From: Bacteroidaceae bacterium | GTDB taxonomy: Bacteria; Bacteroidota; Bacteroidia; Bacteroidales; Bacteroidaceae | Assembly: GCA_016284045.1 (NCBI GenBank) | Contig: JAEEOB010000071.1 | Span: 2,394 to 66,393 of the forward strand | Reading direction: 5' to 3' | Length of the DNA stretch: 64,000 nt | In this document: in pieces, positions 1 to 64,000 of the stretch | How positions within the stretch are numbered: position 1 is the stretch's first letter | How the letters are laid out: each line of letters opens with the position of its first letter | Program-made: the position numbers and the translations under genes | Notes under the pieces: generated by a model | What the model was told of the DNA's origin: nothing | The model's input: only the letters and a program-made list of their open reading frames with translations | Database searches by the model: none

Positions 1-2626
1 CGGCGTTGTCTCCATCGACAGCGAAGGCAGCGGTGAGTACGGGTTCGTTCAGGTAAGTCAGGTTTCGCGTGGAATTGTCGTAGGTACGCACCTCGTAGTT
101 CACTGCCCAGTCGAAGTCTTCGTTCAGGTCTGTAGGATAGTCACCTCCGCGGGTAGGAATACCCCAGAAGTCCCAGAGGTGGTTGGCATAAGGCACGGTG
201 ATGACATAGTAGTCGGAGTCTGTGCCGTCGCTGGCGGTCACAACGATGGCACCACCCTTGTCGGCGTCGTCGCCTGTGGCTGAGATAGACTCAATCTTAC
301 CCGTCTGCGGGTTGATCGTACCCGTGATGTCGCCCTTGAACTCGGCTGAGTAAATGAGAGACGGATTCAGTCCGCTAATTACAGTCTCAACAGCCATGCC
401 TGCATAGTTGGTCACTTCGTTGAAATCTACAACAACTGATTTCTCGGCGAACGACCACGCACTTTCGTAGGTGAACGACTGCAGCTGGTAAGTGCCCCAT
501 GAGTTCACACCGTTGGAAGACGGAATGTTGGCGTAGAGGTAGTAGGTCTTTCCGGCTGTGAGAATAGCTTCTACATCAACTTCGGAGTTGTTCGTGAAGC
601 TGGAAGTTGGAGTGTAGCTCCAAACTGGTTCAAATTGAGAGTCGCTGGCATCAAGATAGTTCAGTGACTCAATCTGGATGGTTTCCCAGTTGGTTCCGAT
701 GGCGGTTTTGTTCAAACCCATCGTGAGTGTACCGTCAGTCACATTCACCTCAAATGTAAAACGTCCGTTGGTAGCCACCTCTGTAGCGTTCAAAGCAGTG
801 ATAGCCTGAGACTGGCGACCTGCGGCTGTCTCCACAAACACATTGGCGATATTGTTGGCCTGAGAAGCATCCCATGTCCATCCTTCTGGACGTGCCACTT
901 CAGCGCGGTTAGTAAAGCAAGCGTTTGCCTGAAGTACGACTGTGTAACGACCGTTGGCAAGACCCGATACAGTCTGTTTAAGCATATCGCCGGTATTGGA
1001 AATCGTGTTCTCGTATTTCTCAGCCATCTTATAACCATTCACACGAGGAGTTGGTTCACCCGGTGGTGTGGTTCCACTCCACGAAGAGCCATCTTTACTT
1101 ACTTGTCCGGTTACATCGCTTGGCATGGGAGCAAGGTTGTCAGCATCCACCAGATAAACACTGTTGGTACCGCGGAGATAACCTTTTACTGTGAGCTTAC
1201 CAGCAGCTGAAGGCTTAAATGTATAGAAAGTACCCTGATGAGGCAGAACATTACCATTTGAACCGTCATACCAAATTTGCTGCCATCCATTTGAGTCGAG
1301 AGTAGTGGCCACGTTGCCGATGCCATTCTCGTCACGTACAATCGTAATATTGGTTATACCATCCGCATTCTCACCAAATTCCATTGTCATCTTAGGAACC
1401 GAGTTTACTACTCGCTCGCCCAGCTTACCAGGACCTGTCAGCGTATAGGTGTTGCCATCCACACTGAATGTGGCTTCATCGGCAGATATGGTCAGCGTAT
1501 AGCTGGCAGTCATGGTCAGGTTATTATATTTCACGGTTGCATTCACACCTGTAATACCAGTGTTTACACCCATCAAGTCACCCGAGTGTTCCTCTCCACC
1601 AAGTTTCGCAATCTTGGTGTTGCTTACAGAGTATGTCACCTCCGAGTTAGCCGGACAGCAGATTGTCGGCTCATCAATGTCCAAGTCAATCAGCTCTGCT
1701 TCACAGGCGGAGTAGTTGAAAGCAACAGGGTCGTAAACAGTGATATAACGAACTGCAAAATAGTTGCTGGGTTCAACTGTACCTCGCGTCAACCTTACAT
1801 ACCCGTCTGAAGCAGCTATACAGCTGAACTCACCTCCTGCATCAATTGAGCCAGTAGTCAGTTCACTGCCAGACCCGTCAATAGCGTTAGTCACATAAAT
1901 AGTCATACCATGACGGTCTGAACCATCATAACTGCCACCACCTATAGTAACTATCTGACCAGCTGTTACAGGGATGTCAACGGATCCATTTGCTGTTCTG
2001 AAACGAAGTCCCCCCCAAATATTAAAGTCCCCTGATTCTGATCTATTACCATTTATCTTTAGACCGTCTATAACACTTGGAAGATTGTCAGTATTATATC
2101 CGCTGTTTACAAAATCCCAAGTTTTTGAATCCTCAAAATACTCAGAACGCTGCACGGTAATGGAAGAAATCACTTTATAGCGTGGATATGTAAATCCAAA
2201 TGCACCATCAGCGTTTACAGAAAAAGTGCATGTGCCATTAAGTGTGCCATTTGTGTTTACTCCATTAACTAAACCGCTAATAGCATCATTTGTTACAACA
2301 GTCACAATATCGCCAGCTCTCAAGCCGAGTACGGCTACGTTACGGCCACCACTATTATTGTTGTAAAGGCCTGCTGGATTGTCGTTTATCTTCCAATTGC
2401 CAGGACCTTGTAGAGCAATTCCACTTAAAGCACCAGTACAATATGTACAACCAGCATTGTTAATAGTAATGTTTTGGGAGTTGTCGACTTCGCTACCACT
2501 CCAGATGACAGAGGTAAAGTCCCACGACTTCACATTTATCAGTCGTGTTCCTGCCCACGCACTCCCGGTTCCTATCAGCATCAATGCTAATAGCAACCAA
2601 GATTGAAAAAGTAGTTTTTTTCTCAT
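1..2626 (-). CDS. large secreted protein of unknown function (N-terminal ~875 aa; 3' end lies beyond the window)
   Basis: ATG at 2626-2624 followed by a signal-peptide-like MRKKLLFQSWLLLALMLIGTGSAWA. The frame was checked open by hand at both ends, and no competing long ORF is in the track over 1-2626. It is absent from the track because it has no stop inside the window. No family recognised. Confidence 0.65.
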   Translation of the reverse strand, partial: MRKKLLFQSWLLLALMLIGTGSAWAGTRLINVKSWDFTSVIWSGSEVDNSQNITINNAGCTYCTGALSGIALQGPGNWKINDNPAGLYNNNSGGRNVAVLGLRAGDIVTVVTNDAISGLVNGVNTNGTLNGTCTFSVNADGAFGFTYPRYKVISSITVQRSEYFEDSKTWDFVNSGYNTDNLPSVIDGLKINGNRSESGDFNIWGGLRFRTANGSVDIPVTAGQIVTIGGGSYDGSDRHGMTIYVTNAIDGSGSELTTGSIDAGGEFSCIAASDGYVRLTRGTVEPSNYFAVRYITVYDPVAFNYSACEAELIDLDIDEPTICCPANSEVTYSVSNTKIAKLGGEEHSGDLMGVNTGITGVNATVKYNNLTMTASYTLTISADEATFSVDGNTYTLTGPGKLGERVVNSVPKMTMEFGENADGITNITIVRDENGIGNVATTLDSNGWQQIWYDGSNGNVLPHQGTFYTFKPSAAGKLTVKGYLRGTNSVYLVDADNLAPMPSDVTGQVSKDGSSWSGTTPPGEPTPRVNGYKMAEKYENTISNTGDMLKQTVSGLANGRYTVVLQANACFTNRAEVARPEGWTWDASQANNIANVFVETAAGRQSQAITALNATEVATNGRFTFEVNVTDGTLTMGLNKTAIGTNWETIQIESLNYLDASDSQFEPVWSYTPTSSFTNNSEVDVEAILTAGKTYYLYANIPSSNGVNSWGTYQLQSFTYESAWSFAEKSVVVDFNEVTNYAGMAVETVISGLNPSLIYSAEFKGDITGTINPQTGKIESISATGDDADKGGAIVVTASDGTDSDYYVITVPYANHLWDFWGIPTRGGDYPTDLNEDFDWAVNYEVRTYDNSTRNLTYLNEPVLTAAFAVDGDNA

Positions 2627-3107
2627 GATTGTTTTGTTAAAAGATTTAGTTAAGTTAAACATATATTTTTTTTGTTTAGAGTTTAGAGTTGAGGGTTTAG
2701 AGTGTAGTAAGCTCAGCAATGGATTGCAGTCGATGTTTTCTTGTGATTTGGCATCCATAAAGCAGTCCCACACACACCGCAAAGCAGACCTGATGGTGGC
2801 AGGTCTGGTGTTGGATTAACTGAAATCTTGTCAGAAAATGGTCTGTTAGCAGATAAGTAGTAAATTGGTTGTTGTATCGTCAGTCATGCAGACAAGTCGC
2901 TATGCCTTCGCTGTTCCGGCATTCTTCACCGTATTTCTCTTCTTTCCCGTCGTTCGCTACAATTATCGCAAATCCTCTCTCACGTCTCAAAATCCTTTAA
3001 CTTTCAGCCGGTTCTTTCGTCTTTCGATCTATATTGTCTGCCAAGGCGTTAGGAATACCGCGGGGACTCACGCACCCAGTGCGGTATGTATGTTCTATAA
3101 TTCCGTG

Positions 3108-3115
3108 CAAAGTTA
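3108..3115 (-). promoter_or_regulatory. candidate -7 box TAACTTTG (Bacteroidetes TAnnTTTG)
   Basis: Plus strand reads caaagtta. It is the only such box upstream of the start at 2626, which implies a ~480 nt leader. Confidence 0.35.
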
Positions 3116-3152
3116 CGGATTTTCCGTTAAATTCAGTTACAAATCATTAAAG

Positions 3153-3176
3153 AATTTTACGTTTTGACGTAAAATT
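3153..3176. promoter_or_regulatory. perfect 10-bp inverted repeat AATTTTACGT-N4-ACGTAAAATT, candidate operator
   Basis: Read directly from the sequence. Centred ~50 bp upstream of the 3108-3115 box on the minus strand. Confidence 0.3.
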
Positions 3177-3236
3177 TCAACTTATTGGAAGTGAATGGTA
3201 TCAGATTGTAAAAAAGAGGAAGAGAGAGGAGGATTT

Positions 3237-3440
3237 GGCCGTGCTTCGCCGGCCGATACTGCGAGACACGAGGTCTCGCCTACCTCTCCCGTGGGGTAAT
3301 TGAAATGCAGAAGGTATCAGAGACGCAGGAGGCTCTGAAAAGCAAAAGGCCAGGGCTTCAAGAAGGGAGCATAGCTTATTCTGCAACCGTAAGCCCTCAA
3401 GAAATCGCAGAGGAGAGGTAGGCAGGACCTTGTGTCCTGC
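3237..3440. repeat. REPIN-like doublet, left flank of the RAYT gene
   Basis: Contains GCGAGAC-ACGAG-GTCTCGC-CTAC (3261-3289) and GTAG-GCAGGAC-CTTGT-GTCCTGC (3412-3440). Long blocks are near-identical to 4641-4892. Confidence 0.8.
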
Positions 3441-3448
3441 AATCATAA

Positions 3449-4549
3449 TCAGCTATGCAGGCCACATAATCGGCAGATGTCAGCCGCCATCTGGTTGAGA
3501 GCAAGGCACTGCTCGCGTGTAATAGGACGTTTTTCGTTATGATGACCCCATGGTGCAAGAAAAAGAATCTTCCCCATCGCACAGGCCTCCAAATAAGCAG
3601 CTGGCGGCTTATAAAACTCACTGAAACCGTTTTCCAAAAGTACAATCAACGAAAATCCAGAATCGAACAGATTGCGCGTCACCACTTTCTCACCAGCACT
3701 GATACAAGGAGTGACAAACACAGCGCCTTGCATGGCCTGCACCACGCATTTTGTTATTTCTTTCTCAATGTCAGATTCTCCCATTCTTCTTGAGCACTGC
3801 AACTGAATGAGCCTTCCGTTCAATAGATTGAAATTACCCACATAGTGAAAGGAATAGCCTGCAATTTCAGCTTGTTTGACATGAAAAAAATCCTGGCTCA
3901 GCAACTTTATTGCAAGCCGCCGGGGATTGTCGTAAATGTAATGGAGAAGTGTTTTGCGCCGTTCATCACTCGTTACGATACTATCTGCGAACCCATTTTC
4001 CCACAGTTGCAATACGGAACATCCCCGCTCTTTGAAGTCAGGTCCGTTTATCAGCTGGTTATATTTCCTAGTGGTGAGAAATTTGAAACGGCCGATTATC
4101 TTTCCAATCGGCATAGGAAGCTGAGCTCTTACCTGCAACATTCCATGTATGTGGTCCGGCATGATTTGCAGTGCGACATTGTCAATCTGGCTGTATTCCA
4201 AAGGGATTTCTTCCCATTGCGATTTTATCATCTCCCCCACAGCCGAGAGTTGGATGTATGGAAGTTTCTCTCGTTTTTCTACGGATGTCTGATGTCCCAC
4301 AGGAGAGGTAGGCAGGACCTCGTGTCCTGCTTTTCGATTATCAAAGGACGCAGAAAATCCATGTGGTATGACCAGCTTCCCAAACAAATGGCGTCGTTCA
4401 TTCAGACAAATCGTAAACATATACGTTGCCTTATCTTTGTAGTCATGGATGTCGCAGCGACGGTGCATGGATGGCTTACTGCCTTTTGCGTATTTTTTAT
4501 GGTCTGATCGTTGCTTTACGAATTCCTCTGGTGTTTTCTTTTTTGCCAT
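3449..4549 (-). CDS. IS200/Y1-family HUH tyrosine transposase, REP-associated (RAYT-like), with a ~140 aa C-terminal extension
   Basis: 366 aa. HUH motif QIMPDHIHGML, then WENGFADSIV...LLHYIYDNPRRL (Tyr motif of the YIxxNP type). Flanked by GTAG-hairpin repeats. Confidence 0.75.
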   Translation of the reverse strand: MAKKKTPEEFVKQRSDHKKYAKGSKPSMHRRCDIHDYKDKATYMFTICLNERRHLFGKLVIPHGFSASFDNRKAGHEVLPTSPVGHQTSVEKREKLPYIQLSAVGEMIKSQWEEIPLEYSQIDNVALQIMPDHIHGMLQVRAQLPMPIGKIIGRFKFLTTRKYNQLINGPDFKERGCSVLQLWENGFADSIVTSDERRKTLLHYIYDNPRRLAIKLLSQDFFHVKQAEIAGYSFHYVGNFNLLNGRLIQLQCSRRMGESDIEKEITKCVVQAMQGAVFVTPCISAGEKVVTRNLFDSGFSLIVLLENGFSEFYKPPAAYLEACAMGKILFLAPWGHHNEKRPITREQCLALNQMAADICRLCGLHS

Positions 4550-4568
4550 TGGAGCTCTTTTTTAGATG

Positions 4569-4576
4569 CAAAAATA
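4569..4576 (-). promoter_or_regulatory. candidate -7 box TATTTTTG for the RAYT gene
   Basis: Plus strand reads caaaaata, ~20 nt upstream of the ATG at 4549. Confidence 0.3.
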
Positions 4577-4640
4577 AGGAAAAAGAAGAAAACGAGAAAG
4601 GTTTTTTCCTTTTTTAACTTTTTATTGAAGGTGGTGATGG

Positions 4641-4892
4641 GGCCGTGCTTCGCCGGCCGCTATTGCGAGACACCAGGTCTCGCCTACCTCTCCCTTGGGG
4701 TAACTAAAATGCAGAAGGTATCGGGAAATGCCATACCGGCCAAGAAAAGGAACAGAAGGAATCAGGAAAGCTACGCTGGCTAAGAAAAGGAACAGAAGGA
4801 ATCTATATAGGAAAAGGTGGCTCAAACCTGCTCTGCAACCGTAAGCCCTCAAGAAAACGCACAGGAGAGGTAGGCAGGACCTTGTGTCCTGC
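4641..4892. repeat. REPIN-like doublet, right flank of the RAYT gene
   Basis: Contains GCGAGAC-ACCAG-GTCTCGC-CTAC (4665-4693) and GTAG-GCAGGAC-CTTGT-GTCCTGC (4864-4892). Has an internal 22-nt duplication of aagaaaaggaacagaaggaatc. Confidence 0.8.
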
Positions 4893-4931
4893 AAAAAAGC
4901 AAAAAAACGCCCAAGCAATCCAGCTTGGGCG
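4893..4931 (-). terminator. Rho-independent terminator of tsf
   Basis: On the minus strand: CGCCCAAGC-TGGATT-GCTTGGGCG followed by a T-rich tract (TTTTTTTGCTTTTTT). Confidence 0.75.
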
Positions 4932-4956
4932 GCTTTAACTTATTTAGATATACTGA

Positions 4957-5949
4957 TTACTCAGCGCGGAGTGTGTAGCGCTTGAAGTCAACGACTGTGA
5001 GGTCTTTGTCAACGCTCTTGAGGTAGTCAGCAACAGAAAGCTTAGCATCGTCGATGTAAGCCTGATTGAGGAGGCAAACCTCCTTGTAGTACTTGTTGAG
5101 ACGTCCCTGAGCAATCATCTCAATCTTCTTCTCATTGAGGTTCTGACGTGCAGACTCACCCACAGTGGCGATGATCTCACGTGCCTGAGCACCCTGCTCC
5201 TCAGTGATGTACCCTTTTGTGATGTTAGAGTTGATGTGGTCTTCACTGTCAACGAGGTTCGGGTTGATACCAGCCTTCTTGAGCTGAACCTCAATGGCGC
5301 GCTTCACCTCATCCTCCTTTGTCTTGTCGATGATAGCAGCAAGCTCCTTAGCCTTGTCAGCGTCGGAAATCTGGCTCTCATCGAGTGCGATAGGGCTCAT
5401 GGCAGCCACCTGCATGGCAACGCCCTTAGCCACCTCGTCAGAACAGTCCTTGTTGAATGCGACGAGTGTGCAGAGGAAGCTCTGGCTCATGTGGTTGTAA
5501 GCCACCACCTTCTCGCCCTCAACGGTTGCATATCCGTCGAGCTCCATCTTCTCACCAGTCACACCTGAGCGGTTCACCACAGCCTCAGAAGCCGGACCAC
5601 CGTCGATATCGAGTGCGTTCACCTCTTCCTGAGTCTTAGCCTTAGCAGCCACAGCAGCGTCGATCACCTTGTTTGCAAGAGCCACGAAGTCAGCGTTCTT
5701 AGCCACGAAGTCGGTCTCACACTTCAGCGCGAGCAGCGCACCGAACTTACCGTCAACCTTAGCGAGGACGCATCCCTCAGCAGCCTCGCGGTCGGAACGC
5801 TTAGCTGCCACCATCTGTCCTTTCTTACGAAGAATCTCCATTGCGGCGTCCATGTCGCCGTTAGCCTCTGTCAGTGCCTTCTTGCAGTCCATCAGACCAG
5901 CCTGAGTCTTCTGACGAAGCGCATTTATGTCTTGTAATGTAATAGCCAT
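4957..5949 (-). CDS. tsf: translation elongation factor Ts
   Basis: 330 aa. N-terminus MAITLQDINALRQKTQAGLMDCKKAL is typical of EF-Ts, and it sits directly downstream of rpsB. Confidence 0.97.
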   Translation of the reverse strand: MAITLQDINALRQKTQAGLMDCKKALTEANGDMDAAMEILRKKGQMVAAKRSDREAAEGCVLAKVDGKFGALLALKCETDFVAKNADFVALANKVIDAAVAAKAKTQEEVNALDIDGGPASEAVVNRSGVTGEKMELDGYATVEGEKVVAYNHMSQSFLCTLVAFNKDCSDEVAKGVAMQVAAMSPIALDESQISDADKAKELAAIIDKTKEDEVKRAIEVQLKKAGINPNLVDSEDHINSNITKGYITEEQGAQAREIIATVGESARQNLNEKKIEMIAQGRLNKYYKEVCLLNQAYIDDAKLSVADYLKSVDKDLTVVDFKRYTLRAE

Positions 5950-6019
5950 TTTGATATTAAAATTAAAAGATTTACGAATTAAGATTTTTTTCGGATTTCT
6001 CGGAGATTCCGGCTTACCT

Positions 6020-6045
6020 GGAAATTCCGGAAATTCCGGAAAAAC
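6020..6045. repeat. tandem 9-bp word GGAAATTCC x2.8 in the rpsB-tsf spacer
   Basis: ggaaattcc ggaaattcc ggaaaaac read directly from the sequence. Confidence 0.8.
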
Positions 6046-6062
6046 TTAAATTGCTGTTTGTA

Positions 6063-6974
6063 TTACTCAGCAGCCTCTTCCTTTGCCGGAGCCTCAGGCT
6101 CAGCCTTAGGTGCCTCAGCAGGAGCAGCCTCTTCCTCAGCAGGAGCGGCCTCTTCCTTTACGGGAGCCTCTGCAGCCTCTGCTTTCTTCTCAGCGCGTGC
6201 TTTGGAGATACGCTTTCTCATCGGACGGTCCTCAGGAACAGTCTCCTCAGTTACCTCGCCAGCAGCTTCCATATCCACACGCTCAGCCTTGCGCTCCTCG
6301 ATACCCTCTGCGATAGCAGCCACACACGCGTCAACAATAACTTCGATAGACTTGGTTGCGTCGTCGTTTGCCGGGATAACGAAATCCACGTTTGTAGGGT
6401 CGGAGTTGGTATCCACTATTCCGAACACAGGAATACCCAGACGGTTAGCCTCTTTCACTGCGATGTTCTCCTTCATCACGTCGATAACGAAGAGAGCATA
6501 AGGAAGACGCTTGAGGTCAGCGATAGATCCTAGGTTCTTCTCCAGCTTCTCGCGCTTACGGCGGATCTGAAGGTTCTCACGCTTCGACAGCTTGTCGTAT
6601 GTACCGTCGGCAAGCATCTTGTCGATGTTCGCCATTTTCTTCACTGCCTTACGGATAGTGGGGAAGTTGGTGAGCATACCGCCCGGCCAACGCTCAATCA
6701 CGTATGGCATACCAACAGATGCGGCTTTCTCAGCCACCACTTCTTTAGCCTGCTTCTTAGTAGCAACAAATAAGATACGCTCTCCCTTCTTGGCAATCGC
6801 CTTCAGTGCCTCAGCGGCCTGGTCGATTTTAGCCACAGTCTTGTGGAGGTCTATGATATGGATGCCGTTGCGCTCCATGAAGATGTACGGAGCCATAGCG
6901 GGGTTCCACTTTCTTTTCAGGTGGCCGAAATGGCTGCCTGCTGCAAGTAATGTCTCAAATGATGTTCTTGCCAT
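6063..6974 (-). CDS. rpsB: 30S ribosomal protein S2 with an Ala/Glu/Pro-rich C-terminal tail
   Basis: 303 aa. MARTSFETLLAAGSHFGH... and ...NRLGIPVFGIVDTNSDP are typical of S2. The last ~60 aa are low-complexity (AEAAEAPVKEEAAPAEEEAAPAEAPKAEPEAPAKEEAAE). Confidence 0.97.
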   Translation of the reverse strand: MARTSFETLLAAGSHFGHLKRKWNPAMAPYIFMERNGIHIIDLHKTVAKIDQAAEALKAIAKKGERILFVATKKQAKEVVAEKAASVGMPYVIERWPGGMLTNFPTIRKAVKKMANIDKMLADGTYDKLSKRENLQIRRKREKLEKNLGSIADLKRLPYALFVIDVMKENIAVKEANRLGIPVFGIVDTNSDPTNVDFVIPANDDATKSIEVIVDACVAAIAEGIEERKAERVDMEAAGEVTEETVPEDRPMRKRISKARAEKKAEAAEAPVKEEAAPAEEEAAPAEAPKAEPEAPAKEEAAE

Positions 6975-7240
6975 AATAGTTTACTTTCTTTTTTAAGTTT
7001 TTGTTCAAACCCAACCGGAGAGTAACTCGGTATTTTGATATTTATGATTAACAAATTTACGATTTATCTGTCAGCCTATTCAATTGGCTTCAAATTCGTC
7101 CACCCAAAGACTCAAAAACAGAAAATCTTTAATTCATAAATCCTTAAATATTGAAATCTAAGGTCTTCCCGGTTTAGATACTAAACGAATTGATAATAAA
7201 AAAATTTGATTTAAAATATATTCGTCAGTAAGTAATGAAA

Positions 7241-7248
7241 ACAAAGTT
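7241..7248 (-). promoter_or_regulatory. candidate -7 box TAACTTTG upstream of rpsB
   Basis: Plus strand reads caaagtta. Would give a ~260 nt rpsB leader. Confidence 0.3.
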
Positions 7249-7269
7249 AAAGAAAACCGTTGTGTTCGA

Positions 7270-7656
7270 TTAACGTTTACTGAACTGGAATCTGCGGCGT
7301 GCCTTCGGACGACCCGGCTTCTTACGCTCAACCACACGTGAGTCGCGGGTGATGAACCCAGCCTGACGGAGCGCCTTCTTGTCGTCGGCGTTGATTTTCA
7401 CGAGCGCCCTTGCAATAGCAAGACGAAGCGCCTGTGACTGCCCTGTGTAACCGCCTCCGAAGAGGTTCACTTTGATGTCGTACTTCTCTGCCACGTCGAG
7501 GAGTGTGAGCGGCTGCTTCACAACGAACTGTATTAACTCAGACGGGAAATAGTCGGCGAGGTCACGCTTGTTGATAGTGATCTTACCAGTACCCTCTTTC
7601 ATATAGATACGGGCAACAGCTGCTTTACGGCGGCCCAATGCATTAATTACTTCCAT
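7270..7656 (-). CDS. rpsI: 30S ribosomal protein S9
   Basis: 128 aa. C-terminus GRPKARRRFQFSKR is typical of S9. Follows rplM. Confidence 0.97.
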   Translation of the reverse strand: MEVINALGRRKAAVARIYMKEGTGKITINKRDLADYFPSELIQFVVKQPLTLLDVAEKYDIKVNLFGGGYTGQSQALRLAIARALVKINADDKKALRQAGFITRDSRVVERKKPGRPKARRRFQFSKR

Positions 7657-7665
7657 GTTGAATGA

Positions 7666-8127
7666 TTATTTAAGCGTGTTAATATCAATAGTCACTGGGC
7701 TCTGTGCTTCCTTGTTGTGCTCAGGACCTTCAAAAATGTAGAGGTTTTTCAGCACTTTAGCTCCAAGACGTCCCTTAGGAAGCATGCCTTTCACTGCATG
7801 ACGAACAATTCTCTCATATCCCTTCGGGCGTTTTGCAAGGTCTTGCATACTGATTCTATGCTGACCTCCTGGATAACCAGAGAAAGTGATGAGTTCTTTC
7901 TCCGCCCACTTGTTGCCAGAGAACTGCACTTTGTTCGCATTGATGATAATCACGTTGTCTCCACAGTCCTGATTGGGTGTGAAGCATGGCTTGTATTTGC
8001 CACGTAGAATTTTCGCTACTTTTGAGCACAGACGGCCTACAATCTGGTCGGTGGCATCCACCACCACCCATTTTTTGTCAGCCTCCTGAGGTGTTGCGAA
8101 ATGAGTTGAGAAACTTAACGTTTTCAT
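7666..8127 (-). CDS. rplM: 50S ribosomal protein L13
   Basis: 153 aa. KKWVVVDATDQIVGRLCSKVAKILRGK is typical of the L13 N-terminus. Confidence 0.97.
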   Translation of the reverse strand: MKTLSFSTHFATPQEADKKWVVVDATDQIVGRLCSKVAKILRGKYKPCFTPNQDCGDNVIIINANKVQFSGNKWAEKELITFSGYPGGQHRISMQDLAKRPKGYERIVRHAVKGMLPKGRLGAKVLKNLYIFEGPEHNKEAQSPVTIDINTLK

Positions 8128-8263
8128 TCTTTAATTTTACTTTTTTGTTGTTACTAAATAGCTTACTGCCAGTGATTCACGGACCATGCTCCCGGCTAAT
8201 AGGACACACTATCCACACACCAACAAAGACACGCTTCGGGGAGCGCGTCTGTAAAATGGACTG

Positions 8264-8271
8264 CAAAGTTA
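8264..8271 (-). promoter_or_regulatory. candidate -7 box TAACTTTG of the rplM operon
   Basis: Plus strand reads caaagtta, ~135 nt upstream of the rplM ATG. Confidence 0.45.
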
Positions 8272-8388
8272 CGAAAAAACCTCCACACAACCAAACAATT
8301 GCACACTTTTTCTCAACATTTTTTTGATTTTCTTGTGGAAAGGGATTATTCAGCAACGAATTGCACCCGGCAAAATGTTAATACTAAC

Positions 8389-11031
8389 TTATTTCATAAC
8401 AGGCCGGACACTATGACCATCTATACGTTGAGAGTATCCTATATGTGGCTCATCATCGTTGGTGTAGAGTCCATAAGCATACATATAGTATTTTATGATA
8501 GAATATTTACGGCTTGGACCTATTGTTGAAGACCAGTATCTCAAAAACCTGCCTGTATCAGAAGAATGATCGCCAGCAGCCGGGAAAAACACATAATTCC
8601 CATTAGTACCCGTAAACAACCATCCATTCACGCCTTTCACCGTTGTCCATTCTTTTGTGCAGTTATCCACAAGCATGTTGAGCTGTTCAACACTCGGCAT
8701 ACACCAGTTTCCTTTCCACTTCACATGAGCCACATCATAATCGGTTCCGGAAATGTCCTCAATATATTTGCAAGAAAAAACAGTACTGTCACAAAGCGAG
8801 TAGTTTTCCCACCCGTCTTTATCCTTCACCTTTGTCTCCCCCCATGCATAATACCCGCCATATTCCCAAGGAGAGGAAGCCCCGACATTGCAGCAAGCAA
8901 ATTTCACACCGATGCCCAAATCGATGGCATGAGGATGCTTATTGTCCGGGCAGAGGGGAACGTCCAGTTCAGCATACGGGCTGGCAAGCACATCAAAGCC
9001 GGCCATCTTGACCACCGGATAGACACGGTATTTTTTACCCCCTGTCAGGTTTTGAAACTCAATGCTATAAGAAGCGAAATCCTTCACATTCGTATATTGT
9101 CTCTCAAAATATGACGGTGTGCGCACAACATTGCCGTCCTCATCAAAGATTGCGAATCCGACAGAAAAAGGGAAAAGCCCGCCTTTGGATACTTTCGCCG
9201 ACACCACATATTTTGACGGATTGTTTTTGTCGCGAGTGAATTTCACGTCAGAGAAACTTGGAATGACTTGCCCGTCATAGATAGCCTTACCGGAGGCACT
9301 ATAGTCGTCGCCCATCTGCCACTGAGACGGTCCGTCAGTGTCAGTGGCAATTCCATGAGCACTCCAGGAAGGAGAGATTGTCGCCTTATCATTTTGCAGA
9401 CTCTCATAGGCTTCGGTGCTACGTCCCGCACTATTCAGATAAACATTAGACGGAAAACCCGAAACAGTCTCCACACCGGCAGAGAGAGCGCCTGCCAAGC
9501 ATCCTGTCCTGTCACTTCCCAAAGGCAGACCGACAATCCAGTCAAACCCAACCTTCAACTTTCCACGCATCAACATATTTTCCACATCCACATCAACGCC
9601 TACCACAGAAGAGTGCTGGTCAACCCTATTCACACAAGGACTGCTGAGGTTATATCCTCCAGAAGCAGGATAATAGGTGATGTCCACTGTATGGACATAG
9701 TCAGCTTTGACATCTGCAGTCATGGCAAAATCCATCATGTCCCCATCGATTCTCGGACCGACATTCAGATAAAGCCTGGTACCCCATGGTCCTCTAACCT
9801 GGTCGCTCTTGTAGGTGGAATAAAGAATGGCATTCTTCAAACTACCGACAAGAGAATAATTGATTTCCGACTGGATATTGCAAACAGCATGAAGTTCTAT
9901 GAACGAGAGCAGACGGTCGGCATCAACCACACACTTCATCCATCCTGTGATAACAGGACTGGCATTGAAAGACAGCTTTGAACTTGAATACAAACCATAA
10001 ACCATACGGGGAGTAAAATAGCTGCTCCCGTTGACTGAGTAAGACTGACTGATATCAGGGATATTGACAGCAAAACGTGTGATTTCGTTTTGTTGAGCGC
10101 TTTGGCGGGCTTTAACATCATTACCGTCAACATCCTTTTCAACAAGAATGGCATATCCGTAGAACTGCGACATCACCTCGTGGAGATCAGCAGGACGGCA
10201 TTTAACCACCCAGCCGTTATCGGTGGATGAGATGCCCGAGACCCAACCAGCGAACCCGCAGGGGAATTTGTCGGATGATTCAACAATGGCAAGCTTATCT
10301 CCAGATTTGGGCAGAACAGAAGACGGGGTGTTTGAATCCAAGGTGATAGTCATTCCGTCAACATTCTTCACATAGTCATGGATATTTCCATCGAGGCGAA
10401 TGGTCTCCGCCTTATAGACAGGATCCTTACGCACGAAACTCATATACTCAATATCATCGAGTGAAAACGTGTAGGATTGAGTTGTTGTCTGCACAGTCTG
10501 AACTCCAGAGTCAAAGGTTATACTTTTCACCTCTTCTCGAAGAAACATATTGAACTCGCCATCATTACGAAATATGCAAAAAAGGTCACCAACAGGCCCA
10601 ACAGGCCCAGACGACTGTCCATGTATGATGTCGCTTCTGTTCTTTCCTGCCATCTCATTGATGATAGCCACAACGTCAGAAATGTCGGTATAACAGTCAC
10701 CGTTCACATCAGAAAAACGTTTGAAGTTATCATCGCCTGACATCACATTAATTACCGCAACGACATCAGAGACATCAACCAGGAAATCCCTGTTCACATC
10801 TCCGAAACGTGGAACGTAACGGATTGTCAGCACCTCCTCATTAGGAATTAAGATGGTTCCAGATGAGGAAGTGAAACTTACTTTGTCCGCTTTTGGCTCG
10901 ATTTTTGACAATCCGGGAAGGGGAAAGAAAGTGGAAGTGCCGTCAAGATGACGGACAGCTATTGACTGCGCAAAGGAAGCACCAGGGAAAAGCAGACACA
11001 GTAAAAATAATGTAAACAACCGGTATCTCAT
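8389..11031 (-). CDS. secreted protein: N-terminal type-I dockerin repeats, large unknown beta-rich core, C-terminal DUF1566/FISUMP-like domain
   Basis: 880 aa. Signal peptide MRYRLFTLFLLCLLFPGASFAQS. Dockerin repeats GDVNRDFLVDVSDVVAVINVMSG and SDVNGDCYTDISDVVAIINEMAG. C-terminus has ...WCMPSVEQLNMLV...GHSVRPVMK. Confidence 0.8.
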   Translation of the reverse strand: MRYRLFTLFLLCLLFPGASFAQSIAVRHLDGTSTFFPLPGLSKIEPKADKVSFTSSSGTILIPNEEVLTIRYVPRFGDVNRDFLVDVSDVVAVINVMSGDDNFKRFSDVNGDCYTDISDVVAIINEMAGKNRSDIIHGQSSGPVGPVGDLFCIFRNDGEFNMFLREEVKSITFDSGVQTVQTTTQSYTFSLDDIEYMSFVRKDPVYKAETIRLDGNIHDYVKNVDGMTITLDSNTPSSVLPKSGDKLAIVESSDKFPCGFAGWVSGISSTDNGWVVKCRPADLHEVMSQFYGYAILVEKDVDGNDVKARQSAQQNEITRFAVNIPDISQSYSVNGSSYFTPRMVYGLYSSSKLSFNASPVITGWMKCVVDADRLLSFIELHAVCNIQSEINYSLVGSLKNAILYSTYKSDQVRGPWGTRLYLNVGPRIDGDMMDFAMTADVKADYVHTVDITYYPASGGYNLSSPCVNRVDQHSSVVGVDVDVENMLMRGKLKVGFDWIVGLPLGSDRTGCLAGALSAGVETVSGFPSNVYLNSAGRSTEAYESLQNDKATISPSWSAHGIATDTDGPSQWQMGDDYSASGKAIYDGQVIPSFSDVKFTRDKNNPSKYVVSAKVSKGGLFPFSVGFAIFDEDGNVVRTPSYFERQYTNVKDFASYSIEFQNLTGGKKYRVYPVVKMAGFDVLASPYAELDVPLCPDNKHPHAIDLGIGVKFACCNVGASSPWEYGGYYAWGETKVKDKDGWENYSLCDSTVFSCKYIEDISGTDYDVAHVKWKGNWCMPSVEQLNMLVDNCTKEWTTVKGVNGWLFTGTNGNYVFFPAAGDHSSDTGRFLRYWSSTIGPSRKYSIIKYYMYAYGLYTNDDEPHIGYSQRIDGHSVRPVMK

Positions 11032-11296
11032 TGTCGTGAATGGTGTTAGTAGTGTTTTTGTGAAATTATTGAAAAAGCATCATCAACATCGTATTCAAAT
11101 TCATAGTGACTACAGGCCGATTTCCCTAGCGATTCAATTTCTATTTGCGAAGATAGTAAGAATTCCGCAAACAACAAAAAAATGCCGAGAATATGTGATT
11201 CCTGTGTTTACAATTTATTCATTGACTATTGAAGAACAAAGAAGTGGAGACGGATACGGAATCTGTCTCCACTGTTAAAGATGACATAAATGACCA

Positions 11297-12091
11297 TCAT
11301 TTATTCACCCACATACCTCCTTCAGGAAGCACAAAACCTTGCTGTGGGCGTTTATAACGGTTGCCCAGTTTTCTCTGTGCTTCCAGCTCCCAAGGCAGTT
11401 TTTTAGCGTCCTCTGGTTTTATAATCACCTTCGTTCCCACTCTGGCATACTGCCGTAGCATATTCAGGTCGTTATTACGCAATCGGATACATCCTTCGCT
11501 GTCGCGTCCCGGAACAGAAATCGCGTTGGAGCTGCTTCCATGAATTCCGATGCTTCTGTTGCTTGCGACCCGATGGCTGTTCAGCTGCAGTCGCATGAAC
11601 CAGTCGCCGTATGCCAGGATATTTCCCCTGCCGTCTTTAAAGTCATGCCTCCACGAACTTGCCGGCTGTATCTGGCTTATAGTAAATGGAATGTAATTCC
11701 CGTTTCTGTCTTTGACGCATACAGGAGTCGTGCCGTCTCCAGAACGGAACTTGTCTCCTATGTTCCTTGCCAGACACACGGGGAAATGCGCCACGAGTTC
11801 TCTTCCGTTTGATGTATCCTCGTAAACATAAATTCTAAAGTCCCGTTTGGAAATGACGAAGATGCAATTCTGAGGATTGACATTTTCTTTATAGACATTT
11901 CCCACATCATTGCTGTCATACACAAGATAATGTTTTTTGGGGAAAGAATTCATAGCCGCCCATCTCATGCCGAAGGGTTCTGGGTCCTCATCGCCAGTCT
12001 GGACAAAGCGGTTTGTGGCTGCCGGATTCTGCGCATTCACATTGATTACTGCAACAGCCAGCATTAAAGCAGATAATACTTTTTTTATCAT
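11297..12091 (-). CDS. L,D-transpeptidase (YkuD family)
   Basis: 264 aa. Signal peptide present. Catalytic motif SIGIHGS...SEGCIRLRN. Paralogue of 37243-38016. Confidence 0.85.
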   Translation of the reverse strand: MIKKVLSALMLAVAVINVNAQNPAATNRFVQTGDEDPEPFGMRWAAMNSFPKKHYLVYDSNDVGNVYKENVNPQNCIFVISKRDFRIYVYEDTSNGRELVAHFPVCLARNIGDKFRSGDGTTPVCVKDRNGNYIPFTISQIQPASSWRHDFKDGRGNILAYGDWFMRLQLNSHRVASNRSIGIHGSSSNAISVPGRDSEGCIRLRNNDLNMLRQYARVGTKVIIKPEDAKKLPWELEAQRKLGNRYKRPQQGFVLPEGGMWVNK

Positions 12092-12100
12092 GATAATTTA

Positions 12101-12170
12101 CTCAAGTTTCTGAAGTAAAAAAGGAAGCAGAGTTAATTTAAAGATTAGATTATGTAAGATGTAAGATTTA
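12101..12170. repeat. 70-nt intergenic repeat (copy 1 of 2)
   Basis: ctcaagtttctgaagtaaaaaaggaagcagagttaatttaaagattagattatgtaagatgtaagattta; roughly 90% identical by eye to 19582-19652. Confidence 0.75.
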
Positions 12171-12692
12171 TTAATCCACATACGCGAACTGCATATACAC
12201 ATATACAGTCCGTCCGTTATACCTGGTCTTAAAGAAATTGCCTGAGGTGCCCAGATAAGGCAGACGTGTGTATTTCGGCACATGCACATTGTATCCGTAT
12301 GAATTTGTAAGAATACCCGCATTCAAACTGGGTGAGAGACGGAAATTAACGTTAGTTCCATTGATGACCAGACTGCGTCCTCCATTGTAGTTAGACTGCT
12401 GATAATTCCTGGCACCTCTCATATTGGCAAACTGAGAATGAATCCAAAGAATATCGCCATTCACATAAATGCTGTAAAAGCCGTTTCGTGTCTGACCGGC
12501 ATAGGTGAATGTCGTACCTTTGGGGTAATGGATGTGGTTACCATAATAATCGCTGAGAACACCTGCGTTCATAGACGGTCCATAACGCAGATTCGTGTTA
12601 TTTCCTGTCAGCACAATGGTCTGTGCGTTCGCATTACTGCAAAACAAGCAGATAGAAATTATCAATGCAATTGTCTTAAATAAATGTTTCAT
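12171..12692 (-). CDS. secreted protein with two bacterial SH3-like repeats
   Basis: 173 aa. Signal peptide present. Two ~70-aa repeats (TGNNTNLRYGPSMNAGVL... / NGTNVNFRLSPSLNAGIL...) resemble SH3b. Confidence 0.7.
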   Translation of the reverse strand: MKHLFKTIALIISICLFCSNANAQTIVLTGNNTNLRYGPSMNAGVLSDYYGNHIHYPKGTTFTYAGQTRNGFYSIYVNGDILWIHSQFANMRGARNYQQSNYNGGRSLVINGTNVNFRLSPSLNAGILTNSYGYNVHVPKYTRLPYLGTSGNFFKTRYNGRTVYVYMQFAYVD

Positions 12693-12751
12693 GTTGTCAA
12701 AGAATTTTGGTTAATAACAAAGTTTTATCACTGTATTTACATTTTCTTCTG

Positions 12752-12759
12752 CAAAATTA
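12752..12759 (-). promoter_or_regulatory. candidate -7 box TAATTTTG for the SH3-protein/L,D-transpeptidase pair
   Basis: Plus strand reads caaaatta, ~60 nt upstream of the ATG at 12692. Confidence 0.4.
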
Positions 12760-12879
12760 CAAGTTTTTACCTTAAAAACAAAAAAAAACATCTTTATTTC
12801 TCTTTTTTTTCTAGAAAGCACTGTAAAAAAGCTCTGTTGGATGATTGAGCAACCATAGTAAAAAAGGCCGTAGAGGATT

Positions 12880-12920
12880 CCAAGAAAAAGGAGATGTGCC
12901 CTTGAACCAGACACATCCCC
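12880..12920 (-). terminator. Rho-independent terminator of the nqr operon
   Basis: On the minus strand: GGGGATGTG-N13-CACATCTCC (one G-U pair) followed by TTTTTCTTGG. Confidence 0.7.
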
Positions 12921-12944
12921 ATAAAATTAATATTCCATGAAAAG

Positions 12945-14216
12945 TTATCCACCGAAGTTGTCGAAGCGGATCATGTCGTCCTCTACGCCGAGTGAGTGCA
13001 GGAGGTCGAGCACGGTCTTCGCCATCATAGGAGGTCCGCAGAGATAGTATTCCACGTCCTCAGGTGCCTCATGCTGCTTGAGATAAGTGTCTCCCAGCAC
13101 ATTGGCAATAAATCCGGCAGAATATTTCACGCCAAGTGCGTCTGCCTTCTTGTCGGGGAAGTCCAGTCCGAGGTGGAAATGGAAGTTTGGATATTCTTTC
13201 TCCAGCTCGAGGAAGTCCTCCATGAAGAACACCTCGTCGATTCCACGTGCTCCATAGAAATAGTGCATCTCGCGGTCGCGTGTGTGCAGCGTCTTGAGCA
13301 TGTGCATAATCTGTGCGCGCAGCGGTGCCATACCAGCTCCACCACCTACCCATATCATCTCTCGCTTGGAGTCGAAGACAGGTGCGAACTCTCCGTAAGG
13401 ACCGCTCATCACGCACTTGTCGCCCGGTTTGAGGCTGAAGATGTAAGTCGATGCGATACCTGGAGGCACTGGTTGGAATCCTACCTGTGGTTTGGGCAGG
13501 AACGGTGGCGTGGCGATACGCACGGTCAGCGTGATGATATCGCCCTCATCAGGATAGTTCGCCATAGAGTAAGCACGTATGGTCGGTGTGTCGTTCTTGC
13601 ACTTGAGCGAGAAGATATTGAATTTCTCCCACACCGGCACATAAAGCTCTCCGATGTCGTTCTTGTCGAAGTCCTTGTCGTAGTCGAGGTCGTAAGCCGG
13701 AATCTTGATCTGTGCGTAGGCTCCAGGCACGAAGTCCATGTGTTCTCCCGGCGGGAGCTGCACCTTGAACTCCTTGATGAACGAAGCGACGTTCTTGTTG
13801 CTGATGACCGTACACTCCCATTCCTTCACGCCCATGACCGACTCAGGCACCTTGATGGAGAGGTCGCCCTTCACCTTGCACTGGCATCCCAGACGGAAAT
13901 GCTCCTTAATCTGCTTGCGGGTGAAATGACCTTTCTCTGAATCGAGAATCTCACCACCGCCCTCAATCACCTGGCATTTGCACTGGCCGCAAGAGCCCTT
14001 ACCTCCACATGCAGATGAGAGGTAAATGCCATTCTCAGAGAGCGTGGAGAGCAGGCTGCTTCCCTGTCCCACCGACAGTTTGTTCTCACCGTTGATGGTC
14101 AACGTGACGTTGCCGCTCGGTGACAGGTATTTCTTGGCAATCAACAGAATAATCACCAACACGAGTATAATTGAAAGGAATACTCCTATACTTGCTAAAA
14201 TAAAATTCGTATCCAT
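12945..14216 (-). CDS. nqrF: Na+-translocating NADH:quinone oxidoreductase subunit F
   Basis: 423 aa. N-terminal TM helix, 2Fe-2S motif [18 protein letters not shown]-binding C-terminal half. Confidence 0.95.
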
Positions 14217-14263
14217 AATTCTTATTTACGATTTAAATATGTAAGATTTACGATTTAAGTTAC

Positions 14264-14629
14264 TCATCTGTCCGAATACATTCGATCTCTCATTGTGAGA
14301 ATAGAACTAACTATTATCCTATATAATTCGTTACATTCATTTTGCAAATCAGTCAGGCGTTCTGGCTTAAGCATCTCTGTATCACTGATGATTTCAAGCC
14401 AATGAGCTGTTTCGTCTAATTCCTCCTGAACAATCTTCAGCTTATTCAGAAAATCTTTGTCAGATTTTCCAACACAAGCTGCACGATAGTTTGCAGAAGG
14501 TAAGGTTCCTGAACGAACAATTTGCTTTGCTATAGCATTTCCAGAAATCGAATGCGGCATTTCATCCACCATCTTTATTATTCTGACTGCAAATCGTCTA
14601 AATCTGATAATCAACTCTTCTTTTGTCAT
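14264..14629 (-). CDS. four-helix-bundle protein (23S rRNA intervening-sequence protein / Avd-like family)
   Basis: 121 aa. ...GNAIAKQIVRSGTLPSANYRAACVGKSDKDFLNKLKIVQEELDETAHWLEI... fits the family by eye. Visibly more AT-rich than the flanking nqr genes. Confidence 0.85.
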   Translation of the reverse strand: MTKEELIIRFRRFAVRIIKMVDEMPHSISGNAIAKQIVRSGTLPSANYRAACVGKSDKDFLNKLKIVQEELDETAHWLEIISDTEMLKPERLTDLQNECNELYRIIVSSILTMRDRMYSDR

Positions 14630-14668
14630 ACTAAATCTTACATCGTAAATTTTTAAATTCTTAAATCC

Positions 14669-15295
14669 CTAAAGTTTTAAGCCCGAGAAACACATAAATG
14701 CCATTGCCATAAGACCCACGGTGATGAATGTGATGCCAAGACCCTGAAGGGGCTTAGGCACATCGCTGTAAGCCATCTTCTCTCGTATGGCAGCCAGACC
14801 TACAATAGCGAGAGTCCAGCCGATACCTGAACCGAGTGCGTATGCCACGCAGTCGCCCACCCCACCGATAAACTGTGTGGAATTAGGTTCCATGTTGATA
14901 CGCTGCTGCATGAAGAGAGATGCACCCATGATGGCACAGTTCACGGCGATAAGCGGGAGGAAGATACCAAGTGCTGCATAAAGCGAAGGTGAGAACTTCT
15001 CCACCACCATCTCCACAAGCTGCACCATGGCAGCGATGACGGCGATAAAGAGTATGAATGCGAGGAAGGTAAGGTCAACGCCTTCAATGAGCGCACCTTC
15101 CGCAAGCACCTTCGTCTGAAGCAGATAATCTACAGGGACAGTGATGAGCAGCACGAACGTGACTGCAATACCCAGTCCGAGGGAAGTCTTCACAGTCTTA
15201 GATACAGCCAGATACGAGCACATACCTAAGAAGAACGCGAAGATCATGTTGTCCACAAAAATCGAACGGACAAACAAACTAAAGAAATGTTCCAT
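14669..15295 (-). CDS. nqrE: Na+-NQR subunit E
   Basis: 208 aa polytopic membrane protein in the conserved operon position. Confidence 0.95.
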
Positions 15296-15321
15296 AATTC
15301 TACGTTTTTTTAGTTATGTGA

Positions 15322-15960
15322 TTATTGTACCTTATCTTTATTATATGCACGGTGTGCCCAGATGATGCATCCCACGAGTATGAGCGCCATGGCCGGCATG
15401 GTCATCATACCGTTGTGGAGATAACCGCCTCCGTTGTCGAGCAGCCATGAGTCGGGGATAATCTGGAAACCGAAGAGCGAACCGAATCCGAAGAACTCAC
15501 GCACGAAGCCCACGATGACCAGTACAGCTGCATAGCCAAGACCGTTGGCAATTCCGTCGAGGAAGGATTCCCACGGTCCGTTCATCATGGCAAACGCCTC
15601 GAGACGTCCCATAAGGATACAGTTGGTGATGATCAGTCCTACATAAACGGAAAGCTGCACGCTCACGTCATAGACGTATGCTTTCAGGATATTGCTCACG
15701 ATGGTGACGAGCGCCGCCACAACAACAAGCTGCACGATGATACGGATACGGTTAGGGATGGTCTTTCTCAACAGTGAGATAATCACATTGGAGAATGCCG
15801 TGATGACCGTAACAGAAAGTCCCATTACGATGGCAGGCTTGAGCTGTGCTGTGACAGCCAGAGCTGAGCAGATACCAAGCACCTGCACTGCCACGGGGTT
15901 ATTCAGGTTGAGAGGGCTTTTGAATACTTCGCCATTCTCTTTTGAAAATAATTTACCCAT
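15322..15960 (-). CDS. nqrD: Na+-NQR subunit D
   Basis: 212 aa polytopic membrane protein in the conserved operon position. Confidence 0.95.
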   Translation of the reverse strand: MGKLFSKENGEVFKSPLNLNNPVAVQVLGICSALAVTAQLKPAIVMGLSVTVITAFSNVIISLLRKTIPNRIRIIVQLVVVAALVTIVSNILKAYVYDVSVQLSVYVGLIITNCILMGRLEAFAMMNGPWESFLDGIANGLGYAAVLVIVGFVREFFGFGSLFGFQIIPDSWLLDNGGGYLHNGMMTMPAMALILVGCIIWAHRAYNKDKVQ

Positions 15961-15974
15961 ATTCTTTGTCCTCC

Positions 15975-16682
15975 TTATTTTTTAAGACTCTCGAGAATGT
16001 CGGAATAAGCCGACAGACTCTGTTGAATCATATTGTTAACACCATCTGAAGTAAGTGTTGCACCCGTGATGCCGTTCACATAGTTGTCGGCACTCAGGTC
16101 GCCCTCCTTACCTTTCTTCACCACACTCAGCGCCACTTTCGACTTGTCGTCGCCGGCATAGAGCTTCTTTCCCTGGAATGTGTTCTGGAACTCACTCTCT
16201 GTGATGCGGGCACCCAATCCTGCAGTCTCGCTCTCATGAGAGAAGTAAGTGCCATACACCGTCTCGCAGTCGTCATCGAGCGCCACATAGCCCCAGATGC
16301 CTCCCCACAGACCGGCTCCAGTCATCGGGATCACATATTTCGTACCGTCAGGGGTCTCCGCCACATAAAGAGGGCGCTTCGACTTCGAAAGGTCCTTGTT
16401 CTGCACTTCGAATCCGCCTTTGTCCTGCTTGTCGGATGCTTTTTCGCCATAAACAGGGTCAGCTTTCACCAACTCAGCGTATTTCTCCTGCACATTATAA
16501 TCAGACCCTTTCTCAATGCGGAGCGCAGCGAGAATCTGGCTGCGTTTGTCGTTTGCCACATTGTCATCCTGTGTCGGCTTCAAGGCAGATGCCACGAAAG
16601 CCAGGAGGAACGCCACGATAATCACCATGACGGATGCATATATTATGGTGTATGCGTTACCGTTTGTATTCAGTTTTCCCAT
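15975..16682 (-). CDS. nqrC: Na+-NQR subunit C
   Basis: 235 aa. Single N-terminal TM helix and FMN-attachment motif GITGATLTS. Confidence 0.95.
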   Translation of the reverse strand: MGKLNTNGNAYTIIYASVMVIIVAFLLAFVASALKPTQDDNVANDKRSQILAALRIEKGSDYNVQEKYAELVKADPVYGEKASDKQDKGGFEVQNKDLSKSKRPLYVAETPDGTKYVIPMTGAGLWGGIWGYVALDDDCETVYGTYFSHESETAGLGARITESEFQNTFQGKKLYAGDDKSKVALSVVKKGKEGDLSADNYVNGITGATLTSDGVNNMIQQSLSAYSDILESLKK

Positions 16683-16686
16683 AGTC

Positions 16687-17871
16687 TCAGCCCTCCTTCA
16701 CTTTTACCGCACGCTTTGCGCGCTTGTTGATATTACGTTGAACCACACAGTAGTCGATGAGCGGTGCAAACACGTTCATCAGCAGTATTGCAAGCATCAT
16801 TCCCTCCGGATAGCCCGGGTTGAGCACACGGATGATGATAGCCATCACACCGATAAGGAATCCGTAAATCCACTTGCCGCACTCCGTGCGGGCAGAAGTC
16901 ACAGGGTCGGTTGCCATAAACACGGCACCGAAGCAGAAGCCTCCCACAGTGAGGTGCTCATACCACTGGAAATTATCTGCCACCTTGTCCTTGAAGATGA
17001 ACGCCATGAGCGCACCACCCACAAACACCGACAGCATCGTTTTCCAGCTGGCCACCCCCGTGATGAGCAAGAGTGCTGCACCGAGAGCGATGGCGATGAC
17101 GCTGGTCTCACCGATGGATCCAGGCATTATTCCCGTGATGGTGTCCATGAATTCAGTTGTCACAGCCACCGGCTTGTCCGCGGTGTTTGCAGCCAGCTCA
17201 CCGAGCGGTGTAGCCATGGAATATGCATCCACATTACCACTCACACCGGTGATGCAGTCCCAATAGTTCTGGTTCACCCACACCTTGTCGCCCGACATGG
17301 TTGAGGGATAAGAGAAAAATAGGAACGCGCGCGTGACGAGCGCCACGTTGAAGATGTTCATACCAGTACCACCGAAGATTTCCTTGGCGAAAATCACTGC
17401 AAAGGCAGTGGCGACGGCGATAATCCACAGCGGACAGTTGATTGGCACAATCATCGGTATGAGGATACCGCTGACGAGGAATCCCTCGTGGATTTCCTCG
17501 TTTTTCCATTGCGCCACAGTGAACTCAATGCCCAGCCCGACGATGTAGCTGACTGCGATTTTGGGCAGTACAGCACCCAGTCCGTAGAAGAAACTGCTCC
17601 AGAATGTAGGGTCCTCTCCATTGGCGATGTAATGCCAATATCCAACATTCCACATGCCGAAAAGCAGAGCCGGGGTAAGCGCCATCACAACAAACGACAT
17701 GATACGCTTCGAGTCGATGGCATCATGTATATGGGCTCCTTTGGCTTTCGCCGTGTCGTTGGGGACATACATAAACGTCTCGAATCCGTCGAAGACGGAA
17801 CGGAAAGCGTGGAGCTTGCCGCCCTCCTGGAAGGAAGGCTTGATTTTGTCGAGAAATTTTCTTAAACCCAT
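16687..17871 (-). CDS. nqrB: Na+-NQR subunit B
   Basis: 394 aa polytopic membrane protein, between nqrA and nqrC. Confidence 0.95.
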   Translation of the reverse strand: MGLRKFLDKIKPSFQEGGKLHAFRSVFDGFETFMYVPNDTAKAKGAHIHDAIDSKRIMSFVVMALTPALLFGMWNVGYWHYIANGEDPTFWSSFFYGLGAVLPKIAVSYIVGLGIEFTVAQWKNEEIHEGFLVSGILIPMIVPINCPLWIIAVATAFAVIFAKEIFGGTGMNIFNVALVTRAFLFFSYPSTMSGDKVWVNQNYWDCITGVSGNVDAYSMATPLGELAANTADKPVAVTTEFMDTITGIMPGSIGETSVIAIALGAALLLITGVASWKTMLSVFVGGALMAFIFKDKVADNFQWYEHLTVGGFCFGAVFMATDPVTSARTECGKWIYGFLIGVMAIIIRVLNPGYPEGMMLAILLMNVFAPLIDYCVVQRNINKRAKRAVKVKEG

Positions 17872-17930
17872 TATGTAATTTATGATTTAAATATTTAAGA
17901 TTTACGATTTTCAGTTGAGAGTTTGAGAGT

Positions 17931-18007
17931 GGATTCTAGGGGTTCCTAGGATTTTCTAGGGTTTCCTAGGGGTTTCTAGGGGTTCCTGGGGGTTTCTAGG
18001 ATTTCTA
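17931..18007. repeat. tandem decamer GGTTYCTAGG x7.7 in the nqrA-nqrB spacer
   Basis: ggattctagg ggttcctagg attttctagg gtttcctagg ggtttctagg ggttcctggg ggtttctagg atttcta, followed by a 14-bp word caactaaaaactaa x2.7 (18014-18051). Confidence 0.9.
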
Positions 18008-18053
18008 TTAAAACAACTAAAAACTAACAACTAAAAACTAACAACTAAAAGAA

Positions 18054-19403
18054 TCATGCATTTTCTTTGCGTAGCATATCAAGTCCCTCACGCACAATAC
18101 GCTGCAGTTCCAGCTTGGAGCTATCGACGAACTCCGCCATGGCGAAGTCCTCTGGAGCCACCTCATAGATACCGAGTGCCTCCATACGGTCGATGTCGCC
18201 GGCGATAATCGCCTTAATCAGCTGTTCAGGCATGATGTCCATCGGGAACACACTCTCGTATTCACCCGACATGATGCAATGACGATAGCCGCCTTTGATT
18301 CGTGCGTCGCACACATATTCCTTCTTCTTTCCCTGTAGCCAGGAGAAGTAAGTACGGCTGGCAGAGAACTGCTTCAGACGCGGCATGATCCATCCGAACG
18401 CCTCGTTCGCATCGTCACCCTCCGGGATGGCAGTCACCTCTGTGGTGTGAGCCTGTAGGAAGTCTGTTGACTCTACTTTCGTGCCCGTTAGCGGATTGCC
18501 GTCGATCAGGCGCACTTTCTTATCGGTCTTCACATTTTCAGCAAGGATGTCGCCAATCAGCTGGCCGACTGTCACCTTCGCATAACATGGATTGACCATC
18601 TCGCTGCCTGCAACGGCAATTACGCGAGAGAAATCCACTTTGCCCGTGCTCACCACCTTGCCGATGAAAATCAGTTCCTCGGGCCCGATGGTCCATACCA
18701 CCTCACCCTTGTTGACCGGGTTGACATGATTGATCTGCACGCCCACATTACCAGCCGGGCATTTTCCGTCGAACACGGTCACCTTGGCATTCTCAGCTTT
18801 CAGGATAGCCACTGCTGCCCCGCGTTTCGCACCCAAATTGACCGGCGCGATCTTTGCCAGTGCATTGATTCCCGTCTGGAACGCATCCTCGTTGCCTTTC
18901 AGCGCCACCTCAAAGTCGGCAGCCAGTGGCATGTCGCAGAAAGTGGAGCAGAAGATGGCTTTCGGCTTGTCGTCAGGAGATGCCGTCACCGCGTATGGGC
19001 GCTGATTGATGTAAGCAAAGAGTCCTGCATCAAGCAGGAGCTTCTGCACATCGTCGGCAGTTGCTTTCGAGAGGTCGAGCTTGCCGAAATCCACATAGCT
19101 CTGCTTTGCGTCGGCCTCCACCTGGATGCTCAGCACTTTGCGGCGGTCGCCCCGCTCCACGGCCACCACTTTGCCGCTGACAGGAGACGTGAACTTCACT
19201 TCCGGATGCAGTTTATCAACAAACAACGCATCCCCGGCCTTCACCGTCATCCCTTCTTTCACCACCACTTTCGGCTTCACACCCACGAAAGCGTCGGGCA
19301 CGAGTCCATACACTTTCGATGGTTTTGGCGTTGTGATTTCCGATGATGGCTTTCCTGCAAGATTGACAGTAAGGCCTTTCTTAAGTTTGATTACATTCGC
19401 CAT
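18054..19403 (-). CDS. nqrA: Na+-NQR subunit A
   Basis: 449 aa soluble subunit, first gene of the operon. Confidence 0.95.
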   Translation of the reverse strand: MANVIKLKKGLTVNLAGKPSSEITTPKPSKVYGLVPDAFVGVKPKVVVKEGMTVKAGDALFVDKLHPEVKFTSPVSGKVVAVERGDRRKVLSIQVEADAKQSYVDFGKLDLSKATADDVQKLLLDAGLFAYINQRPYAVTASPDDKPKAIFCSTFCDMPLAADFEVALKGNEDAFQTGINALAKIAPVNLGAKRGAAVAILKAENAKVTVFDGKCPAGNVGVQINHVNPVNKGEVVWTIGPEELIFIGKVVSTGKVDFSRVIAVAGSEMVNPCYAKVTVGQLIGDILAENVKTDKKVRLIDGNPLTGTKVESTDFLQAHTTEVTAIPEGDDANEAFGWIMPRLKQFSASRTYFSWLQGKKKEYVCDARIKGGYRHCIMSGEYESVFPMDIMPEQLIKAIIAGDIDRMEALGIYEVAPEDFAMAEFVDSSKLELQRIVREGLDMLRKENA

Positions 19404-19458
19404 AAATTAAAAATATTGTTTAAGTATATATACCTTCTTTCTTACATACTTTAAAATG

Positions 19459-19466
19459 CAAAGTTA
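19459..19466 (-). promoter_or_regulatory. candidate -7 box TAACTTTG of the nqr operon
   Basis: Plus strand reads caaagtta, ~55 nt upstream of the nqrA ATG. Confidence 0.5.
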
Positions 19467-19581
19467 CAAAATAAATCGCATAATCAAGAACACAAAAACA
19501 AGATTTTTTAAAAAATGTAAAAATTTGCAGCCTGTAAAAAACATCTGCGACTGATTGCAAACACCATGTTGCAAATATATG

Positions 19582-19652
19582 ATTCAAGTTTTGAAGTAAA
19601 AAAAGGAAGCCGAGTTAATTTAAAGATTTAATTATGTATGATGTAAGATTTA
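19582..19652. repeat. 70-nt intergenic repeat (copy 2 of 2)
   Basis: Matches 12101-12170. Head fragments (caagtttc) recur at ~19803 (+) and 20141-20154 (inverted). Confidence 0.75.
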
Positions 19653-19846
19653 TGCAAGCGGTTCGGAATTTAAAAGGGAGTTAACGAGCCTGAGGCTCGT
19701 GGACGATAGTTTTGCCGATGATAAATCGATATTAGAATCACTCAAAAATAAACAGAACTTAATAATTATCAGCTTTTTTCAAATACTTGCGACAGTTGAA
19801 TTATTCAAGTTTCGGATGTTCAATCAACAAAAAAAGATAAAAAAAC

Positions 19847-19955
19847 GTTTTGTCATGGGCTGCGCCCAATGGTATGGATTGTAGCCATGCTTGCATGAAA
19901 ACAAGTTTTCAGCAACCATGCCCACAACCCATACCGCACTACGTGCTGACAAAAC
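19847..19955. repeat. 109-bp imperfect palindrome
   Basis: Outer arms GTTTTGTCA/TGACAAAAC. Middle 24-nt arms 19871-19894 / 19912-19935 (4 mismatches). Inner arms TGAAAAC/GTTTTCA. Confidence 0.75.
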
Positions 19956-20173
19956 TGAACAAAAAGTAGAACTTCGTTCTTCAAAAAACGCTTCGCTTAA
20001 CAAAAAAACTGATTAAGCGAGAGGAGAGGAATACTAGTTTTCACTATGCCGAGCGTGAAGTTTTTAGCCGGAGGCAAAAGCCATCCGGAGTGACTGCCAG
20101 AACATAACTGATAATGGGTTGGAAAACAATATATAATGACTTCAGAAACTTGAGTTGAATTACTAAATACTGA

Positions 20174-21043
20174 TTACGGATGATAGGGAGACTGATTCAA
20201 ATCCGGGTATTTCTGTGAAGGCCCATATTTGTTTGTGCCTTTATTGCTGTCGGTGCAGTTGAACACCAGGAACATAATCCAGATGGCAAGAGCCGCCAGG
20301 AAGAAAATCAGGATGACAGAGCCTGGAATATTCAAGATAGGATAAAAACTCTGGAAAACAGAAACGTCGATGCCCTGCTCACGATACACAGTAAGTACTT
20401 CTGGCACATTGTATATCATATACACAATCAAATAGAATAAACAGACATAGAAGAACACCGTGCTGAGCACCTGCAGCCAGATTAACTGTCCGCTTTTTCC
20501 GATGTCGTGGAGACGGCGGCACTGAAGCGCGAACGTAGGAACAATCAAGACAATCGAAACCAGATAATATAGCTGCGTTGCTCCGACAAGACTGAAAACC
20601 AGACTCAACAGAAACTGGAACAGATACACATACCAGAACTCAGAGCGGCGTGAACGCCCTGTGAACGTAGCAAATTGAGTGAAAAACAGCTTGATGCTCT
20701 CGATAAAACCAGGCTGCGGACCAATGGCCGGGGGATTATAAGGCGGAAACGGACCGGGCATGGGACCGGGAAGCGGACCAGGAGGCGGACCAGGAGGCGG
20801 ACCAGGCCGACCGCCACCAGGGTTATAGCCGTAAGGATTCTGTTGTCCACCTTGCTGATAAGGCTGACCACCGTATGTATTTGGCTGACCTCCCTGTGGA
20901 GGATTAGGTTGGCCACCGTATGTATTTGGCTGACCTCCCTGTGGAGGATTAAGTTGACCACCTTGAGGATTCGGCTGACCGCCATTCTGACCAATTTGCC
21001 GGGTCTGATCAGGATCATCCCACCATTGATTGTTGTCGTTCAT
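20174..21043 (-). CDS. DUF805-family membrane protein with a Gly/Gln/Pro-rich N-terminal region
   Basis: 289 aa. GRSRRSEFWYVYLF...CRRLHDIGKSG is typical of DUF805. The N-terminal low-complexity region is encoded partly by a 45-bp tandem repeat (20868-20957). Confidence 0.8.
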   Translation of the reverse strand: MNDNNQWWDDPDQTRQIGQNGGQPNPQGGQLNPPQGGQPNTYGGQPNPPQGGQPNTYGGQPYQQGGQQNPYGYNPGGGRPGPPPGPPPGPLPGPMPGPFPPYNPPAIGPQPGFIESIKLFFTQFATFTGRSRRSEFWYVYLFQFLLSLVFSLVGATQLYYLVSIVLIVPTFALQCRRLHDIGKSGQLIWLQVLSTVFFYVCLFYLIVYMIYNVPEVLTVYREQGIDVSVFQSFYPILNIPGSVILIFFLAALAIWIMFLVFNCTDSNKGTNKYGPSQKYPDLNQSPYHP

Positions 21044-21083
21044 AATGCACTTGATTTTTCGTGTTTTATTTTCAATTTATAAG

Positions 21084-21091
21084 CAAAGTTA
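21084..21091 (-). promoter_or_regulatory. candidate -7 box TAACTTTG for the DUF805 gene
   Basis: Plus strand reads caaagtta, ~40 nt upstream of the ATG at 21043. Confidence 0.45.
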
Positions 21092-21134
21092 CAAAAAAAA
21101 CATAAATCATTAAGCAAAATCGTAAAAATCTTTG

Positions 21135-21142
21135 TATCTTTG
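21135..21142 (+). promoter_or_regulatory. candidate -7 box TATCTTTG for the GH127-like gene
   Basis: Read directly from the sequence; divergent from the DUF805 promoter. Confidence 0.4.
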
Positions 21143-21277
21143 CAAATATTTTCGTCTTCCGCTGACAAAATGACGGAATTACGACGGATAACAAACACCC
21201 CAAAACGGTTCAGAAAAAAACGGATGGTCCGGAAAAGCCGGAATATCCGAAATAATCAAACAACTAAAAACTCGTAT

Positions 21278-24200
21278 ATGAGACACCTGATCTACAAACT
21301 CTTCCTCACAGTGACAGTCATGCTCTCGCCACTGTTCGCATACGGGCAGAGCGAGATATACCCCCAGCATTTCGACCTGGAGGAAGTCACCTTGTTGGAC
21401 TCCCCGTTCAAGACCGCCATGCAGACCAACAACAAACTGCTGCTGCAATACGATGTGGACAGGCTGCTCACCCCGTTCATCCGTGAGGCAAAACTCACAG
21501 GCAAGGAAGGGAAATACAAGTACTGGCTCTCACAGCATCCCAGTTTCTCCAACTGGGGACTCGACAGCTGGTCGCTTGAGGGACACGTGGGAGGTCATTA
21601 TCTCACCGCCCTGGCACTGGCCTACGCCGCCGCCACCGATGAGACGACAAAGACTAAGATGAAGGAACGGCTCGACTATATGCTTGAGATACTGAAAGAC
21701 TGCCAGGATGCCTACACCGGTAACACCGCCGGCATGGAGGGCTTTATCGGCGGTCAACCCATCACACAGATATGGACCGGACTTTACTCCAACAACCTTG
21801 AACCGTTCCGCCAGTACGGCGGATGGGTGCCATTCTACTGCCAGCACAAAGTGCTCGCCGGTCTGCGTGACGCTTGGATTTACACCGGCAGCGAGCTGGC
21901 CAGAGACTTGTACAAGGGCGTGTGCGACTGGTCGGTGAAAGTGGTGAGCAAACTCAGCGACAGCGACATGCAGAACGTATTAGGCTGGGAGCACGGAGGC
22001 ATGAACGAGACCCTCGCCGACGCGGCAGCGCTTTTCGGCGAGAGCAAATATCTTACCGCCGCCGTGAAATACAGCCACAAGTACATGATTGACAACATGC
22101 AGACGCTCAACAAGACGTTTCTTGACGGCAAGCATGCCAACACGCAGGTGCCAAAATACATCGGATTCGAGCGTATCTGCCAGGAATATCTCAGAAAAGG
22201 GAACACCACAGCCGCCACCACCTACAAGAAAGCTGCACACAACTTCTGGAAAGATGTGGCAGAGAACCGCACCGTCTGCATAGGAGGCAACAGCGTCAGC
22301 GAACATTTCCAGTCGGCTGCCAACGGCGCACAATACATCAACAACCTGGAAGGTCCGGAGAGTTGCAACTCCAACAACATGCTTAAGCTCAGCGAAATGC
22401 TGTTTGATGAAACCCACGACGCAGCCTACGCTGACTTTTATGAGAGCACCACATGGAACCACATCCTGTCCACCCAGGATCCGAAGACCGGTGGCTACGT
22501 GTATTTCACCACCCTTCGTCCTCAGTCGTACAGAATCTACTCACAGGTGAACAAGGGCATGTGGTGCTGCGTGGGCACCGGCATGGAGAACCATGCGAAA
22601 TACGGACATTTCATCTATACCCACACCGAGGACAACCAGACACTCTATGTCAACCTGTTCACCGCCTCAAAACTGACCAGCGAGCATTTCGCCCTCACCC
22701 AGCAGACACAGTTCCCATACGAGCAGGGGACAACCATCACCATCGACAAAAGCGGTGAATACACGCTGGCTGTCCGTCACCCCGCATGGGCAGGCGAAGG
22801 ATTCAGCGTGAGCGTGAACGGATCGGCAGTCAACGCCGCCGTGAAAACAGGCACCGCCTCCTACGTGGAGATATCACGCCAATGGAATCAGGGCGATGTC
22901 GTGACAGTAAGCCTGCCGATGTCACTTCGCTATGAGGCCTGTCCGAACTACACCGATTATATCGCATTCAAATACGGACCTATCCTCCTTGCCGCCCAGA
23001 CCACAGCCGCTTCTGCCTCAGAAGCGAGAAACACCGGTCTGAAATACGAGAGCCTGAAAAACGAATATGCCGGCGAGGGCCGTATGGACCACTCACCCGG
23101 TGCGATGGCAAGCAGCCTGAGTCTGCAGTCGGCTCCCCTCCTTATCGGCGAACGCAATGATGTGCTCAGCAGAATCACGGTAAACGACCAGAGCGCATCC
23201 ACCCTCACCTTCGACATCGACGCTTCGAGCGAGAAGAGCACAGGCGGTTGGACCACCCTCAAGCTCGTGCCTTTTTACTCCATCCACCACGCACGCTATC
23301 AATGCTACTGGTATCAGCAGACAGAAGAGGGATATGCCCAGAGCGACATGGGCAAAGCCGACGCCGAGGCAGCACTGATAAACGCCAGAACCGTGGATTA
23401 TGTCGCCACGGGCGAGCAGCAGAGCGAAGCAGGCCACGACGCAGTCTATAAGAACTCGTCGAGCGGCCCTTATCAGAACGAGACCTACCGCGACTGCTCA
23501 CAGGGCGGTTATATCCAATACACACTTGCCAATCCCGAGCACCTCACCGACAGCCTGTCGATACTCTGCCGGTTCACCACCGCGGACAAAGACCGCAAAT
23601 GCAACATCTATATCGACGGCAAGCTGCTTGTGGAGGGTTACACCATACCATCGTCACAGAAAGGTGCAAACAGCAACGGATTCTACAACATTGAATTCCC
23701 GCTCGCAAAGGAATACCTTCTCGACGAGTCAGGCAACGTGAAAGACAAGCTGGTGTTCAAGATAGAGCCGGCAGGCACCTACCATGCCCCGGGATTATAC
23801 TTCCTACGGCTGATGAGAGGCTACAACGACCATGAATATGTGTTCTACGCGCCCGACTGGGTGACTGGCGACGCAGGCCGTGTCGCACAGAGCAACATCA
23901 GTTACGACACGGCAGAAAACACCATCACCATCAAAGCGACAGGCGACAACAACGTTTGCCTGTCGCTTGATTATAAGAACTGCGAATATTACGTGACTGG
24001 AACCAAGCAGTTTCTCGTGGTGAAAGGAAAAGGTCTGAGCGCCACCAGCAGCAAAAGCTACCTGTGGTGGCTCAACGGAGTGAACAAAGGCAGCAGCGTA
24101 CAGCCCACCACCCGCAAACGAACCGACGACGGCGATATGGTGATTGCCTGGAAATTGTCATCGACCAATCTCGACGGCAACTGTCAGGGTGACCGCTGGA

Positions 24201-24496
24201 GCATCTGCGAGGGGATGACCATCTTCGGGCTGACCGCCCTAAGCGGAACCGCTGAGATTAGCTACATAGGCTTTGAGACCTCAGTTGAGGACTATCTCGA
24301 GAAAATCAAACGGATTCCAGGCGATGTCAACCTCGACAAGGTGGTGAATATCAGCGACGTCGTGGCAATTATCAACCAGATGGCAGGTACAGCCGCCTAC
24401 AAATATGCAGATGTCAACACCGACGGGAAAGTGGATATCTCCGATATCGTCAGTGTCATAAACATCATGGCAGAGAGCAAGGGAAATGGAGAGTGA
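21278..24496 (+). CDS. GH127-like (DUF1680, beta-L-arabinofuranosidase family) enzyme with extra modules and a C-terminal type-I dockerin
   Basis: The track ORF starts at TTG 21140. The ATG at 21278 (MRHLIYKLFLTVTVMLSPLFAYGQ) gives a signal peptide. Family motifs: HVGGHYLTALALAY, YCQHKVLAGLRDAW, MWCCVGTGMENH. C-terminal dockerin repeats GDVNLDKVVNISDVVAIINQMAG and ADVNTDGKVDISDIVSVINIMA. Confidence 0.8.
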   Translation: MRHLIYKLFLTVTVMLSPLFAYGQSEIYPQHFDLEEVTLLDSPFKTAMQTNNKLLLQYDVDRLLTPFIREAKLTGKEGKYKYWLSQHPSFSNWGLDSWSLEGHVGGHYLTALALAYAAATDETTKTKMKERLDYMLEILKDCQDAYTGNTAGMEGFIGGQPITQIWTGLYSNNLEPFRQYGGWVPFYCQHKVLAGLRDAWIYTGSELARDLYKGVCDWSVKVVSKLSDSDMQNVLGWEHGGMNETLADAAALFGESKYLTAAVKYSHKYMIDNMQTLNKTFLDGKHANTQVPKYIGFERICQEYLRKGNTTAATTYKKAAHNFWKDVAENRTVCIGGNSVSEHFQSAANGAQYINNLEGPESCNSNNMLKLSEMLFDETHDAAYADFYESTTWNHILSTQDPKTGGYVYFTTLRPQSYRIYSQVNKGMWCCVGTGMENHAKYGHFIYTHTEDNQTLYVNLFTASKLTSEHFALTQQTQFPYEQGTTITIDKSGEYTLAVRHPAWAGEGFSVSVNGSAVNAAVKTGTASYVEISRQWNQGDVVTVSLPMSLRYEACPNYTDYIAFKYGPILLAAQTTAASASEARNTGLKYESLKNEYAGEGRMDHSPGAMASSLSLQSAPLLIGERNDVLSRITVNDQSASTLTFDIDASSEKSTGGWTTLKLVPFYSIHHARYQCYWYQQTEEGYAQSDMGKADAEAALINARTVDYVATGEQQSEAGHDAVYKNSSSGPYQNETYRDCSQGGYIQYTLANPEHLTDSLSILCRFTTADKDRKCNIYIDGKLLVEGYTIPSSQKGANSNGFYNIEFPLAKEYLLDESGNVKDKLVFKIEPAGTYHAPGLYFLRLMRGYNDHEYVFYAPDWVTGDAGRVAQSNISYDTAENTITIKATGDNNVCLSLDYKNCEYYVTGTKQFLVVKGKGLSATSSKSYLWWLNGVNKGSSVQPTTRKRTDDGDMVIAWKLSSTNLDGNCQGDRWSICEGMTIFGLTALSGTAEISYIGFETSVEDYLEKIKRIPGDVNLDKVVNISDVVAIINQMAGTAAYKYADVNTDGKVDISDIVSVINIMAESKGNGE

Positions 24497-24513
24497 AGAG
24501 TGAAAAGTGTATT

Positions 24514-24521
24514 TACTTTTG
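24514..24521 (+). promoter_or_regulatory. candidate -7 box TACTTTTG of the ior operon
   Basis: ~85 nt upstream of the iorA ATG. The leader contains CTATAAAC words. Confidence 0.35.
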
Positions 24522-24608
24522 CTGATGATTTACTTTATTCTCAGCTATAAACACTCATCTATAAACTAAAAACTATAAACTATAAACTAAATAATAAATA
24601 ATAATAAG

Positions 24609-26207
24609 ATGAAACGATTATTATTAGGCGACGAGGCCATCGCACTGGGAGCACTCCATGCCGGACTGTCCGGCGTGTATGCTTATCCCGGCACCCCGTC
24701 CACAGAGATTACAGAGTTTATTCAGTCAGACCCGCTGGCCAAGGAACGTAAGGTTCACAGCCGCTGGTGTACGAACGAGAAGACGGCAATGGAAGCTGCT
24801 CTCGGCATGTCGTTCATGGGCAAGCGCGCCCTCGTGTGCATGAAGCACGTGGGTCTGAACGTATGTGCCGACCCGTTTGTGAACTCCGGTATCACCGGTG
24901 TTAACGGCGGTGTGGTTGTTCTTGTGGCCGACGACCCATCAATGCATTCTTCCCAGGACGAGCAAGACAGCCGTTTCTACGGCAAGTTCGCCATGATTCC
25001 CACGTTCGAGCCCAGCTCCCAGCAGGAGGCATACGACATGATGTCGGTGGCGTTCGACTATTCAGAGCAGCAGAAGCTGCCGGTTCTCATGCGCGTGGTT
25101 ACGCGAATGGCACACTCCAGAGCCGCCGTTGAAGTGGCAAGCGAGCCGCGTCCAGAGAACGCGCTGAACTACAACGCTGAGGCAAGCCACTGGGTGCTTC
25201 TGCCGGCAAACGCCCGCAAACGCAACATCACGCTGACCAGCCAGCAGGCAATTCTGGAGACCGATGCCCAGCAATCACCATACAACCGATATATCGACGG
25301 CGATGACAAGTCGATGGGTATCATCGCAAGCGGAATCGCCTTCAACTACGTAAACGAATGTTTCCCAGATGGAAGCCCCTACCCCATCCTGAAAATCTCA
25401 CAGTATCCGCTTCCGAAAGGGTTGGTCCGCCAGTTGTGTGATGCATGTGACAGTGTTCTCGTTGTGGAAGACGGCCAGCCGTTCATCGAGGACATGCTGC
25501 GCGGCGTGATGCCCGGCAACACGGTGGTGAAAGGCCGTCTGACTGGTGAACTGCCCCGTACAGGCGAGCTGACTCCCGATGTTGTCAGAAACGCATTAGG
25601 TCTGCCCTCACAGGAATGTTATGCTCCATGTGAGGATGTGGTGCCACGTCCGCCGGCACTTTGTCAGGGCTGCGGTCACCGCGACGTATATACCGCACTC
25701 AACAAGGTGCTGCTCGATTATGAGAATCCCCGCGTGTTTGGCGATATCGGCTGCTACACCCTCGGATTCCTCCCTCCGTTCCATGCCATCCACTCCTGTG
25801 TAGATATGGGAGCCAGCATCACGATGGCCAAAGGTGCCGCTGATGCAGGACAATGGCCGGCAGTGGCTGTCATCGGTGACTCCACCTTCACTCACAGCGG
25901 CATGACCGGCCTGCTCGACGCCATCAACGAGAATGCCAACATCACTGTCATCATCAGCGACAACCTCACTACGGGCATGACCGGAGGGCAGGACTCCGCC
26001 GGCACCAACAAGTTTGAGGCTATCTGCCGCGGTCTTGGTCTGAGCGACGAACATCTGCATGTGGTGGTGCCACTTCCGAAGAACATGGATGAAATCACAC
26101 GCATCATCAAGCAGGAGATTGAATATCAGGGCACATCCGTGATTATCCCGCGCCGCGAGTGCATCCAGACCTTCCAGCGTCATCTGAAACAGAAAAAAGC
26201 CAAGTGA
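24609..26207 (+). CDS. iorA: indolepyruvate:ferredoxin oxidoreductase alpha subunit
   Basis: 532 aa. MKRLLLGDEAIALGALHAGLSGVYAYPGTPSTEI is typical. TPP-binding region GDSTFTHSG. CxxC cluster motif (ALCQGCGH). Confidence 0.93.
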   Translation: MKRLLLGDEAIALGALHAGLSGVYAYPGTPSTEITEFIQSDPLAKERKVHSRWCTNEKTAMEAALGMSFMGKRALVCMKHVGLNVCADPFVNSGITGVNGGVVVLVADDPSMHSSQDEQDSRFYGKFAMIPTFEPSSQQEAYDMMSVAFDYSEQQKLPVLMRVVTRMAHSRAAVEVASEPRPENALNYNAEASHWVLLPANARKRNITLTSQQAILETDAQQSPYNRYIDGDDKSMGIIASGIAFNYVNECFPDGSPYPILKISQYPLPKGLVRQLCDACDSVLVVEDGQPFIEDMLRGVMPGNTVVKGRLTGELPRTGELTPDVVRNALGLPSQECYAPCEDVVPRPPALCQGCGHRDVYTALNKVLLDYENPRVFGDIGCYTLGFLPPFHAIHSCVDMGASITMAKGAADAGQWPAVAVIGDSTFTHSGMTGLLDAINENANITVIISDNLTTGMTGGQDSAGTNKFEAICRGLGLSDEHLHVVVPLPKNMDEITRIIKQEIEYQGTSVIIPRRECIQTFQRHLKQKKAK

Positions 26208-26302
26208 TTTACGATTTACAATTTACGATTTATTTGGAAATTAATCTGTTTAGCTGTTTTTCAAGCTATAGCGGATAATGGTAATAAATAAAAAGAACAA
26301 TC

Positions 26303-26875
26303 ATGAAATCTGATATCATATTATGCGGTGTAGGAGGTCAGGGAATCCTCTCCATCGCCACAGTTATCGGCGAAGCCGCCATGAACGAGAACTTGTATAT
26401 CAAACAAGCTGAGGTACACGGAATGTCTCAGCGTGGCGGTGACGTGCAGAGCAACCTGCGCATCTCCTCCGACCCTATCAACAGCGACCTGATTGCCAAG
26501 GGCAGTGCCGACGTGATTATATCCATGGAGCCGATGGAGGCGCTCCGTTATCTACCTTATCTGAAGAAAGAAGGCTGGATAATCACCTCATCCACTCCCT
26601 TTGTCAACATCCCCAACTATCCCGACATGGAGAAAATCAACGCCAATCTTGACCAGCTTCCCAACGTCATCAGAATCGACATCGAGCAGATGGCCAAGGA
26701 CAACAACATCCCACGCTCTGCCAACATCATCCTGCTTGGAGCTGCACAGAAAGCTCTGGGCATCGAGTATCAGAAGCTGGAAACAGCCATCCGGAGCATC
26801 TTCGGCCGCAAAGGCGAAGCCGTGGTGGAAGCCAATATCAAAGCCCTGGCACTGGGGAAGGAGGCGCAAAAATGA
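26303..26875 (+). CDS. iorB: indolepyruvate:ferredoxin oxidoreductase beta subunit
   Basis: 190 aa. ILCGVGGQGILS N-terminus is typical of the OFOR gamma-like subunit. Follows iorA. Confidence 0.93.
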   Translation: MKSDIILCGVGGQGILSIATVIGEAAMNENLYIKQAEVHGMSQRGGDVQSNLRISSDPINSDLIAKGSADVIISMEPMEALRYLPYLKKEGWIITSSTPFVNIPNYPDMEKINANLDQLPNVIRIDIEQMAKDNNIPRSANIILLGAAQKALGIEYQKLETAIRSIFGRKGEAVVEANIKALALGKEAQK

Positions 26876-28185
26876 ACACCCCGATAGATAAAGGCCTGGT
26901 TGACGGCATCATCAGCGAACTGGGCATCCAAGATTTTGCGAAAGCCACCATCCGCGAGGTGAAACTCACCGCATCTATCGCCGAGAAAAAATCTGGCGTG
27001 GAATTCATCAAGATGGAGATGGGCATCCCCGGTCTGCCTGCATCGAAAGTGGGCGTGAAAGCCCAGATTCAGGCATTGAGGAACGGCATCGCCAACCTCT
27101 ACCCCAACATCCAGGGCCTGCCAGAGCTGAAGCAGGAGGCATCTCGCTTCATCAAGGCATTCATTGGCATCGACATCAGCCCAGAGGGCTGCGTGCCAGT
27201 GTGCGGAAGCATGCAGGGCACTTTCGCCTCGTTCCTCACCTGCTCTCAGTGCGACAAGCGGAAAGACACCGTGTTGTTTATCGACCCAGGCTTCCCCGTA
27301 CAGAAGATGCAGCTGCAGGTGATGGGCGTGAAATACGAGACCTTCGATGTCTATCACTTCAGAGGCGACAAACTGGAGAAGAAACTGGAGAGCTATCTGA
27401 AGAAAGGGAATATCTGTGCCATCGTCTATTCCAATCCTAACAACCCATCATGGATATGCATGACAGAGGATGAGCTGAAGACCATCGGCACGCTCGCCAC
27501 GAAATACGACGCCATCGTGATGGAAGACCTCGCTTATTTCGCCATGGACTTCCGTAAAGACCTCAGCACCCCGTTCCAACCGCCTTACCAGGCCACCGTG
27601 GGACGCTACACCGACAACTACATGCTGCTCATCAGCGGTTCGAAGGCATTCAGCTATGCCGGCGAGCGCATCGGCGTGACCTGCATCAGCGACAAGCTGT
27701 TCCACCGCCATTTCGATGATTTGGCAAACCGCTACGAGGGTCTGCCTTTCGGGCCGGTATTCTCCACGCGTATGCTCTACGCACTGTCGTCGGGCACCAG
27801 CCACTCGGCTCAGTTCGCCATGGCAGCCATGCTCAAAGCCGCTGCCGACGGTGACTATGACTTCCGCAGCGACATCAGCGAATATGCCCGCCGCGCGCAT
27901 AAACTCAAAGAGATATTCTGCCGCCACGGATTCCATGTGGTCTATGATAAAGACCTCAACCAGCCCATCGCCGACGGTTTCTATTTCACCATCGGCTATC
28001 CGGGCATGACCAGCGGACAGCTGGCCCACGAACTGATGTACTACGGCGTGAGCGCCATCAGCCTCGTCACCACGGGATCAGAGCAGGAGGGTCTGCGTGT
28101 CTGCACCTCCTTCATTGAGGACCATCAATATGAGCAATTAGAAGAAAGAATGCAAATCTTCGAGGAGAATAATAAAATAATTTAA
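26872..28185 (+). CDS. PLP-dependent aminotransferase (class I/II)
   Basis: 437 aa. Overlaps the iorB stop by 4 nt (ATGA). SGSKAFSYAGERIG contains the PLP-lysine context. Confidence 0.88.
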   Translation: MNTPIDKGLVDGIISELGIQDFAKATIREVKLTASIAEKKSGVEFIKMEMGIPGLPASKVGVKAQIQALRNGIANLYPNIQGLPELKQEASRFIKAFIGIDISPEGCVPVCGSMQGTFASFLTCSQCDKRKDTVLFIDPGFPVQKMQLQVMGVKYETFDVYHFRGDKLEKKLESYLKKGNICAIVYSNPNNPSWICMTEDELKTIGTLATKYDAIVMEDLAYFAMDFRKDLSTPFQPPYQATVGRYTDNYMLLISGSKAFSYAGERIGVTCISDKLFHRHFDDLANRYEGLPFGPVFSTRMLYALSSGTSHSAQFAMAAMLKAAADGDYDFRSDISEYARRAHKLKEIFCRHGFHVVYDKDLNQPIADGFYFTIGYPGMTSGQLAHELMYYGVSAISLVTTGSEQEGLRVCTSFIEDHQYEQLEERMQIFEENNKII

Positions 28186-28250
28186 AATCAGTTTTTAGCA
28201 CCAATTTCATAGAAACTGAAAACTAAAAACTAAAAACTAAAAACTCAATT

Positions 28251-29558
28251 ATGATTTTCAATCCAAAAATGGAGTGCATGCCCAGAGAGGACATGCATAA
28301 GCTGCAGAGCGAGAGACTATGCAAAATCGTGAAATACTGCTATGAGCGCGTGCCGTTCTATAAAAAGAAGATGGACCGCCTCGGTCTGTCTCCCGACGAC
28401 ATCAAAAGCATCGACGATATTGTGAAACTGCCGTTCACCACCAAAACCGATCTTCGCGACGAATATCCTTTTGGTCTGCAAGCTGTTCCAATGAGTGAGG
28501 TAAGACGAATACACGCATCATCGGGTACAACCGGCAAGCCCGTAGTAGCCACCTACACCGACCACGACATTGAGATGTGGTCAGAGGGCGTGGCACGTGT
28601 GATGAGCTGCGCCAACGTAGGCAAAGGCGATGTCATTCAGGTGTCGTATGGCTACGGACTCTTCACCGGCGGCCTGGGTGCCCACGACGGTGCGAACAAA
28701 GTGGGAGCCATTCAGCTGCCCACCTCCGCAGGAAACTCAGAGAAGCAGATTATGCTCATGCAGGACTTCGGATCCACCGTGCTTGCCTGCACCCCGTCTT
28801 ACGCACTCCATCTCGCTGAACGCATAGAGCAAAGCGACAAGGTTGACATCAACAACATGAAGCTCCGTGTGGGTTTCTTCGGTGCAGAGCCCTGGACTGA
28901 GGGAATGCGCAAAGAACTGGAATCCAAACTCCACATCAAGGCATTCGATATTTACGGCCTGACCGAGATGAGCGGTCCTGGCGTGGGCGGCGAATGTGAG
29001 GAGCAGAACGGCACCCACCTTTGGGAGGATATGTTCTACCCTGAGATTATCAACCCCGACACACTGGAGCCATGCGCACATGGCGAGTTCGGGGAGCTTG
29101 TATTCACATCGCTCTGCAAGGAGGCGATGCCGATTATCCGCTACCGCACGCGCGACCTCACCCGTCTGATTTACGAGCCATGCAAATGCGGCCGCACCGC
29201 CGTGCGTATGGACAAAATCCTGGGCCGAAGCGACGACATGCTGATTGTCCGCGGTGTGAACGTGTTCCCTTCAACCATCGAGGCCATCCTCACCGAATTC
29301 CCGGTGTTCACACCACAGTATTTCATCACTGTTGACAGAAAGAACAACGAGGATATGTTCGACCTCGACGTGGAGCTGCGCAACGAGTTCTTCTCACCCA
29401 ACCCGTCGAAGCAGATGCCGTTCATCAAGCCGCTCTACGACCGTATCGTCAGCGTGGTAGGCATCAAGCCGAACATCCACATCAAAGAGCCTAACAGCAT
29501 CGCCCGCTCCATCGGCAAAGCAAAGCACGTGAACGACAAACGAAATTTCCACAGATAA
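28251..29558 (+). CDS. paaK: phenylacetate-CoA ligase family (PaaK-like) adenylate-forming enzyme
   Basis: 435 aa. SSGTTGKPVV AMP-binding motif and YRTRDLT motif. Confidence 0.9.
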   Translation: MIFNPKMECMPREDMHKLQSERLCKIVKYCYERVPFYKKKMDRLGLSPDDIKSIDDIVKLPFTTKTDLRDEYPFGLQAVPMSEVRRIHASSGTTGKPVVATYTDHDIEMWSEGVARVMSCANVGKGDVIQVSYGYGLFTGGLGAHDGANKVGAIQLPTSAGNSEKQIMLMQDFGSTVLACTPSYALHLAERIEQSDKVDINNMKLRVGFFGAEPWTEGMRKELESKLHIKAFDIYGLTEMSGPGVGGECEEQNGTHLWEDMFYPEIINPDTLEPCAHGEFGELVFTSLCKEAMPIIRYRTRDLTRLIYEPCKCGRTAVRMDKILGRSDDMLIVRGVNVFPSTIEAILTEFPVFTPQYFITVDRKNNEDMFDLDVELRNEFFSPNPSKQMPFIKPLYDRIVSVVGIKPNIHIKEPNSIARSIGKAKHVNDKRNFHR

Positions 29559-29579
29559 GTAGCTGTTAGCTTTTTAGTT

Positions 29580-29615
29580 GTCCTTAAAGTCCCTAAAGAC
29601 CTTAAAGACCCTATA
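29580..29615. repeat. tandem 9-bp word GTCCTTAAA-like x4
   Basis: gtccttaaa gtccctaaa gaccttaaa gaccctata in the spacer between the two paaK-like genes. Confidence 0.8.
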
Positions 29616-29671
29616 GGCATCAATCTATCTCTTAATTTTAACTCCCCAATTAATCTAAACCCATTTTCCCA

Positions 29672-30985
29672 ATGGACTACAAATCAGAATACCTACATCC
29701 CCAGTTCGAGGCACTCAGCCGTGAGGAGCTGGAGAAACTGCAGATAGAACGGCTGCAGGCAACTGTACGTCACTGCATGAACTCCCCGTTCTACAAGCAG
29801 CGATTTGAGGAATGCGGACTGAAACCAGAGGACATCAAGAGCCTCGACGACATCCGCAAGATTCCGTTCACCACCAAGCAAGACCTGCGCGACACCTATC
29901 CGTTCGGCATGGCCAGTGTGCCTCTCACCAAGTGTGTACGTCTGCACTCGTCATCCGGCACTACCGGCAACCCCACCGTGATTCTTCACACGCAGAAAGA
30001 CCTCGATGAATGGGCAAACGCTGTGGCTCGCTGCCTGTGGATGGTGGGTCTGCGTCCCGACGACGTGTTCCAGAACTCATCCGGCTACGGCATGTTCACC
30101 GGCGGACTTGGATTCCAGTATGGTGCTGAGCGGCTTGGTGCGTTGACCGTTCCCGCCGCCGCCGGCAACTCACTGCGCCAGATCAAGTTTATCAAGGACT
30201 TCGGCACCACTGCCATCCATGCCGTGCCAAGCTACGTGACCCGTCTGTATGAGGTGATGCGCGAGCAGGGAGTTGACCCGCGCCGCGACACGAAACTGAA
30301 AGTACTTGCCATCGGTGCTGAGCCCCACTCGGAAGAGCAGCGTAAACGCATCGAGGATATGCTCGGTGTGAAAGCCTACAACTCTTTCGGAATGAGTGAG
30401 ATGTGCGGACCTGGCGTCGGATTCGAGTGCAAAGAGCAGAACGGACTGCACTTCTGGGAAGACTATTACATCGTTGAGATTGTTGACCCGGAGACCTTAG
30501 AGCCGGTTCCTGACGGAGAGATCGGCGAGCTCGTGCTCACCACGCTGAACCGTGAGGCGATGCCACTGCTGCGTTACCGAACCCGTGACCTCACCCGTGT
30601 GCTCGGCCGTACCTGTCCTTGCGGACGTAACCATATCCGCCTCGACCGCATGAAAGGCCGCAGCGACGACATGATAGTACTCCGCGGCGTGAACATCTTC
30701 CCGATTCAGATTGAGAAGATTCTCATGCAGTTCGAGGAGCTTGCCAACAACTACCTCATCACGCTGACCACCGACGAGGACAACGACAACATGACCGTGG
30801 AGGTGGAGCTCGACAAGTTCGACGACGACTACGGACGTCTCCAGAAACTGGAGAAGGAAATCCGCCGCCGTCTGAAAGACGAGATACTGCTCACTCCGTT
30901 CGTCCGCCTCGTACCGAAAGGATCGCTCCCTGTCAGCGAAGGCAAAGCCGTCCGCGTGGTTGACAAGAGGACGGTATATCAATAA
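29672..30985 (+). CDS. paaK: phenylacetate-CoA ligase family (second PaaK-like paralogue)
   Basis: 437 aa. SSGTTGNPTV and YRTRDLT motifs. Paralogue of 28251-29558. Confidence 0.9.
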   Translation: MDYKSEYLHPQFEALSREELEKLQIERLQATVRHCMNSPFYKQRFEECGLKPEDIKSLDDIRKIPFTTKQDLRDTYPFGMASVPLTKCVRLHSSSGTTGNPTVILHTQKDLDEWANAVARCLWMVGLRPDDVFQNSSGYGMFTGGLGFQYGAERLGALTVPAAAGNSLRQIKFIKDFGTTAIHAVPSYVTRLYEVMREQGVDPRRDTKLKVLAIGAEPHSEEQRKRIEDMLGVKAYNSFGMSEMCGPGVGFECKEQNGLHFWEDYYIVEIVDPETLEPVPDGEIGELVLTTLNREAMPLLRYRTRDLTRVLGRTCPCGRNHIRLDRMKGRSDDMIVLRGVNIFPIQIEKILMQFEELANNYLITLTTDEDNDNMTVEVELDKFDDDYGRLQKLEKEIRRRLKDEILLTPFVRLVPKGSLPVSEGKAVRVVDKRTVYQ

Positions 30986-30990
30986 TTAAT

Positions 30991-31073
30991 AGGAAGTTAT
31001 ATTCCTGCGGAACAGGAAGTTATATTTTCTGCGAAAATAGGGAGTTATATTCCTGCGGAATAGGAAGTAAAAG
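30991..31073. repeat. ~24-bp tandem repeat AGGAAGTTATATTCCTGCGGAAY x3.4
   Basis: Read directly from the sequence. Same word family as 32952-33128 and ~63609-63650. Confidence 0.8.
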
Positions 31074-31158
31074 AGGAATGACCAACCCAAATACAAGACT
31101 ATCGTCCACTCTAACTCCCGCATAATAAAATCTGTAAATCGTAAATCTGTAAATAAAA

Positions 31159-31587
31159 ATGACCATCCATCAGATATCCATTTTCATAGAGAACCGTTCC
31201 GGCACGATGATAAAGGTGCTGGAGGTGCTCAAGCAGGCAGGCATCGACCTGATTGCCTCCACTGTGGCGGACACCACGGAATACGGCATCTACCGTATCA
31301 TCTGCTCGGAACCGCTGCGTGCTCACGAAGAGTTGCAGAAAGCCGGCATCGTTGTCACAATCTCCGACGTGTTCGCACTCGAGCTTGACAACAAGCCAGG
31401 ACGTGCTGCCGATGCTGTCCGCATCTTCAGTGAGGCAGGCATCAACCTCTCCTACATGTATTCATTCCTGCTCAACGGCAAGGGCATCCTAATTTTCCGT
31501 ACAGACGACAACGAGAAAGCAAAAGCTGTCATCAAGGAAAAGGGACTGAAATACATCGAAGAGCCCAACCTCGCCGGACTGGCATAA
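31159..31587 (+). CDS. ACT-domain protein (tandem ACT)
   Basis: 142 aa. ISIFIENRSGTMIKVLEVLKQAGIDLIA and LELDNKPGRAADAVRIFSEAGINL are ACT-like. Commonly found beside paaK-like genes. Confidence 0.85.
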   Translation: MTIHQISIFIENRSGTMIKVLEVLKQAGIDLIASTVADTTEYGIYRIICSEPLRAHEELQKAGIVVTISDVFALELDNKPGRAADAVRIFSEAGINLSYMYSFLLNGKGILIFRTDDNEKAKAVIKEKGLKYIEEPNLAGLA

Positions 31588-31615
31588 CCAGCCGTTCAGC
31601 AGAAACTCAGAACAT

Positions 31616-31660
31616 AAAAAGATGCGCCGGAATGAAATCTGACGCATCTTTTTATTTGTT
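31616..31660 (+). terminator. Rho-independent terminator after the ACT gene
   Basis: AAAAAGATGCG-N16-CGCATCTTTTT followed by ATTTGTTTT. Confidence 0.75.
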
Positions 31661-31680
31661 TTCACACCAATAAAACAAAC

Positions 31681-31744
31681 TTATGTCCTTAAAAATGTTG
31701 ACGAACGCATTTTTATGTCCTTAAAAATGTTGTGGAAAGCGTTT
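31681..31744. repeat. 32-bp direct repeat x2 (TTATGTCCTTAAAAATGTTG + variable 12 nt)
   Basis: The 20-nt core is identical at 31681-31700 and 31713-31732. Confidence 0.85.
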
Positions 31745-31790
31745 TTCGTTATTTTGTAGATTGCATAAAGAAATCGGTGAAAGCTCTATT

Positions 31791-31945
31791 GGGTTCGGCT
31801 GGGGGCGTGGTCGTCCCGACCGCGTCAGTCGTCGAGGGCTCGATGCCCGAAGATGTATGAAATAAAAAGCCATCCGCAGGCTACTAAAAACTACAAACTA
31901 TAAGCTATAAACTAAAAAAGATGCACGAAGACGGATGAAAAAGAA
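31791..31945 (+). repeat. structured repeat family 3, copy 1
   Basis: gggttcggctgggggcgtggtcgtcccgaccgcgtcagtcgtcgagggctcgatgcccgaag... followed by a CTAC/CTAT-word tail. Matches 61557-61684 (inverted) and 63820-63924. Confidence 0.8.
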
Positions 31946-31981
31946 AAGCAATTCATGAAATGCCTGATTAGAATAAAAAAA

Positions 31982-32938
31982 TCAGAACTCCACGACGTTC
32001 TGTGGAGAGCCGTCGATGAATGCCTTGACGTTGGCTGTGGCGATGTCGATGAGCCGCTGGCGGGCTTCAGCAGTTGCCCATGCGATATGCGGTGTGAAGA
32101 AAGCGTTGTGGGCGGTTAGCAGAGGATTGCCGTCGCGCGGCGGCTCCTGTGTGATGACATCTGCTCCGTATGCATAAACCGTTCCGGCATTGAGCGCCTC
32201 AGCCAAGTCGTCGTCGTTGACGAGCGGTCCGCGCCCGGTGTTGATGATGATGGCGTTCTGCTTCATGGTGGCAAGCCGCTGACGGTTGACCAGATGACGG
32301 GTTGACTCTGTGAGCGGGCAATGGAGGCTAACGATGTCGGCAGTCTCAAAGAGGTCGTCCATATTGGCGCGGACCACTCCCTCCGGCAGCTGGTCCTGCA
32401 GCTTCGAAGTGAAGGCAAGCACCCGCATGCCAAACGCCAAGGCGATTTTCGCCACTTTCATGCCGATATTTCCGAGTCCCACCAGTCCGATGGTCTTGCC
32501 CGCAAGCTCATGGAACGGATGATCGAGGTAAGCGAAGTCCTTACAAGTCTGCCATTTACCCTCGCGGTTGGCATCGGCATACCATCCCACACGGTTGACG
32601 ATATTGAGGATATGGGCAAACGTCATCTGTGCCACGCTGTCGGTGCTGTAGGCCGGTATGTTGGTGACGACCACATGCTGCTTTGCAGCAGCCTCGAGAT
32701 CCACCACATTATAGCCCGTGGCAAGTACGCCTATATATAGCAGGCGCGGCAGCTGATTGAGTATTTCAGCACTGAGCACAGTTTTGTTGGTCAGCACAAT
32801 CTCAGCCCCTTTGCAGCGTTCCACCACGTCCTGCGGGTCAGTGCGATCATACACTGAGAGGTCGCCCAGCCCGGCAAGCCCGCTCCATGAGAGGTCGCCC
32901 TGATTGGCAGTGTATGCGTCAAGAATTACGATTTTCAT
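31982..32938 (-). CDS. D-isomer-specific 2-hydroxyacid dehydrogenase (glycerate/hydroxypyruvate reductase-like)
   Basis: 318 aa. NAD-binding motif GLVGLGNIGMKVA and catalytic region FFTPHIAWAT. Confidence 0.9.
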   Translation of the reverse strand: MKIVILDAYTANQGDLSWSGLAGLGDLSVYDRTDPQDVVERCKGAEIVLTNKTVLSAEILNQLPRLLYIGVLATGYNVVDLEAAAKQHVVVTNIPAYSTDSVAQMTFAHILNIVNRVGWYADANREGKWQTCKDFAYLDHPFHELAGKTIGLVGLGNIGMKVAKIALAFGMRVLAFTSKLQDQLPEGVVRANMDDLFETADIVSLHCPLTESTRHLVNRQRLATMKQNAIIINTGRGPLVNDDDLAEALNAGTVYAYGADVITQEPPRDGNPLLTAHNAFFTPHIAWATAEARQRLIDIATANVKAFIDGSPQNVVEF

Positions 32939-32951
32939 GATTATATTAAAT

Positions 32952-33128
32952 GGGAGTTAAAATTTCATTTGGAGTTAAATTTCTTGCAGAAAATGGAGTT
33001 AAATTCCTGCGGAATTGGGAGTTGAAATTGCATTTGGAGTTAAATATCTTGCAGAAAGTGGAGTTAATCCTGCGGGATAGGAGGTAATTCTTCAAACGGG
33101 AGTTGTATCCCTGCGGGATAGGGAATAA
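32952..33128. repeat. ~65-bp tandem repeat x2.7 (GGAGTTAAAT / TTCCTGCGGAAT words)
   Basis: Units at 32952-33016, 33017-33079 and a partial unit at 33080-33128. Lies between a candidate promoter (33165-33172) and the ATG at 32938. Confidence 0.85.
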
Positions 33129-33164
33129 TATTATCTACGAAAACAGAGAGTAATTATTTCTGCA

Positions 33165-33172
33165 CAAAGATA
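33165..33172 (-). promoter_or_regulatory. candidate -7 box TATCTTTG for the dehydrogenase gene
   Basis: Plus strand reads caaagata. Implies a ~220 nt leader containing the tandem repeats. Confidence 0.35.
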
Positions 33173-33227
33173 CGGATTTTTGCAATATAAACGATAAAAA
33201 AACGTTAAAATAAATGATAAAACAGAC

Positions 33228-34715
33228 ATGGGCAGCCCAAAAGGACATAAAAAGAAGGACAACGGCCTGAACCACATCCTGAAATACACTGGTATCTTCG
33301 GGATGGTTCAGGTGTTGAACATGCTGATGAACATCATCCGCAATAAAATTGCCGCCATCTTTCTGGGTCCTGCCGGCATGGGTATGCTTGACATGTACAA
33401 CAAAGCATCGAACCTGCTGAGCCAATCAACTAATTTCGGCATTTCGATAAGCGGAGTGAAGCATGTGTCGGAAGTGTCGGTCCAGAATGACCATGCGAAG
33501 ACACTTCACTACGCCACGACATTACGCACCTACAGCGTGATGGTAGGTCTCTTCGGCATGCTTGCATGCATCTGCTGCCACTGGCTGCTTCGCGACAGCT
33601 ACGAGACGGTGAACTTCCTGCTGTTATCTCCCACCATCCTGATGATGGCAGTGACCGGCGGCGAGATGGCGATTATGAAAGGGACAAGACGGCTGATGCG
33701 GCTGACGAAAGTGTCGGTACTCGTGGCGTTCATTATCCTTGCCGTATTCGCTCCCTTCTTCTATCTGATGCGCAGCCAAGGCATCCCATGGGCATTGCTG
33801 GTGAGCCAACTATTAGTGATGCTCGCCACGCTCCACTACTCCACCCTTGGCCTGCCCTACCATATCGCACTCTTTTCCCGCGACCACCTTCGCCAAGGCC
33901 TGCCGATGCTTCGTCTGGGTATCGGACTGATTATCGCTGGCTTGTTCGGTCAAGGATCGACTTGGTTCATCAACTATTTCATCGAGCAGTCGAACGGTCT
34001 GGGCGACGTAGGACTTTACAACCGTGGCTACACGATGGCTGTGGTGTATGCGTCGATTATCTTCAGTGCCATGGACGCCGACTATTATCCCCGTCTGTCA
34101 GCGACAGCAAAAGACGTGACGCTGCAGAACCAGACGATAAACCATCAGATAGAGGTGTTCGTGCTGCTGATCGCCCCGTTCCTGATTTTCTTCGCCATCG
34201 GCATGCCACTGATTATCCCCATTTTGTTCTCAAAGGCTTTCGTGCCATGTATCAGCATGTCGGTTGGCGCGCTGCTGTTCATGTATTTCAGGGCACTGTG
34301 CCTGCCTGTGAGCTATCTGGCGCTTGCCCGTGGCGACTCGAAGATGTATATGTTCACAGAGCTTGTCTATGACATCCTCATAGCGACGGTCGTGCCCATC
34401 GTCTATGCCCGCTGGGGTCTCACCGCCACCGGCTTCACGATCTCCGCCTGCGGACTGCTCGACCTGCTGATGATTTACGGTCTCTACCGCTGGCGCTATC
34501 ATTTCCGGTTTGATTTCAGTTACCTTTGGATTTACATCATCCACGGAGTGTTGCTTGGTGGCGCCATCGCATTGGCTTTCACCACCCACGGCTTGGTGCG
34601 GTGGGTCTGCGGCTGCACGTTGGGCGTGGTGTCGCTCTGGCTGTCGTTCCATATCCTCTCCAAAGAGACCGATTTTATAAAGAAACTCAAAAACAAATTC
34701 CGCCGACATGAGTAA
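33228..34715 (+). CDS. oligosaccharide flippase (Wzx / polysaccharide biosynthesis protein family)
   Basis: 495 aa with ~12-14 predicted TM helices. N-terminus LKYTGIFGMVQVLNMLMNIIRNKIAAIFLGPAGMG is typical of the family. Confidence 0.85.
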   Translation: MGSPKGHKKKDNGLNHILKYTGIFGMVQVLNMLMNIIRNKIAAIFLGPAGMGMLDMYNKASNLLSQSTNFGISISGVKHVSEVSVQNDHAKTLHYATTLRTYSVMVGLFGMLACICCHWLLRDSYETVNFLLLSPTILMMAVTGGEMAIMKGTRRLMRLTKVSVLVAFIILAVFAPFFYLMRSQGIPWALLVSQLLVMLATLHYSTLGLPYHIALFSRDHLRQGLPMLRLGIGLIIAGLFGQGSTWFINYFIEQSNGLGDVGLYNRGYTMAVVYASIIFSAMDADYYPRLSATAKDVTLQNQTINHQIEVFVLLIAPFLIFFAIGMPLIIPILFSKAFVPCISMSVGALLFMYFRALCLPVSYLALARGDSKMYMFTELVYDILIATVVPIVYARWGLTATGFTISACGLLDLLMIYGLYRWRYHFRFDFSYLWIYIIHGVLLGGAIALAFTTHGLVRWVCGCTLGVVSLWLSFHILSKETDFIKKLKNKFRRHE

Positions 34716-35742
34716 AATCAGTGTATTGACCGCAGTATATAACGACGAAGCGCATATCCGCAAATGCCTTGACTCGCTTTGCTCGCAGACGCTGGAAGAC
34801 ATCCAGATAATCTGCATCGACGACCACTCCACCGACACCTCGCTGTTGATTCTGAAGGAATATGCCTCCCGCGACCCCCGCATCGTGGTGCTTGAGCAAC
34901 CAGAGAACCGTGGTCAGGCCATAGCGCGGAACGAGGGCATCAAGATTGCCGACGGTGAATTCATCACGATGCTCGACAGCGACGACTGGTTCGCTCCCGA
35001 CGCGCTGGAGAAAGCCTACGAGGCGTTGCATGAGAGTCCCGAGTGCGACTGTGCGCTGTTCAAGCTGATGCTATGCTATCCAGAGGAGGAAGGTGAGGGC
35101 ATTCGGATGGAGGAGTTTGTGAACCACACCACACATAAGTTGATGGTTGGAATCGACGCGTTTGTGCTGAGTCTCGACCAAAGCATCCACGGGCTCTATC
35201 TCGCCCGCGCGGAGCTGTTCAGGGAATACCCCTACGACACGAGCTGCCGCCTCTACAGCGACGACAACACCACCTGCATCCATTATCTCCACTCTCGCAA
35301 CGTGGTGTTCTGCGACGGTGAGTATTACTATCTCAAGCATAAGGATGCCTCTACTGCCAAACCTTCGATTCTGCGCTTCGACTATATGTATGCGAACCTC
35401 AACCTGAAACGGACGTTGGAACGAGAGAGCGAGTCAGGGATGCTTGGCAGCCACAGCGACAGCCAAAAGATTCTCGATTTCTACGAATCGCACCGGTGGC
35501 TCATCGTCATCGACAGCTATTATTTCTACTATCTCTACCGCAAGCAGTTCAGTCAGGAGGAGTGTCAGGCCATCAAAGAGCGATTCAAGGACATCCTTCA
35601 GACCATCGAGACCCGCCGGATTTCATGGAACCTGCGCATCAAGCCCGGCTACATGCCCGTGAAGCGCTGGTGGCTGTTCAAGACGATGGAAAACTTCTAT
35701 TTCTTCCTCAAGCACAAGTTCTCCCCGTCAGATCATTTTTGA
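34708..35742 (+). CDS. family 2 glycosyltransferase
   Basis: 344 aa. ISVLTAVYNDEAHIRKCLDSLCSQTLEDIQIICIDDHSTD plus a DSDD motif. Overlaps the flippase stop by 8 nt. Confidence 0.88.
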   Translation: MSKISVLTAVYNDEAHIRKCLDSLCSQTLEDIQIICIDDHSTDTSLLILKEYASRDPRIVVLEQPENRGQAIARNEGIKIADGEFITMLDSDDWFAPDALEKAYEALHESPECDCALFKLMLCYPEEEGEGIRMEEFVNHTTHKLMVGIDAFVLSLDQSIHGLYLARAELFREYPYDTSCRLYSDDNTTCIHYLHSRNVVFCDGEYYYLKHKDASTAKPSILRFDYMYANLNLKRTLERESESGMLGSHSDSQKILDFYESHRWLIVIDSYYFYYLYRKQFSQEECQAIKERFKDILQTIETRRISWNLRIKPGYMPVKRWWLFKTMENFYFFLKHKFSPSDHF

Positions 35743-35743
35743 T

Positions 35744-35788
35744 GATTTATAGGATTTATAGTGGCTATAGTAGCTATAGTGACTATAA
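35744..35788. repeat. tandem 9-bp word (GATTTATAG / TRGCTATAG) x5
   Basis: gatttatag gatttatag tggctatag tagctatag tgactataa read directly from the sequence. Confidence 0.85.
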
Positions 35789-35914
35789 AAAAGTAAAGGG
35801 GACATTAGTCTTTAGTTTTTGTGACAATTCTGACTTTCCAACTGCTTTTCATTGGAAAGACCCATAAGATATCAGTAGTTGGTAATTAATCTGTAACTTG
35901 GATAAAACTTTATT

Positions 35915-37147
35915 ATGGTACTGAATTATATTTGGATTGCATTGTTTGTGATAGGATTGATTGTTGGTATAATCAATCAGTTCATTATGGGTAATGCCGA
36001 TGCACTGCCATCAATGATGGACTCCACGTTTGAGATGTCGAAGTCGGCGTTTGAGATGGCACTGGGTCTGACCGGGACGCTGACACTGTGGATGGGGATC
36101 ATGAAAATCGGTGAGGACAGCGGGATGGTGCGCAAACTCGCCCGTTTTCTCAGCCCTGTTTTGACAAAGCTCTTCCCCGAGGTGCCTAAAGACCATCCGG
36201 CACTGAGCTCAATATTCATGAACGTGTCCGCCAACATGCTTGGACTTGACAACGCCGCCACACCAATGGGTCTGAAAGCGATGCAGGAGCTTCAAGAGCT
36301 GAATAAGAAAAAAGACACCGCCACGAACGCAATGATTATGTTCCTCGTGCTCAACACGTCGGGACTGACCATCATTCCTATCAGCATCATGGCATACCGT
36401 CAGCAGATGGGTGCCGCCGACCCTACCGACGTATTTATCCCGCTGCTGCTCACCACGATGTGCTCCACCGCCGTGGGACTTATCACCGTGTCGATCAAGC
36501 AGAAAATCAACCTGTTTCAGAATGCGTTCCTCGTGATGTTCGCTGTCATCATGGCATTGGTGGCCGCCCTGTTCTGGTCAATCTGGGGCATGGACAAAGG
36601 AGAGATGGAAACATTCTGCCGTGTGCTGACGAGCGTGCTGCTGCTCGGCACCATCATCCTGTTCATCTGCTATGGTATGAAAAAGAAACTGAATGCCTAC
36701 GACTCGTTTATCGAAGGTGCGAAAGGTGGGTTCAAAGTGGCAGTGAGCCTGATACCCTACTACCTCGCCATCCTCGTTGCAATCGGTGTGTTCAAGGCAT
36801 CGGGTGCGATGACACTGTTTCAGGAAGGGATGACCTGGTGTATCGGCTCGTTAGGACTGAACACAGACTTCGTGAGCGCAATACCGGTTGCTATGATGAA
36901 ACCGCTCGACGGTGGAGCCGCCCGCGGCATGATGCTCGACTGCATGCAGACCTACGGTCCCGACTCGTTCGTGGGTCATGTTTCAAGCGTGATGCAGGGC
37001 AGCACCGACACGACTCTGAAAATCCTCGCCATCTACTTCGGTAGCGTGAGCATCAAGAAATACCGTTATGCCGTAGGCTGCGGACTGCTTGCCGACCTTG
37101 CAGGAATTATTGCCGCAATATTAATAAGCTATTTCTTCTTCTATTGA
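35915..37147 (+). CDS. nucleoside-recognition (Gate) domain membrane protein, SpmA/SpmB-like fusion
   Basis: 410 aa polytopic membrane protein. MVLNYIWIALFVIGLIVG... and LGLDNAATPMGLKAM motifs. Confidence 0.8.
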   Translation: MVLNYIWIALFVIGLIVGIINQFIMGNADALPSMMDSTFEMSKSAFEMALGLTGTLTLWMGIMKIGEDSGMVRKLARFLSPVLTKLFPEVPKDHPALSSIFMNVSANMLGLDNAATPMGLKAMQELQELNKKKDTATNAMIMFLVLNTSGLTIIPISIMAYRQQMGAADPTDVFIPLLLTTMCSTAVGLITVSIKQKINLFQNAFLVMFAVIMALVAALFWSIWGMDKGEMETFCRVLTSVLLLGTIILFICYGMKKKLNAYDSFIEGAKGGFKVAVSLIPYYLAILVAIGVFKASGAMTLFQEGMTWCIGSLGLNTDFVSAIPVAMMKPLDGGAARGMMLDCMQTYGPDSFVGHVSSVMQGSTDTTLKILAIYFGSVSIKKYRYAVGCGLLADLAGIIAAILISYFFFY

Positions 37148-37242
37148 TATTACAAAAAGTTATGGGGTGTTCTAAAAATTCTGATTTTGGGATGCTCCTA
37201 CATATAAAGCAAATCATTTAGTTTTTAAAAATAAAAAATAAA

Positions 37243-38016
37243 ATGAGAAAAACAGCATTTAAAACCCTGTTGATGGTATTCACCGGCTGTGTCCTGCTAA
37301 TTAGTTGTGGAGGTAAGAACGACAAGATAGAAGTTACAGACGAAGAGCTGACTGAGACGGCCGCAGTTCCCGGTACAGAGGCTGAGATACCGATGAAGGA
37401 GGTGACGGTGGACGGCAAGACCTACAACGTGGCTGACATCACCGATGAGAGTCATCTCTACAAACAAGAAGTGAACCGCGACAACTGCCTGATTGTGATA
37501 TCCAAGCGTGAGTTCCGGCTTTACGTGTATGAATGCGGGAAAGACACCACACTCGTTGCATCATTCCCCGTGTGCTATGCGAAACGTCCTGGTCCAAAGA
37601 CCAAAGAGGGCGACATGAGCACACCAGAGTGTAATGATCTGAACGATCCGATACGTATAAGCGAGCTGAATCCTGCCTCTGACTGGGAACACGACTTTGG
37701 CGACGGCCGCGGTCAGATCAAGGCCTACGGCGACTGGTTTATCCGCCTGAAGCTGACGGGATCCCTGGCAGGCAACCGCTCCATTGGTATCCATGGAAGC
37801 ACGAACAACGAGGCATCGGTGCCTGGACGTGACAGCGAGGGCTGTATCCGCCTTCGCGATGCCGACATCATCACGCTTCACGACCTGTATGCCCAAGTGG
37901 GGCAGAAAGTGCTTATCAAAGGTGTAGGCGAGCGGAAACTGCCTTTCGAGGAGAAAGCAGAGGCTGCATTAGGCAATAAATATGTGGCTCCGACCGCTGG
38001 AAGGGGGAGTATTTAG
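37243..38016 (+). CDS. L,D-transpeptidase (YkuD family), lipoprotein
   Basis: 257 aa. Lipobox LLISC. SIGIHGS...SEGCIRLRD. Paralogue of 11297-12091. Confidence 0.85.
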   Translation: MRKTAFKTLLMVFTGCVLLISCGGKNDKIEVTDEELTETAAVPGTEAEIPMKEVTVDGKTYNVADITDESHLYKQEVNRDNCLIVISKREFRLYVYECGKDTTLVASFPVCYAKRPGPKTKEGDMSTPECNDLNDPIRISELNPASDWEHDFGDGRGQIKAYGDWFIRLKLTGSLAGNRSIGIHGSTNNEASVPGRDSEGCIRLRDADIITLHDLYAQVGQKVLIKGVGERKLPFEEKAEAALGNKYVAPTAGRGSI

Positions 38017-38050
38017 TTTTTAGAAGGTGACGGGGAGATAGCTTCAGATT

Positions 38051-38077
38051 TAGAGACGCAATACAGCGCGTCTCTAC
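38051..38077 (-). repeat. GTAG-hairpin repeat family 2 (single module) overlapping the HTCS stop codon
   Basis: TAGAGACGC-N8-GCGTCTCTA with a 9-bp stem. The minus strand reads AAG-TAG-AGACGCG, so the TAG of GTAG is the stop codon at 38074-38076. Confidence 0.8.
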
Positions 38078-41000
38078 TTGCGGCTGCGGAGATATTCTGA
38101 AGGGGTCATTCCATAGACGGCTTTGAAGTTCATGGAAAAGCTTTTGACGGTGGTGAATCCTACCGCGTATGCAATTTCGGTGATTTGCATCTGAGAGGAC
38201 TCGAGGAGAGCTTTTCCGCGCTTGATGCGTATGGTGCGGATAAATTCAGCAGGTCCCTGCCCAATAATTACCATAAGTTTTTTATAGAGCGTGGAGCGTG
38301 ACATGCCCACTTCTGCTGCAAGCGACTCCACTGAGAATTCGGAGTCGTCGATATGCTGCTCCACAAGACTTATCATTTTCTGTATGAGTTGCTCGTCGAG
38401 CGGTGTGATAGTGATTTCGCTCGGCTCGATATTGATGGTTTTGCGAAACTTCTGATGATTGGCTTTCTCCCACTCCATGAACTTCTCCACACGCAGGCGC
38501 AGCACCTCCACGTTGAACGGCTTAGTGAGATAGTCGTCGGCACCGAGCTGCAAGCCCTCGATGCGACTCACGTCGGTGGTGCGTGCAGTGAGCAGGATGA
38601 CTGGGATATGCGATAGTGCGATGTCGGACTTCATAATTCGGCAAAGTTCAAATCCGTCCACCCCCGGCATCATCACGTCACTGATGACCAATGCCACCTG
38701 CTCTTGTCGCAGGATATCAAGAGCCATCGCACCGTCTGTTGCCTTGAACACTTGATAGTCGCCTTCCATACACGAAGACACGAAGTCGAGCATATCCTTG
38801 TTGTCATCCACGACGAGGATAGCTGGTACAGCAGGCTTGTTCTCCTCTGCCTTCTCCGATTCTGAAGAAACGGGCTGCCCATTCTCCTCATTTATCTCAG
38901 GCACCGGCTCTGCCTGGCGTGTGACAGGCAACGTAATCGTAAAGACACTGCCATGCGGCTGGTTGTCAGACACATGAATGGTTCCGTCGTGCAATTTCAC
39001 ATACTCTTCGGCGATATGAAGACCGATTCCGCTGCCAATCTGAGAGCTGTCGTTGGAGCTGAGCTGGAAGAAGCGCTTGAAGATATTCTCCTTCTCGCTG
39101 TCTGGTATTCCCTTACCCGTGTCTCTGACGATGATGGACACCAGCGTCCCGCTGTTGCCTATGGTATCGGGATTTCCTCTGAACTCCAGCTCGATATCCC
39201 CTCCTACGGGTGTAAACTTAAGCGCGTTGGACAGCAGGTTGTAGATCACCTTGCTCATCTTCTCGCGGTCGTAGTCCATGATGAAGCTGTTCGTGTCGTG
39301 CTTGAACGACAGGCTGATATTACGTTCCTCAGCATAATCGCTGAACGAGAGGACTATGCTGTTGAGGTGGTCAACGATGTCACCCTGCCGCAGATTCAGG
39401 CTCTCCACACCCACATCGAGCCGACGGAAGTCAAGCAAGTCGTTCACCTCTCCAAGCAAGAGCTGTGCGTTCTTACGTACAGTCTTCAGCCGGTTGAGCA
39501 GGTTCTCCGGCATGGTTCCCTCCTCCATTTTGTTGACAATCTGCTCCAATGGCGACACAATGAGTGTGAGCGGCGTACGCAGATCGTGGCTGATGTTGGT
39601 GAAGAACTGCAGTTTCATGTTCGTTATCTGCACCATCTGCTGATGCTCCATCTGCTGTTGCTGCTGCTCCATCCGCTCTTTCTGCCGCTGCTGGAACCGT
39701 CGCCAGACATAGTAGGCAGCAAGCAGCGCCGCCAGGATATAGACGATAATCATGGCCGTTGACTGGAAGAAAGGGGGCGAAACGTAAATTTTCAGCTCGT
39801 ATGGTTCCCCTCTCGAGCCGTCCTCTCTGCAGACACAGAGCTGAAGCGTGTAATCTCCAGGTGGGAGTCCGTGGAACGACACATAATTGTGGTCGGTGAC
39901 CACCCAGTCGCCCATCTGCCCCACGAGCCTGTAGGCAAACCGGCTTCTCTGCATCCCTCCGAGCGTCCCGTCGAAAAACTTCACTGTGATATAAGCCGCA
40001 TCATGGTTAAGTTTCACGGTCGTGGTGTTCTCATTAATCAGGCTGTCTCCGACAGCAATCTCACTGATAATAAGCTTCCTGTCATTGTTTTTCACAGATA
40101 TCAGCTCCTTCGGATTGAAGCTCACATATCCGTCGGTTCCTCCCATGAGGATATTCCCCTGCGGAGAGCAAGCGATGGAAGCAGAGTTGAAATAGAACTT
40201 CATCATGTTCTGCCTCGACATGAAATTTCTTGTGTTGGGAATAAGTGCCCCCGCTTTTCTTTCAGGCTTTATATTCAACACATTTCCGTTTGATGTGCAT
40301 ATCCAGTATGAACTGTCCTGTCCTCTTACAATCCCTTTGATGATATCCGCATTGAGGTTGAGATAATACAAAGAGTCGGCAGTCATGTCGTACAAAGTGA
40401 CGCCTTTCTGATGCCCAAGCACCATCATTTGCCGTCGTGTATCGACAGAGACGAAGTTAATCATCTGACTCAGCCATTGCTGTGTGCCTTTCCTGTTGCC
40501 GAACGAAACCTCACAAAGTTTTGTGGCGGGGTTGTATGTCCACAGTCCATACACCGAGGCAATATACATCGTTCCTTCATCGTCCAAACAAAAGCCGGTG
40601 CCGAGAATATCGCTGTCATCCCCTCTCACTATTGTTGCAGCCTTGGTCTTCTCATCAAACATGACGGTCTTTCCCAAAGCCGATGAAGCCCAGATGTTTC
40701 CCCTGCCGTCTCTGGCTAATGTCCACACGTTGTTGACAGGAAAAGAATTGTCGTCGGTGGAATATCTGGTGAAGCGACTCTCATTGTCAAAATGATAGAG
40801 TCCCTGATTATAGGCACCAGCCCACATCCCGCCGTTTCCGTCGCTCATCAGCGTCATGATGGTGATGTTAGGCACGGCGGTCTTCACGAGCGTACCGTCT
40901 TTTTTCTCCACATACACGCCGTCGCCGTCGGTTCCCAACCATAGATTGCCGTTTGAGTCGTACTCCATGGCAAGGATGTCACCGCTCTCAGCCGCATGGG

Positions 41001-42078
41001 GCCGAAGGAAATTGTATGCGTCACTTCCGTAGGAAACTCCCGTCTTGAAATGTCCCACCCACAGCGTGCCGTTTTCATCAACTTCCAGACAAGTGATATT
41101 GTCGGATGCCAGCGAGAAGAGCCTGTCGCGTTTGTAAGTGATATTGGTGATGCTCTCCGTCTTCTTGTTATAGACGAAAACACCCTCATGGTCGGTGGCA
41201 ATCCATATATTTCCCTGCCGGTCGTCAATCACATCCCGGATGGCATTGTTCTTCGAAGCTCCTGATATCTCAGGTAGCTTAACCATCTCCCCTGTGATTT
41301 TTCCTCCCACACTGTATCGGCAGATGTAGTCGCTCTGGATACTGAAAACCCACAGTGTGGCATCAGCGTCGGTGACCACCCTTATATCCTCTACCGATGG
41401 GTTGAAATCATGCGGGACAGCCACCTTTGTGAGTTTGGCGGTGTTGGTGTCGAACTGCCACAAAGCACGTTCGGCAGAAAAGCATATTCCGCTAGACGTC
41501 TCGGCTATCACATTCATTGCCGCCTCAGGGAACGGAAGGTTGGCCACTTCCCAAGACATGAGATGATGCTTACGGAAATCATCGTGATAGATGCCTTTTT
41601 CTGTCAGCACCCAGACCGACCCATTCCTGTTGATTTTCAACCTGTATTTTCCGTCGAGAGGAATACCGAGTCCTTGTAGTATTTCATCTGCAGATGCCGA
41701 GAACCGCGCAGTCTTGGTGTCATAAATAAAAAATTTGTCCTCACACTCAATCCAGACACGCCCTTCTGAATCTTCCTGCATGGTGATGACATGGCTGTTG
41801 AACAGCATATTCAGCTGTTGGTCCTCCGTGTCGGCAAACCTTGAATTCACATCATATCCATTATATCGGTTGATTCCCTGATCAGTGCCTATCCAGAGGT
41901 ATCCCTTACTGTCGGCAAGCAGACAAGACACGGAGTTGCTGTTCAGTCCGTCAGAAGTCTCGAGGGTCTGAAACAGGTACTTGTCTTGAGTCTGGGCTTG
42001 GGAGGTCAGAGAGACAAGCAGAGAGAGGAATATGGAGAGGATGAGTCGCAAGGTCTGAGTGATTTTAGTTTTTAGCAA
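38074..42078 (-). CDS. hybrid two-component system sensor kinase/response regulator (HTCS) with AraC-type output
   Basis: 1334 aa. Signal peptide, periplasmic beta-propeller-type repeats, TM helix, HisKA (FTNISHDLRTPLT), HATPase (GSGIGLHIAEEY), receiver (ILVVDDNKDM...DVMMPGVDG), AraC HTH C-terminus. Only a TTG (42078) is available as a start in this frame. Confidence 0.93.
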   Translation of the reverse strand: MLKTKITQTLRLILSIFLSLLVSLTSQAQTQDKYLFQTLETSDGLNSNSVSCLLADSKGYLWIGTDQGINRYNGYDVNSRFADTEDQQLNMLFNSHVITMQEDSEGRVWIECEDKFFIYDTKTARFSASADEILQGLGIPLDGKYRLKINRNGSVWVLTEKGIYHDDFRKHHLMSWEVANLPFPEAAMNVIAETSSGICFSAERALWQFDTNTAKLTKVAVPHDFNPSVEDIRVVTDADATLWVFSIQSDYICRYSVGGKITGEMVKLPEISGASKNNAIRDVIDDRQGNIWIATDHEGVFVYNKKTESITNITYKRDRLFSLASDNITCLEVDENGTLWVGHFKTGVSYGSDAYNFLRPHAAESGDILAMEYDSNGNLWLGTDGDGVYVEKKDGTLVKTAVPNITIMTLMSDGNGGMWAGAYNQGLYHFDNESRFTRYSTDDNSFPVNNVWTLARDGRGNIWASSALGKTVMFDEKTKAATIVRGDDSDILGTGFCLDDEGTMYIASVYGLWTYNPATKLCEVSFGNRKGTQQWLSQMINFVSVDTRRQMMVLGHQKGVTLYDMTADSLYYLNLNADIIKGIVRGQDSSYWICTSNGNVLNIKPERKAGALIPNTRNFMSRQNMMKFYFNSASIACSPQGNILMGGTDGYVSFNPKELISVKNNDRKLIISEIAVGDSLINENTTTVKLNHDAAYITVKFFDGTLGGMQRSRFAYRLVGQMGDWVVTDHNYVSFHGLPPGDYTLQLCVCREDGSRGEPYELKIYVSPPFFQSTAMIIVYILAALLAAYYVWRRFQQRQKERMEQQQQQMEHQQMVQITNMKLQFFTNISHDLRTPLTLIVSPLEQIVNKMEEGTMPENLLNRLKTVRKNAQLLLGEVNDLLDFRRLDVGVESLNLRQGDIVDHLNSIVLSFSDYAEERNISLSFKHDTNSFIMDYDREKMSKVIYNLLSNALKFTPVGGDIELEFRGNPDTIGNSGTLVSIIVRDTGKGIPDSEKENIFKRFFQLSSNDSSQIGSGIGLHIAEEYVKLHDGTIHVSDNQPHGSVFTITLPVTRQAEPVPEINEENGQPVSSESEKAEENKPAVPAILVVDDNKDMLDFVSSCMEGDYQVFKATDGAMALDILRQEQVALVISDVMMPGVDGFELCRIMKSDIALSHIPVILLTARTTDVSRIEGLQLGADDYLTKPFNVEVLRLRVEKFMEWEKANHQKFRKTINIEPSEITITPLDEQLIQKMISLVEQHIDDSEFSVESLAAEVGMSRSTLYKKLMVIIGQGPAEFIRTIRIKRGKALLESSQMQITEIAYAVGFTTVKSFSMNFKAVYGMTPSEYLRSRK

Positions 42079-42130
42079 ACATTTTGAGATTAGAAAGAAA
42101 ATCAGAAAAATAACAGGTATATGGGCGCAT

Positions 42131-42250
42131 TACGGTTTTCTTTAGACACCCCACGGGGAGTCTCTACAACTTCTACGGCTATTTCATACGTGGGTGAGTA
42201 ATTGGGAAGCGTTCCCTCCCTTTAAACTTTGATTGGGAAGCGTTCCTACC
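42131..42250 (-). repeat. GTAG-hairpin repeat family 2, long copy
   Basis: tacggttttctttagacaccccacggggagtctctacaacttctacggctatttcatacgtgggtgagtaattgggaagcgttcc...; aligns with 53208-53343 and 47571-47675. Confidence 0.85.
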
Positions 42251-42326
42251 GCATAAACCTAAAACCTTAAACTTAGAAGTCAGAGACACAAGACCCGTCG
42301 GAAAGGGGCTTCATGCCTCTGACTTG

Positions 42327-42334
42327 CAAAGATA
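42327..42334 (-). promoter_or_regulatory. candidate -7 box TATCTTTG for the HTCS gene
   Basis: Plus strand reads caaagata. Implies a ~240 nt leader that contains the family 2 repeat. Confidence 0.4.
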
Positions 42335-42404
42335 CAAAAAAATTACTACTTATTATCTACACTTATTGAGATAATCTTTTCTGTTTGCAGGTTGAACAAT
42401 AATC

Positions 42405-45400
42405 TTATTCCACGCCTGCCATGATGTTGATGATTGCCACCACATCGGAGATGTCGGTCTTTGTGTCGCCATTGACATCAGCCGACGCGGCGAAGGTGGC
42501 ATCGCCCGCCATGGTGTTGATGACCGCCACGACATCAGAGATATCGGTCTTGCCGTCGCCGTTCACATCACCCTTCACGTCTGCACCGAGGCTTACGCAG
42601 TAGAGGCGGAAGTTGTCTAGCTTATAGCGTCCGCAGCAGTCCCACCAGTTCTCCTCATAGTTGCAGTTCGTTGCGATTTTGTTATTGTCAGTACGCACAC
42701 CGAACACCAGCGGCTCGCCTGCTCTGACAGTCACCTCAACCTCAAGCGTTGACATGTTTCCCATGTCGCCCGACTCACCTGTGAGCGTGCTGTTCACCTC
42801 GTCGTATCCTGCGAACGTGCGTGAGAGCTCTTCCGGATGGAGGTTATCGAGCTCCGACTCGATGTAGTTCTCCTGCTTTCCGTAATACTGTGCGTTGTTG
42901 TTGACGAGCAGACGCTGACCAGTCAGGCGTGAGCATCCTCCTTCGTAAGTGACATTCATATCTACAGTCACTTTATAAGTACCAGCCGGCAGTCCCTCAA
43001 TCGTCTGATAGAGATAGGTGTCGGGCACCGGTGCTGAGAGGAGGCAGTAAGAGTGAGCACCGTCGGTTGTGAAATCGTTGTCCTCAATGGCAGTCCAGCT
43101 GTTGATGCCAGCGTCGGTCATCTCTTGCGCCGTCTTACATTCCTTGCCCTCGATGATCATTGACCATCCGAACGGTGCGGTATGAGCCGCGTTGCCCACG
43201 GTCTCGTCGTTACCGTAAGTGTTCTCGAAGCTTGGATTGACAATCAGCTTTGTGATGTCATCGCCAGGATTGATGCCTGCAGCGATTTTCGCTTTGAGTA
43301 TCTGGCTCTGGATATCCTCTACAGCCTTAGCCACACCTTCAGCGTCGAGCGAGGGATACTCAGCGTTATATATCTCATTGTTTTCATTATAAAGTGTTGA
43401 CAGCTGCTGTCCTTCAGGAGTCTGCGCTGTGGGCTCATCGGAGAGCGTTTCAGCAGCCTCTTCCAGAATCACGGCAAACAAGTTATAATCCTTGATGCTT
43501 GCCTGAGCCGGCTCTATAAGTGCCAGGAGCGCTGTTGAGGCATTGTTGTAATCGTCGAACTTACTGCTGTTGCTGTCGATGACAGCCTGTGCTGCAGCTT
43601 TCGCTTCCTCAATCTGCTGACGGATGGTTCCCTGCATCTTGCTTTGCAGCAGTTCGTCGGCCTGCTGAATTGCAGCTGTGAGATTCGCCTTCGCCTCTTT
43701 CAGGTCTGCCCCCACATAGTAAAGTCTCAGGTTGTAGAAGCAGTTCCAGAAGCCGTTGGATGAACAGTCGAACTCCACTTTCAGTGTGTGGTCGGTAACG
43801 GTAGCCTCCACCACATTGTTATAAAGTCCAAGCTCAAAGAACTTGAGAGCTGTATTAGCATCGTTCGGCACAAAGTATGCCGCAGCCTCATATCCCTCCT
43901 GGATGTCGGTCGGTCCGCAAGCGAAAACATTGTGAATGGTGGTCTCACCGTCGTTAAGTCTCAGTTTTGATGTCACACGTGCGTCGATAGATCCATCGCT
44001 GGCAAGCCAGTCGCTCTCCGACTGTGCCCAGTCCCATGAGCACCACTGGAATCCCTGCACCTCGAGGCGGTATGTACCGTTCGGCACGTTCTCCACCACC
44101 TGTTCAGCCTTCCAGTCGCTCCACCATTTCTCCATCACCTTCTTGCCGGAGTCGATGCTGAAATCATTGAGTGTTGCCACCCAGCCTCCAGTCGTGTCGA
44201 AATGTCCGTTGATGAGCAGGTCGGTCACATCCGTGCCACTTGCAATCACCGAATTCTTAGCCTTGGCGTTGAGTTCCGTGAGCTTGGCAATGACAGCCTG
44301 AATCTGTTCGTTGTCGTAAGCTAAGTTGTTGAAATTGTCCTCAATCTCATTCTCATAGTAATAGTCGGAAAGAATGCCCATCTCGTCGGAGTCGCCCAAT
44401 GTGAAGGTCTTTCTGATGTCTTTCATCAGCTCATCCAGCTCAGCGTAAGCCTCCTGGTTCTGGAGAGCCGCCTCATAGTCAGCCTGGAACTGGGTGAAGA
44501 GTTCCTCCTGCGCTGCCTCGTCGCCGCTTGAAATCAGTTCGTTTGCCCTTGTGATGTCGGTGTTGAGCTGGTTGGCATACGCCGAATTGATGCTTTCACT
44601 GTCAATCAGAGTCTGAGAATTCCCAATCAATGCTGTCAGCCGCTCCGATGCAGGTTTTTCGCCGAGGTACTCCAGTTTGAAGTCGAGGATGACACACTGT
44701 CCTACGTTTGTTCCCTCGAACATGATTCCGACCTCAGCCTCGCCTGTACGGCACTCGAACACCACCTCAGAGAGTCCGCGCCACCATCCGGTGTCGGTGA
44801 GTGGCTCTTTAAAGAGCTTGTCGCCCACTTTCGCATAGATATAAGCTCCTGTGATCGGGTCGCCCTCCTCGCCTGTGTGGCGTATCCACAGTCCGTAGTT
44901 TCCGAATTTATACTTACCGTTGGGAATGCCGGTAATCGTCTGATAAACCTTGTTGTCGCCAAAAGCTCCGCCTGACCACGAACCGAGCGTCTTATTGTCG
45001 CTGTAGAAGCCCTCATTGTCGAACTCGCCCATTCCACAGAAATTAGCCGGCACCATGGTCCATCCGGGAACATCGTGGCCGTCGCTCACCCAGTTCTCAG
45101 TCAGGTCGGCATTGCGCAGATATTTTGAAGTCACGTCGAACGGATTGTCCTCTGTGGCCTTTTGCATACGTACTTCAAAGAGAACGTCGGCAACGCTCTC
45201 AACCGCCACCTCAAAGTCCTCCTTGGTGGATGCGGGGTTGTTATACACCTCAAGCAGCGCGGTGATGTCCTTCCCATAGTTCTGCATATCCGTCATGGCA
45301 TTATGCAGATTACGCTTGGCAATGAAAGCCTGATAGTCGGTCTCGCTCACGATTATCCATGCGATATCTCCGTCTTCAGCCTTCACCAACGGCATGACCT

Positions 45401-45842
45401 GCCAGTTCTCGTGTGACAGTCCGGTCCACATGTCGGGATAAGCCGACCATGAGAAGTCGGGGTCGGACTTCGACGGGCGGATATAATAATAAGCTCCCCC
45501 TTCCTGGCTTTCAATACACCATTCGATGTTGGAGTCTTTCGAGCCTCCGTTGTCGCCCACATATTCCAGGTCGGAATAGAGAAAACCATTGTCCACCTCC
45601 AAAGTCCAGTCGCCATTCTCGGCAGATTTGAGGTTGACCTGTTTGCCCTCATCCTGCAGTGTGACCTTCATGCTGGATGAACTCAGGAATTTCTCAACAG
45701 ACACATTATAAAAATAATAAGTCTGCTGGTTTTCTGGAATGCTGTTGGCTGGCACTGGCTTGTCCCATTCAGCAGCAGCTACGGTAAGCGAGGATGCCAC
45801 CGCCATTGTCAAAAACAGAAAAAGTAGTTTTGTTCGTTTCAT
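42405..45842 (-). CDS. secreted multi-module protein: three CBM4/9-like beta-sandwich modules, helical FIVAR-like linkers, C-terminal type-I dockerin
   Basis: 1145 aa. Signal peptide present. Module starts LINGHFDTTGGW and IVNPSFENT...GW are CBM4_9-like. Ala/Gln/Glu-rich helical linkers. C-terminal GDVNGDGKTDISDVVAVINTMAG and ADVNGDTKTDISDVVAIINIMAG. Confidence 0.8.
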   Translation of the reverse strand: MKRTKLLFLFLTMAVASSLTVAAAEWDKPVPANSIPENQQTYYFYNVSVEKFLSSSSMKVTLQDEGKQVNLKSAENGDWTLEVDNGFLYSDLEYVGDNGGSKDSNIEWCIESQEGGAYYYIRPSKSDPDFSWSAYPDMWTGLSHENWQVMPLVKAEDGDIAWIIVSETDYQAFIAKRNLHNAMTDMQNYGKDITALLEVYNNPASTKEDFEVAVESVADVLFEVRMQKATEDNPFDVTSKYLRNADLTENWVSDGHDVPGWTMVPANFCGMGEFDNEGFYSDNKTLGSWSGGAFGDNKVYQTITGIPNGKYKFGNYGLWIRHTGEEGDPITGAYIYAKVGDKLFKEPLTDTGWWRGLSEVVFECRTGEAEVGIMFEGTNVGQCVILDFKLEYLGEKPASERLTALIGNSQTLIDSESINSAYANQLNTDITRANELISSGDEAAQEELFTQFQADYEAALQNQEAYAELDELMKDIRKTFTLGDSDEMGILSDYYYENEIEDNFNNLAYDNEQIQAVIAKLTELNAKAKNSVIASGTDVTDLLINGHFDTTGGWVATLNDFSIDSGKKVMEKWWSDWKAEQVVENVPNGTYRLEVQGFQWCSWDWAQSESDWLASDGSIDARVTSKLRLNDGETTIHNVFACGPTDIQEGYEAAAYFVPNDANTALKFFELGLYNNVVEATVTDHTLKVEFDCSSNGFWNCFYNLRLYYVGADLKEAKANLTAAIQQADELLQSKMQGTIRQQIEEAKAAAQAVIDSNSSKFDDYNNASTALLALIEPAQASIKDYNLFAVILEEAAETLSDEPTAQTPEGQQLSTLYNENNEIYNAEYPSLDAEGVAKAVEDIQSQILKAKIAAGINPGDDITKLIVNPSFENTYGNDETVGNAAHTAPFGWSMIIEGKECKTAQEMTDAGINSWTAIEDNDFTTDGAHSYCLLSAPVPDTYLYQTIEGLPAGTYKVTVDMNVTYEGGCSRLTGQRLLVNNNAQYYGKQENYIESELDNLHPEELSRTFAGYDEVNSTLTGESGDMGNMSTLEVEVTVRAGEPLVFGVRTDNNKIATNCNYEENWWDCCGRYKLDNFRLYCVSLGADVKGDVNGDGKTDISDVVAVINTMAGDATFAASADVNGDTKTDISDVVAIINIMAGVE

Positions 45843-45933
45843 AATTAGTTATAATTTAGTTGTTAAATGAATTTTCGCTTTTATAAATTATATTTTTACG
45901 ATTAATAGTGCTTTTGTACTAAAAATTTTCAGA

Positions 45934-45941
45934 CAAAATTA
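45934..45941 (-). promoter_or_regulatory. candidate -7 box TAATTTTG for the 42405-45842 gene
   Basis: Plus strand reads caaaatta, ~90 nt upstream of the ATG. Confidence 0.4.
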
Positions 45942-46079
45942 CGTTTAATTTTATTTTGGTGTTAGTCATTTTGTTTCAAAAAAGAGAAAAGATGTTGTTT
46001 TAAGGGCAAAATCAAACTGAATGAAACATAAATTCCCCTCTAAAAACTATTTTTTCTTCTTGAGAAAGCGATTTTTGAG

Positions 46080-46087
46080 TAAATTTG
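46080..46087 (+). promoter_or_regulatory. candidate -7 box TAAATTTG for the GH5 gene
   Basis: ~70 nt upstream of the ATG at 46160. Confidence 0.4.
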
Positions 46088-46159
46088 CAATAGTTTTTTA
46101 AGAAGACCAGAAGAAGAGAAGATAAGACAAAAACAATAGGCACATAACTATTATAAACA

Positions 46160-47488
46160 ATGAATATGATCAGATTATTTTCCGCAATTTTGCTGTTCCA
46201 GCTATTCACGATGCAGACTAGGGCTGCATTTCCCACAGCAACAGAGATAGCACCGGAGATGTATCCAGGTTGGAACCTGGGCAACACGCTGGAGCCGGGT
46301 CCTTGCAGCTGGCTGAGCGACCCGCTGAAGTATGAGACAGCCTGGCAGGGCTCGATGACCACGCAGGAAATCATCGACTACGTGAAGTCAATGGGCTTCC
46401 GCTCGGTGCGCATCCCCTGCTCATGGATGGTACATTGCGACCAGAACTACAACATCGACACGAAGTGGATGGACCGCGTGCAGGAGGTGGTTGACTACTG
46501 CATCAACGACAGCCTGTATGTGATACTGAACGACCATTACGACAACGGCTGGATAGAGCGTTCGTTTGCCGACAAGACGGAGTCGTCGGTGAAGAAAAAC
46601 TGTGCACTCCTTGGTATGATCTGGCGTCAGATAGCCACCCGTTTCCGCAACTACGATTATCATCTGCTGTTCGCCGGACTGAACGAGCCAGATGCAGCAG
46701 GCGACAGCAGCAAAGACAAAGAAGGCGACATAGACGCCCTGACCCGCTATGAGCAGGCGTTTGTGAACGCTGTACGCCAGACCGGCGGCAACAACTCAAA
46801 CCGCGTGCTGGTGGTTCAAGCTCCAACCACAAACATTGATCTTGCTTATAAGTACGACTCGATGCCCGTGGACTCCCGCTCCAACGCTATGATGTATGAA
46901 GTGCATTTCTATTCTCCTTTCAATTTCTCGCTGATGGAGAAGGACGAGTCGTGGGGCACAAGGAGTTTCTACTGGGGCACTGGTAACTTTTTGGACGGTT
47001 CAAGATATAATTCCACCTGGGGTGATGAAACCTACGTGCAGAATCAGTTCAGAATGATGAAATCGAAATACACGTCGAAAGGGATACCTGTAATTTTGGG
47101 AGAGTTTGGTGCGCTTTGGCGGACGATGCCCTCAGGCGAGAGCCAGGAGAAGCACGACGCATCGATTTATGCCTGGTACTACACGGTATGCAGATATGCC
47201 ATCTTTAACGGTCTTGTGCCTTTTGTTTGGGACACGAATGCCTGTCAGCGACCTTCGATGGACATCATCAACCGTAAAACGCTGAAAATATTTAACCAGA
47301 AGGCATACGACGGCATCATGGACGGCTGTGCCTCTGTAAGATGGCCCAACTACACCCCGACCGATATCAGCAGCCCGTTATCTGAAAACAGATGTCCAAA
47401 GGTGATTTACGACTTGTCGGGACGGATTTTGCCAACGATTCCTGAGAAGGGGGTTTTTATCATGAACGGGAAAAAATATTGTAAATAG
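46160..47488 (+). CDS. glycoside hydrolase family 5 (endoglucanase-type)
   Basis: 442 aa. Signal peptide present. Catalytic acid/base context FAGLNEP and nucleophile context ILGEFGA. Short C-terminal tail VIYDLSGRILPTIPEKGVFIMNGKKYCK. Confidence 0.9.
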   Translation: MNMIRLFSAILLFQLFTMQTRAAFPTATEIAPEMYPGWNLGNTLEPGPCSWLSDPLKYETAWQGSMTTQEIIDYVKSMGFRSVRIPCSWMVHCDQNYNIDTKWMDRVQEVVDYCINDSLYVILNDHYDNGWIERSFADKTESSVKKNCALLGMIWRQIATRFRNYDYHLLFAGLNEPDAAGDSSKDKEGDIDALTRYEQAFVNAVRQTGGNNSNRVLVVQAPTTNIDLAYKYDSMPVDSRSNAMMYEVHFYSPFNFSLMEKDESWGTRSFYWGTGNFLDGSRYNSTWGDETYVQNQFRMMKSKYTSKGIPVILGEFGALWRTMPSGESQEKHDASIYAWYYTVCRYAIFNGLVPFVWDTNACQRPSMDIINRKTLKIFNQKAYDGIMDGCASVRWPNYTPTDISSPLSENRCPKVIYDLSGRILPTIPEKGVFIMNGKKYCK

Positions 47489-47570
47489 TTTTCAGTCTTT
47501 AGTGATTTTGATTTGGTGAAGTCGGTTCCTATAGGTGTTACGAATAAAGAGTTTCAGGAGACAGGTGGAT

Positions 47571-47675
47571 TACGGTTTCAGCAGAGACGCCCCACGGGGA
47601 GTCTCTACATGGGGACACAGAAGGTTTGCAAGGATTGGGAACGTTCCGGTGACGGGTGAGGTGCGGTTTCTGTAA
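47571..47675 (-). repeat. GTAG-hairpin repeat family 2 copy
   Basis: tacggtttcagcagagacgccccacggggagtctctacatgg...ggattgggaacgttccggtgacgggtgaggtgcggtttc. Confidence 0.8.
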
Positions 47676-47726
47676 ATCATTTATAAGATTTAAGCGGTTA
47701 TCATTTCAGGTTCACTAAAAAATATG

Positions 47727-47734
47727 TAACTTTG
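47727..47734 (+). promoter_or_regulatory. candidate -7 box TAACTTTG for the GH43 gene
   Basis: ~38 nt upstream of the ATG at 47772. Confidence 0.45.
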
Positions 47735-47771
47735 TAGTTAATTATCAATAATTACAAAAACAATTATCATT

Positions 47772-49430
47772 ATGACAACAAAACGAATGTATGGAAGCCT
47801 GTTTGGTCTGTTTGTCACCATTTTAGGCATCTTAACACTCAACTCATGCACCAAGAACAGCGTAATGAAAGAGACAGCACTCACCACGCCTGGCAACCCC
47901 TATCTGCCGCTTTGGGAACATATCCCCGACGGGGAGCCCTACGTGTTTGAAGATCCCGACAACCCGGGGAAGTACCGTGTTTATATCTATGGCTCGCACG
48001 ACAGCATGGTCAGCGGCTACTGCGGACGAGAGCAGGTGGTGTGGTCGGCATCGGTTGACAGTCTGACCAACTGGCGCTACGACGGCGAGATATTCAGCGT
48101 GAGCAAGAACGCGAAAGGCGAGCAGTTAGACTCCGCCGGACTTGCCGACGTGCTCTATGCCCCTGATGTCACGATGGTGACGGGTGCAGACGGCAAGAAG
48201 ACCTATTACCTCTATCCGAACAACCAAGCCGGGGGCCGCAACGGCATGGTATGCAAGAGCGACCGCCCCGACGGACCGTTCGAGGTGTGCAACTGGAACA
48301 AGGAGAACCCCAACGAGACCGACGGCGTGCTTCGCTTCGACCCAGCCGTCTTTGTCGATGACGACGGGAGAATTTACGGCTACTGGGGCTTTGAGCGCTC
48401 CTACGCGGCTGAGCTCGACCCGGAGACGATGGCAACGGTGAAGCCTGGCACTGAAATCGTGGAAGACATGATTTCGGGCAGAAACCAGCCGGGACGGTTC
48501 AAGTTTTTCGAGGCCTCATCTATCCGTAAAATCAAAGACAAATACGTGTTTATCTACAGCCGTTTCACAGAAGAGGGCGAGTTCGGGCTGCCGACCTCGA
48601 ACTACACGCTGGCTTACGCTTACGGTGACAACCCGCTCGGTCCGTTCACCTACGGCGGCACCATCATTGATGCCAGGGCACGCGACGTGAACGAGCAGGG
48701 CGACACCATCGCCACCGCCACCATCGACGGCAACACGCACGGCAGCATCTGCGAGATAAACGGTCAGTGGTATGTGTTCTATCACCGTCAGACCGGACCG
48801 GATGAATATGCGCGTCAGGCGATGGTCGCACCTATCGAAGTAAAAGTAGAAGAAGGAAAAGGCGGCAAAGTGGAGATTTCCGAAGGTGAATACACGTCGG
48901 AAGGATTCTCGCTGGAAGGACTGAATCCGCTGGAGCGTCACTCAGCCGGCATCGCCTGCTGGTACACCGGTCCGAAGACCGCTGTCCACGAATGGCCGAA
49001 CAACACGTTCTTCGGCTCGTTTGTTGACAGGGCTTACGGCACCGCCGACAACTTCAAGAACCCCTACGACCTGAAGAACAACACAAATCCGGTGGTGAAC
49101 AACACCGACGGCTCCATCGTGGGATACAAATACTTTAACTTCACAGCAACGAAGGGGAAGAAAGGTCTGGCATTGCTGCTCAACCTCACTCCCGAGGGCG
49201 TGGATGGTAAAATCGAAATCATGGCAGACAACCCGTGGACATCACGCGGAGGCAAGCCGCTGGGCAGCATCGAGCTGAAAGCCGACATGGCGCAGCAGCC
49301 GACCGAGCTGAAAGCCGCCCTGCCCGCCCTGGAAAAGATGGAAGGCAAGCACGCCATCTTCTTCAAGTTCACCTCCGACGTGAAAGAGAAGTCGCTCTGC
49401 ACGTTGCATGACTTTGTTTTTAGTTATTAA
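47772..49430 (+). CDS. glycoside hydrolase family 43 lipoprotein
   Basis: 552 aa. Lipobox LTLNSC. GH43-type motifs YAPDVTMV, FDPAVFVDDDGRIYGYWG, FEASSIRKIKDKYVFIYS. Confidence 0.88.
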   Translation: MTTKRMYGSLFGLFVTILGILTLNSCTKNSVMKETALTTPGNPYLPLWEHIPDGEPYVFEDPDNPGKYRVYIYGSHDSMVSGYCGREQVVWSASVDSLTNWRYDGEIFSVSKNAKGEQLDSAGLADVLYAPDVTMVTGADGKKTYYLYPNNQAGGRNGMVCKSDRPDGPFEVCNWNKENPNETDGVLRFDPAVFVDDDGRIYGYWGFERSYAAELDPETMATVKPGTEIVEDMISGRNQPGRFKFFEASSIRKIKDKYVFIYSRFTEEGEFGLPTSNYTLAYAYGDNPLGPFTYGGTIIDARARDVNEQGDTIATATIDGNTHGSICEINGQWYVFYHRQTGPDEYARQAMVAPIEVKVEEGKGGKVEISEGEYTSEGFSLEGLNPLERHSAGIACWYTGPKTAVHEWPNNTFFGSFVDRAYGTADNFKNPYDLKNNTNPVVNNTDGSIVGYKYFNFTATKGKKGLALLLNLTPEGVDGKIEIMADNPWTSRGGKPLGSIELKADMAQQPTELKAALPALEKMEGKHAIFFKFTSDVKEKSLCTLHDFVFSY

Positions 49431-49436
49431 TTTTTT

Positions 49437-49491
49437 TAGATAGATTTTTATAGATATTATAGAAACTATAGGAACTATAAAAATCTATCTA
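49437..49491. repeat. 17-bp perfect inverted repeat TAGATAGATTTTTATAG / CTATAAAAATCTATCTA with a 21-nt spacer
   Basis: Read directly from the sequence. Lies between the GH43 stop and the GH29 start. Confidence 0.9.
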
Positions 49492-49507
49492 TAAAAAGCA
49501 TCCTGAT

Positions 49508-51355
49508 ATGCACAGAAAACACCCACTGACAAGTATCATCCTTTGCGTGGCTTTATGGTCGTTGGCAGCTGGAAGCCTCGCACAAAAGGCTGCAGTCCCT
49601 GCTCCATGCGGCCCCGTACCCACCGAACAGCAATTGCGCTGGCAGGACATGGAGATGTATGCGTTCATCCATTATTCCATGAACACCTACACCGACGAGG
49701 AATGGGGATTCGGAAATGAGGACCTGGCTTTGTTCAACCCGTCTGACCTCGACTGCCGTCAGTGGGTGAAAGTGTGCAAAGAGGCTGGCATGCGCGGTAT
49801 TATCTTCACCGCCAAGCATCATTGCGGCTTCTGTATGTGGCCGTCGAAATACACGGATTATTCGGTGAAGAACACGCCGTGGAAAGACGGAAAAGGCGAT
49901 GTGGTGCGTGAGCTGGCTGATGCCTGCAAGAAAGAAGGGCTGAAATTCGCTGTCTATCTCTCCCCCTGGGACCGCAACCATGCGGAATATGGCCGCCCTG
50001 CCTACGTTACGTATTTCCGCAATCAGCTGCGTGAGCTGCTGACGGACTACGGTGACATCTTCGAGGTGTGGTTCGACGGTGCGAATGGCGGCGACGGCTG
50101 GTATGGCGGTGCGAACGAGACCCGCAAAATCGACGGCAAGACCTACTACCAATGGGCGGAGACTTTCCGTATGATACGTGAGCTGCAGCCAGAGGCTGTC
50201 ATCTGGAACGACGGCGGCGACCGTGGCGACCTGCGTTGGGTGGGCACTGAGGCAGGCAACGTGGGCGAGACGAACTGGAGCCTGCTCAACCACGACGGCG
50301 AGGTGACATGGCCGATGCTGCATTTCGGACTGGAGACCGGCGACTCGTGGGTGCCGGGCGAGACAAACACGAGCATCCGTCCCGGGTGGTTCTACCACGA
50401 TACAGAGAACGAGCACGTGAAAAGCCTGTCGAAACTGATGGACACCTATTACAAGTCGGTGGGCCGCAACTCCACGCTCCTGCTCAATTTCCCTGTTGCT
50501 CCCAACGGCCGCATCCATCCGAACGACAGCCTGCGGGGCATCGCCTTCAACTGGATGATTCATGAGGTGTTTAAAAACGACCTGGCACGCAAAGCCACGT
50601 TCAGCGCAAGCAACGTGCGTGGCAACGACAAGCGGTTCGCCGCCTCCCGTGTGGCAGACGGCAAGCCCGACACCTACTGGGCAACCGACGACAACGTGAC
50701 GAACGCCAGCCTTACCATCGACTTCAAAAAGCCGACGACATTCAACCGTTTTGTGGCGGAGGAATATATCCGGTTAGGACAGCGTGTGAAGAAATTCTCC
50801 CTTGAAGCATTTGTCGGCGGAGAATGGAAACCGTTAAAAGACTGTCTTGTGGAAGGCTCCGACGGACTGACCACGATTGGTCACCGCCGCATCATCTGCT
50901 TTCCTACTGTGACCGCCACCCGCCTGCGGCTGACCATCCTCGACAGCAAAGCCTGTCCGCTTATCTCGAAAATCGGGATCTATCTCGCTCCTGAACTGAC
51001 GTCCGACATCCCGAACTCTGGAGAGAAAAAGTCGTCGGACCTGCATATCTTCTTCGCCAGCCCCAAACAGATGATGATTGACTTTGACCAGGAGCAGACC
51101 ATCACATCGTTCCGTTACCTCCCTCCGCAGGAGAGCCGCGACGGCACCATCACGCACTACACGCTATGGGCATCGTCCGACTGGAACAACTGGAAAAAGC
51201 TGGCGTCGGGCGAGTTCTCGAACATCGTGAACAACCCGATATGGCAGACCATCAAGTTCGAGCCGGTGAAAGCCAGAATCCTCCGTCTCGACGCCGACCG
51301 CCTCGCCTCCGGCGACCGCATGGGATATGGCGATGTTGAGGTGGTGACTGATTAG
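49508..51355 (+). CDS. alpha-L-fucosidase (GH29) with C-terminal F5/8 type C (discoidin) modules
   Basis: 615 aa. Signal peptide present. MYAFIHYSMNTYTDEEWG and HHCGFCMWPSKYTDYS are GH29-like. Discoidin-like ...ADGKPDTYWATDD. Confidence 0.9.
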   Translation: MHRKHPLTSIILCVALWSLAAGSLAQKAAVPAPCGPVPTEQQLRWQDMEMYAFIHYSMNTYTDEEWGFGNEDLALFNPSDLDCRQWVKVCKEAGMRGIIFTAKHHCGFCMWPSKYTDYSVKNTPWKDGKGDVVRELADACKKEGLKFAVYLSPWDRNHAEYGRPAYVTYFRNQLRELLTDYGDIFEVWFDGANGGDGWYGGANETRKIDGKTYYQWAETFRMIRELQPEAVIWNDGGDRGDLRWVGTEAGNVGETNWSLLNHDGEVTWPMLHFGLETGDSWVPGETNTSIRPGWFYHDTENEHVKSLSKLMDTYYKSVGRNSTLLLNFPVAPNGRIHPNDSLRGIAFNWMIHEVFKNDLARKATFSASNVRGNDKRFAASRVADGKPDTYWATDDNVTNASLTIDFKKPTTFNRFVAEEYIRLGQRVKKFSLEAFVGGEWKPLKDCLVEGSDGLTTIGHRRIICFPTVTATRLRLTILDSKACPLISKIGIYLAPELTSDIPNSGEKKSSDLHIFFASPKQMMIDFDQEQTITSFRYLPPQESRDGTITHYTLWASSDWNNWKKLASGEFSNIVNNPIWQTIKFEPVKARILRLDADRLASGDRMGYGDVEVVTD

Positions 51356-51365
51356 TTGATAGTTT

Positions 51366-52397
51366 TTAGTTGTCTTCGAGAACAGGCCAGCCTTTCTTGA
51401 ACTTGATTTTCTTGACTACGAGCTTGGATGCTCCGTTGAGGGCGCGGTCGTAGCCATGGGCGACGAAAATCCATTGTCCGTTGATTTTCGCGGCACCGTT
51501 GTGCCCAGCGCCCACATAACGGTCGTCACGTCCCAGGATGGTGGTTCCCCCACCCTTCATCATGAGTTTGCCTGCTTTGTCCTTGTAGGGACCGGTTATC
51601 TTCTTCGACCGCCCTACGATGGTGTGGTAGGTGCTGCGCATCCCGCGGCAGCATAGTCCTGCTGAAGCAAACAGATAATAATATTTCCCCTCTTTGATGA
51701 TGAACGGCGCCTCGATTTCGTTGTCGCCCGCCTCTACGCCCTCCTCCGGCACTGCGTCGGGGTTGGTGTGGCGTGCGATGGTCTGCGGCTGCCCCACAGG
51801 TGTTTTCATGTCTTTATCCAGTTGGACAAGCTGTATGCCGTCCCAGAAAGAGCCGAAAGTGAGCCAAGGTGTTCCTTTGGAGTCGATGATGAGGTTAGGG
51901 TCGATGCAGTTGTAGTTGTATCCCCTTTTCGACTCAATCACCATGCCAAGATCCTCCCAACGGTAATCGGGAGATTCAGGGTTGAGTGTGCGATTGACCG
52001 CCACCCCGATGGCAGACATGTTCTTACCGAACGTGGAGCAGGAGTAATAGAGATACCACTTGTCGCCCACTTTGCAGATATCGGGTGCCCAGGTGTGGCC
52101 GCGATATCCGTTGATGCGTTCGACCGCCCACTGGGGAGGCTCAGGCAATACGCCTCTCCCTGGCCGCCATGTCCTCAGGTCGGTGGAAGTCATGGTGCCA
52201 ACATTGAATCCAGTACTGAAAATGTAGTATGTACCGTTCTCGTAGGCAATGACCGGATCATGCACATCCGGGTTCTGTGCATCGAAACGGAACTCGCGCC
52301 TGCGCCGAGGCGTCTCATTTTGGTTGTTGTTTTCCTGTGCGTTAGCAGTCAATGAAGTTAAAGCAATCAAAATTGCCAGATAATTCTTAATGTTCAT
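51366..52397 (-). CDS. glycoside hydrolase family 43 (endo-arabinanase-like)
   Basis: The track ORF extends to 52472. The ATG at 52397 (MNIKNYLAILIALTSLTANAQ) gives a signal peptide. VHDPVIAYENGTYYIFSTG and WAPDICKVGDKWYLYYS are GH43 motifs. Confidence 0.9.
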   Translation of the reverse strand: MNIKNYLAILIALTSLTANAQENNNQNETPRRRREFRFDAQNPDVHDPVIAYENGTYYIFSTGFNVGTMTSTDLRTWRPGRGVLPEPPQWAVERINGYRGHTWAPDICKVGDKWYLYYSCSTFGKNMSAIGVAVNRTLNPESPDYRWEDLGMVIESKRGYNYNCIDPNLIIDSKGTPWLTFGSFWDGIQLVQLDKDMKTPVGQPQTIARHTNPDAVPEEGVEAGDNEIEAPFIIKEGKYYYLFASAGLCCRGMRSTYHTIVGRSKKITGPYKDKAGKLMMKGGGTTILGRDDRYVGAGHNGAAKINGQWIFVAHGYDRALNGASKLVVKKIKFKKGWPVLEDN

Positions 52398-52473
52398 TCT
52401 TCTATAATTTTTATTAGTTAGTATTTTAAAAGTTACAAGACGCACCGTAGCGTTCCTCTGCTTGCCAACCAAT

Positions 52474-53175
52474 TCAGAGGTAGAAATCCTCGGTGATCCG
52501 TCTGAATTCGTCGGTGTATAGATGTTTTTCGTTGTATATGGTGATGGATGATACGGTTGACGGTTCGATAATTTTCGAAAATTCCAGCAGAGAGCGTTTC
52601 GGAGGTTTCCCCGCAGTAGTCACAACGTCGCAACGTCTTTTCAGGTACAGTCCGTTGAGAGCCGCCTCACCCACCGCCTCGTTGACATCAGCAAACGGAA
52701 GAATCAACGAGAGCGATCCGTCGGCAACAAGCATATTCGCCGCGTTTCTCATGAGCATGTCCATGGGAAGAGCCTCTGAACGTCTTGCCCTATCCCGCTG
52801 TGAATCGGGGGCATATACCTGGGCTTTGTAGAACGGCGGGTTACTCACAATGGCATCGAACTGATAGCCCTCAAGCACAAAAGGATAGCAGAAATCACTG
52901 TTAAGGATAGTGATTCGTTCGGTCCAGGGACATTCGTCACGATTTTCCCTTGCCTGCTCCACCGCTCCGTCATCCACATCAATTCCCCATATCTTAGCAT
53001 CCGGATTCCGCTGCGCCATCATCAGAGCGATAAGACCAGTGCCTGTGCCTACATCGAGAATCTGCTTTTTCCCTTCCACAGCCGCCCATGCACCAAGCAT
53101 CACACCGTCGGTACCCACTTTCATGGCACAACGGTCCTGACGAATGGTGAATTGCTTGAAACGGAAAGACGGCAT
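52474..53175 (-). CDS. trmN6: tRNA1(Val) (adenine37-N6)-methyltransferase
   Basis: The track ORF extends to 53250 into a repeat. The ATG at 53175 gives MPSFRFKQFTIRQDRCAMKVGTDGVMLGAW, a typical N-terminus. SAM motif DVGTGTGLIAL and NPPFY motif present. Confidence 0.88.
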   Translation of the reverse strand: MPSFRFKQFTIRQDRCAMKVGTDGVMLGAWAAVEGKKQILDVGTGTGLIALMMAQRNPDAKIWGIDVDDGAVEQARENRDECPWTERITILNSDFCYPFVLEGYQFDAIVSNPPFYKAQVYAPDSQRDRARRSEALPMDMLMRNAANMLVADGSLSLILPFADVNEAVGEAALNGLYLKRRCDVVTTAGKPPKRSLLEFSKIIEPSTVSSITIYNEKHLYTDEFRRITEDFYL

Positions 53176-53207
53176 ATTAGTGATTTTGTTTTGGTGTTTG
53201 GGAGGTG

Positions 53208-53343
53208 TACGGTTTCTTTTAGACACCCCACGGGGAGTCTCTACAGGCACTACGGCTATTTCATGCGTGGGCAGGAATTAGGAAGCGTTTTGATGACGGG
53301 TGGTTTACGGTTTTATTTTAGACGCACCACGGCGCGTCTCTAC
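53208..53343 (-). repeat. GTAG-hairpin repeat family 2, two-hairpin copy
   Basis: Hairpins at ~53220-53243 and ~53320-53339, each followed by CTAC on the plus strand. The second CTAC (53340-53343) contains the stop codon of the 53340-53660 gene. Confidence 0.85.
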
Positions 53344-53660
53344 TTTTCCTCGACAGGCCTTTTAGGGGTTCGCTTGGGACTGAGCACCTCTATGGCCTCC
53401 TCGCCTCCGGGATTGTCATCGTTGCCAAACCCAGCGATGATATTGATGATAGCCACGACATCAGAGATATCCACTTTATTGTCTTTGTTTACATCGCCGT
53501 CAAACTTGTTGCTGTTGCTGCCCGAAATGATGTTGATTGTGACAACTACATCAGAAATATTAACATCCTGATCTTCGTTAACATCCCCTTTCTTCTGGGC
53601 AGACACAACAGAACAGGTGAGAAAGGCGACAAGACAAACAAGAATTCTTAACATAATCAT
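53340..53660 (-). CDS. small secreted dockerin-only protein
   Basis: 106 aa. Signal peptide MIMLRILVCLVAFLTCSVVSAQ. Two dockerin repeats GDVNEDQDVNISDVVVTINIISG and GDVNKDNKVDISDVVAIINIIAG. ~30-aa charged tail. Confidence 0.7.
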   Translation of the reverse strand: MIMLRILVCLVAFLTCSVVSAQKKGDVNEDQDVNISDVVVTINIISGSNSNKFDGDVNKDNKVDISDVVAIINIIAGFGNDDNPGGEEAIEVLSPKRTPKRPVEEK

Positions 53661-53826
53661 ATTTTGTTATTTAATTACAGAAATAATATAATTTACTATT
53701 TACGTTTTTTTGACTATTTGGATATTAAATAATCTCACAGGAATTAATTGAATTATTCTAATGACAGCGAATAGTCTATTTACTAAAGACAATGGGATTT
53801 GATATTTGGTTGGGCCAGATTAAGAC

Positions 53827-54723
53827 TTATAATTTCAGTATGTGCTCTCGGCACTGCTCCATCAGCCATTTGGGGGTGGAGGTGGCTCCACAGATACCTA
53901 CTGACTGCACGTTGTGGAACCAGTGGGTCTGTATTTCATCGGGATGCCCGATGAGGTAAGAATTGGGATTCACATTGAGGCACTGCGAAAAAAGCACCTT
54001 GCCGTTGCTGCTCTTCTTCCCCGCCACAAAGATGATGACATCGTGCTTTTCCGCAAAACTGCTGATGTCGCAGAAACGGTTAGCCACCTGGCGGCAAACG
54101 GTGTCGAAGAACTTGAACGTGAGTCCCTGCTGATTCATCAGCACATTCTTGCCCGTCTGCAGGGTGGCGTTCATCCTGCGTGAGATGATATTCACAATCT
54201 GCCGGAACCCCTCAAGCGACATGGTGGTCTGGGAATAGAGCGATATATTTTTCGAGACATCCAGTTTTTCGGCATCGTCCGCTTTCTCCACGACAATGGC
54301 GCTTCCCTCGGTCTGTCCCACCAACCCAACCACCTCAGCATGTCCGTTCTTCCCGTAAATCACGATTTGCGTGTCGCTGCCTCTGCTTTCCGTATATTCC
54401 TTCTTGATTCGCCGCTGTAGGCTGAGCACCACGGGGCATGTGGCATCGATGACGGTGAGGTTGTTGAGTGCTGCCTGCTGATAGGTGGTAGGTGGTTCTC
54501 CATGCGCGCGGAAAAGTATTTTCACGTTGTTAAGCTGCTCCATCTGGGGATGCTCTATCGTGACAAGCCCCATGGTCCGCAGCCGCTCACATTCCTTTCC
54601 GTTATGCACGATGTCACCGAGACAATAGAGGCTGCCCTCTGTTGCCAGTTCCTCTTCCGCCTTACGGATGGCAGTGGTCACTCCGAAACAGAAGCCAGAA
54701 CCTTCATCGATTTCTACCAGCAT
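53827..54723 (-). CDS. ispH: 4-hydroxy-3-methylbut-2-enyl diphosphate reductase
   Basis: 298 aa. GFCFGVTTAIRKAEE N-terminus and conserved Cys positions are typical of IspH. Confidence 0.95.
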   Translation of the reverse strand: MLVEIDEGSGFCFGVTTAIRKAEEELATEGSLYCLGDIVHNGKECERLRTMGLVTIEHPQMEQLNNVKILFRAHGEPPTTYQQAALNNLTVIDATCPVVLSLQRRIKKEYTESRGSDTQIVIYGKNGHAEVVGLVGQTEGSAIVVEKADDAEKLDVSKNISLYSQTTMSLEGFRQIVNIISRRMNATLQTGKNVLMNQQGLTFKFFDTVCRQVANRFCDISSFAEKHDVIIFVAGKKSSNGKVLFSQCLNVNPNSYLIGHPDEIQTHWFHNVQSVGICGATSTPKWLMEQCREHILKL

Positions 54724-54762
54724 ATTTTTAGTTTTTTAGTGATTTTGTCCAGGAGAACCAGC

Positions 54763-54807
54763 CATCCTAGTTAGCCTAGTCATCCTAGTCAGCCTAGTCG
54801 TCCTAGT
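54763..54807. repeat. tandem 9-bp word NNTCCTAGT / AGCCTAGT x5
   Basis: catcctagt tagcctagt catcctagt cagcctagt cgtcctagt in the cmk-ispH spacer. Confidence 0.9.
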
Positions 54808-54828
54808 TAAAACCACTCTCAACACTCC

Positions 54829-54869
54829 GAAAAGCAGCAATGCCAGAGCCATATTGAATAGCTCTGGCA
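54829..54869 (-). terminator. terminator-like hairpin after cmk
   Basis: TGCCAGAGC-N11-GCTCTGGCA with a 9-bp stem. The minus strand is followed by TTGCTGCTTTTC. Confidence 0.5.
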
Positions 54870-54885
54870 CTGCGATATCAGGATT

Positions 54886-55596
54886 TCACTTGTTAACGGC
54901 CTCGTTGAAATAGCTGAGCAAAAGCGCATTCTGCTCGTCTTTGGTTAGGTTGGAGTTGTCGATGACGATAGCATCATCCGCCTGCTTAAGCGGTGCGATA
55001 TCGCGGTGGGTGTCGAGATAATCGCGTTCCTGCACGTTTTTGAGTACCTCCTCGAAGGTCACATCCGTCTCACCTTTCTCCATCATCTCGTCGAAGCGCC
55101 GTTTGGCACGTACCTCAGGCGTGGCAGTGAGGAAAATCTTGAGTTCTGCCTTGGGGAAGACCGCCGTTCCGATGTCGCGTCCGTCCATCACAATCCCTTT
55201 CTTCTTTCCCATCGCCTTCTGCTGGCTGGTGAGGAATTCCCTGACGAACGAGAGCGCTGACACATTGCTGACATTATTTGAAACATCGAGTGTGCGTATC
55301 TCGCTTTCCACCACCTCACCGTTAAGACAAGCCATCGGCAGATTGTTCTCAGGGTTGAGCTGAAAGCTGACTGTGATTTTTCCGTCGCTGATATCCTGAG
55401 CGAGGCACTGTTCATCGACTGTCTTCTTATCGTCTGCCTCGCTTATCATGCCGTTACGCATGGCATAGAGCGTGACAACACGGTACATGGCACCTGTATC
55501 AACATAGATATACCCCACTTTCTTTGCCAGCTCCTTTGCCATGGTGCTTTTTCCGCAAGAGGAGAAGCCGTCGATAGCTACGATTATTTTTTTCAT
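54886..55596 (-). CDS. cmk: cytidylate kinase
   Basis: 236 aa. IVAIDGFSSCGKSTMAKELAKKVGYIYVDTGAMYR is typical of Cmk. Confidence 0.95.
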   Translation of the reverse strand: MKKIIVAIDGFSSCGKSTMAKELAKKVGYIYVDTGAMYRVVTLYAMRNGMISEADDKKTVDEQCLAQDISDGKITVSFQLNPENNLPMACLNGEVVESEIRTLDVSNNVSNVSALSFVREFLTSQQKAMGKKKGIVMDGRDIGTAVFPKAELKIFLTATPEVRAKRRFDEMMEKGETDVTFEEVLKNVQERDYLDTHRDIAPLKQADDAIVIDNSNLTKDEQNALLLSYFNEAVNK

Positions 55597-55620
55597 TTGC
55601 TTTTGTTTTATTAGGTATAG

Positions 55621-55670
55621 GAAAGCCTAGGATTATCTAGGAAAACCTAGGGAAACCTAGGAAAGCCTAT
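55621..55670. repeat. tandem decamer GRAAVCCTAG x5 (reverse complement of the nqr-spacer decamer)
   Basis: gaaagcctag gattatctag gaaaacctag ggaaacctag gaaagcctat in the secA-cmk spacer. Confidence 0.9.
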
Positions 55671-55693
55671 CAATAATAACTCTTTCAATCAGC

Positions 55694-58600
55694 TTACACG
55701 ATCCCTTTGCCGTGGCAGGCCTTGAATTTCTTTCCTGAACCGCAAGGGCACGGGTCGTTGCGTCCCACCTTCGGTCCGTTATTGACTACCGGTGTGCGCT
55801 GCTGAGCCTGCTGGCCGCGGTTGGCACCAGCACTTGCAGCCGCCTTCTGCATGGCTTTCTGAGTGTCGGAAAGCTCATCAAGGTTCTGCTGGTCAGTGCC
55901 AGACCGTCTGCCTCTCGCCTGCTGCTCCTGTGCCTGACGTACCTGATCAGGATCGGGCATCGGAAGGTTCACACGCATCAGCACGCTGATTGTCCCGTCG
56001 TTTATCGAGTTAATCATATTGTCGAAGAGGGTGACCGACTCGAGTTTGAAAATCACGAGCGGATCTTTCTGCTCGTAGCTGGCGTTCTGCACAGAGTGTT
56101 GCAATTCGTCAAGCTGACGGAGGTTCTCTTTCCACTCCTCGTCAATAGTATGCAGCAGGATGGCTTTCTCGAATGCAGTGATGATATTCTTACCCTCTGA
56201 TTCGTATGCCTCCTTAAGGGGCACTGAAATCTGATAGGTGCGGCGTCCGTCGGTGAGCGGTACGAGGATATTCTCATACTGATGTCCGCGGTTCTCATAT
56301 ACGTCCTTGATGACCGGCCATGCCGTCCGTGCGAGACGTTCGCCTCTCTCCTTGAATTTGGCGAGCACCTTCTCGTATGCCATCTCCTCACGGTTGTCGC
56401 GGCTGATGTCCTCATGTTCTTCGGCAGTGAACGGATATTCCATGGCGAAGACGGTGATGAAACGTTCTTTGCACTCGTCGTAGTCGTTGTTGCTCATAAT
56501 TCTGACCACGCGGTCCCATATCATGTTGGAGATATCCATGCCGATACGCTGTCCCATAAGGGCATGACGGCGGCGTTCATAAATCACCTTACGCTGCTTG
56601 TTCATCACGTCGTCGTACTCAAGCAGGCGCTTACGCACGCCGAAATGGTTTTCCTCCACCTTCTTCTGTGCACGCTCAATCGACTTGTTAATCATCGGGT
56701 GCTCTATCATCTCGCCGTCCTTAAATCCGAGACGGTCCATGATGCTGGCGATACGCTCGGAAGCGAAGAGACGCATGAGCTTATCCTCAAGCGACACATA
56801 GAACACTGATGATCCCGGGTCGCCCTGACGTCCTGAACGTCCTCTGAGCTGACGGTCCACACGGCGGCTCTCGTGGCGTTCCGTACCGATGATTGCAAGA
56901 CCTCCCGCCGCTTTCACCTCGGGCGAGAGCTTGATGTCGGTACCACGACCTGCCATGTTGGTTGCGATGGTGACGGTGGATGTCTGACCAGCCTGTGCCA
57001 CGATGTCCGCCTCCGCTTGATGGAGCTTGGCATTGAGCACGTTATGCTGGATATGACGCATGGTAAGCATCTTAGAGAGCATCTCGGAAATCTCCACGGA
57101 TGTGGTACCGACGAGCACCGGACGTCCTGCATCGATCATCTTCTGAATCTCCTCGATAACAGCCTTGTATTTCTCACGGTTCGTGCGATACACACGGTCG
57201 TTCATGTCGATACGTGCCACAGGTTTGTTTGTCGGGATTTCCACCACATCGAGCTTGTAGATATTCCAGAACTCACCAGCCTCTGTAATGGCAGTACCGG
57301 TCATGCCGGCGAGCTTATGATACATACGGAAGTAGTTCTGCAGGGTGATGGTGGCGAAAGTCTGTGTTGCAGCCTCCACCTTCACGCGCTCTTTCGCCTC
57401 GACCGCCTGATGGAGTCCGTCGCTCCAGCGGCGTCCCTCCATGATACGTCCTGTCTGCTCATCTACGATTTTCACCTCACCGTTCATCACCACATAGTCG
57501 TCGTCCTTGATGAACATGGTGTAGGCCTTGAGCAGCTGCTGCATGGTGTGCACACGCTCCGACTTGATGGCATAGTCCTGGATGATGGCATCTTTCTTCG
57601 CCAGACGCTCCTCCTCATCCATGGTCTGAGCATCGAGCTCGGCAAGCTGTCCTGTGATGTCGGGCAGCACGAAGAACTTGTCGTCTTTCACGATATTCGC
57701 CACGAGCTGGTTACCCTTGTCGGTCATGTCCACCTGCTTGAACTTCTCTTCCACCACGAAGAAGAGCGGGTCGGTGGCCTCATGCATGCGCCGGTTGTTG
57801 TTCTCCATATAGATAGCCTCGGTCTTGAGCAGTCCGCTCTTGATACCGTCCTCAGAGAGGAACTTGATGAGCGCATTGTTGCGGGGCATACCCTTATAGG
57901 CTCTGAAAAGAGCAAGGAATCCCTCCTCCACCTCTTTTTGGTTGTCAGAGTAAATCAGTTTCTTGGCAGTGGAAAGATAGTCATTGGTGAGCTTACGCTG
58001 AGCCTCGACGAGTTTCTCCACGATAGGGCAATACTCCTCGAACATCTGTACCTCCCCTTTCGGCACGGGACCGGAGATGATGAGCGGCGTACGTGCGTCG
58101 TCGATAAGCACGGAATCGACCTCATCGACGATGGCGTAGTTGTGAGCGCGCTGCACAAGCTCCTGCGGCTGCATCGCCATGTTGTCGCGGAGGTAGTCGA
58201 AACCGAACTCGTTGTTCGTACCGAAGGTGATGTCAGCCTGATAAGCCCTGCGACGTTCATCAGAGTTAGGCTTGTGCTTGTCGATACAATCGACGGAGAG
58301 TCCGTGGAACATATAGAGGGGTCCCATCCACTCGGAGTCACGCTTGGCGAGGTAGTCGTTGACGGTGACCACATGCACGCCGTTGCCTGTGAGCGCATTG
58401 AGGAACACAGGGAGGGTGGCGACGAGAGTCTTACCCTCACCAGTTGCCATCTCTGCAATCTTTCCCTGATGAAGCACTGCACCGCCGATAAGCTGCACGT
58501 CGTAGTGGATCATGTTCCATACCGTCTCGTTTCCTCCGGCTTCCCACGAGTTGAACCAGATGGCCTTGTCGTCCTCCACCTCCACGAAATCGTGGTCACG

Positions 58601-59017
58601 GGCGAGCTCACGGTCGAAGTCGGTGGCGGTCACCTCAATTTCCTCGTTCTCTGTGAACCGTCTTGCTGTCTCCTTCACAATAGCGAACACCTCGGGAAGA
58701 TAGCTGTTGAGCCCATCCTCAAAAATATCAAGAATCTCTTTCTCGATTTTGTCGATTTCATTGAATATCGGCTGTCTCTTCTCTATTTCGGTCTCCTGGA
58801 TTTTTTGGTTGAGCGCCTCGATCTCTTTCCGTTTCGGCTCCACCATCTTCTGCAGGTCGGCACGAATCTCTGCCGTCCTTGCCCTGAGCTCATCGTTGGT
58901 GAGCCGTTCGATGCCAGGATACACGGCATTCACTTTATCGACAATCGGGCGGAGAGCCTTCAGGTCTCTTGACGCCTTGTTGCCGAAAAGCTTGCTGATA
59001 AAACTTGTAAAACCCAT
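55694..59017 (-). CDS. secA: preprotein translocase ATPase SecA
   Basis: 1107 aa. Walker [33 protein letters not shown], and C-terminal zinc motif [14 protein letters not shown]. Confidence 0.98.
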
Positions 59018-59029
59018 TATATTTATTTA

Positions 59030-59140
59030 CTATTTAATAATTTACTATTTTACGATTTATTTATAATTACGATTTAATAATTTACGATTTACGATTTTTT
59101 TTATAATTAAGATTTAATAATTTACGATTTACGATTTATT
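59030..59140. repeat. AT-rich array of ATTTACGATT words (AATCGTAAAT in the secA sense)
   Basis: tttacgatttatttataattacgatttaataatttacgatttacgatttttttt ataattaagatttaataatttacgatttacgattt, immediately upstream of the secA ATG. Confidence 0.85.
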
Positions 59141-59246
59141 TATAGGAACTGCTTAAACGGAAGTGAGTGCAAGTGTAAAAGTGGAAGTAAAACTGTAACA
59201 TAGATCAGGACATGATTACATTAACAGAGTAAATACACTATTTACT

Positions 59247-59390
59247 TCGTAGAATCTTGTCACGACTCGGCAGAATTTAAGCAAGCTTATTCTGCTCTCG
59301 CTGCTCCAAGATTTCACATCGTAGAATCTTGTCACGACTCGGCAGAATTTAAGCAAGCTTATTCTGCTCTCGCTGCTCCAAGATTTCACT
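59247..59390. repeat. 72-bp tandem duplication (71/72 identical) spanning the 3' end of the DUF4105 gene
   Basis: 59247-59318 and 59319-59390 differ only at the last base. The second copy holds the last 13 codons plus the stop. Confidence 0.95.
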
Positions 59391-60719
59391 ATTCACATCT
59401 TTTCCCCTTCCACAGATTTTTCCGAGAACGACGATACGGGTCACTGACCTTACTAGCAAAGTCAATACCAGCGGCAGCATGGCGATATTGAGCGACTGGA
59501 TCGGCGCGACAAAAAGTGCGAGTGTAAACACAAGCACTGACAGATTGACAAGTTCAAACCAGTCGTACTGCCTGCCTTTGATGGTGACGCATGCCATGAA
59601 CCGCTTCTGCCATGTGGAGAACACCACGTCGGGAATCATGATGAACACGAGGGGGTTGAATGCCGCCACGAGCCAGTTGGAGCCCACAGCCGGATGCTCG
59701 CTGAAAAAGAAGAGGAAGGCGACGAGGAACCCCGCCAGTCCGCGGATGAAGAAGCCGGTGATGTCGAGCCATGTTGACAGCTTGCCTCTCCGGATGTCCA
59801 CCCATGCCATGATGCAGACGAACACCAGCAGGATAAGGAACGTGGCGAGCGGTGAGAGGGGGAAGTTGGCAGTCTGCTCGAGTGTTCCGACTGGCGGGAT
59901 GGTAGTCTTTTCCTCCACCATCTTCGTCTGTGTGCCGTCGGCATGCTGAATGACCGCATCGTCCAGCTCCGCCTCGTAGATGAACGGGATGAACATCTGC
60001 TCCTCCTGTGTGCGTGGGCTGTCCACCTCTGAGCCCAGCACGAAGTCGATGCCGAACTCGAGCCATGGCGACGGTGCGGTATATCTGTGGAGTATCTGGC
60101 GGAAGGTGGTCTGCTCATAGTCAGCGTCCTTCTTCGCATACACCACCCTGTCGCCTGTCTGCTCCACGGCTTTCTCCACGATTTTCGCCGCACGGGTGGT
60201 GCAGTTGTCGTAGAGGAAATTATAGCGGTAGGTGCGGTTTTCTTTCTGTGCGTTGATTTCCAGCAGTCGTGTCAGCTCCTGTTTCTGTGCGTCTGTGAGG
60301 TTGAGCACCTGCTCACGCATCGGTATGCCGTAGTATTCGCTGTAGCGTCCGAGGAAATATGCCGCCTTATCGACGGAGAGCACGTAGTCGGTCTCACCTT
60401 TCACGAAATAATAGATGAAGTTGTCGCGTCGGCTGTCGAACACCCCGTAGTTATAGGCGAAGTCGTAAAGCGGGTTGTTGAGGTCGCGGATGCGTAGTGC
60501 GGTATGTCCGAACATCTGATAGGCATCGGATCCGGGGTCGCAAGTGATAAGCGTCACCTGCAGGTTCATGCCTGTGGTGTCGCCCACCTCCTCGATTTCC
60601 GGTTCCAGGCTGCTGTTTTCCTGCGCCTTATCCAGACGGCTGTCCTCCTGCGCCTTCAACGTCAGAACCGACAACAACACCATAACCGTCAAGAGGAATA
60701 AATGCCTAATTTTTATCAT
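59349..60719 (-). CDS. DUF4105 (Lnb N-terminal periplasmic domain) membrane protein
   Basis: 456 aa. Signal peptide present. TLITCDPGSDAYQMFGHTALRI is typical of DUF4105. The C-terminal half has several TM helices. Confidence 0.85.
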   Translation of the reverse strand: MIKIRHLFLLTVMVLLSVLTLKAQEDSRLDKAQENSSLEPEIEEVGDTTGMNLQVTLITCDPGSDAYQMFGHTALRIRDLNNPLYDFAYNYGVFDSRRDNFIYYFVKGETDYVLSVDKAAYFLGRYSEYYGIPMREQVLNLTDAQKQELTRLLEINAQKENRTYRYNFLYDNCTTRAAKIVEKAVEQTGDRVVYAKKDADYEQTTFRQILHRYTAPSPWLEFGIDFVLGSEVDSPRTQEEQMFIPFIYEAELDDAVIQHADGTQTKMVEEKTTIPPVGTLEQTANFPLSPLATFLILLVFVCIMAWVDIRRGKLSTWLDITGFFIRGLAGFLVAFLFFFSEHPAVGSNWLVAAFNPLVFIMIPDVVFSTWQKRFMACVTIKGRQYDWFELVNLSVLVFTLALFVAPIQSLNIAMLPLVLTLLVRSVTRIVVLGKICGRGKDVNSEILEQREQNKLA

Positions 60720-60747
60720 TCTCTTCTTTTTATCGCCTTAGAACTTG

Positions 60748-60755
60748 CAAAGTTA
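60748..60755 (-). promoter_or_regulatory. candidate -7 box TAACTTTG for the DUF4105 gene
   Basis: Plus strand reads caaagtta, ~30 nt upstream of the ATG. Confidence 0.45.
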
Positions 60756-60873
60756 CGAATAAGTGAGCGAAAAACCAAATTTTGGAGCAGCGAATGTAAA
60801 GATTAGCTCGCTTTATCTTTACTTAAAGGCTTACCGTTTTCCGAAAACGTCAGAAACGGACGAAAATTCAGCG

Positions 60874-60881
60874 TAACTTTG
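60874..60881 (+). promoter_or_regulatory. candidate -7 box TAACTTTG for the 60928 gene
   Basis: ~47 nt upstream of the ATG at 60928. Confidence 0.45.
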
Positions 60882-60927
60882 CAGCGGAAACAAGAAAAAT
60901 ACGGAATATAAACAATACACAAATCCC

Positions 60928-61545
60928 ATGACCATCGATTTTCAGGACATTTTTGAGCGTTGCATGATGGAGAGTGCCTATATCGGACGTAATGCTGCGC
61001 AGGAGGCGAGCGACGCGGCCCGCGGCACAACCGACGAGAAGGTATTCTCAAGCCAGTATGCGGGCAAGTTCAGACAACTGCGGATCCGGGAATTCGACAA
61101 CGAGCTGATGAAGAGCTTTATCCGTGAGGGAGCCCACCTGACCGAGAGCCGGCTGAGCGCGCTGATGAGCAGTCAGGGCAAATACAGCAGCGAGACCGTC
61201 GTCTGGCATTTCGGGACGAGGCAGAATCCGCCCCATTTTCCTCCCCCCTTTTTTGACCCGGATGCAGAGGAATCCACAGTCCATATTCCAGATGCGAGCC
61301 ATGGCAATCTGAACCAAAACCAGGGCGGCTTGGACGAAAGTCGTGGAAATTCAGATGAAAGCCAAGGACTGTATGGTCTGCTGGAAGACCTGTTGACCGC
61401 CTACGCCCTGTGGCGTTGGCTGGCGGACAAAGCACCGGAGCTGTCAGCCCTCTATGCCTCTAAATGGAACGACGGCATCGAGCAGGTGAAAACGATGGTG
61501 TTTGCCCAGGGACTGCGGAAACCAGTGAAACAACGAGGGGAATAA
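60928..61545 (+). CDS. hypothetical cytoplasmic protein
   Basis: 205 aa with no TM helix or signal peptide and no family recognised. Has its own -7 box. The central region is low-complexity (PPHFPPPFFDPD...NQNQGG). Confidence 0.55.
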   Translation: MTIDFQDIFERCMMESAYIGRNAAQEASDAARGTTDEKVFSSQYAGKFRQLRIREFDNELMKSFIREGAHLTESRLSALMSSQGKYSSETVVWHFGTRQNPPHFPPPFFDPDAEESTVHIPDASHGNLNQNQGGLDESRGNSDESQGLYGLLEDLLTAYALWRWLADKAPELSALYASKWNDGIEQVKTMVFAQGLRKPVKQRGE

Positions 61546-61556
61546 CCGGCGTATTT

Positions 61557-61684
61557 TGGTTTGTAGTTGATAGTTTATAGTTTGTAGTTTTTAATAGTCA
61601 TGCGGATGTTCTTGTTTTCATCCGTCTTCGGGCATTTAGCCCTCGACGTCTGACACGGTCGGGACGACCATGCCCCCAGCCGAA
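61557..61684 (-). repeat. structured repeat family 3, copy 2 (inverted)
   Basis: The reverse complement reads ttcggctgggggcatggtcgtcccgaccgtgtcagacgtcgagggctaaatgcccgaagacggatgaaaacaagaacatccgcatgactattaaaaactacaaactataaactatcaactacaaacc. Confidence 0.85.
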
Positions 61685-61726
61685 TTGCATCATTTTTTTT
61701 CCGCCGTATTGTGTGTGATTTCTTTC

Positions 61727-61755
61727 GGGAAGCCCTTTTATTTTTTGGGCTTCCC
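61727..61755. terminator. 9-bp-stem hairpin GGGAAGCCC-N11-GGGCTTCCC between convergent genes
   Basis: Read directly from the sequence. The T-rich loop and weak T-tracts make a bidirectional terminator role uncertain. Confidence 0.4.
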
Positions 61756-61813
61756 TCTTAAAATCACACCCAATCCGGCTTTAATTGAGCTCCATATTTT
61801 TTTGAAGTGGGAA

Positions 61814-63592
61814 CTAAAGGGCAAGACGAAGGCCGAGGAGGCCGTCGCGGTTGTCAGGCGCGTAGCCGTGGCGGCGAGCCACACGGCAGCGCCTGGCGCG
61901 GCCGTACCAGCTTCCGCCCCGGTGCACACGGTTGGAGCCCGACGAAGGACCTTGCGGGTTGAAAGACGGGCTTTGTGCATAATAATTCTCACCATACCAG
62001 TCACTGCACCATTCCCACACATTGCCCGACATATCGTAGATGCCAAGTTCGTTCGGGGATTTTGTGGCAATGTTGTGAGTCTGGCAATTATTTGATTGAA
62101 TCTTATCATAATCCCAATCATCATCTGTGCCTGAAAGGAATTTCATACCGCTATTCTGCCAATACCAAGCCACATCAATAAGATTGTTGCTGCCTGCGTA
62201 CTTGTAGCCACGGCTCTTGGAGCCTCCTCTTGCGGCAAACTCCCACTCTGCCTCAGTGGGCAAACGGAAACGTTGACCAGTCATGCTGTTCAGCTTAGTG
62301 ATGAATTTTTGGCAGTCCTTCCAGGACACTTGTTCCACAGGCAGCTTAGCACCTTTGAAACATGAAGGATTGTCGCCCATCACAGACTGCCAGAGCTCCT
62401 GAGTCACCTCGGTCTGACCGATGTAATAGCCGCTGAGCGTCACACGGTGGGCAGGTTTCTCATCATCAAATGCTTCAATCCCCTGCTCAGCCGTCGCTCC
62501 CATCGTAAATGTGCCGCCCTCCACAGGAATCATTGTAAACGATACGCCCTTCACTTTGAATGTCTTTGGCTGGGGTTTAGCCACAGTGGCGTCGGCAACC
62601 GTCACCGGGGCTATGGTTGTCTGGTTGGAAGGATTATAGACCGTATTTGCCAGACTGCCATAGACCGTGGAATTATTATCGTCAGCAGGGGGCGGCGTCA
62701 CCACCCTGTTCAGTTCCGCCTCCACCTCATCGACACTTTGCGGACGGTTGACATATACCGGGCTCATCATGTGGATGACCAGCCTGCGCATCTGCTGCGA
62801 CACCGTATCGGGGAAGGAGAATGCCTGCGACTGCCTGACGCTGATATCGTCGCTGAGCGGCGGGCGGTTGCCGGTGAGCAGGTTGTAAATCGTGGCGCCC
62901 AACGCATAGATGTCGGTCCACGGCCCCCAGTAGTCTCTGTTTCCGTTCACCTGCTCCATCGGCGCATATCCCGGTGTCTGGGCGATGACAGACGAGGTGG
63001 TGCCTACGCTGTCCATATCCGTCTGCTTGCTCGCGCCGAAGTCGATGAGTGTGCATCTGCCCGACGCGTCCATCATGATGTTACCCGGTTTGATGTCCAT
63101 GTGCCATATCTGACTGGCGTGGATGCAGCGAAGCGCGTCGGTCATCTGAATCAGGAAGTCGCGGCACTGCTGTTCGCTGAACGGATGCCCCTGTGCCTTC
63201 ATCAGCCGGCTGAGCGAATTGCCTTCAATATAGTCCATCACATAATAGACCGTGTTATTCTCCTCGAACAGGTCGTGCACACGCACGATATGGTCGTTGT
63301 GGAGTTTGAAGATCCGCTGCGCCTCCTTCTTGAATTTCGCCTTTGCCAACTCAAACGTGGATTTCATCATGGGGTTACTCACTTGCACGATATATGCGTT
63401 GTAGTCACGGTGGTTCACGCCGCTCATAAAGAACTCCTTGATGGCACATTTCGCATCAAAAGACGTGCTTACCGCCTCGTAGGTGTTGCCGAAACCGCCC
63501 GATGCGAGATGGCGGACAATGCGGTACCTGCCGTTGCTGAGCATCGTGTCGCCGGCAAGCATGTCCTTCTTTGATGATCTGTCCTGGTTCAT
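61814..63592 (-). CDS. Hanks-type Ser/Thr protein kinase fused to an FGE-sulfatase (SUMF1-like) domain
   Basis: 592 aa. Kinase motifs: G-loop ASGGFGNTY, CAIKEF, HMDIKPGN (non-RD), IDFGAS, GYAPMEQ. FGE-like motifs: RLPTEAEWEFAARGG, GNVWEWCSDWY, RVHRGGSW. No TM helix or signal peptide. Confidence 0.9.
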   Translation of the reverse strand: MNQDRSSKKDMLAGDTMLSNGRYRIVRHLASGGFGNTYEAVSTSFDAKCAIKEFFMSGVNHRDYNAYIVQVSNPMMKSTFELAKAKFKKEAQRIFKLHNDHIVRVHDLFEENNTVYYVMDYIEGNSLSRLMKAQGHPFSEQQCRDFLIQMTDALRCIHASQIWHMDIKPGNIMMDASGRCTLIDFGASKQTDMDSVGTTSSVIAQTPGYAPMEQVNGNRDYWGPWTDIYALGATIYNLLTGNRPPLSDDISVRQSQAFSFPDTVSQQMRRLVIHMMSPVYVNRPQSVDEVEAELNRVVTPPPADDNNSTVYGSLANTVYNPSNQTTIAPVTVADATVAKPQPKTFKVKGVSFTMIPVEGGTFTMGATAEQGIEAFDDEKPAHRVTLSGYYIGQTEVTQELWQSVMGDNPSCFKGAKLPVEQVSWKDCQKFITKLNSMTGQRFRLPTEAEWEFAARGGSKSRGYKYAGSNNLIDVAWYWQNSGMKFLSGTDDDWDYDKIQSNNCQTHNIATKSPNELGIYDMSGNVWEWCSDWYGENYYAQSPSFNPQGPSSGSNRVHRGGSWYGRARRCRVARRHGYAPDNRDGLLGLRLAL

Positions 63593-63819
63593 TGGCTATT
63601 TTTTTGTATGGAGTTAATTCTTATTTGGAGTTAATTTTCTGAGAAAAAGGAAGTACACCAGCCACATTGAACCCATCCACTTGGGGGTGCGGTCATCTTG
63701 ACCGCATCAGCGTGTGCGAAGCACTGCAAAACATATCTTCTGTAAATCACAGGATAAGGGTGGGATCACATTCAAATTCTGCTACTGACAAAACTGATGC
63801 AGGTGGAAGCACAGAAAGG

Positions 63820-63924
63820 TTCGGCTGGGGGCATGGTTGTCCCGACCGTGCCAGCCGTCGAGGGCAAAATGCCCGAAGACGGATGAAAAAAACATCCGTA
63901 GGGCTACTTAAAACTATAAACAAC
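63820..63924 (+). repeat. structured repeat family 3, copy 3
   Basis: ttcggctgggggcatggttgtcccgaccgtgccagccgtcgagggcaaaatgcccgaagacggatgaaaaaaacatccgtagggctacttaaaactataaac. Confidence 0.85.
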
Positions 63925-63954
63925 AGTCTGACCGTGCTGCGCCGGTCTAATTGT

Positions 63955-63984
63955 GCGGTCGGGATGACCACAAACCCAGCCGAG
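63955..63984 (-). repeat. structured repeat family 3, partial inverted copy at the window edge
   Basis: The reverse complement reads tcggctgggtttgtggtcatcccgaccgc, which matches the head of the family. Confidence 0.6.
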
Positions 63985-64000
63985 GACAGACGGGCTGCGG

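What the first reader, a model, noticed from the sequence alone, without database searches (positions are those of the whole stretch)
3237..4892. RAYT-type HUH transposase bracketed by REPIN-like doublets that follow the 5'-GTAG + hairpin REP grammar, in a Bacteroidales genome
CDS 3449-4549 carries an HUH motif (QIMPDHIHGML) and a downstream Tyr motif (LLHYIYDNPRRL). These are typical of IS200/Y1 and REP-associated tyrosine transposases. The CDS is bracketed by two directly repeated 200-250 bp blocks (3237-3440 and 4641-4892). Each block holds two inversely oriented modules. One is GCGAGAC-N5-GTCTCGC-CTAC (3261-3289 and 4665-4693, with GTAG on the minus strand). The other is GTAG-GCAGGAC-N5-GTCCTGC (3412-3440 and 4864-4892). 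Read on their own strands, both are 5'-GTAG followed by a hairpin with a 7-bp stem. That is the architecture described for proteobacterial REPs bound and cleaved by RAYTs. The two stem variants differ by compensatory changes, and two inverted REPs per block is the REPIN arrangement. The right block ends at 4892, exactly where the T-tract of the tsf terminator begins. REP/RAYT systems are characterised almost exclusively in Proteobacteria. This protein also has a ~140 aa C-terminal extension beyond the Y1 core.
Basis: partly seen in the sequence, partly recalled or inferred. Interest (0 to 1): 0.7.

Follow-up and report, generated by a model that had tools for sequence, protein, structure and literature searches.

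The report
RAYT–DprA fusion gene with hairpin repeats
A rumen/gut Bacteroidales chromosome carries one gene for a REP-type single-strand-DNA cutting enzyme fused to a DprA-like DNA-binding domain and bracketed by its own GTAG-tagged hairpin repeats, but these repeats have not spread through the genome, so this is a new variant of a known system and not a full REP/REPIN population.

Summary
CDS 3449-4549(-) encodes a Y1/HUH enzyme with conserved HUH and Y..DNP motifs, and two directly repeated blocks (3232-3442, 4636-4894) bracket it. Each block holds two inverted modules of 5'-GAGAGGTAG, a 7-bp stem and a 5-nt loop.

- A fifth module lies in frame inside the gene (4303-4330).
- An invariant 18-nt "clamp" hairpin (GGCCG-GCGAAGC-A-CGGCC) follows each outer module.
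- The C-terminal extension is a DprA-like Rossmann domain.

Orthologues at 42-60% identity sit at the same site beside tsf. They are flanked by the same clamp hairpin, but the main hairpins differ and covary. Across 32 distinct units, 223 of 224 stem pairs are canonical. I read this as a REPtron-like locus.

The dispersed REP/REPIN claim fails for this hairpin type. There is no further copy in the 64 kb. There is none in an assembly holding the locus at 28x. Reference genomes and metagenomes hold only a handful. The gene is single-copy, stays in a fixed chromosomal context, and is absent from the plasmid and phage collections searched, so it is not an IS.

REPtrons, including in-gene REP insertions, were already described in Bacteroidetes. 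The DprA-like fusion and the two-hairpin unit were not found in the literature searched. Verdict: new variant of a known kind, moderately interesting.

The parts
3449..4549 (-). Gene for a 366-aa two-domain protein. The N-terminal half is a Y1 HUH (RAYT-type) domain with HUH at H133/H135 and catalytic Tyr at Y204 in YIYDNP. The C-terminal half, from about residue 215 to 366, is a DprA-like Rossmann domain.
   Evidence: ORF; Pfam Y1_Tnp 29.2 bits; NCBIfam REP_Tyr_transpos 45 bits; AF2 model with pLDDT 89 and pTM 0.81; Foldseek hits to IS608/ISDra2 TnpA, E. coli RAYT 4er8 and DprA 4ljr/5mll/3uqz; motifs conserved across 76 homologues.
3232..3442 (.). Left block: a REPIN-like inverted doublet made of clamp hairpin, module A_L(-), a 122-nt spacer and module B_L(+). 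It ends 8 nt from the stop codon.
   Evidence: Direct repeat with the right block. As ssDNA it folds into one long hairpin with the clamp outside, -42.7 kcal/mol, z = -4.0.
3237..3254 (-). Clamp hairpin GGCCG-GCGAAGC-A-CGGCC (left copy).
   Evidence: predicted fold. The sequence is invariant across units whose main hairpins differ.
3261..3296 (-). Module A_L: CCCCACGG-GAGAGGTAG-GCGAGAC-CTCGT-GTCTCGC.
3413..3440 (+). Module B_L: GAGAGGTAG-GCAGGAC-CTTGT-GTCCTGC (no clamp hairpin).
4288..4330 (+). Intragenic module (TCTGATGTCCCACAG-GAGAGGTAG-GCAGGAC-CTCGT-GTCCTGC), antisense to the gene and in frame. It encodes AGHEVLPTSPVGHQT in a loop predicted to be disordered.
   Evidence: Residues 77-89 have pLDDT below 50. 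The same loop carries the module in the flipped orientation in L026.
4569..4576 (-). TATTTTTG, a match to the Bacteroidetes -7 promoter consensus TAnnTTTG, 20 nt upstream of the ATG.
   Evidence: Read from the sequence; the consensus comes from established knowledge of Bacteroides promoters. An equivalent TACTTTTG precedes the L012 orthologue. This is an inference, not a test.
4636..4894 (.). Right block: clamp hairpin, module A_R(-), a 170-nt spacer containing a 40-nt tandem duplication (4727-4803), and module B_R(+).
4641..4658 (-). Clamp hairpin (right copy).
4665..4700 (-). Module A_R: CCCCAAGG-GAGAGGTAG-GCGAGAC-CTGGT-GTCTCGC.
4865..4892 (+). Module B_R, abutting the T-tract of the tsf terminator.
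4893..4931 (-). Intrinsic terminator of tsf (stem 4908-4931, T-tract 4907-4893). This is context, not part of the element.

Best explanation
This is a resident, chromosomal REPtron-like locus. It consists of a single-copy gene for a RAYT-type Y1 (HUH) single-strand DNA endonuclease/ligase fused to a DprA-like ssDNA-binding domain, surrounded by the hairpins that the enzyme most likely recognises.

Proposed mechanism, inferred by analogy with E. coli, Stenotrophomonas and Marinomonas TnpAREP (PMC8266576):
- When the DNA is single-stranded, for example on the lagging-strand template, the Y1 domain binds the 7-bp hairpin together with its 5' GTAG 'guide'.
- It cleaves at a nearby dinucleotide, forming a 5'-phosphotyrosine link through Y204, and can rejoin the strand elsewhere.
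- The DprA-like half supplies extra ssDNA binding or partner recruitment.

Shown here: the protein folds and motifs; the hairpin grammar and its covariation; conserved position with changing hairpin type; in-frame copies inside genes.

Inferred: binding, cleavage, and the role of the DprA-like half.

In this organism the hairpin family has not proliferated and is confined to the locus (two REPIN-like doublets plus one in-gene copy). Related rumen Prevotellaceae carry a few scattered units, some in mixed tandem (BIME-like) arrays.
For: Protein:
- Pfam Y1_Tnp scores above its cut-off.
- REP_Tyr_transpos is the best NCBIfam model.
- The HUH and Y..DNP motifs are at least 90% conserved in 76 homologues.
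- The model is confident, and Foldseek matches Y1 transposases and the RAYT 4er8 for the N-terminal half and DprA for the C-terminal half.
- The family profile aligns to the start of the H. pylori DprA Rossmann domain.
- Differences from the 99% variant are concentrated at third codon positions, which indicates purifying selection.

Hairpins:
- 5 modules are found where 0 are expected.
- Across 32 distinct units from 20 loci there are 12 different stems. 223 of 224 stem positions pair, and 5 of the 7 pairs show double compensatory changes.

Link between gene and hairpins:
- Orthologues at the same tsf site carry the same clamp hairpin. The main hairpin type follows the protein subclade: window, L010 and L026 have GTAG+GC[GA][GA]GAC, whereas L012-16 and L048-49 have GTA[N]+GCCGCAG.
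- P0005 has two in-gene GTAG+GCAGAGG modules.

Traces of movement:
- The module is inserted in frame in an unrelated phage-like ORF.
- The in-gene module is flipped in place between lineages.
- Two strains with an identical RAYT protein carry different unit types at one site.

Not an IS or other mobile element:
- There is one Y1 gene in the window.
- The context is the same in all contigs.
- There are no plasmid or phage matches.
Against: - No biochemical data exist for this family.
- The protein is below NCBIfam's RAYT cut-off (45 against 80 bits) and matches none of the published subclass signatures.
- The defining population of dispersed cognate REPs is missing here.
- Family members outside the tsf clade (P. 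jejuni L032, L036, L050) have no flanking hairpins, so the protein may have a hairpin-independent job.
- The RAYT protein is only 60% identical where tsf DNA is 93% identical. That fits poorly with quiet vertical inheritance.
- The assembly used for the 'confined to the locus' test comes from an organism that differs from the window genome outside the locus.
Confidence: 0.65

Rival explanations
1. One reading: a fully fledged REP/REPIN system, in which the doublets are members of a genome-wide population of replicating REPINs served by this RAYT.
For: - The blocks have REPIN-like anatomy.
- Scattered copies of the same unit exist in RAYT-less contigs of related organisms.
- Other REP-like hairpin families are dispersed in this window: 5 copies of GTAG+AGACRC and 4 of a GGCTGGG-type.
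Against: - No further T1 copy is found in 64 kb, even with 3 mismatches allowed.
- None is found in an assembly with the locus at 25-28x.
- Other whole rumen metagenome assemblies hold at most three further contigs matching the unit.
- 185,579 reference genomes gave only 4 matching stretches.
- Scattered copies are singletons or same-strand tandems, not inverted doublets.
Confidence: 0.1
2. An IS200/IS605-like insertion sequence: a mobile unit bounded by same-strand hairpins (for example B_L to B_R, 1.45 kb) that inserted next to the tsf terminator.
For: - Same-orientation hairpins lie on both sides of the gene, 1404-1452 nt apart.
- Gene orientation relative to tsf differs between lineages.
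- RAYT alleles are discordant with tsf divergence.
Against: - The protein carries the class 2 Y---NP signature rather than the IS200 Y---Q signature, and it scores only 20 bits on the IS200 model.
- It is 366 aa, there is no tnpB, and there is one copy in the window.
- Every contig shows the same context, and four lineages share the tsf site.
- The tract of about 99% identity shared with L008 runs past the blocks instead of stopping at them.
- There are no plasmid or phage copies.
Confidence: 0.1
3. The hairpins are mainly transcript-level or DNA-topology elements (terminators or mRNA stabilisers downstream of tsf and other genes). Their proximity to the Y1 gene would then be incidental, or the gene would be a decaying relic.
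For: - Units lie in intergenic 3' regions, and one abuts the tsf terminator.
- G.T wobble positions in some unit types would pair in RNA.
- Metatranscriptome contigs cover the upstream block.
- P0002 has lost the catalytic Tyr region.
Against: - Hairpin type tracks the RAYT subclade at the same site.
- Modules occur on both strands and inside coding sequence, where they cannot act as terminators.
- Catalytic motifs are conserved, with mostly third-position differences from the 99% variant.
Confidence: 0.1

Closest known systems
E. coli REPtron (TnpAREP/RAYT, Quentin subclass 2.2, Bertels group 2; PDB 4er8)
   Same: - Y1 HUH core with D-H-u-H, a WE motif and the class 2 Y---NP tyrosine motif.
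- Single-copy chromosomal gene.
- Flanked by inverted pairs of hairpins with a 5' GTAG foot.
- Structural match to 4er8.
   Different: - 366 aa against about 165 aa, because of the extra DprA-like domain.
- Perfect 7-bp stems without the bulge that E. coli requires.
- A second, invariant clamp hairpin in each outer unit.
- No genome-wide REP population.
- Below the NCBIfam equivalog cut-off.
Subclass 2.4 REPtrons of Cyanobacteria and Bacteroidetes (Quentin et al. 2018, PMC6006769; Bertels group 4)
   Same: - Found in the same phylum.
- Canonical GT[AG]G REPs within 1 kb of the gene.
- REP copies inserted in frame inside the tnpAREP gene in peripheral loops.
   Different: - The signature motifs differ: NH[IFV]H / WQ / YIxNNP there, DHIH / WE / YIxDNP here.
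- Median length is 194 aa with no C-terminal domain.
[quoted passage not shown] Here the window copy lies before the HuH motif.
REPINs of Pseudomonas fluorescens (Bertels and Rainey 2011)
   Same: Two inverted REPs that fold into one long hairpin next to a RAYT gene.
   Different: - The spacers are longer (122-170 nt).
- Only two doublets exist, both at the RAYT gene.
- There is no replicating population.
BIMEs (mosaic REP arrays of enterobacteria)
   Same: In related contigs, units of different hairpin types are strung together head to tail (L002, L021-L023).
   Different: - The arrays are same-strand tandems rather than alternating inverted REPs.
- Each unit carries the clamp hairpin.
- Copy number is low.
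IS200/IS605 transposase TnpA (IS608, ISDra2)
   Same: The catalytic fold and the expected chemistry on hairpinned ssDNA.
   Different: - No Y---Q motif.
- Not multicopy.
- No tnpB.
- Fixed genomic position.
DprA / Smf (and the DprA-like ShosA)
   Same: - The C-terminal 150 aa share the DprA Rossmann fold (Foldseek E = 3e-4 to 1e-3).
- The opening motif G[ND]..LL..P.k...(S/T)RR....G..(V)S aligns with H. pylori DprA.
   Different: - Pfam DNA_processg_A does not detect it.
- It lacks the SAM and winged-helix domains.
- GxD/AH is replaced by IS.GEK.
- It is fused to a nuclease.

Membership tests
RAYT / TnpAREP (class 2 TnpAY1) | Y1 HUH catalytic core with a HuH motif and one catalytic Tyr | tested here: met
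   Pfam Y1_Tnp scores 29.2 bits against a cut-off of 23. MPDHxH and Y..DNPrRL are at least 90% conserved in 76 homologues. The fold matches IS608, ISDra2 and 4er8.
RAYT / TnpAREP (class 2 TnpAY1) | Class 2 signature Y---NP, as opposed to Y---Q in IS200 (PMC6006769) | tested here: met
   YIYDNP at residues 204-209.
RAYT / TnpAREP (class 2 TnpAY1) | Passes the curated RAYT model (NCBIfam NF047646 equivalog cut-off) | tested here: not met
   45.4 bits against a cut-off of 80. It is still the best-scoring model, ahead of IS200 at 19.6 bits.
RAYT / TnpAREP (class 2 TnpAY1) | Fits one of the published subclasses 2.1-2.8 (motifs and length) | tested here: not met
   The combination DHIH / WE / YIxDNP, 366 aa and a DprA-like tail matches no row of Table 1 in PMC6006769. 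No tree was built with their HMMs.
RAYT / TnpAREP (class 2 TnpAY1) | Low copy number, no IS ends, fixed chromosomal location | tested here: met
   There is one Y1 gene in 64 kb. The context is identical in all contigs. Orthologues sit at the same tsf site. P0106 is in one context on 19 contigs.
REPtron | Hairpins with 5' GT[AG]G at the foot within +/-1000 nt of the gene, in inverted pairs | tested here: met
   Four flanking modules lie 8-340 nt from the CDS, as two inverted pairs.
REPtron | The same REP family present in multiple dispersed intergenic copies in the host genome | tested here: not met
   There are 0 further copies in 64 kb. None is present in an assembly with the locus at 25-28x. 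Relatives carry a few scattered copies. A whole genome of this organism was not available.
REPtron | The enzyme binds and cleaves its ssDNA REP (GTAG-dependent, at CT or CA) | not testable with these tools
   Needs purified protein. The CST assay is described in PMC8266576.
REPIN | Two inverted REPs forming one long hairpin | tested here: met
   The arms are 30-31 nt and 83-84% complementary. The left block folds at z = -4.0.
REPIN | A population of many near-identical doublets elsewhere in the genome | tested here: not met
   Only the two doublets at the gene were found. Scattered copies in relatives are singletons or tandems.
IS200/IS605 | Short TnpA with Y---Q, multicopy with near-identical copies, often with tnpB | tested here: not met
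   No tnpB-like ORF lies adjacent.
DprA/Smf | DprA Rossmann-type domain | tested here: inconclusive
   The fold and a weak profile match support homology (E = 0.11 by sequence). Pfam DNA_processg_A is not detected. ssDNA or RecA binding was not tested.

The most novel reading that the evidence does not exclude
The two-domain protein reads a two-hairpin site. In this reading the fast-evolving Y1 half recognises the variable GTAG hairpin, and the more conserved DprA-like half binds the invariant GCGAAGC clamp hairpin or recruits RecA.

The enzyme would then couple hairpin cleavage to strand exchange and drive local cassette flipping and replacement. That would be a site-specific ssDNA recombination system, not a REP disseminator.

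It would account for several observations:
- the flipped in-gene module;
- the flipped gene in the T2 lineage;
- the T1/T2 swap at one site in strains with an identical RAYT protein;
- the highly divergent RAYT alleles beside nearly identical tsf genes.
Probability: 0.15. Interest if true: 0.8.

Novelty: new variant of a known kind. Interest (0 to 1): 0.55.

Why it matters
RAYTs are the model for domesticated transposases, but experimental work covers only small single-domain proteobacterial enzymes.

This locus represents a large family that no curated model names beyond its Y1 core. A profile search found 1,114 clusters at 50% identity with E <= 1e-30. In this family the Y1 core is fused to a DprA-like domain.

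In one clade the gene comes with a compact, low-copy set of cognate hairpins. The type of hairpin changes with the enzyme. That gives a tractable system for two questions: how RAYT specificity co-evolves with its REP, and what a RAYT does when there is no REP population to maintain.

The invariant GCGAAGC clamp hairpin next to a variable hairpin is a concrete, testable candidate for a second recognition element.

Tried and rejected
- I suspected an rRNA operon in the ORF-poor stretch 1-3200. Rfam and ARAGORN found none. The stretch is the 5' part of a large secreted-protein gene on the minus strand that runs off the window.
- I tested whether the near-identical RAYT in L008 (98.8% nt, beside a tsf at 88.7%) marks a cassette bounded by the repeats. 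The high-identity tract starts at the tsf stop codon and runs past the left block. That points to ordinary recombination, not cassette mobility.
- I looked for inversion or excision joints in four metagenome assemblies. None were found.
- I checked for a phage or plasmid origin. tblastn found nothing. The viral-contig scans gave 0 hits for the T1 pattern and 3 for the 18-mer, which by my estimate is about chance level.
- I checked for a defence-system link through the ShosA structural hit. PADLOC gave no hit.
- Simple inversion between B_L and A_R does not reproduce the layout of the T2 lineage. I reasoned this from the coordinates.
- I tried to use run X6 as a stand-in for the whole genome. 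The locus is there at 28x, but other parts of the window are absent or only 90-95% alike. The copy-number result therefore holds for an organism carrying the locus, not strictly for the window genome.
- A MAFFT alignment of all unit types put the 5' arms out of register because the loops are 3-5 nt long. I counted pairs with my own script instead.
- The first version of that script failed on two units with CCGAAGC variants.
Full report
**What is in the sequence**

The intergenic gap between tsf (4957-5949, minus) and a large secreted-protein gene (start 2626, minus) holds one ORF, 3449-4549(-), of 366 aa. It contains QIMPDHIHGML and LLHYIYDNPRRL.

Two blocks bracket the ORF: 3232-3442 and 4636-4894. 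They are direct repeats. The left 87 nt are 91% identical and the right 63 nt are 97% identical. The centre has diverged, and the right block carries a 40-nt tandem duplication.

Each block holds two inverted modules of the form GAGAGGTAG, a 7-bp stem, a 5-nt loop and the complementary stem. The number stays at 5 when 3 mismatches are allowed.

The tsf terminator (stem 4908-4931, then a T-tract) abuts the last module.

**The real repeat unit**

Copies from other contigs show that the outer ("A") modules belong to a composite unit of about 75 nt. Its parts, in order, are:
- a tail, CCCCACNG-GAGAGGTAG;
- the 7-bp hairpin;
- a spacer of mostly 6 nt (5-8) that begins with a nearly invariant A;
- a second hairpin, GGCCG-GCGAAGC-A-CGGCC.

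This 18-nt "clamp" hairpin lies at 3237-3254 and 4641-4658 on the minus strand. The inner ("B") modules and the in-gene copy lack it.

As single-stranded DNA, the unit folds into the two predicted hairpins (-15.5 kcal/mol, z about -2.9). The whole left block folds into one long REPIN-like hairpin with the clamp outside (-42.7 kcal/mol, z = -4.0).

**The protein**

Sequence models:
- Pfam detects only Y1_Tnp, at 29.2 bits against a cut-off of 23.
- The best NCBIfam model is REP_Tyr_transpos, at 45 bits (E = 7e-12). That is below its 80-bit cut-off but well ahead of IS200 at 20 bits.
- The tyrosine motif Y---NP is the class 2 (TnpAREP) signature of Quentin et al. 2018 (PMC6006769).

Family:
- Homologues of 320-400 aa cover the whole length.
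- A profile search of 1.84 billion cluster representatives found 1,114 proteins with E <= 1e-30.
- The HUH and Y motifs are at least 90% conserved in 76 aligned members.

Structure:
- An AlphaFold model built from that alignment is confident (pLDDT 89, pTM 0.81).
- Foldseek against the PDB matches the N-terminal half to IS608 and ISDra2 TnpA and to the E. coli RAYT 4er8.
- It matches the C-terminal half to DprA from H. pylori, S. pneumoniae and R. palustris, and to the DprA-like ShosA.
- The family profile also aligns by sequence to the opening of the H. pylori DprA Rossmann domain, at E = 0.11 ("G[ND]..LL..P.k......RR....G.v(V)S").

The "~140 aa extension" is therefore a DprA-like domain. It is the more conserved half of the protein, with a median identity to the window protein of 45% against 35% for the Y1 half.

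The segment encoded by the in-gene module (residues 77-89) is predicted to be disordered. Most homologues lack it.

The 99% variant P0001/L008 differs mostly at third codon positions. Identity at codon positions 1, 2 and 3 is 0.995, 0.992 and 0.978. That is consistent with a gene under purifying selection.

**Is it mobile like an IS?**

No.
- The window has one Y1 gene.
- Every contig that encodes this protein or its 99% variant shows the same neighbours.
- Orthologues at 60% identity (L026) and at 42-44% (L012-16, L048-49) also lie directly beside tsf-rpsB.
- Other family members each occupy one fixed chromosomal context: between mlaE and an ABC gene in Prevotella jejuni, and after polA on 19 contigs for P0106.
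- There are no matches in the plasmid or phage collections.

**Are the hairpins linked to the gene?**

Yes, by covariation. At the tsf site the clamp hairpin stays the same, but the main hairpin follows the protein subclade.
- The window, L010 and L026 carry GTAG + GC[GA][GA]GAC with a 5-nt loop ("T1").
- L012-16 and L048-49 carry GTA[N] + GCCGCAG with a 4-nt loop ("T2").
- P0005 has two in-gene GTAG + GCAGAGG modules.

Across 32 distinct units from 20 loci there are 12 different stems. 223 of 224 stem positions form a standard pair. Five of the seven pairs show double compensatory changes. The outer stem of the clamp hairpin covaries as well.

**Traces of movement**
- The T1 module is inserted in frame in an unrelated phage-like ORF (L001).
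- The in-gene module is flipped in place between the window/L010 lineage and L026. It encodes AGHEVLPTSP in one and EVGRTSCSA in the other.
- Two strains with an identical RAYT protein carry a T1 unit and a T2 unit respectively at the same spot upstream of the rplM leader.
- A 46-nt tandem array of T2 units has 4 copies in one strain and 5 in another.
- In the T2 lineage the gene is inverted relative to tsf, while the units keep their orientation relative to tsf.

**Is it a dispersed REP/REPIN system?**

Not for this hairpin type.
- There is no T1 copy in the window outside the locus.
- Beyond the two at the locus, only one other clamp-bearing unit occurs, of a different type, at 63930-63981.
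- An exact scan for the 28-nt T1 pattern gave 4 stretches in 185,579 reference genomes, one of which is a likely chance hit in Streptomyces. It gave 13 stretches in 241 million metagenome records. Of these, one is the window locus, one is a related locus and three are the phage-like ORF.
- In run X6 the locus is assembled at 25-28x, and the only contigs matching either the A unit or the module core are those of the locus itself.
- In other runs, at most three further contigs match the unit or the module.

Caveat: the X6 organism differs from the window genome away from the locus. The result is therefore for an organism carrying the locus.

Scattered copies in relatives are singletons or same-strand mixed tandems (T1+T2). 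These resemble BIMEs, not inverted doublets.

**Mechanism (inferred)**

The inference rests on the experimentally studied TnpAREP enzymes (PMC8266576). These bind the folded single-strand REP. They use GTAG as a guide and cleave at a CT or CA dinucleotide 5' or 3' of the hairpin through a 5'-phosphotyrosine intermediate.

Here a C-A step at the 3' foot of the main hairpin is invariant or nearly invariant in all unit types. It is a candidate cleavage site.

The GTAG strand of the clamp-bearing units is the tsf sense strand. The plus-strand GC skew is negative across the window. Together these would place the GTAG strand on the lagging-strand template. This is a weak inference.

The DprA-like half plausibly adds ssDNA binding or partner recruitment. 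Its higher conservation parallels the invariance of the clamp hairpin, which suggests, but does not show, that the two go together.

**Comparison with what is known**

REPtrons with GT[AG]G REPs, and in-frame REP insertions into tnpAREP, have been described in Bacteroidetes and Cyanobacteria as subclass 2.4 (PMC6006769). In-frame REP insertions into unrelated genes are also on record (PMC3733652, as cited in PMC6006769).

Di Nocera et al. did list no GTAG families in Bacteroidetes.

This protein does not fit any published subclass. It has DHIH / WE / YIxDNP motifs, is 366 aa long and has a DprA-like tail. The published subclasses with large C-terminal domains (2.1, 2.3) have HTH-type tails and no REPs.

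Full-text searches found no paper that mentions DprA together with IS200 and HUH.

My placement is a new variant of a known kind.

**Expression**

Metatranscriptome contigs at 95-99% identity cover parts of the CDS and the upstream block. This is weak evidence, because DNA carry-over cannot be excluded.

A TAnnTTTG-type -7 box lies 20 nt upstream of the ATG. An equivalent box precedes the L012 orthologue.

Noticed in passing
window 38054-38077, 42144-42167, 47585-47608, 53221-53244, 53320-53343: This is a second GTAG-tagged hairpin family, AGACRC-N10-GTCTCTAC, read as 5'-GTAG-AGAC... on the minus strand. There are five copies, all in the same orientation and all outside or at the edge of the long ORFs, and their stems covary. 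Chance expectation is 0. No RAYT gene lies next to them, and which enzyme (if any) serves them is unknown.
   Followed up: partly
window 31776-31918(+), 61560-61684(-), 63802-63897(+), and 63930-63981(-): A 100-125-nt repeat begins with the hairpin GGCTGGG-NNN-RTGGTCG-tcc-CGACCG, which has a conserved T.G position. A second hairpin and a terminator-like GGATG-A7-CATCC follow. A fourth copy of the first hairpin carries a clamp-hairpin variant (GACCGGCGCAGCACGGTC), which ties this family to the T3/T4 units seen in other contigs. There is no Rfam match even at E <= 1 for the two right-hand copies. Two of the copies lie between convergent genes.
   Followed up: partly
L001 2537-3268 (same locus in L024, L027, L029): The T1 module is inserted in frame, in the same reading frame as in the RAYT gene ('AGHEVPPTSPVGHQT'). 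The host ORF lies next to an ORF that looks like an N-acetylmuramoyl-L-alanine amidase in a phage-like lysis region of a roe-deer rumen Bacteroidaceae MAG.
   Followed up: no
window 4255-4375 vs L026 6906-7030: The 27-29-nt in-gene module (tail plus hairpin) is inverted in place between two lineages. The flanking codons stay homologous and the reading frame stays open.
   Followed up: yes
L013 14700-14800 vs L014 14760-14830: Two strains with an identical RAYT protein carry different unit types at the same site upstream of the rplM leader/promoter. One has T1 and the other T2, and both begin with the clamp hairpin at the same position.
   Followed up: partly
L008 vs window 2675-6690; run X6: Identity is mosaic. 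The segment from the tsf stop codon through the RAYT locus and into the neighbouring secreted-protein gene is about 95-100% identical, while tsf and rpsB next to it are 85-92% identical. In L026, by contrast, tsf is 92.6% identical but the RAYT protein only 60%. This suggests recombinational exchange of the region downstream of tsf between lineages.
   Followed up: partly
L010 254-1237 (P0002): A 66%-identical orthologue lacks about 39 residues, including the W motif and the catalytic tyrosine. It is an apparently decayed copy that still has its flanking and in-gene modules.
   Followed up: no
L012 9023-9252; L013 and L014 11095-11370: This is a tandem array of 46-nt units, each containing a T2 hairpin. 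It lies between the RAYT stop codon and the tsf terminator. One strain has 4 units and another has 5.
   Followed up: no
window 8174-8249(-): An L13-Bacteroidia ribosomal-protein leader (Rfam RF03127, 43.8 bits) lies upstream of rplM. It supports the Bacteroidia assignment.
   Followed up: no
window 18003-18052, 24545-24608, 28202-28251, 31884-31933: AT-rich repeats with a 14-nt period (CTAAAAACTAnAAA) lie just upstream of several gene starts. Their function is unknown.
   Followed up: no
window 10646-10801, 42415-42572, 53418-53498: Paired 66-81-nt repeats occur within or next to three large minus-strand ORFs. They look like dockerin-type calcium-binding repeats; this is my reading of the translation and was not tested.
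   Followed up: no
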